Shown: positions 1 through 32,000, counted from the stretch's first letter. The stretch is DNA of 32,000 bases from Vibrio alginolyticus NBRC 15630 = ATCC 17749 (GCF_000354175.2 NC_022359.1:150001-182000); one strand, 5' to 3'. Notes: generated from the letters alone by a model not told the origin. Program-made: numbers and translations.

Positions 1-1288
1 GGAGTAATTGGTAAGTTCGGTAATCACCAAATAAGATGATTTTGATATCAAGCGGAATCGGTTCAGGATCGAGTGATACCGCCCCCGTCAATGTGACTTC
101 TTTTTCTAGAGACGTAAAACTCAATTGACGAGCACGCAATGCGCGCTTCAAACCATCCCAAACGTAAGGCTGTTCAAGTACTTTCTGAGCATCCATTAAT
201 AGAACGCCGCCATTCGCCTTATGCAAGCTCCCTGCGCGAATCAGCGAGAAGTCGGTAAACACCGTTCCCTTGAAAGTGGCAGTCTCAATCGACCCGAAGA
301 GTGAATGATAGTTGGGGTTTTCTTCAACAACGATAGGAAATTCGCTGCTTTTACGGCTTACCAAGACGTTCACTTTATAACGACGTGGCAATTTTTTATC
401 CAAGGATGCCGTCGCAATTTCGCCTTGCTCGCCACTTTGGTCAAGGAAGATATCTGCGTTTTCAACAATATCTTTTTGCAGCTCAGTTAAGTAGGTTTTG
501 ATTTCGGAATATTGCGCGTAATCCACTTTGAGTTTTTTGATGAAGTGAGTAATCACATCAAGCGTCACTTCATCATTGAGCTTTTTGATTTTATCGCTGT
601 ATGTCTCTTCCCACTCCGTAAGCTCACGAACCATCGAGCGCAATCGCACTTCGAGTTCATCAATAGCATCGCTGAATTGCTCTTGTTCTTTTTTGCTTAG
701 TACATCAAAAGACTCTTCCGTATGAAGCTCATCACCGTTCATGGCGACAAACTGATAATCCCCCTGTGTAGTCAGTGTTAGGCTGATGCCTTTTTCTTTT
801 GCCTCTCGACTAATACGATCCAGCTCGTTTTGTTGCTTAGCTGCCAATTGATTTTTTAATCGCTCAGCGCGGCTAAAGTACATTTCATTGTCGAATGCTA
901 GGGGTAAAGCATTCAATAATTTGCCCATTAAAGCTTCAATATCAACACGTAGCTTATTTCCGATACCACAAGGCAGCTTTAATACCTTTGGTGTACGGGT
1001 ATCCTCAAAGTTCGCAACGTAACACCAATCAAACAGGGCTGCTGCATCGTGTTGGTGACGATTCAGATAGCGCAAGATCATGGTGCGTTTACCTAGCCCA
1101 TTCTGACCAATGGCGTAGATGTTATACCCTTTCTCTTTGATGGACATCGCAAACTCGACCGCTTTTTGCGCGCGCTCTTGGCCCACGATTTCATCAATTG
1201 GAGGTAACTCCTTGGTCGACTTACATGGCATATTCTCTAGATCTGCTACAGAATATAGCTGCTTAGCTTCCAATCTTAGTATTGCCAT
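1..1288 (-). CDS. Lon-like ATP-dependent protease (YcbZ/LonH-type AAA+ protease), N-terminal 429 codons; the 3' end lies beyond the window start
   Basis: Absent from the ORF track because it runs off the window. Manual reverse translation from the ATG at 1288-1286 (AAGGAAG 5 nt upstream) gives MAILRLEAKQLYSVADLENMPCKSTKELPPIDEIVGQERAQKAVEFAMSIKEKGYNIYAIGQNGLGKRTMILRYLN... The frame stays open to position 1. Walker A is GQNGLGKRT, and the N-terminal layout is typical of Lon-related proteases. Confidence 0.75.
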   Translation of the reverse strand, partial: MAILRLEAKQLYSVADLENMPCKSTKELPPIDEIVGQERAQKAVEFAMSIKEKGYNIYAIGQNGLGKRTMILRYLNRHQHDAAALFDWCYVANFEDTRTPKVLKLPCGIGNKLRVDIEALMGKLLNALPLAFDNEMYFSRAERLKNQLAAKQQNELDRISREAKEKGISLTLTTQGDYQFVAMNGDELHTEESFDVLSKKEQEQFSDAIDELEVRLRSMVRELTEWEETYSDKIKKLNDEVTLDVITHFIKKLKVDYAQYSEIKTYLTELQKDIVENADIFLDQSGEQGEIATASLDKKLPRRYKVNVLVSRKSSEFPIVVEENPNYHSLFGSIETATFKGTVFTDFSLIRAGSLHKANGGVLLMDAQKVLEQPYVWDGLKRALRARQLSFTSLEKEVTLTGAVSLDPEPIPLDIKIILFGDYRTYQLL

Positions 1289-1415
1289 ATCCACTTCCTT
1301 TTTTCTTATTTTCGTCATTTGAGTGTAGAGATTATTTGCTTAATTTTAAGTGATTTACCTTCCACCCTAGATTGATTGGACATTTTATGAACACATAAGT
1401 GATATTAACACGCAC

Positions 1416-1445
1416 TTGCAATTGATAATCAATTTCATTTAATAT
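1416..1445 (+). promoter_or_regulatory. Candidate sigma70 promoter (TTGCAA-N18-TAATAT) with a perfect 15-bp palindromic operator AATTGATAATCAATT in the spacer
   Basis: TTGCAA is at 1416-1421 and TAATAT at 1440-1445. The palindrome AATTGAT-A-ATCAATT is at 1421-1435. The 19-mer GCAATTGATAATCAATTTC (1418-1436) matches the Fur-box consensus GATAATGATAATCATTATC at 13/19 positions. It lies about 30 bp upstream of the 1476 start. Confidence 0.35.
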
Positions 1446-1475
1446 CTAAACAAATCAAATGTTGTGGAGATGGAT

Positions 1476-1973
1476 ATGAATATTGAGCAATGCTGGATGC
1501 GCTACTTAAAAGCGGAGCAACTGATGGAACAAGGCCATTGGCCAGAAGCTCATCGTTTATATGACGACGTGCTCAACAATCTACCCAACCACATTCATTT
1601 AGCGCTAGAAAATGCACAAACTAAACCTTGCCAGTTTGTATGTCTCATTACGGGGCTTAGAGATGCCAGCGTGACGCAATCAGAGATTCTCAACAAACTC
1701 GGCTTACAACATGATGCGTTCTCAATACTCAATCAAACTTACGCGCTATTTCAATTTTTGCAGCTAGAGAGCCATGAACTGATTGAGCGCGTAGGTCACC
1801 TACTTGGTCAACAGAGCGAAGACTTGTTAGCTCACATGGCGGCATTTTGCGCTGCCCAACGTAATGCTCAATGGATGATAGAACTCGAGCACGTAACGCG
1901 CGCGCATGAGCAGTTCTTACATTTGCAAGTAATGAGTTCGGCAAAAGCTTCGCCTTCTCACCTGTATAATTAA
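1476..1973 (+). CDS. Hypothetical protein (165 aa; helical, possibly TPR-like)
   Basis: ORF track 1464..1973. GGAG at 1466-1469 sits 6 nt upstream of the ATG at 1476, so MNIEQCWMRYLKAEQLMEQGHWPEAHRLYDD... is the preferred N-terminus. GTG 1464 and ATG 1470 are alternatives. I recognise no family. Confidence 0.5.
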   Translation: MNIEQCWMRYLKAEQLMEQGHWPEAHRLYDDVLNNLPNHIHLALENAQTKPCQFVCLITGLRDASVTQSEILNKLGLQHDAFSILNQTYALFQFLQLESHELIERVGHLLGQQSEDLLAHMAAFCAAQRNAQWMIELEHVTRAHEQFLHLQVMSSAKASPSHLYN

Positions 1974-2058
1974 TCTAAAGCTCAAGCATTGAGGCCAGCT
2001 AGGTTTGTACTGTCCATTGCTTGAGTATCATTTGCTTTATCAACCACAAGGATCTGTG

Positions 2059-3690
2059 ATGTCTTCTAAAACCATTCTTTCGGTGAACAACCTATCAGTC
2101 AGCTTTACGACAAACGATGGGATCGTCGATGCAGTAAAGAATGTTAGCTTCGATTTAAAAGCAGGCGAGACGCTGTCCATCGTTGGCGAATCTGGCTCTG
2201 GCAAGTCAGTATCAACCAATGCACTGATGAAACTACTGCCAGACAACGCTATTTTGCATGAAAACTCATCCATCATGTTTGAGGGTAGCTCCATCTTGGA
2301 TAAAACAGAGCGTGAAATGCAAAGTATTCGCGGTGATCGCATTGGCATGATTTTTCAAGAGCCGATGACCTCACTAAACCCGTACATGCGGGTGGGTATC
2401 CAAGTCGCTGAGGCCATCATGTGTCACCGCCCGGTCGACAGACGAACAGCAAAAGCAAAGGTGTTAGAGCTGTTTGAATTAGTTCATATGCCAAACCCAG
2501 AAAAAGCGTACAACAAGTACCCACACGAATTTTCTGGTGGTCAATTGCAACGCATCATGATTGCGATGGCACTGATTAACGAGCCCGATATTTTGATCGC
2601 CGACGAACCTACAACAGCGTTGGATGTCACGGTTCAAGCAGAAGTGTTGCACCTGATTAAAGAAATTCAGGCTCAGATGGGCATGGCAATCCTATTTATT
2701 ACTCATGACTTAGGCGTCGTAAAACACTTTGCAGATCGTGTCATTGTGATGTGTAAAGGAGAAGTCGTCGAAGAAGGCGAAACACAAACACTCTTCAAGG
2801 ACCCAAAGCACGAATACACACGTATGCTAATCAATTCGATTCCTAAAGGCAGTAAGGAGCCTATTAGCGAAAGTGCTACGCAGCTGTTAAAGGCTGACGA
2901 TATACGAGTCAAATTCTTGGTAAAGTCGCATTTTATTGCGAGCAAGAATGAGTACTTCGAAGCGGTAAAAGGCATTTCTCTTGAGCTTAAACAAGGAGAG
3001 ACCCTCGGGATCGTTGGGGAGTCCGGTTCAGGTAAGTCTACACTCGGCCGAGCTTTGATAGGTCTACTGCCCTCAACTGGCAAAATAGAATATAAAGGCC
3101 AAGATATGGCCTTGCTGACAAACAAAGAACGTTTTGAGCTGAAAAAAGACGTTCAGATGGTATTCCAAGACCCTTATGGTTCGCTTTCTCCTCGTATGAC
3201 TATCGGCGAGATCATCACTGAAGGATTAACTGTCCACCAGCCAATGTTGAGTAAAAAAGAACGTATGCAGAAAGCACGCGACGTGCTTCGAGAGGTTCGC
3301 TTAGATCCCGCGTCCATCAACCGTTATCCACACGAGTTTTCGGGAGGCCAGCGTCAGCGTATTGCTATCGCGCGAGCACTAATTCTTGAGCCTTCGTTTA
3401 TTTTGCTTGATGAGCCAACCTCTGCATTGGACCGCTCGGTTCAACTGACTGTGATTGATCTCCTGAAAGACTTGCAGAAAAAACACAATATTGGCTACTT
3501 GTTTATTAGCCACGATCTATCAGTAGTTAAAGCACTCTCTGATCGTGTTCTAGTCATGCAAAAGGGCGAGGTCATGGAACAAGGTACGGCCGAAAAGATT
3601 TTCCAAAACCCTAAAAATGACTACACGAAAAAACTGATAGATGCCTCATTTGATCTTGAAAACAGTGAAAATCAGCACAATGCGGCTTAG
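2059..3690 (+). CDS. ABC transporter ATP-binding protein with two fused ATPase domains (oligopeptide/dipeptide DppD-DppF / YejF-like)
   Basis: Two full motif sets are present: Walker A GESGSGKS (twice), signatures FSGGQLQR and FSGGQRQR, Walker B ILIADEPT and FILLDEPT. The preferred start is ATG 2059 (MSSKTILSVNNLSVSF, AAGGA at 2048-2052) rather than the track start at 2005. Confidence 0.9.
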   Translation: MSSKTILSVNNLSVSFTTNDGIVDAVKNVSFDLKAGETLSIVGESGSGKSVSTNALMKLLPDNAILHENSSIMFEGSSILDKTEREMQSIRGDRIGMIFQEPMTSLNPYMRVGIQVAEAIMCHRPVDRRTAKAKVLELFELVHMPNPEKAYNKYPHEFSGGQLQRIMIAMALINEPDILIADEPTTALDVTVQAEVLHLIKEIQAQMGMAILFITHDLGVVKHFADRVIVMCKGEVVEEGETQTLFKDPKHEYTRMLINSIPKGSKEPISESATQLLKADDIRVKFLVKSHFIASKNEYFEAVKGISLELKQGETLGIVGESGSGKSTLGRALIGLLPSTGKIEYKGQDMALLTNKERFELKKDVQMVFQDPYGSLSPRMTIGEIITEGLTVHQPMLSKKERMQKARDVLREVRLDPASINRYPHEFSGGQRQRIAIARALILEPSFILLDEPTSALDRSVQLTVIDLLKDLQKKHNIGYLFISHDLSVVKALSDRVLVMQKGEVMEQGTAEKIFQNPKNDYTKKLIDASFDLENSENQHNAA

Positions 3691-3870
3691 GTTCATCACA
3701 GTTTCATATTCATAAACTAGGATTAAGAAAAGGTGATAAATTCATCTTGTCTTAAGAATGGCGTAGCTGCCTTTCGGTTTGGCCGCCGAGACTGGTTGGT
3801 TCAAGAGTCAGACTTAGTCAACCTGGCTCAAATACTGGCAAACAGTATGAATTGAGTTCCCCCAACCATG

Positions 3871-3904
3871 AAAAATGCCGCGACACTGTCGCGGCATTTT
3901 TTTA
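3871..3904. terminator. Rho-independent, probably bidirectional terminator between convergent genes
   Basis: AAAAA-TGCCGCGAC-act-GTCGCGGCA-TTTTTTT: a 9-bp GC-rich stem (3876-3884 / 3888-3896) flanked by an A-run and a T-run. Confidence 0.75.
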
Positions 3905-3932
3905 TTCTCAGAAGTTTCTAACAACTAGGGCA

Positions 3933-5966
3933 TTAAATTGACTCAATACCCATATTATGTAACGTAAATGCATACACGTCTGTGGTGAGGTCAATTTGCT
4001 TACTCAGCGGCATTCCTGCACCATGACCGGCATTAACATCAATGCGTATCAATACTGGATTAGAGCCTTGCTGTTTGTCTTGCAGCTTCGCAATAAATTT
4101 GTACGAATGTGCTGGCACAACTCGGTCGTCGTGATCAGCAGTTGTCACCAAGGTAGCAGGATATTGCACGCCTTCTTTTACATTGTGAACAGGAGAGTAA
4201 CCAAGCAAGTATTGGAACATCGCTTCACTTTGCTCCGACGTGCCATAGTCATACTTCCAGCCTTCTCCAGAAGTAAACGTGTGATAACGCAGCATATCAA
4301 GCACGCCAACCGCAGGCAGCGCGACTTTGAATAGTTCAGGGCGTTGCGTCATACACGCTCCAACTAACAAACCACCATTAGAACCACCGCGAATCGCTAG
4401 GCGATCCGAGCTAGTGTAGTCGTTTTCAATCAGGTATTCCGCCGCCGCAATAAAGTCATCAAACACGTTTTGCTTTTGCTGCTGAGTGCCTGCGTTGTGC
4501 CAGGCTTTACCGTATTCACCGCCGCCTCGCATGTTGGCGACAGCGTATATACCACCCAACTCTAGCCAGTTGGCTACATTGCCAGAAAACATTGGAGTAA
4601 GGCTGATGTTAAAACCGCCGTAACCATACAACATGGTTGGTGCTCTACCATCAAGTGCAATGCCCTTCTTGTATGAAATGATCATCGGAACTTGCGTGCC
4701 GTCTTTTGAGGTGTAAAACACCTGTTTTGATTCATACTCATTACGATCGAACGGTGCCTTTGATTCCTGAAACAGTGTCGATTCACCAGATTCGACATCA
4801 AATGAGAAGATCGTCGGAGGCGTCACGTAGTTAGTGAATGTGTAATAAAGTGTGGTTTCTTCTTTTTTACCCGCCAGACCATAAGCCGTGCCTTCTCCCA
4901 GCAATTGTACATCTCGAATCCACTCACCTTGGTAGTTAAACTGCTGCACTTTAGAAAGCACATCTACCATATAAGTCGCAAACAGATAACCGCCACCTTT
5001 GCTGATTTCTAACGGCTGTTCTTGTTCAGCAATCACGTCAGCCCATTGTTCTGTCTGAGTGTTGTAGCTGACAACTTTGCCGTTCGGCGCATCTAGGTTG
5101 GTGTAAAGCAGCAAGGTCTCGTCTTGACTATCAATCAAGTAGGTGTCGCCTTGCGTTGTATCGCGCAGCGTCACAATTGCTTGGGAGTCAGACTGTAAAT
5201 CGATATAAAACAGACGATTACCCGATGTAGATTCTGCGCCAGAGATAATAAGGAAGCGATCATCTGTCGTCGTCGTACCAGACACATAACGATGAACTTG
5301 CGTATCCAACTCACCAAAAATCACTTTATCTTCAGATTGAGGGGTACCAAGTTCATGATAATAAAGCTTGTGATGCTCAGTTCGAGCAGACAACTCGCTG
5401 CCTTGCGGCTTATCGTAGCTTGAGTAATAGAAGCCTTTGCTGCCCAGCCAAGAAATCGACGTAAACTTCGCATCAACAATCTCAGGCTCTAACTGTTCTT
5501 TGGTTTCCGTATCAATGACAAAGATCTTACGCCAATCACTACCCCCTTCTGAGATGGAATACGCGACCAAACGGTAGTCTTTAGAGAAGCTGACTTCGCC
5601 AAGAGAGGTCGTGCCCTCTTCGGAGAAAGTATTTGGATCAAGGAAAACCTCGGCTTCTCCCTCGCCTTTACGCCGATACAATACGCTTTGGTTTTGCAAA
5701 CCGTCGTTTTTGTAGAAGTAGGTGTAGTCACCACGTACAAATGGCTGGGAATATTTTTCGTAGTTTTGACTGTTCGCCACTAAGTCACGGATTTGTTGGC
5801 GGTACGGTATCTGACCAAGGAAATCGAAGGTGACCGAATTTTGACCCGAAACCCATTGTGCGGTTTCTTCACTGCGATCATCTTCTAACCAGCGATAAGG
5901 GTCGGCAATGTCGTGACCAAAATAAGTGTCCACGACAGAATCTTTACGTGTTTTTGGGTAATGCAT
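3933..5966 (-). CDS. Prolyl oligopeptidase (prolyl endopeptidase, peptidase S9A)
   Basis: 677 aa. N-terminus is YPKTRKDSVVDTYFGHDIADPYRWLEDD. It has the beta-propeller plus alpha/beta-hydrolase layout and the catalytic motifs GGSNGG (Ser), DHDDRV (Asp) and AGHGAG (His). No signal peptide. Confidence 0.9.
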   Translation of the reverse strand: MHYPKTRKDSVVDTYFGHDIADPYRWLEDDRSEETAQWVSGQNSVTFDFLGQIPYRQQIRDLVANSQNYEKYSQPFVRGDYTYFYKNDGLQNQSVLYRRKGEGEAEVFLDPNTFSEEGTTSLGEVSFSKDYRLVAYSISEGGSDWRKIFVIDTETKEQLEPEIVDAKFTSISWLGSKGFYYSSYDKPQGSELSARTEHHKLYYHELGTPQSEDKVIFGELDTQVHRYVSGTTTTDDRFLIISGAESTSGNRLFYIDLQSDSQAIVTLRDTTQGDTYLIDSQDETLLLYTNLDAPNGKVVSYNTQTEQWADVIAEQEQPLEISKGGGYLFATYMVDVLSKVQQFNYQGEWIRDVQLLGEGTAYGLAGKKEETTLYYTFTNYVTPPTIFSFDVESGESTLFQESKAPFDRNEYESKQVFYTSKDGTQVPMIISYKKGIALDGRAPTMLYGYGGFNISLTPMFSGNVANWLELGGIYAVANMRGGGEYGKAWHNAGTQQQKQNVFDDFIAAAEYLIENDYTSSDRLAIRGGSNGGLLVGACMTQRPELFKVALPAVGVLDMLRYHTFTSGEGWKYDYGTSEQSEAMFQYLLGYSPVHNVKEGVQYPATLVTTADHDDRVVPAHSYKFIAKLQDKQQGSNPVLIRIDVNAGHGAGMPLSKQIDLTTDVYAFTLHNMGIESI

Positions 5967-6086
5967 AACGTCCGTGTTACTCCGTTGTTTTTATTAAGTT
6001 GTTTATCTTCAATCGTTTTATTGCGGTGATTACCTTAGAGCACCCAATTTTGATTTCAACGACATTGTTTTAAATCTATGAAGAAC

Positions 6087-6986
6087 CTAGAAATAATGAG
6101 ATATCGTTAAGTACCGGTCACGAATGTGCTCAATAAGCAGCTTCACTTTGTTCGGTGGTTGACGAGTAAACGGATACACCGCGTAGATACCCAACTTTTT
6201 ACCTACTAATTCAGGAAAAATATCCACCAGTTGACCATTACGAATATCGTGATACACCAAGCAGCGCGGGACGTAAGCAATACCATGGCCGCCCAGAGCG
6301 GCTTTACGTAATGCGGTCGCGTTATCAGTAGAAAAGCAGCCCGATACTTTGACGATGTAATTGCCATCTTCTCCTTTAAACTCCCAATCCGTTGCACCTG
6401 TGGTTTGGTAAGCGTATTGCAGACAATTGTGCGTGGTGAGATCAATCGGCTCGATCGGTTTCCCATTTTTCGCAATATAAGAAGGTGACGCGCATACCAC
6501 CCATTGGGAATCGAGAATATGTCGTGCGATCAAACTGGAGTCGGCTAGGTAGCCAGTTCGAATGACTAAATCGTAACCATCAGCCACTAAATCGACAAAG
6601 CGATTATCCAATGACATATCCACGGTCAGACCCGGATGAAGGTTACAAAATTCGGCAACAGCATCAGCAAGTATCAAATCTCCAGAGATACACGGCACGG
6701 ACATTTTTATATGACCGCTCACATTCTCTCCAAAGCCTGCAACAGCATCCATAGCCTCCTGAGTGGCCTGCTTCACATTTTTAGCACTGTGGAGTAACAC
6801 CTTACCTGCCTCGGTCAAGGTTAATTTGCGCGTTGTTCGATATAATAGCTGAGCCCCTATTTCTTCCTCCAACCTCGCCATTCTTTTGCTAACTACCGAA
6901 TTTGTAAGGTTATTTGCCTCTGCAACCTTACTAAAGCTGCCAAGTTCGATTACTTGAGAAAATAGGATTAAGTCGTCTGCTCTCAT
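6087..6986 (-). CDS. LysR-family transcriptional regulator, divergent from the lactate genes
   Basis: 299 aa. N-terminal wHTH is LILFSQVIELGSFSKVAEANNLTNSVVSKRMARLEEEIGAQLLYRTTRKLTLTEAG, followed by a C-terminal LysR substrate-binding fold. Confidence 0.9.
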   Translation of the reverse strand: MRADDLILFSQVIELGSFSKVAEANNLTNSVVSKRMARLEEEIGAQLLYRTTRKLTLTEAGKVLLHSAKNVKQATQEAMDAVAGFGENVSGHIKMSVPCISGDLILADAVAEFCNLHPGLTVDMSLDNRFVDLVADGYDLVIRTGYLADSSLIARHILDSQWVVCASPSYIAKNGKPIEPIDLTTHNCLQYAYQTTGATDWEFKGEDGNYIVKVSGCFSTDNATALRKAALGGHGIAYVPRCLVYHDIRNGQLVDIFPELVGKKLGIYAVYPFTRQPPNKVKLLIEHIRDRYLTISHYF

Positions 6987-7148
6987 ACCATTATGTCACT
7001 TTTGGAATTAATTATTTTCATTATTTCCCTATATCAACAAAAAATAAAGGAGTAAATTCACGCCAAATTAACAAAACCATTACAACAAAAAGTCACCTCT
7101 ACAGCGGATTGACACCGTTCGAGAAGTCAGCGTACGAAGGATGTACAA

Positions 7149-8840
7149 ATGAGTGAAACCCTACTTGCCCTAGTGGCATTTTCGCCAATTGTTGTTGCCG
7201 CCATCTTATTGGTTGGTCTCAACTGGCCTGCTAAAAAAGCCATGCCTGTTGCGTTCGGTCTAACCGTCGCTATCGCACTTATGTTTTGGGATATGTCAGC
7301 CAATCGCGTACTGGCTTCCGTATTCCAAGGACTCGGCATTACTGTCTCTGTTCTATGGATCGTGTTTGGTGCCATCTTCTTGCTCAACACTTTAAAACAC
7401 ACTGGAGCGATCACCACAATCCGTAATGGATTTACCGATATTTCGGCTGACCGCCGTGTACAAGCCATCATCATTGCTTGGTGCTTTGGCTCGTTCATTG
7501 AGGGCGCATCTGGGTTCGGTACCCCGGCAGCAATCGCTGCACCACTACTGGTTGCAATCGGCTTCCCTGCGCTAGCCGCTGTCCTTATGGGCATGATGAT
7601 TCAGTCTACGCCTGTTTCATTCGGCGCGGTAGGCACGCCTATCATCGTAGGTGTAAACAAAGGTTTAGACACGCATAACATCAGTGAGTCGTTGGCCGCA
7701 CAAGGTGCAACGTGGGAAATGTACCTGCAAGATATCACAGCTCACGTTGCTGTCATTCACGCAGTCGTAGGTACGATGATCCCGGTATTAATGGCGATGA
7801 TGTTAACACGTTTCTTCGGCAAGAACAGAAGCTGGAGTGAAGGCCTGGATATTCTACCATTTGCGTTATTCGCTGGTGTCTCTTTCACCGTTCCATACGC
7901 GTTAACCGGCGTATTCTTGGGCGCAGAGTTCCCTTCACTTATCGGTGGTTTGGTTGGTCTGTCTATCGTTGTTACCGCAGCGAAAAAAGGCTTCTTAGTA
8001 CCAAAGACTAAGTGGGATTTCGAAAGCGAAGACAAATGGCCTGCAGAGTGGTTAGGTTCGCTAAAAGTCGATCTAAACGACAATCCGGGCAAGCCAATGA
8101 GCATCGTAAAAGCTTGGGTTCCATATGTAATGCTGGCAGTTATTCTCGTCGCAAGCCGCGTTAGCCCTGAGCTGAAAGGCTTTGTACAAAGCGTAAGTTT
8201 GTCGTTCAGCAACATTCTTGGTGAGACTGGCGTTAGCGCTGCGATTCAGCCGTTATACCTTCCTGGTGGCATTCTGGTGTTTGTCGCACTACTTGCTGCA
8301 ATGTTACAAAGCGGCAGCGTAAAGCCATTGCGTGAAGCATTTGGCGAGTCAAGCAAAACACTGATTGGGGCGGGTTTTGTCTTGGTATTTACCATTCCGA
8401 TGGTTCGTATCTTTATCAACTCAGGCATCAACGGTGCTGACCTAGCAAGTATGCCCGTCACAACCGCAAACTTCGCCTCTGACCTTGTTGGTTCTGCGTT
8501 CCCAGCGCTGAGTGCCACCGTTGGTGCACTGGGTGCGTTCATCGCTGGCTCAAACACGGTATCAAATATGATGTTCAGCCAGTTCCAATTCGAAGTGGCA
8601 CAAACGTTGTCTATTTCGAGCGTGATTGTTGTATCACTCCAAGCCGTCGGTGCTGCCGCAGGTAACATGATTGCGATTCACAACGTTGTTGCCGCATCAG
8701 CCACGGTAGGTTTGCTTGGTCGAGAAGGCGCAACATTGCGTAAGACGATTATCCCTACGTTCTACTACATTGTAATGACAGGCATTATTGGATTGGTGCT
8801 GATTTATGGCTTCCAAATGACAGATGTCTTAATGAAGTAA
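7149..8840 (+). CDS. lldP: L-lactate permease (LctP family)
   Basis: 563 aa polytopic membrane protein of LctP-family size and composition, directly upstream of lldD. Confidence 0.8.
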
Positions 8841-8873
8841 CGCGAAATGCAGGGTTTACAGCCCTGCCTAATT

Positions 8874-8948
8874 TGACACAGCTGTCTGCACTACTACCCC
8901 GACATGTTGATTTAGCTTGCTACATCAATTCCCCCGACAGCTGTGTCA
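8874..8948. repeat. Perfect 13-bp inverted repeat TGACACAGCTGTC / GACAGCTGTGTCA separated by 49 nt, in the lldP-lldD spacer
   Basis: The arms at 8874-8886 and 8936-8948 are exact reverse complements. The interior carries the direct repeat CCCCGACA (8898-8905 and 8932-8939) and a TTGAT/ATCAA hairpin. Confidence 0.8.
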
Positions 8949-9155
8949 CCCTTTCCAGTTTGCATAACTGATTGAGTGATTTAATAAAATTTTTCAACCA
9001 ATTATGTAAATGGGTTACCAACATCACCGATTCAAACGTAAGTGAACCATAGGTAACTATACTCATTTTGATGTCTTCACTGCTTTGCGATGAAGACTCA
9101 ACGAAAGAGCAAATTGCTCCACAACTTTGCTTAGAATAACCGCTAGGACACCATT

Positions 9156-10295
9156 ATGATTATCTCAGCTTCTACTGACTACCGCGCTGCCGCGAAAGCC
9201 AAGCTTCCCCCGTTTCTATTCCATTATATTGATGGCGGCTCATACGACGAACGCACGCTGAAGCGTAATACTGACGATTTAGGTGATGTCGCTCTTCGCC
9301 AACGCGTCCTACGCGATATGACAGATTTGAGCCTCGAAACCGAGATCTTCGGTGAGAAACTGGCAATGCCAATCGCGCTAGCTCCTGTTGGTCTAACTGG
9401 TATGTACGCGCGCCGAGGCGAGGTGCAAGCAGCAAAAGCAGCCGAGAAAAAAGGCATCCCATTTACTATGTCGACTGTTTCAGTTTGTCCGATTGAAGAA
9501 GTCGCACCTGCAATTGAACGTCCAATGTGGTTCCAGCTTTACGTGCTTAAAGACCGTGGCTTTATGAAAAACGTACTTGAGCGTGCAAAAGCAGCAGGCG
9601 TAACAACGCTGGTGTTTACCGTTGATATGCCAGTTCCTGGCGCACGTTACCGTGACATGCACTCAGGTATGAGTGGTCCTAACGCGGCCATGCGTCGTGT
9701 ATTCCAGGCGATGCGCCACCCAAGCTGGGCGCTGGATGTGGGTCTACTTGGTAAACCGCACGACTTAGGTAACATCTCAACTTATCGTGGCGAACCAACA
9801 AAGCTAGAAGATTACATCGGCTGGTTAGGCGCAAACTTCGACCCTTCTATCTCCTGGAAAGATCTTGAGTGGATTCGTGATTTTTGGGATGGCCCAATGG
9901 TTATCAAAGGCATTCTAGATGAAGAAGACGCGAAAGATGCGGTACGTTTCGGCGCAGATGGCATTGTGGTATCTAACCATGGTGGCCGTCAGTTAGATGG
10001 CGTACTTTCAAGTGCTAAAGCACTACCAAGCATTGCGGATGCGGTAAAAGGTGATCTTAAGATCTTCGTAGACTCTGGTATTCGTACTGGTCTTGATGTC
10101 GTTCGTATGCTCGCACTTGGTGCAGACTGTACGCTTCTTGGCCGTTCATTTGTATACGCATTGGCAGCACAAGGCGGAGCAGGCGTTGAAAATCTACTGG
10201 ATCTGTACGATAAAGAAATGCGTGTAGCAATGACGCTGACTGGCGCTAAGTCTATCGCGGATCTTTCACGCGATTCGCTAGTGAAAATCCCATAA
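9156..10295 (+). CDS. lldD: FMN-dependent L-lactate dehydrogenase
   Basis: 379 aa. [32 protein letters not shown]..., alpha-hydroxy-acid oxidase motif SNHGGRQLD, and a full-length match to the LldD pattern. Confidence 0.92.
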
Positions 10296-10322
10296 TCTTT
10301 GCAAGCGAGCAAAACAGAAACG

Positions 10323-10352
10323 AAAAAACGAGCCAACAGTGGCTCGTTTTTT
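10323..10352. terminator. Bidirectional rho-independent terminator shared by lldD (+) and the XRE gene (-)
   Basis: AAAAAA-CGAGCCA-acag-TGGCTCG-TTTTTT: stem 10329-10335 / 10340-10346 with flanking A and T runs. Confidence 0.75.
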
Positions 10353-10385
10353 ATTGCTCTTCAACCCGATAATTTGACGAGCAAG

Positions 10386-10733
10386 CTAGCTAACTTGGTG
10401 AACGTACTCGATCACGACTTGGTTTCCGTCGATGAACACGTTACTGATATCGCCATCCACCGTCACACGATTTTGTAAATAAACGGTACCAGATGCAGAT
10501 AGATCACGCTCCGTCAAAGACGGAATCACCTGACCAGGACGTACATGTAGCTGCTCGCATAGCTGTTTTACAAAACCTAGCGTCAGTGGAGAATTACCAC
10601 GTAACAAGCCAGAAAACTCGTGTAGACTCAAACCAAGGCGCTTCGCCATTTCCATTTGAGTGATGTGCATTTTGGCTTTTTGTGACATCCAGATGTCGTA
10701 GAGCGCGTTTCGATCCAGCTCTGTAAATTCCAT
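10386..10733 (-). CDS. XRE (Cro/C1-type) helix-turn-helix transcriptional regulator, 115 aa
   Basis: HTH is ITQMEMAKRLGLSLHEFSGLLRG. The preferred start is ATG 10733 (MEFTELDRN), preceded by GCGGAGGCAGAT. The track's 151-aa version (start 10841) has no RBS. Confidence 0.65.
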   Translation of the reverse strand: MEFTELDRNALYDIWMSQKAKMHITQMEMAKRLGLSLHEFSGLLRGNSPLTLGFVKQLCEQLHVRPGQVIPSLTERDLSASGTVYLQNRVTVDGDISNVFIDGNQVVIEYVHQVS

Positions 10734-11034
10734 ATCTGCCTCCGCTAATTCAAGAGCCAATACACTCTCACACTTACTTAAGATAAATGTTAGCGATAAG
10801 TCAGAGAAGTTATAATTGATCGTCCAAATATCAACCCTCAATCATTGGTAGCGTACCTCTGAACATGCATGAAGCGGTCGCTCAACAGAACATTGAGGTG
10901 ACTCTCTTGTCATCGGAAGGAAAAGTCCATCTCGGACGGTTTAGACATAAGTAAATGATTTAAAGGAAATCACTGGGGTGAAGGAGTAATATCTGCTACC
11001 TTTCCTTCCATGGTTCACTAGAAATAAGTTACAT

Positions 11035-12138
11035 ATGCCACAGTGGTTTACCGAATTACAAAGCTACATTGAAACGTCTCATCAAAATTGGAGTGGGAGC
11101 GTCCTTTTCATTACGCTCGCTAGCTTTATAGCTTGGATAGCTTGGCGGCTGATCCGCTCTCGCCTCGCTGCGCTCGTAGAGAAAACACCCTTCCACTGGG
11201 ATGACATGTTGCTTGATGCGCTAAAAGCGCCAGTCAGTACACTCATTTGGTGTTGGCCAGCAACCGTCTCTATCGGCATCATATTAGAGAGCGAGCTCAA
11301 CGATAAAATAAACTGGTTAAGTACGCTGAAACTGATTTTAATCATCAGCATCTTCGTATGGACCGTTATGCGGCTCATTACCAATGTTGAAGAGCATGTT
11401 CTCGAACAAAAGAACCGAGATGAAACAACAGTACAAGCGATAGCTAAGGTCGCGCGCCTGTTCTTTATTACCGTCGGAATTCTAACCGTAATGCAGGCAT
11501 TTGGTCTGTCACTATCGGGCCTACTTACCTTCGGTGGTGTTGGTGGTTTGATCGTCGGTTTAGCGGCGAAGGATTTGCTGTCTAACTTTTTTGGAGGTCT
11601 TATGATCTACTTCGATCGTCCATTTAAAGTTGGCGATTGGATCCGTTCTCCAGACCGACAAATAGAGGGGACGGTAGAACGCATTGGCTGGCGTATGACC
11701 ATTATCCGAACTTTCGATAAGCGTCCACTGTATGTGCCAAACTCAGTGTTTAGCAGCATTGTCGTAGAAAACCCATCTCGCATGCTGAACCGACGCATCT
11801 ACGAAAAAATTGGACTTCGTTACGACGATGCAGAAAAAATGCCGCAAATTATCACCGCGGTAAAAGAAATGCTGAAAAATCACAAAGACATTGATGCACG
11901 CCAAACACTTATCGTCAACTTCGATACATTCGGTCCATCATCGTTGCACTTCTTTATCTATACCTTTACTAAAACCGTGAATTGGGTGAGATACCATGAG
12001 GTTAAGCAGGACATACTGCTTAAGGTAATCAACATCATTAAAGAACACGATGCAGATATCGCGTTCCCTACTCAGACGCTTAAGCTTGATCCTATACAAA
12101 TGGTAAAAGCGGAAGAGCAAGAAGATCACGGCTTCTAG
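11035..12138 (+). CDS. Mechanosensitive ion channel, MscS family
   Basis: 367 aa with N-terminal TM helices, then the MscS core FDRPFKVGDWIRSPDRQIEGTVERIGWRMTIIRTFDKRPLYVPNSVF. Confidence 0.85.
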   Translation: MPQWFTELQSYIETSHQNWSGSVLFITLASFIAWIAWRLIRSRLAALVEKTPFHWDDMLLDALKAPVSTLIWCWPATVSIGIILESELNDKINWLSTLKLILIISIFVWTVMRLITNVEEHVLEQKNRDETTVQAIAKVARLFFITVGILTVMQAFGLSLSGLLTFGGVGGLIVGLAAKDLLSNFFGGLMIYFDRPFKVGDWIRSPDRQIEGTVERIGWRMTIIRTFDKRPLYVPNSVFSSIVVENPSRMLNRRIYEKIGLRYDDAEKMPQIITAVKEMLKNHKDIDARQTLIVNFDTFGPSSLHFFIYTFTKTVNWVRYHEVKQDILLKVINIIKEHDADIAFPTQTLKLDPIQMVKAEEQEDHGF

Positions 12139-12161
12139 TTCTCACCAATACCCAAATAATC

Positions 12162-12195
12162 AAGCCCGCTGTGTTTAAGCGGGCTTTTTATTTTT
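12162..12195 (+). terminator. Rho-independent terminator after the MscS-family gene
   Basis: AAGCCCGC-tgtgtttaa-GCGGGCTT followed by TTTTATTTTT. Confidence 0.7.
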
Positions 12196-12210
12196 CTTCG
12201 CATGAAGTGG

Positions 12211-12933
12211 TTATTGTTGCGTTAACACCATACGTGCATTCAGCGGTTGGATTGGGCGATTGTTTTTCCCCATGACTTCCGAAAAAGATTTTATCTGCTC
12301 AGGAGAAATAGTTTGTGCTTCTTTCATCACCAACCAACGCACACCTTCAGAGCATGGTGGTGTCGTTAGTGAGCCGTTAAAGCGGTAGTAGTCTTTATCA
12401 CTTGGGATAAGGGCATCCGCATCAAATGGAACCTTGATGGTAACATCTTGATCTTTAGTTGGAATGTTAGCTAGCATCTTAGCTAGATCTGGGTTCGCGC
12501 CACCCAGTTTAAAGAACACCGCGACAACAGCTAGATGACCTACTTTGTCGGCATGCACAAAGTGTACTTCTAGTGGGTATTCTTTACCGTCCACATGGTT
12601 TTCAGATGGCGTATGGAAGTGGAACTGTTTCAACGTAAACTCTTTACCATCAATGGTGAGTGTGTTTTTGCCTTCTAAACCAATCTGTAAAGTGTGACCG
12701 TTGTTCAGCAGTGAAATTGCCTTACCTTCGTAGTCGAAATTCAATTTTTCTAGCTTCGCTTCGGTCGCCGATTCAATGTTGATTGGGCTCTGGTTTTGAC
12801 CTTTCGCGCACTCAGATGCAAACTCACCCCAATGAGCTGGCCCATGGTTTCCCTCGTAGCCCCAGCTTGCTGCATAAGCTGTTCCTGTAAATACCAGTGC
12901 CAAACCTAATGTTGTTAGTGACTTCTTCATCAT
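12211..12933 (-). CDS. Alpha-class carbonic anhydrase, secreted/periplasmic
   Basis: Signal peptide MMKKSLTTLGLALVFTGTAYA. Also SWGYEGNHGPAHWG, QSPINI, zinc-His motif QFHFHTPSENH...EVHFVH, and SLTTPPCSEGVRW. Confidence 0.9.
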   Translation of the reverse strand: MMKKSLTTLGLALVFTGTAYAASWGYEGNHGPAHWGEFASECAKGQNQSPINIESATEAKLEKLNFDYEGKAISLLNNGHTLQIGLEGKNTLTIDGKEFTLKQFHFHTPSENHVDGKEYPLEVHFVHADKVGHLAVVAVFFKLGGANPDLAKMLANIPTKDQDVTIKVPFDADALIPSDKDYYRFNGSLTTPPCSEGVRWLVMKEAQTISPEQIKSFSEVMGKNNRPIQPLNARMVLTQQ

Positions 12934-13071
12934 TTTCCTTATTTCTGAAAGTTAAATTCCGTGAGAATAAAGCCATACTAATCTCACAAAATTAAGCAGT
13001 GACAGAGTGAAAACTATGATTACAAAAGATTTTTGGAATAGAAGCCTCTAATGATGTAATTGACATGATGC

Positions 13072-14040
13072 TCAAAATTGAACGTCAACGATTATTGAGT
13101 CGGTGTAAGTACCAGCAGGAGGGGTCGTTTGGCTGGTTAGTATCTGCGCGCGATAATTATAATTCTGTGGCGTGATACCATCCGGAATGGAGCCGCCAGT
13201 ATCGACGTCACTGTGTTCACGACGTTCAGAACTGGTGCCTCCCCAGCGCTCCATCGTTGATGACTTATAGATTTCATACTCCAAATAGTGACCACTAAAA
13301 ATCATTCGCCGCTGACCGCCGGACGCATTTAGGCCGTCATTCAAGCCAATGGAGAAGGAACTATTCTTGGTACAAGTTAACGATATAACCTGACTGACTG
13401 GCTCAAAACCGGCCACTAATGGGGACGAACCAAAATCAATATCTGGCGCCGTGATCATACAATCAGGGGTCACTTCCAACTCAACCGTAATCACGCTTTG
13501 AGCGCTGCCATTGGTGCGGCCAATGCATACCCCTAGAACCCCGATCCCCTTACAGTAATCCCAAATCCAGGATACGGTGATTTGGTCTTTATAAGTCCCA
13601 GCGGAAAGATTACTACCCACTCCCGTCCGAGCATAAAGCGGAAACTCAGCTTGAGTGCCAAACAACCCGAGTAAATCGAGTAACCCGATTTCAAAAAAAT
13701 TGTAAGTTTGGCCGAATACATACTCTTGTGAAAGACCTGGATCGCCAAAAATCTGATAGCTGAGCTCCGAACTCGGATCATCCTCATTTAATAGCAAACC
13801 ATTATTTATGCTGTTAAACGTTGCTGATACGTAGTCGCCACTTAACAAAGACACAAGTGTAGAAAAGTCACACGTAATCCCCGCATGAGGCTGAGCTGAG
13901 CTTTGCTGCTGAGAGCTTGAAACAGTAAACGAAGAAACATTGCCAAACAAGATTAAAGGTGCTGCCGCCGTGAGCTGACAAGCCATTGTCGAGCACGAGA
14001 AAAAGAGAAGTAGGCTAGCAAACCAGCTGCGCAAAATCAT
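13072..14040 (-). CDS. Pilus tip / adhesin-like subunit with two SCPU (spore coat protein U)-type domains (CsuE-like position)
   Basis: The preferred start is ATG 14040, forming an ATGA overlap with the usher stop (14037-14039), and gives signal peptide MILRSWFASLLLFFSCSTMA. Two pilin-like modules each end in the SCPU C-terminal signature: GTYKDQITVSWIW and GTYTDSIIVDVQF. It is the last gene of the chaperone-usher operon. Confidence 0.6.
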   Translation of the reverse strand: MILRSWFASLLLFFSCSTMACQLTAAAPLILFGNVSSFTVSSSQQQSSAQPHAGITCDFSTLVSLLSGDYVSATFNSINNGLLLNEDDPSSELSYQIFGDPGLSQEYVFGQTYNFFEIGLLDLLGLFGTQAEFPLYARTGVGSNLSAGTYKDQITVSWIWDYCKGIGVLGVCIGRTNGSAQSVITVELEVTPDCMITAPDIDFGSSPLVAGFEPVSQVISLTCTKNSSFSIGLNDGLNASGGQRRMIFSGHYLEYEIYKSSTMERWGGTSSERREHSDVDTGGSIPDGITPQNYNYRAQILTSQTTPPAGTYTDSIIVDVQF

Positions 14041-16463
14041 AGTGCGGTCTCTTCTTCGGCTTTGATACAAACCTGCTCAGGCAATGTTTGTATTTTTTGA
14101 CTGTCACGCTGATACAACCCCTCAATAAACACTTTACATGGCGACTGTCCTTGAGGATAAAACTGAATATAGCGGCCTGGGTCAACGCCTTCAAAGTACG
14201 TAAAACCATCCCAACCAATTTGGCTTGTTAAGCCCGTTTCTGAGCGGCCATATGTACCAATCGGAAGGAACAAATGATTTTCGTCTACCACCGTCATGCT
14301 CAGTGCAATTTGTAGCTCTATTGGGAACTCTAACAGGTAGCCGTAGCCCGAATGTATCGAAGCAAACTGCTCTGTTGCAGAAAACGCAGCATTGGCAGGT
14401 AAATTAAGTGGATCGATTTCATATTTGGCGGTGTAATACGCCGTAGCCCAAGGAACAAGTAAGTAACCTTCATCATCTGTCACTCCGACAATTTGATTTT
14501 CATATTTAACCGGAATACCTTCAAAACCACTGGTGCTCACCACAGCGAAGCTGTCATACACTTCATTCGCTGGGAATATTTCTCCATCCAACGTAGAGAC
14601 TGAACCTGCCATTTCCGCAAAATAATCATAGTCGCCACTGGTGCCATTTAACCCCGCTCTGAACTGCGCCCATGACGCACGGTAGGTCAAATCGGCCTGT
14701 TTACGGTTTTCTGGGTGTTCGTTAATATCATGCGCTAAATTGACGCCCCATCCACCTCGTATTGGCGCAAGGCGGCTGTAACCCACTCGCCCTCGCACAT
14801 CGCCATCGTCCTCTCTTTTCAGCGTTAGCCCCGAACTTCCCCCCAAAGAACTGAAAGGTAGAGAGAATTGCGCCAACGTAACACTCTGACCACCAATACT
14901 ATGGTTGTAAGAAAGGGACATATTGATATTAAAAGGCAGAGCGTAGCTATAAGTAAGGTTTAGGGTACGTGAATCTGAGTCGGATTGTTGAATATCAAAG
15001 TACCCACCAGAAAGTGAGCCCCAATCTCCCAAACGGACTCCCATATTGATTTGTGATAGATGGCGCGACGCGAGTGAAGCGTCCTTGCCTTCATCGAGCA
15101 TTTCATAATTTGGTAAATGAGATAAGGTATAAAAGTCGGCTTGTTCTACTTGAGTTCGAGCAGCGAAGCTAAACAGCCGAGACTGATAACTATAACCTAG
15201 CGCATATGAGGTAGATTGATCCTGAAAATTACTCACACGAAACGAGGCATCCACCGTACCCAAGTTGAAAGCATTGGTGACAAAGCCCAGCCCCGCAACG
15301 ATCAGGTCATCTTTTGCTTCAGCTTGAGCTTCTAATGTTAACCAATCAGTCATGCCATGACGCAGAGCGGTAACCACGCCACCGTCTCCATAGTCGTTAG
15401 ATGCATTACCGAAATTTTCTCTGATCGCACCAATACTCGCACTGTAAGATGTAAATCCGGTCTTGAGTAGATCGGAAGAGAGAAAAAATGGGCTGGTCAT
15501 GACCGTTTGCTTACCCTGAGCATCCGTTGCAATTACCGTTGCTTCCCCAGCACCAGAGAGCATTGGAATATCGTTAATAATGAAAGGACCGGGACCAACA
15601 TTCATTGAGTCAGTTTTAAAGCCATTGATAAACAAATCTAACGTAGTGGGCGCTGTGACTTCACCGTAAAATGCAGGTAACGGCGTCGTCACGACATCCG
15701 GACGCATAGAGAAATCATGCGACAACTGAATACCCGCCAGTCTTACTGGTTGGCTCCAAGATAAAGGGCGAACAATATAGTCCCCTACCTCCATACGAAT
15801 TCGCTTCTCTTGATTGACGTACTCGTAACTCGTATCAAAACGAGTGTACTGGCTGCTTTGCTGGGACTGAACATCGCGATGAAAGTTAGATTTAAATATC
15901 CCGGTAGTAGAAAAAACGCCAAACTCAGAAAAGGCTCTGACTTCATGATTTATAGAAACCTCCTTTTGTCGGCTTTCGTTCTCGTACACACCAAATACGT
16001 TGTAGTTAAGCAGGCCACCACGCCCAAACTGAGCCGGGGAAAATCGCCCCATATCCTGCGCTGATAAATTCTGCATCGGTAACCAATTAGGCGGTACGTC
16101 AATTGCGAGTTGCAATGACGATTGCAAGTAACGCACGTTAACACCTGGGATAGACGTAACCTCAAGTCTCTCTTCGGTTCCAGGCAACGACTTGGCGGTA
16201 ACCCCAACTGAAATGAGGTCCTCCCGGAGCAAAAAGAACTGATCGCCAACTCGCTCAACTTTCGCAACAAGCCCGGTTGCTCTTTGATTGATCACCAACT
16301 CCAGATTGAGGCTAATATTCTCAAACTTTTCTAATGAGAAATTTTCAGGACTCGGTAGCTCAGAGAAGTGGTTTGCTGAATTTGCACAAAGACCAATACT
16401 GCTCCACGTTACGCTAAGTAATACCAACCAAAAGAAAGCATTCATTGTATTAAATCTATTCAT
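14037..16463 (-). CDS. Fimbrial outer-membrane usher (CsuD-like)
   Basis: 808 aa with a signal peptide, beta-rich composition and usher size. It sits between the chaperone and tip subunit. Its ATG (16463-16461) overlaps the chaperone stop as TAATG. Confidence 0.8.
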   Translation of the reverse strand: MNRFNTMNAFFWLVLLSVTWSSIGLCANSANHFSELPSPENFSLEKFENISLNLELVINQRATGLVAKVERVGDQFFLLREDLISVGVTAKSLPGTEERLEVTSIPGVNVRYLQSSLQLAIDVPPNWLPMQNLSAQDMGRFSPAQFGRGGLLNYNVFGVYENESRQKEVSINHEVRAFSEFGVFSTTGIFKSNFHRDVQSQQSSQYTRFDTSYEYVNQEKRIRMEVGDYIVRPLSWSQPVRLAGIQLSHDFSMRPDVVTTPLPAFYGEVTAPTTLDLFINGFKTDSMNVGPGPFIINDIPMLSGAGEATVIATDAQGKQTVMTSPFFLSSDLLKTGFTSYSASIGAIRENFGNASNDYGDGGVVTALRHGMTDWLTLEAQAEAKDDLIVAGLGFVTNAFNLGTVDASFRVSNFQDQSTSYALGYSYQSRLFSFAARTQVEQADFYTLSHLPNYEMLDEGKDASLASRHLSQINMGVRLGDWGSLSGGYFDIQQSDSDSRTLNLTYSYALPFNINMSLSYNHSIGGQSVTLAQFSLPFSSLGGSSGLTLKREDDGDVRGRVGYSRLAPIRGGWGVNLAHDINEHPENRKQADLTYRASWAQFRAGLNGTSGDYDYFAEMAGSVSTLDGEIFPANEVYDSFAVVSTSGFEGIPVKYENQIVGVTDDEGYLLVPWATAYYTAKYEIDPLNLPANAAFSATEQFASIHSGYGYLLEFPIELQIALSMTVVDENHLFLPIGTYGRSETGLTSQIGWDGFTYFEGVDPGRYIQFYPQGQSPCKVFIEGLYQRDSQKIQTLPEQVCIKAEEETAL

Positions 16464-17218
16464 TATTGCTTCAATGGTATTTGGTAACGTTTACCTCCAA
16501 TATTCGCGCTCAAACTCAAGGGTCTGACATTACTATGGGGAATAGACCAAACCTTATACTGTTCAGGAAGAATATAGCCAGCTAGTCCATCGGAAATAAC
16601 GACAGGATCTTTATTTGGTAGATTCAACTGTAAATTCACTAAGCGAACATGGTGTTTTCCTGAATTTTTAATGTGAACAAAACGCTGATTATTTTTCTTA
16701 ATAAACTGTGCCTGTAAATCATCCCATAATTCACTGTCACGGTTTGGTTTTTGAGTATCAGTCAGCCCTTTCCCGTAAATAAACAAAGGTATCGAGTAAC
16801 GCATTCGGACTTTTACAGCGAGTTCATTTTCCGTCAATTCTGTTTGAGGGTTTTGAGTTGGCGGTAATTCATCTATGATCACTCGGTATGCATACTCCTT
16901 ACCCGCAGAGGCCTCATCTTGGTTGATGATGCGGATTAACTGCTTTTCACCTGGTTCAATTTTGACAAACGGAGGGGTTGCAATTAACTGGCTTTGACTT
17001 GAATAACTATCTTCTCCTTCGTTTTGTTCCCACTTAAAAATTCTCACCTGTAAATAAGAATCAACACTGCCTTTATTTACCATCCAAAGTGATGTTGCAT
17101 TACTCTCCTCTGATATTTTGGGGTAAATCGGCCAAATTAATAATGAGTTAGCATTGGCATTTGAGAAAAAAACAAAAAGGAAGGTTATTAATAATAGTTT
17201 TTTGAGTATGAATTCCAT
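16463..17218 (-). CDS. Periplasmic pilus chaperone (PapD-like / CsuC-like)
   Basis: The preferred start is ATG 17218, preceded by GGAGGGGTGAA. Signal peptide is MEFILKKLLLITFLFVFFSNANA. Chaperone-type N-terminus is SLLIWPIYPKI...ATSLWMVNKGSVDSYLQVRIFKW. About 250 aa. Confidence 0.8.
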   Translation of the reverse strand: MEFILKKLLLITFLFVFFSNANANSLLIWPIYPKISEESNATSLWMVNKGSVDSYLQVRIFKWEQNEGEDSYSSQSQLIATPPFVKIEPGEKQLIRIINQDEASAGKEYAYRVIIDELPPTQNPQTELTENELAVKVRMRYSIPLFIYGKGLTDTQKPNRDSELWDDLQAQFIKKNNQRFVHIKNSGKHHVRLVNLQLNLPNKDPVVISDGLAGYILPEQYKVWSIPHSNVRPLSLSANIGGKRYQIPLKQ

Positions 17219-17238
17219 TTCACCCCTCCAAAGTTCAC

Positions 17239-17772
17239 TTACCACTCTAATGTCAGCGTCAGCGTATCCATATAAATTCCAGCCATTTCATTCCCATTTA
17301 TTGTCGCCTTTGCCCAGATAGGAAACTGAATATTATCTGGGTCTTGGTCGGTATCGACGGAATATTGCGTGTCAATATCAAGCACCTGCGTGTAATTTAG
17401 ATCCTGGAACAAAAAGTAATCTACCGTTGTCGCTTCTTCACTGTGCTTTAGCTTACGTACACCATCCGATGCATTCATCCCGCCATTTACGGAAACATTC
17501 ATCGTAATACCCGGAGTACAGCTTAATGTGAGTGATGAACTGTAAGTGATGCTGCCTTGTACTTCCGTCGCGTAAACTGAAGAATGCTCACCAAAATCTA
17601 ACGTGCCTATTTGCCCGGCTTGGGTTGCGCTTTCTTCTTGTACTGCGCCGTTAATCAAACAACCTGTATCTACGGTGGCAGACACCTGAAAAGTTTGTGT
17701 CGCATCAGCCAGCACAGTTAAAGAGCACAAACTCATCGCGACAAGTGAAAAGTCCCTAAAAACCAGCGTCAC
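17239..17772 (-). CDS. SCPU-domain pilin subunit (CsuA/CsuB-like minor subunit)
   Basis: 177 aa with a GTG start 3 nt after the upstream stop and a signal peptide ending LADA. It has the Cys pair (VDTGC...LSCTPG) and the C-terminal signature GIYMDTLTLTLEW. Confidence 0.7.
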   Translation of the reverse strand: MTLVFRDFSLVAMSLCSLTVLADATQTFQVSATVDTGCLINGAVQEESATQAGQIGTLDFGEHSSVYATEVQGSITYSSSLTLSCTPGITMNVSVNGGMNASDGVRKLKHSEEATTVDYFLFQDLNYTQVLDIDTQYSVDTDQDPDNIQFPIWAKATINGNEMAGIYMDTLTLTLEW

Positions 17773-17775
17773 GTT

Positions 17776-18309
17776 TTACCAGCTTAGCGTCACACTGATG
17801 GTATCGGAGTATGTGCCGGCAATGCTGCTCGTACCGTAAGCTTTCGCAAAAAGCTCAATAGTTTGCGATGTTGCACTAGTAAATTCAGACAGAGCTACCG
17901 TCCCGCCTTGTATAATTTGTGTGCTTCGGTCTGAGTCGGTAAACAACGTATAATCAATAAATTGCGCGCCATTTGACATCGCGTAGGTACCAACGGTCGC
18001 ACTTGCATCATACAATCCGGTGCCCAATGTAAACGTCGGTGTCACACCGTTACTACAAAGCACTTCAATACCCGTCGCACTACCACCATTTACCACACCA
18101 TCTTGTTCACTGAAGATTGCAGGCACGTCTCCAAAGGCAAGTGAGCCAAAGCCAACGCCAGAAGCTGCATCTACCGCATTATTTCCATTAATCACACAAC
18201 CTTGTACAAGGTTAATTGAAACATCAATCGTACCGCTCACTGACGCTCCATTCGCTTGCCAACTAAATGAGGTTAAGAGCAGAGGCATCATCAGATAAAA
18301 TCTTTTCAT
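17776..18309 (-). CDS. SCPU-domain pilin, probable major subunit (CsuA/B-like)
   Basis: The preferred start is ATG 18309 (TGGAGC RBS). Signal peptide is MKRFYLMMPLLLTSFSWQANG. It has the Cys pair (VQGC...VLCSNG) and the C-terminal signature GTYSDTISVTLSW. First gene of the operon. Confidence 0.7.
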   Translation of the reverse strand: MKRFYLMMPLLLTSFSWQANGASVSGTIDVSINLVQGCVINGNNAVDAASGVGFGSLAFGDVPAIFSEQDGVVNGGSATGIEVLCSNGVTPTFTLGTGLYDASATVGTYAMSNGAQFIDYTLFTDSDRSTQIIQGGTVALSEFTSATSQTIELFAKAYGTSSIAGTYSDTISVTLSW

Positions 18310-18663
18310 ATAAAGCTCCATTTTTACATTCCACTGTATATCGGTAACCTTTTTATTAGTTATAGCTCAATTATGACAAACCAAATGCATATAAAATGTA
18401 AAACAATAAAAAGAAGCAGGATAAGGATAAAGACGAACAGCAAATAAAAACATTAAACTTAAAAATGACGATTTTTAAGCATGTAATGCTAAAAAATAAC
18501 CACTAAAAACAAATGGTTATTATCTTATTCCAAATACAGAATCGACAATGAGTTAGAAGGTAGGGTGAAGTTGAGTGGAAAAAATCTAAAAAAAGTAGCA
18601 GAACGATACGAGAAGTTTAGAAAAGATTGGCGACCATTTCTTCCCGAAACAAAAATCTTCATG

Positions 18664-18694
18664 AAACAAAAATGCGCCCCAAAAAGGAGCGCAT
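18664..18694 (-). terminator. Rho-independent terminator downstream of tdh
   Basis: On the minus strand: AATGCGCTCC-ttttt-GGGGCGCATT followed by TTTTGTTT. Confidence 0.6.
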
Positions 18695-18710
18695 TTCTTA
18701 CTTGAATAAG

Positions 18711-19742
18711 TTATTCCCAATCAAGAATAACTTTGCCTGACATACCGCTGCGCATTACATCGAAGCCTTCTTGGAAGTCATCAATCTTGTAGTGGTGCGT
18801 GATGATTGGCGATAGATCCAGACCAGATTGGATCAGTGAAGCCATCTTGTACCAAGTTTCGAACATTTCGCGACCGTAGATACCTTTGATCACCAAGCCT
18901 TTGAAGATAACTTGGTTCCAGTCGATACCCATGTCTGACGGTGGAATACCGAGTAGTGCAATGCGACCACCGTGGTTCATTGTGGTTAGCATTGAGTTGA
19001 ATGCTGCTGGGTTACCAGACATTTCTAGACCAACGTCGAAGCCTTCTGTCATGCCTAGCTCAGCCATTACGTCTTCTAGCTTCTCTTCAGCCACGTTTAC
19101 TGCGCGTGTTACACCCATCTTACGAGCAAGTTCTAGACGGTATTCGTTCACGTCTGTGATCACTACGTGGCGAGCACCAACGTGTTTAGCAACCGCTGCT
19201 GCCATGATACCGATTGGACCAGCACCTGTGATAAGCACGTCTTCACCTACTAGGTCGAAAGAAAGTGCTGTGTGTACTGCGTTACCAAACGGGTCAAAGA
19301 TAGACGCTAGATCGTCAGAGATGCCTTCAGGGATCTTGAACGCGTTGAACGCTGGGATAACTAGGTATTCTGCGAATGCACCTTCGCGGTTAACGCCCAC
19401 ACCAATCGTGTTACGGCATAGGTGAGTACGGCCGCCACGACAGTTACGACAATGACCACACGTGATGTGACCTTCGCCAGATACGCGGTCACCGATTTCA
19501 AAGCCACGAACTTCCTGACCAATCGCAACCACTTCACCCACGTATTCGTGACCAACAACCATAGGCACTGGAATGGTTTTTTGTGACCATTCGTCCCAGT
19601 TGTAGATGTGTACGTCTGTACCACAGATAGCGGTTTTCTTAATTTTGATCAGAATGTCGTTATGGCCAACTTCAGGTTTATCAACCTCAGTCATCCAGAT
19701 GCCTTCTTCAGGCTTTAGCTTTGATAATGCTTTAATTTTCAT
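18711..19742 (-). CDS. tdh: L-threonine 3-dehydrogenase
   Basis: 343 aa zinc-dependent MDR. Motifs are GHEYVGEV and the structural-zinc Cys cluster [15 protein letters not shown]. It lies immediately downstream of kbl, as in the canonical kbl-tdh operon. Confidence 0.95.
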
Positions 19743-19786
19743 AATGTAACCTTAATTAAAGGCCCTATTGTCTAAGGCCTAGAATC

Positions 19787-20980
19787 TTAAATAAGACCCA
19801 TGTCCTTACCAACTTGGATGAACGCGTCGATTGCACGGTCTAGTTGCTCGCGAGAGTGCGCCGCAGACATTTGAGTACGGATACGTGCTTGACCTTTTGG
19901 TACTACAGGGAATGAGAAGCCGATTACGTAGATGCCTTTCTCCAGCGCACGCTCTGCAAATTCTGCTGCTACTTTTGCGTCGCCAAGCATGATTGGGATG
20001 ATTGCGTGGTCAGCACCACCCATTGTGAAACCAGCGTCTTCCATACGAGTACGGAAGTGTGCTGCGTTTTCCCATAGACGATCACGTAGGTCACCGCTCT
20101 CTTCTAGTAGATCTAGAACGCGGATAGAAGCGCTTACGATTGCTGGTGCAACAGAGTTAGAGAATAGGTATGGACGAGAACGCTGACGTAGCCAGTCAAT
20201 CACTTCCGCTTTACCAGATGTGTAACCGCCTGAAGCGCCGCCCATTGCTTTGCCTAGCGTACCAGTGATGATGTCGATACGGTCAACCACGTTGTGGTGC
20301 TCGTGCGTACCTGCACCTGTTTTGCCCATGAAGCCAACAGCGTGAGAGTCATCAACCATAGTCAATGCGCCGTACTTCTCTGCTAGGTCACAGATAGCCG
20401 GAAGGTTTGCTACTACGCCGTCCATTGAGAACACACCGTCCGTTACGATAAGAATGTGGCGAGCACCTGCTTCTTTCGCAGCGATCAGTTGTTGCTCTAG
20501 CTCTTCCATGTTGTTGTTTGAGTAGCGGAAACGCATCGCTTTACATAGACGAACACCATCGATGATTGACGCGTGGTTTAAAGCGTCAGAGATGATTGCG
20601 TCTTCTTTGCCTAGAATAGTTTCAAATAGGCCCGCGTTTGCATCGAAACATGATGTGTAAAGAATCGTATCTTCTTTACCTAGGAACTTAGAAAGCTTCT
20701 GCTCAAGCTCTTTGTGGATGTCTTGCGTACCACAGATAAAACGTACTGAAGCCATACCAAAGCCGTGCTCGTCCATGCCTGCTTTACCCGCTTCGATAAG
20801 TGCCGGGTGGTTAGCAAGACCAAGGTAGTTGTTCGCACAGAAGTTTAGTACTTCTTCACCAGTAGAGATTTTAACAGCCGCTTGCTGTTGAGACGTAATG
20901 ACACGCTCTGATTTGTAAAGGCCTTCCGCCTTTACTTCTTCGATTTGCTGCTGAATCTGTTGGTAGAATGCAGAAGACAT
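19787..20980 (-). CDS. kbl: 2-amino-3-ketobutyrate CoA ligase (glycine C-acetyltransferase)
   Basis: 397 aa alpha-oxoamine synthase. PLP-Lys region is [18 protein letters not shown] is AGGAAGGA. Operon partner of tdh. Confidence 0.95.
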
Positions 20981-21125
20981 TTGAAATTCCTTCCTAGTTA
21001 TTTTGGCGAGTATTTACTCGTTTAGAATTAGGTTGAGCCTTTATGTGACGGGCGTCACGGGCTATCACTCATCAATTAATTGTAGTGTAATTCAAGGAAG
21101 GAGGAAGGATTATACCTTAAGGTGG

Positions 21126-21169
21126 AAAAGCATTAATGAATCCGAGGCACAAATTCAATTAATGCTTTT
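21126..21169 (-). terminator. Weak AT-rich hairpin downstream of the GGDEF-EAL gene
   Basis: 12-bp inverted repeat AAAAGCATTAAT (21126-21137) / ATTAATGCTTTT (21158-21169) with a 20-nt loop. The U-tract is part of the stem end. Low predicted stability. Confidence 0.3.
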
Positions 21170-21192
21170 CTATGAGGTTGTTATAAAAGGAA

Positions 21193-23523
21193 TTATAGCC
21201 AGGTAGGCTTAGCCAAAAGTGCTTCAAAGTCCTTAGCAGGTAATGGTCGGCTATAGTGGAAACCTTGTCCGAACTCACAGTTTAGGTTTTTCAGGTAATC
21301 CACATGACGCTGTTCTTCGATGCCTTCTGCGACGATCTTAAGATCCAGCGCTTTCGCCATTGCTATGATTACGTTCACAAGCTCGCGGTCTGAGTCGTTC
21401 TCGAACATATTTTGCATAAAGCTACGATCAATCTTTAAGCGGTCGAACGGAAACTTCTGCAAGTAACTCAGCGCAGAATAACCAGTACCAAAATCATCAA
21501 TAGTAAGTTTGGTGCCTAACGCTCGTAAGTTATTAAGCATGTCTAATAGCTCAGAATCGTGATTGAAGAGGAGACTTTCTGTCACTTCAATATCGAACTT
21601 ATCTGACGGAAGACCAGACTCCTCAAGGCTGTGTTTAATAAACGTAAGTAAGCGCTCGCAGTACCTAAATTGAACACTAGAAAAGTTTACAGAAACAAAC
21701 AACGGAGTCAGACTCTGCCATTGTGCCGCTTGTCGACACGCTTGTTGAATAGCAAACTCACCAATTTGATGAATTAAACCATTTTTCTCTGCAATAGAGA
21801 TAAACTCTTCAGGGTTTACAAATCCGTACTTGTCATCATTCCAACGCATTAGCGCTTCTGCACCTACGATTTTACCACTACTCAGCTCAATAATTGGCTG
21901 ATAATACAGCTCTAATAACTGATTGGAGATCGCACTTCTCAGACGATTTTCCAGATCCAAATAGCGTTGCAAATCTTGGTTCATATTATGGTTATAAAAA
22001 CAAAAGCCATCACGCCCATCTTGTTTCGCCCGATACATTGCCATATCAGCACATGCAAGGAGCTGCTCAGCGTTGTCTCCGTCATCCGGGAACACAGACA
22101 TTCCGACGCTGCTACTCAAGAAGAATTCATGGTTGTTCCAAACAAACGGATCGTTAAACGCCGAAAGTACACTTGAAGCAACTCGCTTTGCAGTATCATT
22201 ATCAGGCAAATCAGGGATGACGAGTAAAAACTCATCCCCACCAATTCTCGCCAATAAGTCTGTTTTTCTCGCGACTTGATACAGTCGCTGAGCACTGAGT
22301 TTAAGGATTTCATCCCCAACAAAGTGTCCCATTGAATCGTTAATCTGCTTGAAGTGGTCTAAGTCGATGAACATCACCAAAACTTTAGACCCACTACGCG
22401 ATGCCCTAATTAACTCCAAAGCCAATCGCTCGGAACCATAACTACGATTAGGCAAATTAGTTAATGTGTCATATTTAGCTTGGAAGGCGAGTTCTTTTTC
22501 AGACGCTTTTCGACGTTCAATTTCGTTCGTTAATTTTTTATTCTGTTGAGAAAGAATATCTTTACGCTTTTTTTCTTCCTCAAGCTTAATTTTCAATTCA
22601 ATCCTATTATTGTTCGTGATGAATGCATAACATAAAGCAATGACGATCATAACGGCCAGAATACTCAAACCAATAATAAAGAGCCGTGATGTAAATATAT
22701 CTCGTTCACTCAAAGGCTCGAACCACGCCATCAATTTAAAGTGATGTTTATCCACAGGCACTTCAAAGTAAATTTTTCCGTCTACAGCCTCAGAAACGAA
22801 ATAGTTCTCATCCTTATTGTGAGAAGGTGTTTTATTTATGGTATCCCATACAACCATTTCCACGTCTTTTATTTTTAGCACCATTCGGCTATAACTATCT
22901 TCGTGTTCTTGGTTAGTAAGTTGGTCAATAACAATATTCTTATTAAGATCGGCAATTAAAAAAGCAACAGGCTTTCCGGAGAACTTAACTTGCTTAATGA
23001 CTTGAATGCGAACGTCATCATTGTATCGCGTCGCACAAACCTCTTCGGGATGCCCGTGTTGAGTCATTAAGGTTTGTATGTCCATTTTGTGCTCGGCAAG
23101 GTTTTCAGATCCAGTGGTGACAATGGTGACTCCATCACTGCCTACCAGCGTGAGCTTCTTATAGATTTGGCTGCTATTAATTAGCTTACTGTCTATCTTC
23201 TCATCGAAGCGACGCTTTAAATTAATTAGACTGGCTCCTAAGCCATACTCCATTGACATGCCAGAAGCTAAATTACCAAAGAATGTTTGTATTGTTTTAT
23301 CTGTAGCTAGATTATCAACATCTTCACTCGCTATGGTAAATAAATTATCGAGTGTGCTTGCATAACTTTTTACTTTTAAATCTAGTTCTCTGTATTGAGA
23401 TTCTTTTAACTTATTTTGACCTACGCTAGTCACAGTAATAAGCATAGCTAAGTAAATTGAAACTAATATTGCGCTTATTGTAATAAATCTTTTACTGGAA
23501 AATTTTTTAACGGCCTTATTCAT
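21193..23523 (-). CDS. scrC: Membrane-bound periplasmic-sensor GGDEF-EAL protein (ScrC-like bifunctional c-di-GMP enzyme)
   Basis: 776 aa. It has TM1, a periplasmic domain of about 250 aa, TM2 and a coiled coil. The GGDEF is intact (RIGGDEF) with an RxxD I-site (RKTD) 5 residues upstream. The EAL domain is intact (EALMRW, DDFGTGYS, KIDRSF, EGIE, QGFHYS). An ATGA overlap links it to the upstream binding-protein gene. The three-gene architecture equals V. parahaemolyticus scrABC. Confidence 0.7.
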   Translation of the reverse strand: MNKAVKKFSSKRFITISAILVSIYLAMLITVTSVGQNKLKESQYRELDLKVKSYASTLDNLFTIASEDVDNLATDKTIQTFFGNLASGMSMEYGLGASLINLKRRFDEKIDSKLINSSQIYKKLTLVGSDGVTIVTTGSENLAEHKMDIQTLMTQHGHPEEVCATRYNDDVRIQVIKQVKFSGKPVAFLIADLNKNIVIDQLTNQEHEDSYSRMVLKIKDVEMVVWDTINKTPSHNKDENYFVSEAVDGKIYFEVPVDKHHFKLMAWFEPLSERDIFTSRLFIIGLSILAVMIVIALCYAFITNNNRIELKIKLEEEKKRKDILSQQNKKLTNEIERRKASEKELAFQAKYDTLTNLPNRSYGSERLALELIRASRSGSKVLVMFIDLDHFKQINDSMGHFVGDEILKLSAQRLYQVARKTDLLARIGGDEFLLVIPDLPDNDTAKRVASSVLSAFNDPFVWNNHEFFLSSSVGMSVFPDDGDNAEQLLACADMAMYRAKQDGRDGFCFYNHNMNQDLQRYLDLENRLRSAISNQLLELYYQPIIELSSGKIVGAEALMRWNDDKYGFVNPEEFISIAEKNGLIHQIGEFAIQQACRQAAQWQSLTPLFVSVNFSSVQFRYCERLLTFIKHSLEESGLPSDKFDIEVTESLLFNHDSELLDMLNNLRALGTKLTIDDFGTGYSALSYLQKFPFDRLKIDRSFMQNMFENDSDRELVNVIIAMAKALDLKIVAEGIEEQRHVDYLKNLNCEFGQGFHYSRPLPAKDFEALLAKPTWL

Positions 23524-24452
23524 CGGAGTTTCTTTTTATCTTCTATAAAGTAATCGTTATAAAAGTAGTAAATAGATGGATAGTATTTTTTTACTAGTTT
23601 TTCGTATGAACCGTCTTGTTTTATCGAGTCTAAATAACGATCAAATGCTTTGCGTAATTCAGGGGAATTTTTACGGAATGCAACAGCCATTTTTTGATTC
23701 TCAGATATAGGGCCAATGACTTTTATTTCACCCGGCCATTTTTCGAGGGCAATTAGCGTATCCGCAACATCTAATAATGTGCTTTCCGCATCATTTTTCA
23801 TTATCGCTGGAACCATCTCATTAAGGAGACGCGCCCCATCAGGTAATATAACTTTTGCACCTGTGTCATATAAGTCATAAAGGTTAGGATCCAAGCAAGA
23901 ATGTTCTAAAGCTAACACTTCGCGACCATCGATCAGCTGCTTGACGTTTTTAACATCTTCATCGACCGACCCACTTGGTTTAATCGGGCTCAGACTAGAG
24001 TCGGATCTGGAAACCAACCATACACCTGAAGGAAAATAATCTTGTGAAAAATCGACAACCTCAGAACGCCAATCAAGAATAGTAACGCCATTTGCGATCA
24101 AATCGCCTTCAATTGGAACACTTTCTCCGACAACAGCCTGCTTGTTGTGATATTGCACATTTTGCCCTGTCAACTTACCAACCACGTCGCTCCACTGTGC
24201 TGGAACATACTGGTACTGAACACCTAACGACTTGGCAAAACCTTTTATTATCTCTACATCCAAGCCAGTCAAAGTTTCCACTTCACCTTGTTCAATATAG
24301 GAGACAAAGTTAGCGTACGGGACACCAATGTGACGCAGTACACCGCGTTCACGGATTTGTTGTAAATCGTCTGACCAAGCGGCAGACGACGCAACAGAGG
24401 TAACCATGAGCGCCACCGTCGCTAAAGTTCTTTTGAATGTTATGACTGACAT
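23520..24452 (-). CDS. scrB: Periplasmic solute-binding protein, family 3 (ScrB-like)
   Basis: The preferred start is ATG 24452 (AAGGA RBS), giving signal peptide MSVITFKRTLATVALMVTSVASSAAWS. The body is SBP_bac_3-like. Its stop overlaps the scrC-like start. Confidence 0.7.
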   Translation of the reverse strand: MSVITFKRTLATVALMVTSVASSAAWSDDLQQIRERGVLRHIGVPYANFVSYIEQGEVETLTGLDVEIIKGFAKSLGVQYQYVPAQWSDVVGKLTGQNVQYHNKQAVVGESVPIEGDLIANGVTILDWRSEVVDFSQDYFPSGVWLVSRSDSSLSPIKPSGSVDEDVKNVKQLIDGREVLALEHSCLDPNLYDLYDTGAKVILPDGARLLNEMVPAIMKNDAESTLLDVADTLIALEKWPGEIKVIGPISENQKMAVAFRKNSPELRKAFDRYLDSIKQDGSYEKLVKKYYPSIYYFYNDYFIEDKKKLR

Positions 24453-24514
24453 AATAATATCCTTACCTTTCACAAAGCGCCCAATAATGGGCGCTTGAGT
24501 GATAAACAACGATG

Positions 24515-25924
24515 TTAGAACGACGAGTAATACAAATTCGTCATCGCCACTACGAGCCCTTCCACATCTTGTTCGTCATGGAACAAATGCGTAGAGATAC
24601 GCAGCGCGTAAGTATCAAAGTCATCATCCTTATGCAGCTTAAAGCTAGTCGTACGGATGATGTAACCATACTCTTCACGTAAACGATCTCGGAATTCCGT
24701 CAATATCTCTTCATTAGTTACATCGGAGAACGGGTTAACCGTCGTTAAGCCACTGGTTAAGCCTTCCACGTTTGGTGAATACATTTTGGCTTGTGGTAAG
24801 TACTCTTGAAGCAAGGTTTTACATAAACTACCAAGGCTTACAACTCGCTCTTCGATACGGTCTCGACCAATCTCATCCCACATTTTGCAACTATCAACTA
24901 GTGCTTGTTTCGCAGGATAGTTATCGTTACCAATGTATTGCATTTGCAGCTGTTTACCCAGGTAATCAGCATGAGAAAGTGAGGAGTTGATCAACCATAA
25001 CGGGTTCTCTCGGTCGCTCCAATACTCATTCAAACGGTTACCGTTATCACGAACATACAGAATACCTGTCGCGCCCGGACCACACTGCCACTTATGACCA
25101 GATCCTGCATAGAAATCACAATCCATATCGTGGAAATCAAGGTCAAACATACCGACCGTATGCGCGCCATCAACAAGAGTAGGCACGCCATACTCTTTTG
25201 CTAAAGCACAAATGGCTTTGGCTGGTAGCGCGGTTCCTGTTTTGTATGTGATATGAGAGAAAACAATTAGGCGAACGTTTTGATTCGCATCAAGCGCGTC
25301 TTGGAACGCTTGAATGTAATCTTGCTCAGAAACGTTTTCAGTACCAGTAAATACTGGTAGTTGAATTTCTACCACATCCACACCAAAACGATGTTTCGCT
25401 ACGTTCATAGGTGATGTTGCAGCAATATGTTCATGGTGTGTCGTTAGAATCACATCACCTGGTTCAAAGTGTAAGCCATTAATGATCGAGCATAAGCCAT
25501 CAGTAGTGTTGCGGCTGAGAATGATCTCTTCTGGGTTAGCACCAAAACCTGGTGCGACGTCTTTAACCATCTCTGAAACATAAGGCCAAGAGCCAAATTT
25601 GCCTTTCATATCCCAAGGATATTTAGCCACCAGCTTGTTGTTATGCTCGTAATCTTCAAGAACATGTTTTGGCATTGAACCTGTTGTACCAATGTTCATG
25701 TAAGTGGTTCGTTTGTCCAAAACGAACTGTCTTCGCACTTTACGCCAGAAGCGCTTATCGTGTTTTCTACCTAGCCCGCGGCTGCTCCAATCAATTTTCT
25801 GTTCTCGTGCTTGAGCTACGCCTGAGAAAGCGGAAGCACTCACACCAGCAACAACAGCTCCTGTTGCGCCTTTCAGAAAATTACGGCGGCTGCTATTAGT
25901 CTGAATAGATTCCTTGTCTTTCAT
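24515..25924 (-). CDS. scrA: Class V aminotransferase-fold PLP-dependent enzyme with Tat signal peptide (ScrA-like)
   Basis: The preferred start is ATG 25924 (AAGGA 9 nt upstream). The N-terminus MKDKESIQTNSSRRNFLKGATGAVVAGVSASAFSGVAQA contains the exact Tat consensus S-R-R-x-F-L-K and an AxA cleavage site. The PLP-Lys motif is GSGHKWQCGPGATG. The track's longer start (26005) lacks an RBS. Confidence 0.7.
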   Translation of the reverse strand: MKDKESIQTNSSRRNFLKGATGAVVAGVSASAFSGVAQAREQKIDWSSRGLGRKHDKRFWRKVRRQFVLDKRTTYMNIGTTGSMPKHVLEDYEHNNKLVAKYPWDMKGKFGSWPYVSEMVKDVAPGFGANPEEIILSRNTTDGLCSIINGLHFEPGDVILTTHHEHIAATSPMNVAKHRFGVDVVEIQLPVFTGTENVSEQDYIQAFQDALDANQNVRLIVFSHITYKTGTALPAKAICALAKEYGVPTLVDGAHTVGMFDLDFHDMDCDFYAGSGHKWQCGPGATGILYVRDNGNRLNEYWSDRENPLWLINSSLSHADYLGKQLQMQYIGNDNYPAKQALVDSCKMWDEIGRDRIEERVVSLGSLCKTLLQEYLPQAKMYSPNVEGLTSGLTTVNPFSDVTNEEILTEFRDRLREEYGYIIRTTSFKLHKDDDFDTYALRISTHLFHDEQDVEGLVVAMTNLYYSSF

Positions 25925-26465
25925 CTTTTTCAATCCTTGTCGGAAATTAGCCATATTATTAATTTTAAGTGCGTAACTATCTGTTACTAAAACATTATTA
26001 CCCATTACAATCAGAGTTTAATTTTTTCCTCTGCCATTAAGTGACTTTAGTTCCAATTTTTTATCTTATTTGATGATATAAGCAACAGTTTGACCACAAA
26101 TCTATAAACAACAATGTTCACATTAATATATTCGTTAATTTGACTATTCTTTATTGCGGACAATTCCACCAAATTCTTTATAAAACAATTATGAGCTTTG
26201 TTATAAAGTCATTAAAAATTTAACTTTGCGTTAATTTAAAAATATTCAGGCTATTTTAAGATTGGCGTCTATTCTTTTTATATCTTAACGATCTCAATAT
26301 GTTAAGACTAAATAAGAGAAAGCTGATTTCGGATCGAGATATCAGTTTAAGACCATAAAGTGATACACATCACTCTATGACATAAACTCACCGCTCAACA
26401 GACATAAGTAAAACAGGTTTTCACTAATATGTGCTTGAGCGTACACGCTAAAAGAAGGAGGTCCC

Positions 26466-26981
26466 ATGTTAAAAGGATTGCTATGCATTTCAGTTGCATC
26501 CGCTCTTGTCGCCGCCCCTAACGCGCTAGCAAAAACGGTAGAAATGACTGCTCTCAACACCAATGAGAGCGCGGGTACCATTGAGATTTCACAAAGTGAT
26601 TATGGCGTTGTTTTTACGCCTCAATTATCAGGTTTGTCAGCAGGTGTGCACGGTTTCCATGTTCACACTAATCCATCTTGCGATAGCATAGAAAAGGATG
26701 ACAAAACCGTATTAGGCGGCGCAGCAGGTGGCCATTATGATCCTAACAACACAGGGAAGCATGGCTATCCTTGGACCAATGACAATCATTTAGGCGACTT
26801 GCCTCCACTCTATGTGGACATGGACGGCAATGCCAATCAGCCCGTTGTCGCGCCTCGCCTAAAATTATCGGATTTAAAAGGTCGAGCGTTAATGATCCAT
26901 GCAGGTGGTGACAATCACTCCGATCACCCAAGTAAGCTAGGTGGTGGCGGCGCTCGCGTCGTATGTGGTGTTATTGAATAA
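26466..26981 (+). CDS. sodC: Periplasmic Cu,Zn superoxide dismutase
   Basis: Signal peptide is [22 protein letters not shown]. Motifs are [16 protein letters not shown] and HAGGDNHSD...[12 protein letters not shown]. Strong RBS AGAAGGAGG. Confidence 0.92.
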
Positions 26982-27008
26982 ACATTAACTTATGTCTCAC
27001 ACTTCTCT

Positions 27009-28382
27009 TTAGATTGCGAGAAGTGTGAACTTCTGTTGATACTGAGAGGAGGTTGCATTGGTCTCAAGGTAGCTGTGGTGAAGCATTAAGATCGATTGGA
27101 CAATCTTCGTCCCGATCCCCAAAGAACCGCCCTCCGCTTCTTTCTCGATGTGATTGACGAAGGTAAAATGGATACGCGACTTATCCTCACTCAAATGCGC
27201 TTGGCAATGCACTTCTGAACCGATTGGGCTGTGGCGCAATGCATTTTCAAGCAGGTTCAATACCAATCGCTCCAATAGCCCCTTGTCACCCACGGTTTGG
27301 ATTTCGCTATCGATATCCACTTTCAATACCACTTCTTTACGAGAAAACTGGCTCTGCATCGTTTCAGCACATTCTGCCATCAAAGCGCCCAGATCTACGG
27401 GGCGGTACTCGTAATTTGGCATTGGAGCTTCTTTGCGTGCGGCGTCTAATAAAGAATGCAGTTGAGTTGAGAGCTTCTCACAATTTCGGAAAGCAACGTC
27501 AATCAAAGGATCGGATTCCGGATGTTGCAAACGCCACGTTTCCAAATAGCCCAGCACGCTCGATAACGGCGTTTTTAAATCATGACTAAGCTGCAACAAG
27601 CTTTGACGACGATGAGACGATTGATACTCCAACTGTAAAAACTGTTGCTGAATGTGCTTCGCCATCATCTGATAAGAGTGCGCAATCGGCACGAGCTCCG
27701 GCACTTGGTGAGTAAAATCAGGTTGCAGGCGGAAATCATGTTCGGCTTGCTGTTGAAGTTGCTTGGTCACACGCTCAATCGGGTTCAATAGGCTACGTTT
27801 CACCAGCACATAAGCCCCAAGAGCAAAGCCTAAAATGGAGACTAAGACCAATCCTGCCAGCGCGATATAAGGAGTATCGACTTGAGCATTGGCAATGGCG
27901 TCATGTCGGGTACTGCCAATCACCACGTAGAGATAACCGACCGTAGAGCCTAATTCCTCTATCGCCGCGACAGAAAAGACTTTGTGTTCACCACGATTAC
28001 GTGGGTCTTCACCCAAAATAGGAAAAGGCTGGTCATTTAAGAATTGCTTAATGGGATTGAGATCCACCTTCCCCATGATCTCCGCCCCTTCCGGTGCTGC
28101 ATGAGTGGTGATATTGCCTTGGCTATCGAGGAAGTAGATTTCAAAATCAGGGCCGATCAGCATGAGCGTGTGAAAAATCGACTTGAGCGCTTTAGGGTTG
28201 TAATCCGTTCCGATCATCAGCGGATTATCATCACGCATGTGGCTGGCTAGCTCTTTATGCAGGCTTTGCTTGGTGCGTAACTCAATGGTTTCTTTTTGCC
28301 AATTGTAAGTCAGTGCAATCACCACCGCCGCGAGACAGAACCACAAGCTAGTAAATACCACTAAGCGAGATTTGAAGCTCAT
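27009..28382 (-). CDS. Sensor histidine kinase (two TM helices, periplasmic domain, HAMP, HisKA) with an atypically short ATP lid
   Basis: 457 aa. H-box is LSHDLKTPLSS and N-box is LLENALRHS. The region where the G1 (DxGxG) and F boxes are expected reads FTFVNHIEKEAEGGSLGIG, so only the G2-like motif is present. RBS is GGAGG. Confidence 0.8.
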   Translation of the reverse strand: MSFKSRLVVFTSLWFCLAAVVIALTYNWQKETIELRTKQSLHKELASHMRDDNPLMIGTDYNPKALKSIFHTLMLIGPDFEIYFLDSQGNITTHAAPEGAEIMGKVDLNPIKQFLNDQPFPILGEDPRNRGEHKVFSVAAIEELGSTVGYLYVVIGSTRHDAIANAQVDTPYIALAGLVLVSILGFALGAYVLVKRSLLNPIERVTKQLQQQAEHDFRLQPDFTHQVPELVPIAHSYQMMAKHIQQQFLQLEYQSSHRRQSLLQLSHDLKTPLSSVLGYLETWRLQHPESDPLIDVAFRNCEKLSTQLHSLLDAARKEAPMPNYEYRPVDLGALMAECAETMQSQFSRKEVVLKVDIDSEIQTVGDKGLLERLVLNLLENALRHSPIGSEVHCQAHLSEDKSRIHFTFVNHIEKEAEGGSLGIGTKIVQSILMLHHSYLETNATSSQYQQKFTLLAI

Positions 28383-28394
28383 CCTATCGCCTCC

Positions 28395-28499
28395 TTAAAC
28401 AGCGGTGTTTTTGCAACACCCGTGATGATTGAAAAATGATGGTGAAAACAACTGCCGACTTACTGTCTTGGCTTGATGTTTTGACTTACTTTCTTGCAT
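28395..28499 (-). CDS. Candidate 34-codon small ORF between RR and HK (MQESKSKHQAKTVSRQLFSPSFFNHHGCCKNTAV)
   Basis: Manual translation. Its ATG (28499-28497) overlaps the RR stop as TAATG. Its TAA (28397-28395) abuts the GGAGG RBS of the kinase. It exactly fills an otherwise unexplained 116-nt RR-HK gap. There is no homology evidence. Confidence 0.25.
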   Translation of the reverse strand: MQESKSKHQAKTVSRQLFSPSFFNHHGCCKNTAV

Positions 28500-29230
28500 T
28501 AGTGTCTTGGTTGAAACTTATATCCAACACCCCACACGGTTTGGATGAAGTGATGATCAGAATCAGACAACGACAACTTGCTGCGTAAACGATTTATGGT
28601 GCTACACACCGTGTGGTGATAACCAGAATGACTGGTGTTCCAAACGTGATCGAGCAATTCATCTTTACTGTAGACTCTGCCCGGACGAGTCGCGAGAAAC
28701 TGCAGCAAAGTAAACTCTGTCGCGGTGAGCGTGACATCCTTGTCGTTTAAGGATACTTGGTGCAACTCCGGAATGATTCTCAGCGGGCCAAAATCCATCG
28801 CATCATCGAGGACTTCATCTGCCACCTTTGCTTCAGCGGTTTGGCTGACTCTGCGCAGCACGTTTCGCACTCGTGCTTGGAATTCTAATACGCTAAATGG
28901 CTTGGTGATGTAGTCATCAACGCCCGCTTCTAAGCCGTCTACCTTGTCCATTTCACCGTCTCTGGCTGTCAGCATGAGCACTGGGCTCCAATCTTGTTGC
29001 TGACGCAAATAATGGCAAATGTCTAGACCATCACCATCTGGTAAACCTCGGTCAAGGATCAATAAATCAAAGGGTTGTTGCTGGTATTGCGTTTTAGCAT
29101 CGGCGACATTTGTGGCTCGCGATACTTGGTGTCCTTGAAACTTGAGATGCATCTGAACCAGTTCTGCCAAATCATCGTCATCTTCCACCAACAAGATGTT
29201 CGCGACTAAATTGATTGCCTGTTGTTCCAT
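28499..29230 (-). CDS. OmpR/PhoB-family response regulator (receiver plus winged-helix DNA-binding domain)
   Basis: The preferred start is ATG 29230 (AAGGAAAGG RBS): MEQQAINLVANILLVEDDDD... Phospho-acceptor region is DLLILDRGLPDGDG, followed by TKPF. C-terminal wHTH ends in TVWGVGYKF. Confidence 0.88.
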   Translation of the reverse strand: MEQQAINLVANILLVEDDDDLAELVQMHLKFQGHQVSRATNVADAKTQYQQQPFDLLILDRGLPDGDGLDICHYLRQQQDWSPVLMLTARDGEMDKVDGLEAGVDDYITKPFSVLEFQARVRNVLRRVSQTAEAKVADEVLDDAMDFGPLRIIPELHQVSLNDKDVTLTATEFTLLQFLATRPGRVYSKDELLDHVWNTSHSGYHHTVCSTINRLRSKLSLSDSDHHFIQTVWGVGYKFQPRH

Positions 29231-29294
29231 GGTCCTTTCCTTGCCTTCGAGTATCCTCACTTTGCACATGACCGGAACAAATTAGAAATTCTTT

Positions 29295-29372
29295 CAAAAA
29301 AGGTTCCGATGACGCCATGAGGGATAAAGCGCTCTGCTACAAGCGCTTTGGAAAGGAGACGTCATCGGAGCC
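29295..29372 (-). terminator. Nested (branched) rho-independent terminator or attenuator between the spondin-like genes and the two-component genes
   Basis: Outer perfect 10-bp stem: TCCGATGACG (29305-29314) / CGTCATCGGA (29360-29369). It encloses an inner 8-bp hairpin: AAAGCGCT (29326-29333) / AGCGCTTT (29342-29349). On the minus strand the outer stem is followed by ACC-TTTTTT. Confidence 0.55.
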
Positions 29373-29376
29373 TGTG

Positions 29377-30072
29377 TTACTCGACTCGAGTGATGGTGAC
29401 TTTCGCACCTGGGTTCAAGAAACGATGGTTCGCAGAAAGTGCTGAGTTTGCTAATCCGTCATCTTGGCTAACAACACCCGCATGGAATGCAACAACGTCA
29501 TTGCTGTCATTACGTGCAGCATTGAAACCCTCACCGCCACCTGCTGGGCCCGGAATGGTTGCAGCAAGCTCATCGTTTAGCTCTGTACCGGAATCCCAAA
29601 CGTTCATGCTCATTTCGTAGCTTTCACCCACTGCGAGCGATTTGAGCGATAGCCCCGTTTCGCCAACAAAGGCATCGTTGGTATTCACGAACATAGACGC
29701 CACAGACAAGTAACCGTAACGACTAGGGTCAACCGTGATGGTGACTTCGTCCGATGCACCCGGCAACACCAATCCATTGCCCGAAATACCTTGGTAAACA
29801 CTGTCATTGCTGTTCATCAACTCAATCAGCTCAGCGTTACTACCGCCTTCGGCAAGGTGCTCAAGTTCAACAGATGCGGCTTGTCCAATTTCAAACAGTT
29901 GGTAGTCACCATTGTGAGTGAGTACAGCGAGCGGAGACATTGGTTGATTCGCAGTCAAGTTCGCCACGTTGACGGTGTAGCGGTACGATTTCACTACGTC
30001 ATTATCATCATCGCTTGGGCAACCAGCGAGCAAGCCGACTGAAGCTGCTACTAGTAAGATTCTGTATTTCAT
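29377..30072 (-). CDS. Spondin_N-like domain lipoprotein (paralogue B)
   Basis: Lipobox is MKYRILLVAASVGLLAGC. It shares motifs with the upstream paralogue: LAEGG, YLSVASMFVNTNDAFVG, DSGTELNDELA, HRFLNP. RBS is AAGGGGGA. Family assignment is from remembered motif patterns, not a search. Confidence 0.6.
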   Translation of the reverse strand: MKYRILLVAASVGLLAGCPSDDDNDVVKSYRYTVNVANLTANQPMSPLAVLTHNGDYQLFEIGQAASVELEHLAEGGSNAELIELMNSNDSVYQGISGNGLVLPGASDEVTITVDPSRYGYLSVASMFVNTNDAFVGETGLSLKSLAVGESYEMSMNVWDSGTELNDELAATIPGPAGGGEGFNAARNDSNDVVAFHAGVVSQDDGLANSALSANHRFLNPGAKVTITRVE

Positions 30073-30081
30073 ACATCCCCC

Positions 30082-30765
30082 TTACTTCACAACGATTGTG
30101 ATGGTTGCGACTGGGTTTAACCAACGATGGCTACTGCTGTCTAGGTCACTGATGCCGCCAGATGGGTCGCTATCACCAAGGTTACCCGGATGCACGTGAA
30201 CTTTGTCGTTAGTTACCGTTGCTTCAACGCCTGTGCCGCCAGTACCAAAGGTAATGAAAGGTGGGTTTGGCATGCTAGACGCAAGCTCATCGTTCGCTTC
30301 TGTACCAGCATCGTAACTTCTTAGCGTTGCTCGGTATGTACCCGCTTCCGTTGGAATCTTCCAGCTATCTAGACCGACAAAACCGTCATTGGTTGGCAGC
30401 AACATCGCGCTCAGAGAAAGATAACCGTGGTCGCCACTATCCAAGGTGAAGGTGGTTGCCACACCTGGGTTCAAAATGCCACCAGCAGGGTTCTCTACCA
30501 CCGCACCACCAGCGTTACCAATCACACTAGCAAGCCCAGAGATATCACCGCCTTCTGCCATTGCTTCTAGTTCTGGCGTTGATGCTTGACCCGTTCTGAA
30601 CATTTGAAGATCAGAACCATGTGCGGCAACAATAAGTGGCGTAAAGTAGATGCCTTTGGTTGCGTTTGTCACGGTGATTTCCAATTCCGCCGCATTCACT
30701 GATGCAGAGCCTAGTGCCATAGCGACTGAAGTCATGACGAGTCCGAGTTGGGTACGTTTTTTCAT
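30082..30765 (-). CDS. Spondin_N-like domain secreted protein (paralogue A)
   Basis: Sec signal is MKKRTQLGLVMTSVAMALGSASVNA. Motifs are FTPLIVAAHG, MAEGGD, YLSLSAMLLPTNDGFVG, DAGTEANDELA and HRWLNPVATITI. RBS is AAGGATGG. It lies 9 nt upstream of paralogue B. Confidence 0.6.
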   Translation of the reverse strand: MKKRTQLGLVMTSVAMALGSASVNAAELEITVTNATKGIYFTPLIVAAHGSDLQMFRTGQASTPELEAMAEGGDISGLASVIGNAGGAVVENPAGGILNPGVATTFTLDSGDHGYLSLSAMLLPTNDGFVGLDSWKIPTEAGTYRATLRSYDAGTEANDELASSMPNPPFITFGTGGTGVEATVTNDKVHVHPGNLGDSDPSGGISDLDSSSHRWLNPVATITIVVK

Positions 30766-30921
30766 TGTGATTCCATCCTTTAATGAGGGTTGAACTACCC
30801 AAGCCCATGTGTACGGCTTTACTTCTTTGTTCGTGACTTGAGTAGGTTAAGCATTACGTTTCGAACGTTTTGCGTTCTTGCCTCTAAGAATGACGAGCAA
30901 ATCTATCAGCAACTTCATCGA

Positions 30922-30961
30922 ATTCTCATAAAATTCTCACAAGTTCTGTTCGAATTCTGTC
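30922..30961 (+). promoter_or_regulatory. Four helically phased direct repeats (ATTCTCAT, ATTCTCAC, GTTCTGTT, ATTCTGTC); candidate OmpR/PhoB-family response-regulator binding array
   Basis: Units start at 30922, 30933, 30943 and 30954 (spacing 11/10/11 bp), all in the same orientation, with AT-rich 3-4 nt spacers. This matches Pho-box-like architecture. It lies in the divergent intergenic region between the spondin-like operon and the 31054 gene. Confidence 0.45.
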
Positions 30962-30991
30962 AACAGCACTTTTTTACTCTTAATCAGCTAT

Positions 30992-31020
30992 TTACACGTC
31001 GCGCTTTCCCCTCCTACAAT
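30992..31020 (+). promoter_or_regulatory. Candidate sigma70 promoter for the 31054 gene (TTACAC-N17-TACAAT)
   Basis: TTACAC is at 30992-30997 and TACAAT at 31015-31020, with a 17-nt spacer, 34 nt upstream of the ATG. Confidence 0.35.
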
Positions 31021-31053
31021 GCGATATTCCCTGTTTAAATAACGATTCTCACC

Positions 31054-31527
31054 ATGATTCATAACGTTCTGTCTGCCTACTATGGCGAAATCTACGGCAT
31101 CGCTTTTTTCAACCACTACTTGAGCCATTACGCCCAAAGTGAACAACAAACGCTGTGGCAAACCTTGATTAAAGTGGAAGAGCTAACCGCAGAAAAGCTC
31201 AAACCTGTACTGCTGACAAATGGCATGGATATCGAAAGTCGACACCAAGAGATGTTGGATAAAGGCTTGGAAGATGCAATCAAATGGATTGGTTTACCAT
31301 GGCAAGAGTTGGTGGCGACTCTTCTGAAATGGGTAGAACCTTATGAGGTCAAGTATCGAGAGTGGCATGAAGAAGTGAACGCTTCACAGCAGTATTCAAT
31401 CGCTGAACGAGAAGCTATCGAGTTGATTGCAGACCACGAAACGGCCATTTATCACTGTTGGCAGCAATACCATACTGGTGAATCTGGCTTGCCTGCACTC
31501 AATGCATTTTTGGCAAAATATCGTTAA
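31054..31527 (+). CDS. Hypothetical protein, 157 aa, predicted all-helical
   Basis: An ORF with coding-like composition (MIHNVLSAYYGEIYGIAFFNHYLSHYAQ...). No signal peptide, no recognisable SD, and no family recognised. Confidence 0.5.
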   Translation: MIHNVLSAYYGEIYGIAFFNHYLSHYAQSEQQTLWQTLIKVEELTAEKLKPVLLTNGMDIESRHQEMLDKGLEDAIKWIGLPWQELVATLLKWVEPYEVKYREWHEEVNASQQYSIAEREAIELIADHETAIYHCWQQYHTGESGLPALNAFLAKYR

Positions 31528-31604
31528 AGCGAGACGGTGACACTTGAACCTCGTGAAACCGTACCAGACAATATCGTTATTCCGCTGCGCAGAACTGAAC
31601 AATT

Positions 31605-32000
31605 ATGGTTAATCCAAAACTCATAGCCCTACTTCCTGATCTTGCTTCGTTTATCTTAGTGGTAAACGAAGGCAGTTTTACCGCTGCTGCTAAACAACTC
31701 GGCGTAACGCCATCGGCTTTAAGTAAGTTGATCACACGGTTGGAACAAGCCCTCTCGGTCAAACTGTTTGAGCGCACGACTCGTAAGTTGATCATCACTC
31801 AAGCTGGGCAAAAGGTTTACGACCAAAGCATCGCAATGGTGAATGCCGCGCAGCAAGCCGTTGAGCTATCTGCGGAAGATCATGCTGAGCCAACAGGCGC
31901 ACTCACAGTAGCAGCCCCTGAAGCATTTCTTAATTCGGTGCTTCAACCGTTTGTGTTGCCATTCCTAGAACGTTATCCAAATATACAGCTTAAGCTGCGC
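31605..32000 (+). CDS. LysR-family transcriptional regulator, N-terminal 132 codons; continues beyond the window end
   Basis: Not in the ORF track because there is no stop in the window. Manual translation from ATG 31605 gives MVNPKLIALLPDLASFILVVNEGSFTAAAKQLGVTPSALSKLITRLEQALSVKLFERTTRKLIITQAGQ..., a canonical LysR wHTH. Confidence 0.85.
   Translation, partial: MVNPKLIALLPDLASFILVVNEGSFTAAAKQLGVTPSALSKLITRLEQALSVKLFERTTRKLIITQAGQKVYDQSIAMVNAAQQAVELSAEDHAEPTGALTVAAPEAFLNSVLQPFVLPFLERYPNIQLKLR

Follow-up and report, generated by a model that had tools for sequence, protein, structure and literature searches.

Does a pair of secreted spondin-like proteins encoded beside a two-component system (TCS) act as the output of its regulator or as an accessory of its sensor? 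The question is raised by a four-gene cassette on the minus strand of Vibrio alginolyticus, made up of spoA, spoB, a response regulator (RR) and a sensor kinase (HK), within the stretch of 32,000 nt analysed here (the window). The initial annotation had proposed either role for the pair, and all the features it described (open reading frames, paralogy, spacing, ribosome-binding sites, downstream RR and HK, sodC gap and repeat array) are present. It had also held that the bacterial family has no experimentally assigned role; in agreement, we found in the literature no published functional characterisation of the bacterial spondin pair or of the cassette. Listed from the promoter side, the features are:

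30913..30941, minus strand: three direct repeats in 11-bp phase, TGTGAGA (30941-30935), TATGAGA (30930-30924) and GATGAAG (30919-30913)
30887..30892, minus strand: CATTCT, a putative -10-like hexamer beginning 49 nt past the start of the first box
30082..30765, minus strand: spoA, Sec-secreted soluble FS/Spondin_N-domain protein of 227 residues, signal ...SASVNA/AE
29377..30072, minus strand: spoB, lipoprotein paralogue of 231 residues, lipobox LLAG/C with Pro at +2
29295..29373, minus strand: long stem-loop with a U6 run behind it in the spoB-RR gap, a candidate for a terminator or attenuator
28499..29230 (ORF to 29269), minus strand: RR of the OmpR/PhoB family, 243 residues counted from Met14 of the ORF
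27009..28382, minus strand: HK, sensor 'histidine kinase' of 457 residues
27153..27158, minus strand: site of a deletion of about 27 residues in the HK catalytic domain, between ...IHFTFV and NHIEKEAEGGSLGIG, from an alignment of 54 orthologues
26466-26981, plus strand: sodC, convergent with the HK across a gap of 27 nt

The two spondin genes lie 9 nt apart, with the ribosome-binding sites AAGGATGG ahead of spoA and GGGGGA ahead of spoB, and their products are paralogues of 35% identity (BLASTP, E 3e-34). Both match the Pfam model PF06468, Spond_N (38 and 42 bits against a gathering score of 24; E 2.5e-9 and 1.5e-10), and, over the full length, NCBIfam NF038123 (202 and 196 bits against a cut-off of 40; E 1e-59 and 6e-58). 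Spond_N is the sole domain found by Pfam and NCBIfam in either protein, and a CpxP/NlpE-type accessory family was rejected on that ground. The AF2 model of spoA (pLDDT 76 overall, above 90 in the core) has a C2-like eight-stranded beta-sandwich resembling the solved FS domains. Its top three Foldseek matches in the PDB are 3D34_B, 3D34_A and 3Q13_A (TM 0.58-0.63; E 5.8e-12 for 3D34 and 4.9e-10 for 3Q13), and the next match after the FS domains stands at E 6e-3. HMM searches and predicted fold thus bear out the earlier Spondin_N call for both proteins.

Likeness to the FS domains of mindin and F-spondin (3D34, 3Q13) extends from the shared HMM family and the C2-like beta-sandwich core (TM about 0.6) to both signature motifs, the acidic Ca2+ ligands and the His of the AAHS motif. 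In the profile alignment, PTNDgF lies over PSPDW and yDaGTE over DAGTD, the FS signature motifs with Ca2+ ligands. The ligands of F-spondin, D325, D354 and D358 (PMC3117680), align with D127, D152 and E156 of the bacterial proteins, invariant in 46 sequences spanning both paralogue groups. The idea of a bound cation, voiced in the initial annotation, therefore has a structural basis, since the acidic blocks TND-FVG and D-GTE occupy the positions of these motifs; binding itself would follow by homology. Unlike the animal domains, however, the bacterial proteins stand alone, with about 200 residues and without reelin or TSR domains, disulfides (mature spoA has no Cys) or glycosylation, and form a secreted and lipoprotein pair apparently under a bacterial response regulator. 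Further invariant residues set them apart: N158, D159 and E160 right after GTE, and H192, H213, R214, N217 and P218 in a long loop before the last strand. Several of the latter fall in the low-confidence part of the spoA model (residues 157-214).

We surveyed 80 marine gammaproteobacterial genomes drawn from several orders, with 71 loci informative for the RR and HK. The spoA/spoB pair is kept in 78 of the 80 loci, and as judged by signal motifs the secreted/lipoprotein split is universal: spoA orthologues are soluble (lipobox in 0/80) and spoB orthologues are lipoproteins (strict lipobox in 75/78, the remaining three having LFGC, LFAC or LMGC). By the E. coli +2 rule, the predicted destination of spoB is the outer membrane. 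Both RR and HK adjoin the pair at 52 of the 71 loci informative for them, and the RR, with or without the HK, does so at 60, so that the co-inheritance suspected at the outset reaches far outside Vibrionaceae. No other gene cluster, antisense ORFs aside, is common to more than 14 loci. The pair occurs without the HK at no fewer than 19 informative loci, and in E. nigricans the RR and HK sit elsewhere in the genome, away from it. The stem-loop between spoB and the RR folds with -37.2 kcal/mol (z -5.6). Folding in 50-nt windows gave a terminator-like site in this gap at only 6 of 59 other loci, though windows of that size also failed to pick up the long hairpin present in the closest relative; elsewhere the gap is short, with a median of 63 nt.

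Upstream of spoA, the phased array previously described as RR-type proved real and conserved. Its 18-mer repeat pattern has one exact match within the 32 kb window; phased boxes beat shuffles in 56 of 81 regions upstream of spoA orthologues (p<=0.01), where a period of 11 outscores periods 8-14. Across loci, the box consensus is (T/C)GTGA(G/T)A and the offset to CATnCT takes the fixed value of +49 (30 loci) or +38 (19 loci). The CATTCT element was not called by a consensus promoter scanner, as expected if the promoter is activator-dependent. We consider the repeats candidate binding boxes for a PhoB/CreB-like RR, spanning about -61 to -33. Their position, phasing and conservation at a fixed distance from CATnCT suggest that the adjacent RR most likely controls the spoA/spoB pair directly. 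In Enterovibrio and Grimontia the spondin pair has no adjoining RR and HK and yet retains its upstream boxes. The RR and HK of E. nigricans, which are unlinked to its spondin pair, showed no such array ahead of them.

The RR combines Response_reg (Pfam, E 4e-25) and Trans_reg_C (E 4e-24) with a canonical receiver pocket, E-D-D-T-K, and its 243-residue form is an exact match to AGV19045. Its best NCBIfam models are PhoB (205 against a cut-off of 296), VanR (also below cut-off) and CreB (192 against 273); the heavy-metal RR model gives 149 against 279. For the HK, the best model is the heavy-metal sensor subfamily (83 against 292), and PhoR and CreC give 75 against 334 and 70 against 356. As all equivalog and subfamily scores are under cut-off, orthology to PhoBR, CreBC or CusRS was rejected. 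What the cassette shares with PhoB-PhoR and CreB-CreC is the rank of PhoB and CreB among the RR models and 7-bp direct repeats, in 11-bp phase, replacing the -35 region. We take the TGTGA of the boxes to resemble the pho box core TGTCA and, on the box strand, GTGAN to resemble the complement of the cre tag TTCAC-N6-TTCAC. Besides the low scores, the cassette differs in its target genes and in the G at position 4 of its boxes, conserved across orders.

The HK departs further from expectation. Between two transmembrane segments lies a periplasmic domain, some 145 residues long (~26-171; 27870-28307), that contains conserved residues. HisKA is recognised (E 4e-10), the N and G2 boxes are retained, and the H box SHDLKTP is kept in 52 of 53 surveyed orthologues and in the window HK; HATPase_c, however, reaches 21 bits, under its cut-off of 26.4. 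Judged by alignment, the deleted stretch would have held the G1 box (DxGxG), the F box and the greater part of the ATP lid. DxGxG is missing in 17/17 Vibrionaceae orthologues and present in 36/36 outside the family, and with HATPase_c the former reach 21-25 bits or give no match, the latter 79-93 bits; the precomputed Pfam list of the V. parahaemolyticus orthologue holds HisKA only. With G1 and F boxes deleted, the HK is a predicted pseudokinase, and Vibrionaceae HKs, that of the window included, are probably kinase-dead. The 'dedicated OmpR-type TCS' of the initial annotation thus stands as regards co-inheritance of RR and HK with the pair, but is non-canonical here: receiver pocket, winged helix, HisKA and its His are in place, a complete HATPase_c is not. 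Elsewhere, seven loci have the pair and RR but no HK, and exactly these RRs have a degenerate phosphorylation pocket.

Degenerate HK-like sensors such as DivL, RetS and RcsD (the first two among the PDB sequence matches of the HK) offer a parallel, with the dimerisation/His domain kept and the catalytic domain seemingly ATP-incompetent. The cassette HK differs from them in its intact phospho-accepting His and H-D-x-x-T phosphatase motif, and in what appears to be a clean deletion of G1 and F boxes limited to Vibrionaceae, orthologues elsewhere looking canonical.

We propose an envelope module in which the RR would activate a cation-binding spondin pair and the Vibrionaceae sensor would be a pseudokinase, a joint reading to which we give about an even chance. 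The phosphorylated RR would bind the boxes over the -35 region and activate the pair in the style of PhoB at the pho box. The ancestral transcript would have extended through the RR and sensor, which implies positive autoregulation. Both spondin proteins would bind a divalent cation at the putative site of D127, D152 and E156 and cooperate in the periplasm, where spoA would be free and spoB anchored in the outer membrane; their target would be an anionic envelope ligand or cation availability, and they may exert feedback on the sensor of the kind known for CpxP and CpxA. In Vibrionaceae, where loss of the G1 and F boxes probably makes autophosphorylation impossible, the HK would most likely serve as a signal-gated phosphatase or antagonist, the RR being phosphorylated by another donor. 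That the promoter boxes are conserved, and that the pair persists at loci which have lost the HK, both favour the pair as a regulated output. V. parahaemolyticus adds a weak hint from expression: VPA1516, whose locus we checked as the RR orthologue of that species, rises 2.8-fold at 55 mM Mg2+, which says little because 1494 genes changed in that data set (PMC10990858).

The analogy with Cpx (CpxA-CpxR, CpxP, NlpE) would be one of logic only: an OmpR-family regulator, an envelope sensor, a soluble periplasmic protein and an outer-membrane lipoprotein. CpxP is regulated output and feedback modulator alike. Yet spoA and spoB have no sequence or fold relation to CpxP or NlpE, the CpxA and CpxR models fall far under cut-offs for the cassette HK and RR, and, in this cassette, the accessory proteins are paralogues that share an operon with the TCS.

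The pair could instead consist mainly of ligand-binding accessories that deliver a signal to the periplasmic domain of the HK, with RR control secondary, as in LuxP/LuxQ, TorT/TorS or the lipoprotein NlpE and soluble CpxP with CpxA; we hold this to be unlikely, though worth serious attention. It would suit the encoding of the pair immediately upstream of RR and HK at the 52 loci, the universal soluble/lipoprotein split and the conserved positions of the periplasmic domain. Moreover, the predicted kinase-dead sensor still scores 688-750 bits among Vibrio, a strong conservation arguing that it retains some job dependent on its periplasmic part. Survival of the pair without the HK, however, points to a role independent of this sensor, and the degenerate pockets at the seven loci with pair and RR but no HK suggest an RR acting independently of phosphorylation.

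Compared with RR-activated output, a Cu/Zn metal or periplasmic oxidative-stress module tied functionally to the neighbouring Cu,Zn superoxide dismutase seems to us improbable. The initial annotation had taken SodC as a functional clue, which did not survive the survey: sodC adjoins the HK only in V. alginolyticus and V. parahaemolyticus and lies near the cassette at none of the 80 loci, and with no other neighbour conserved, its adjacency is specific to this lineage. The heavy-metal subfamily is the top model of the HK, but far under its cut-off; CusS and CzcS are the best fold matches of the sensor domain, but weak ones (E 4e-3, TM <0.5) to a poor model (pLDDT 61). The spondin proteins show little or no variation at His49, Met121, His192 and His213, and Pseudoalteromonas luteoviolacea has the same four genes after an H2O2-producing L-amino-acid oxidase (PMC6316408). 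Against this, the RR scores higher with PhoB, VanR and CreB than with CusR/CopR, the direct-repeat layout of the boxes is that of PhoB/CreB sites, and a metal efflux or chaperone gene is linked at none of the surveyed loci. 

Finally, a surface adhesin or host-interaction factor mimicking animal spondin or mindin is very hard to credit, for although the FS fold is common to animal matrix proteins, large bacterial multi-spondin proteins bear surface-type domains (RTX, cohesin, CHRD, fn3, type IX sorting) and expression of VPA1515, the V. parahaemolyticus HK orthologue, is altered in macrophage infection (PMC10469919), spoA and spoB are small and single-domain with signals limited to Sec and lipobox and none for surface anchoring or a secretion system, hosts of the cassette include free-living psychrophiles, sulfur oxidisers and many environmental MAGs, and the integrin-binding motif of mindin is not family-wide, being absent even from F-spondin (PMC3117680).

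On genomic grounds, we see the cassette as an envelope module of marine Gammaproteobacteria that is complete in itself. It represents an uncharacterised TCS variant with dedicated envelope proteins, to which our analysis adds two new points: Vibrionaceae HKs devoid of G1 and F boxes, and HK-less loci with a degenerate RR pocket.

The two spondin genes lie in tandem on the minus strand of this Vibrio alginolyticus window, and their products are named SpoA (secreted) and SpoB (lipoprotein) as labels of convenience:

30765-30082, minus: spoA, 227 aa, signal ...VNA-AE
30072-29377, minus: spoB, 231 aa, lipobox LLAG-C

The genes are 9 nt apart, each preceded by its own Shine-Dalgarno sequence. SpoA and SpoB share 35% identity (E 3e-34); both match Pfam Spond_N above threshold and, over their full length, NCBIfam NF038123, 'spondin domain-containing protein' (E 1e-59 and 6e-58, respectively). 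Downstream of spoB follow an OmpR/PhoB-type response regulator (RR) and then a membrane sensor kinase (HK), on which the periplasmic Cu,Zn-SOD gene sodC converges with a gap of 27 nt. All features listed in the initial annotation (open reading frames, paralogy, spacing, ribosome-binding sites, RR, HK, sodC and upstream repeats) were found in the window. Exact database matches to HK (AGV19044), RR in a 243-aa form (AGV19045) and SpoA (AGV19047) carry generic names only, and Rfam has zero matches within window positions 26000-32000.

An AlphaFold model, computed from an alignment of 46 sequences of both paralogue groups, reaches a confidence above 90 in its core (residues 27-155 and 220-226), while residues 157-214 are poorly modelled. 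In a Foldseek search against the PDB only three matches are significant, all of them FS domains, i.e. the Spondin_N domains of animal mindin and F-spondin: mindin 3D34 is found at E 5.8e-12 and TM 0.6, F-spondin 3Q13 at E 4.9e-10, and the next match only at E 6e-3. Together with the Pfam and NCBIfam matches, this predicted fold bears out the proposed Spondin_N assignment.

In F-spondin, the Ca2+ ligands are D325 in the motif PSPDW and D354 and D358 in DAGTD (PMC3117680). Profile alignment places these ligand positions on the bacterial PTNDgF and yDaGTE, so that the acidic blocks singled out by the initial annotation turn out to be the FS signature motifs. Since the counterparts of the ligands, D127, D152 and E156, are invariant in 46/46 aligned sequences, the divalent-cation site is probably retained in the bacterial pair. 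Further residues are invariant in the bacterial proteins specifically (N158, D159, E160, H192, R214, N217 and P218, with H213 nearly so); most of them fall within the poorly modelled stretch, the equivalent of the long loop that precedes the final strand in the animal domain.

Among 1.84 billion representatives, a profile search returned 5,508 spondin-domain clusters at 50% identity. Many of the proteins are large, containing as many as eight spondin repeats, and some multi-spondin proteins also carry RTX, CHRD, cohesin, fn3 or type IX sorting domains; on account of these repeats and partners, the bacterial spondin domain behaves as an extracellular binding module. Two-domain spondin proteins are not clear SpoA-SpoB fusions: neither half prefers one paralogue profile over the other, so they would belong to other subfamilies.

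Scanning one genome per species, we collected 80 loci from Vibrio, Photobacterium, Thaumasiovibrio, Enterovibrio, Grimontia, Veronia, Psychromonas, Shewanella, Colwellia, Thalassotalea, Alteromonas and relatives, Teredinibacter, Aliikangiella, Hahellaceae, Thiotrichales and one Sulfurimonadaceae MAG. Of these loci, 78 have the two paralogues in unchanged order; of the two exceptions, one is truncated by the end of its contig and the other, L011, has an internal deletion. The division of labour also holds: a lipobox is found in none of the 80 SpoA orthologues and in all 78 SpoB orthologues, where the residue following the cysteine is Ser, Pro, Gly or Asn, not Asp. The expected synteny with a two-component system is likewise confirmed, as 52 of the 71 loci with enough flank have both RR and HK adjacent (RR only in 8, neither in 11). 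The four-gene form occurs in Vibrio, Photobacterium, Shewanella, Colwellia, Alteromonas-related genera, Psychromonas and sulfur-oxidiser MAGs, and all-against-all clustering of every open reading frame in the loci revealed no further gene common beyond close relatives.

Two loci show strain-level decay of the module. In V. crassostreae 1F243 (L011, 8001-9781) a deletion fuses a truncated spoA to a truncated HK gene, spoB and RR being gone; in V. rotiferianus (L001, 10307-11685) HK is split into two open reading frames through a frameshift.

Two neighbours were considered as further parts of the module and rejected. The link to SodC and oxidative stress suggested initially did not hold: sodC has no match in any of the 80 surveyed loci, its adjacency being confined to the window and V. 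parahaemolyticus, where the locus is otherwise identical. There, VPA1514 is sodC, VPA1515 HK and VPA1516 RR; gene order makes VPA1517 and VPA1518 the spondin pair. The second candidate is divergent from spoA:

31054-31527, plus: 157-aa open reading frame, no Pfam or NCBIfam match

Beside a LysR regulator and a glyoxalase, it keeps its position only in V. rotiferianus and V. parahaemolyticus, the closest relatives, and it is missing from the remaining surveyed loci.

We found no functional study of the bacterial spondin family in the literature under the family name, the Pfam and NCBIfam accessions or the V. parahaemolyticus locus tags; the searches turned up only two omics tables and one gene map that mentions the locus in passing. 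The same four genes are drawn downstream of an L-amino-acid oxidase in Pseudoalteromonas luteoviolacea, their function uncommented (PMC6316408). A data set with 1,494 changed genes has VPA1516 up 2.8-fold at 55 mM Mg2+ (PMC10990858), and VPA1515 is one of 21 two-component genes changing in macrophage infection, listed without known function (PMC10469919).

Upstream of the pair lies an array of three direct repeats phased by 11 bp, here called boxes:

30941-30913, minus: TGTGAGA-N4-TATGAGA-N4-GATGAAG

A like arrangement is seen upstream of the orthologues, with the consensus TtGTGAtaatTTtGTGAtAatTt.GtGA and then cAt.ct at a fixed distance. Among periods from 8 to 14, that of 11 scores by far the highest, and 56 of 81 upstream regions do better than their own shuffles at p<=0.01, which substantiates the phased, RR-type array reported from the window. 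The CATnCT element starts at +49 nt relative to the first box in 30 loci and at +38 nt in 19; the promoter-proximal box is therefore placed over the -35 position, the same architecture as in PhoB-type activation. PhoB and CreB are also the best family models for RR, with all scores below cut-offs. We infer that RR binds the boxes and activates the pair.

The boxes are retained in Enterovibrio and Grimontia despite their non-adjacent RR and HK. E. nigricans has an RR-HK pair of this type at a separate genome site, upstream of which no box array was found. In the Enterovibrio and Grimontia loci (L021-L027, about 3300-7900) the cognate RR and HK do not follow the spondin pair; pair and boxes stand directly downstream of a group made up of a large hybrid kinase, a single-domain receiver and a receiver protein of ~550 aa, whose C-terminus looks GGDEF-like by eye alone. 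In the E. nigricans locus L083 (2550-8649), RR, HK and the ABC ATPase next to them each fall into two open reading frames, which points to sequencing errors in the assembly, not true pseudogenes.

Because the gap between spoB and RR is short in most loci (median 63 nt) and a terminator-like site follows spoB in only 6/59, the four genes look like one operon ancestrally. A terminator at this place is unsupported as a general feature, the count coming from a 50-nt fold-window scan that also missed the long hairpin of L001, the closest relative. The window itself has such a structure, which an otherwise uninformative consensus promoter and terminator scan overlooked owing to its loop limit:

29373-29295, minus: long hairpin and U6 after spoB, -37 kcal/mol, z -5.6

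It probably lowers read-through into RR and HK. The gap between RR and HK in the window (28383-28498, minus) is unusually long at 116 nt and contains a short hairpin, CGGTGTTgcaaaAACACCG, just ahead of the HK ribosome-binding site; numerous other loci have these genes abutting or overlapping.

The initial annotation described a dedicated OmpR-type two-component system. RR and HK are indeed present and the RR phospho-pocket of the window is canonical, but the kinase is a derived one. Among 54 aligned HK orthologues, all 17 from Vibrionaceae, that of the window included, share a deletion of ~27 residues, by which the G1 box (DxGxG) and the F box are lost together with most of the ATP lid, whereas DxGxG[ILM] is present in 36/36 orthologues outside this family. 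Scored by Pfam HATPase_c (cut-off 26.4), Vibrionaceae HKs obtain 21-25 bits or no match, against 79-93 bits elsewhere, and matches to solved kinases end just short of the deletion. The G1 aspartate contacts adenine in GHKL ATPases; because it is deleted, we predict from the alignment that the Vibrionaceae-type HK of the window would be unable to autophosphorylate. The protein is strongly conserved within Vibrio and retains its His box SHDLKTP, the N box and a G2-like box, and the retained H-D-x-x-T motif suggests phosphatase activity.

The periplasmic domain of HK has conserved residues. Its AF2 model, of PDC-like topology, has a pLDDT of only 61 and resembles CusS, KinD and CzcS no more than weakly in fold (E 4e-3, TM <0.5), so no ligand class was drawn from these matches. 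A homologue search with the sensor half returned 19 fragments only, and led to the unlinked RR-HK pair of E. nigricans.

Degeneration extends to the regulator. RR pockets are canonical in 61/68 cases; in the remaining seven loci (L047, L058, L069, L071, L073, L074 and L076), all without HK, they read SDDAY, SNDSK, QNDSY, NQAAY or NIEKN. One locus with a canonical pocket, L077, likewise lacks an adjacent HK. Pair and regulator are present in loci devoid of HK, and both are therefore retained once sensing through the kinase is lost. This survival favours the pair being a regulated output with its own function over a pure co-sensor role. The loci form a natural series of two-component decay, from intact through kinase-dead to no kinase with a phosphorylation-independent regulator, identical target genes being retained in all three states.

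Elsewhere in the window, three tightly packed genes (21193-26005, minus; 4-nt overlaps or 5-nt gaps) appear to couple c-di-GMP turnover to a periplasmic input, either a ligand or an enzyme, and two other loci were recorded:

24515-26005, minus: TAT-signal class-V aminotransferase, related to the periplasmic pyoverdine-tailoring enzyme PvdN
23520-24509, minus: family-3 solute-binding protein
21193-23523, minus: GGDEF-EAL protein
13072-18321, minus: chaperone-usher pilus cluster of Csu/spore-coat-protein-U type, with three SCPU-domain subunits, PapD-like chaperone and usher
12211-12933, minus: eukaryotic-type (alpha) carbonic anhydrase, Pfam Carb_anhydrase E 2e-50

The best-supported reading of the locus is an RR-activated operon for paired cation-binding periplasmic FS-domain proteins, possibly with sensor feedback. 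We consider it improbable that Vibrionaceae possess an undescribed four-part envelope signalling pathway, in which the sensor, kinase-dead yet signal-competent, would sequester a canonical PhoB-like regulator or act on it as a phosphatase, and the secreted and lipoprotein FS pair would be at once the Ca2+/Mg2+-dependent periplasmic ligands of the sensor and the output; such a pathway would report the divalent-cation state of the outer membrane, and the bacterial FS domain would reveal what the animal spondin domain bound ancestrally.

The cassette of spondin pair, RR and HK is widespread, occurring in the seafood pathogens V. parahaemolyticus (VPA1515-VPA1518) and V. alginolyticus among others, and every copy carries domain-level annotation only. 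With a defined promoter, a predicted binding site and canonical versus ATP-lid-less kinases, the RR-activated operon is directly testable. It could reveal the ligand of the FS domain, still unclear even for the animal proteins.
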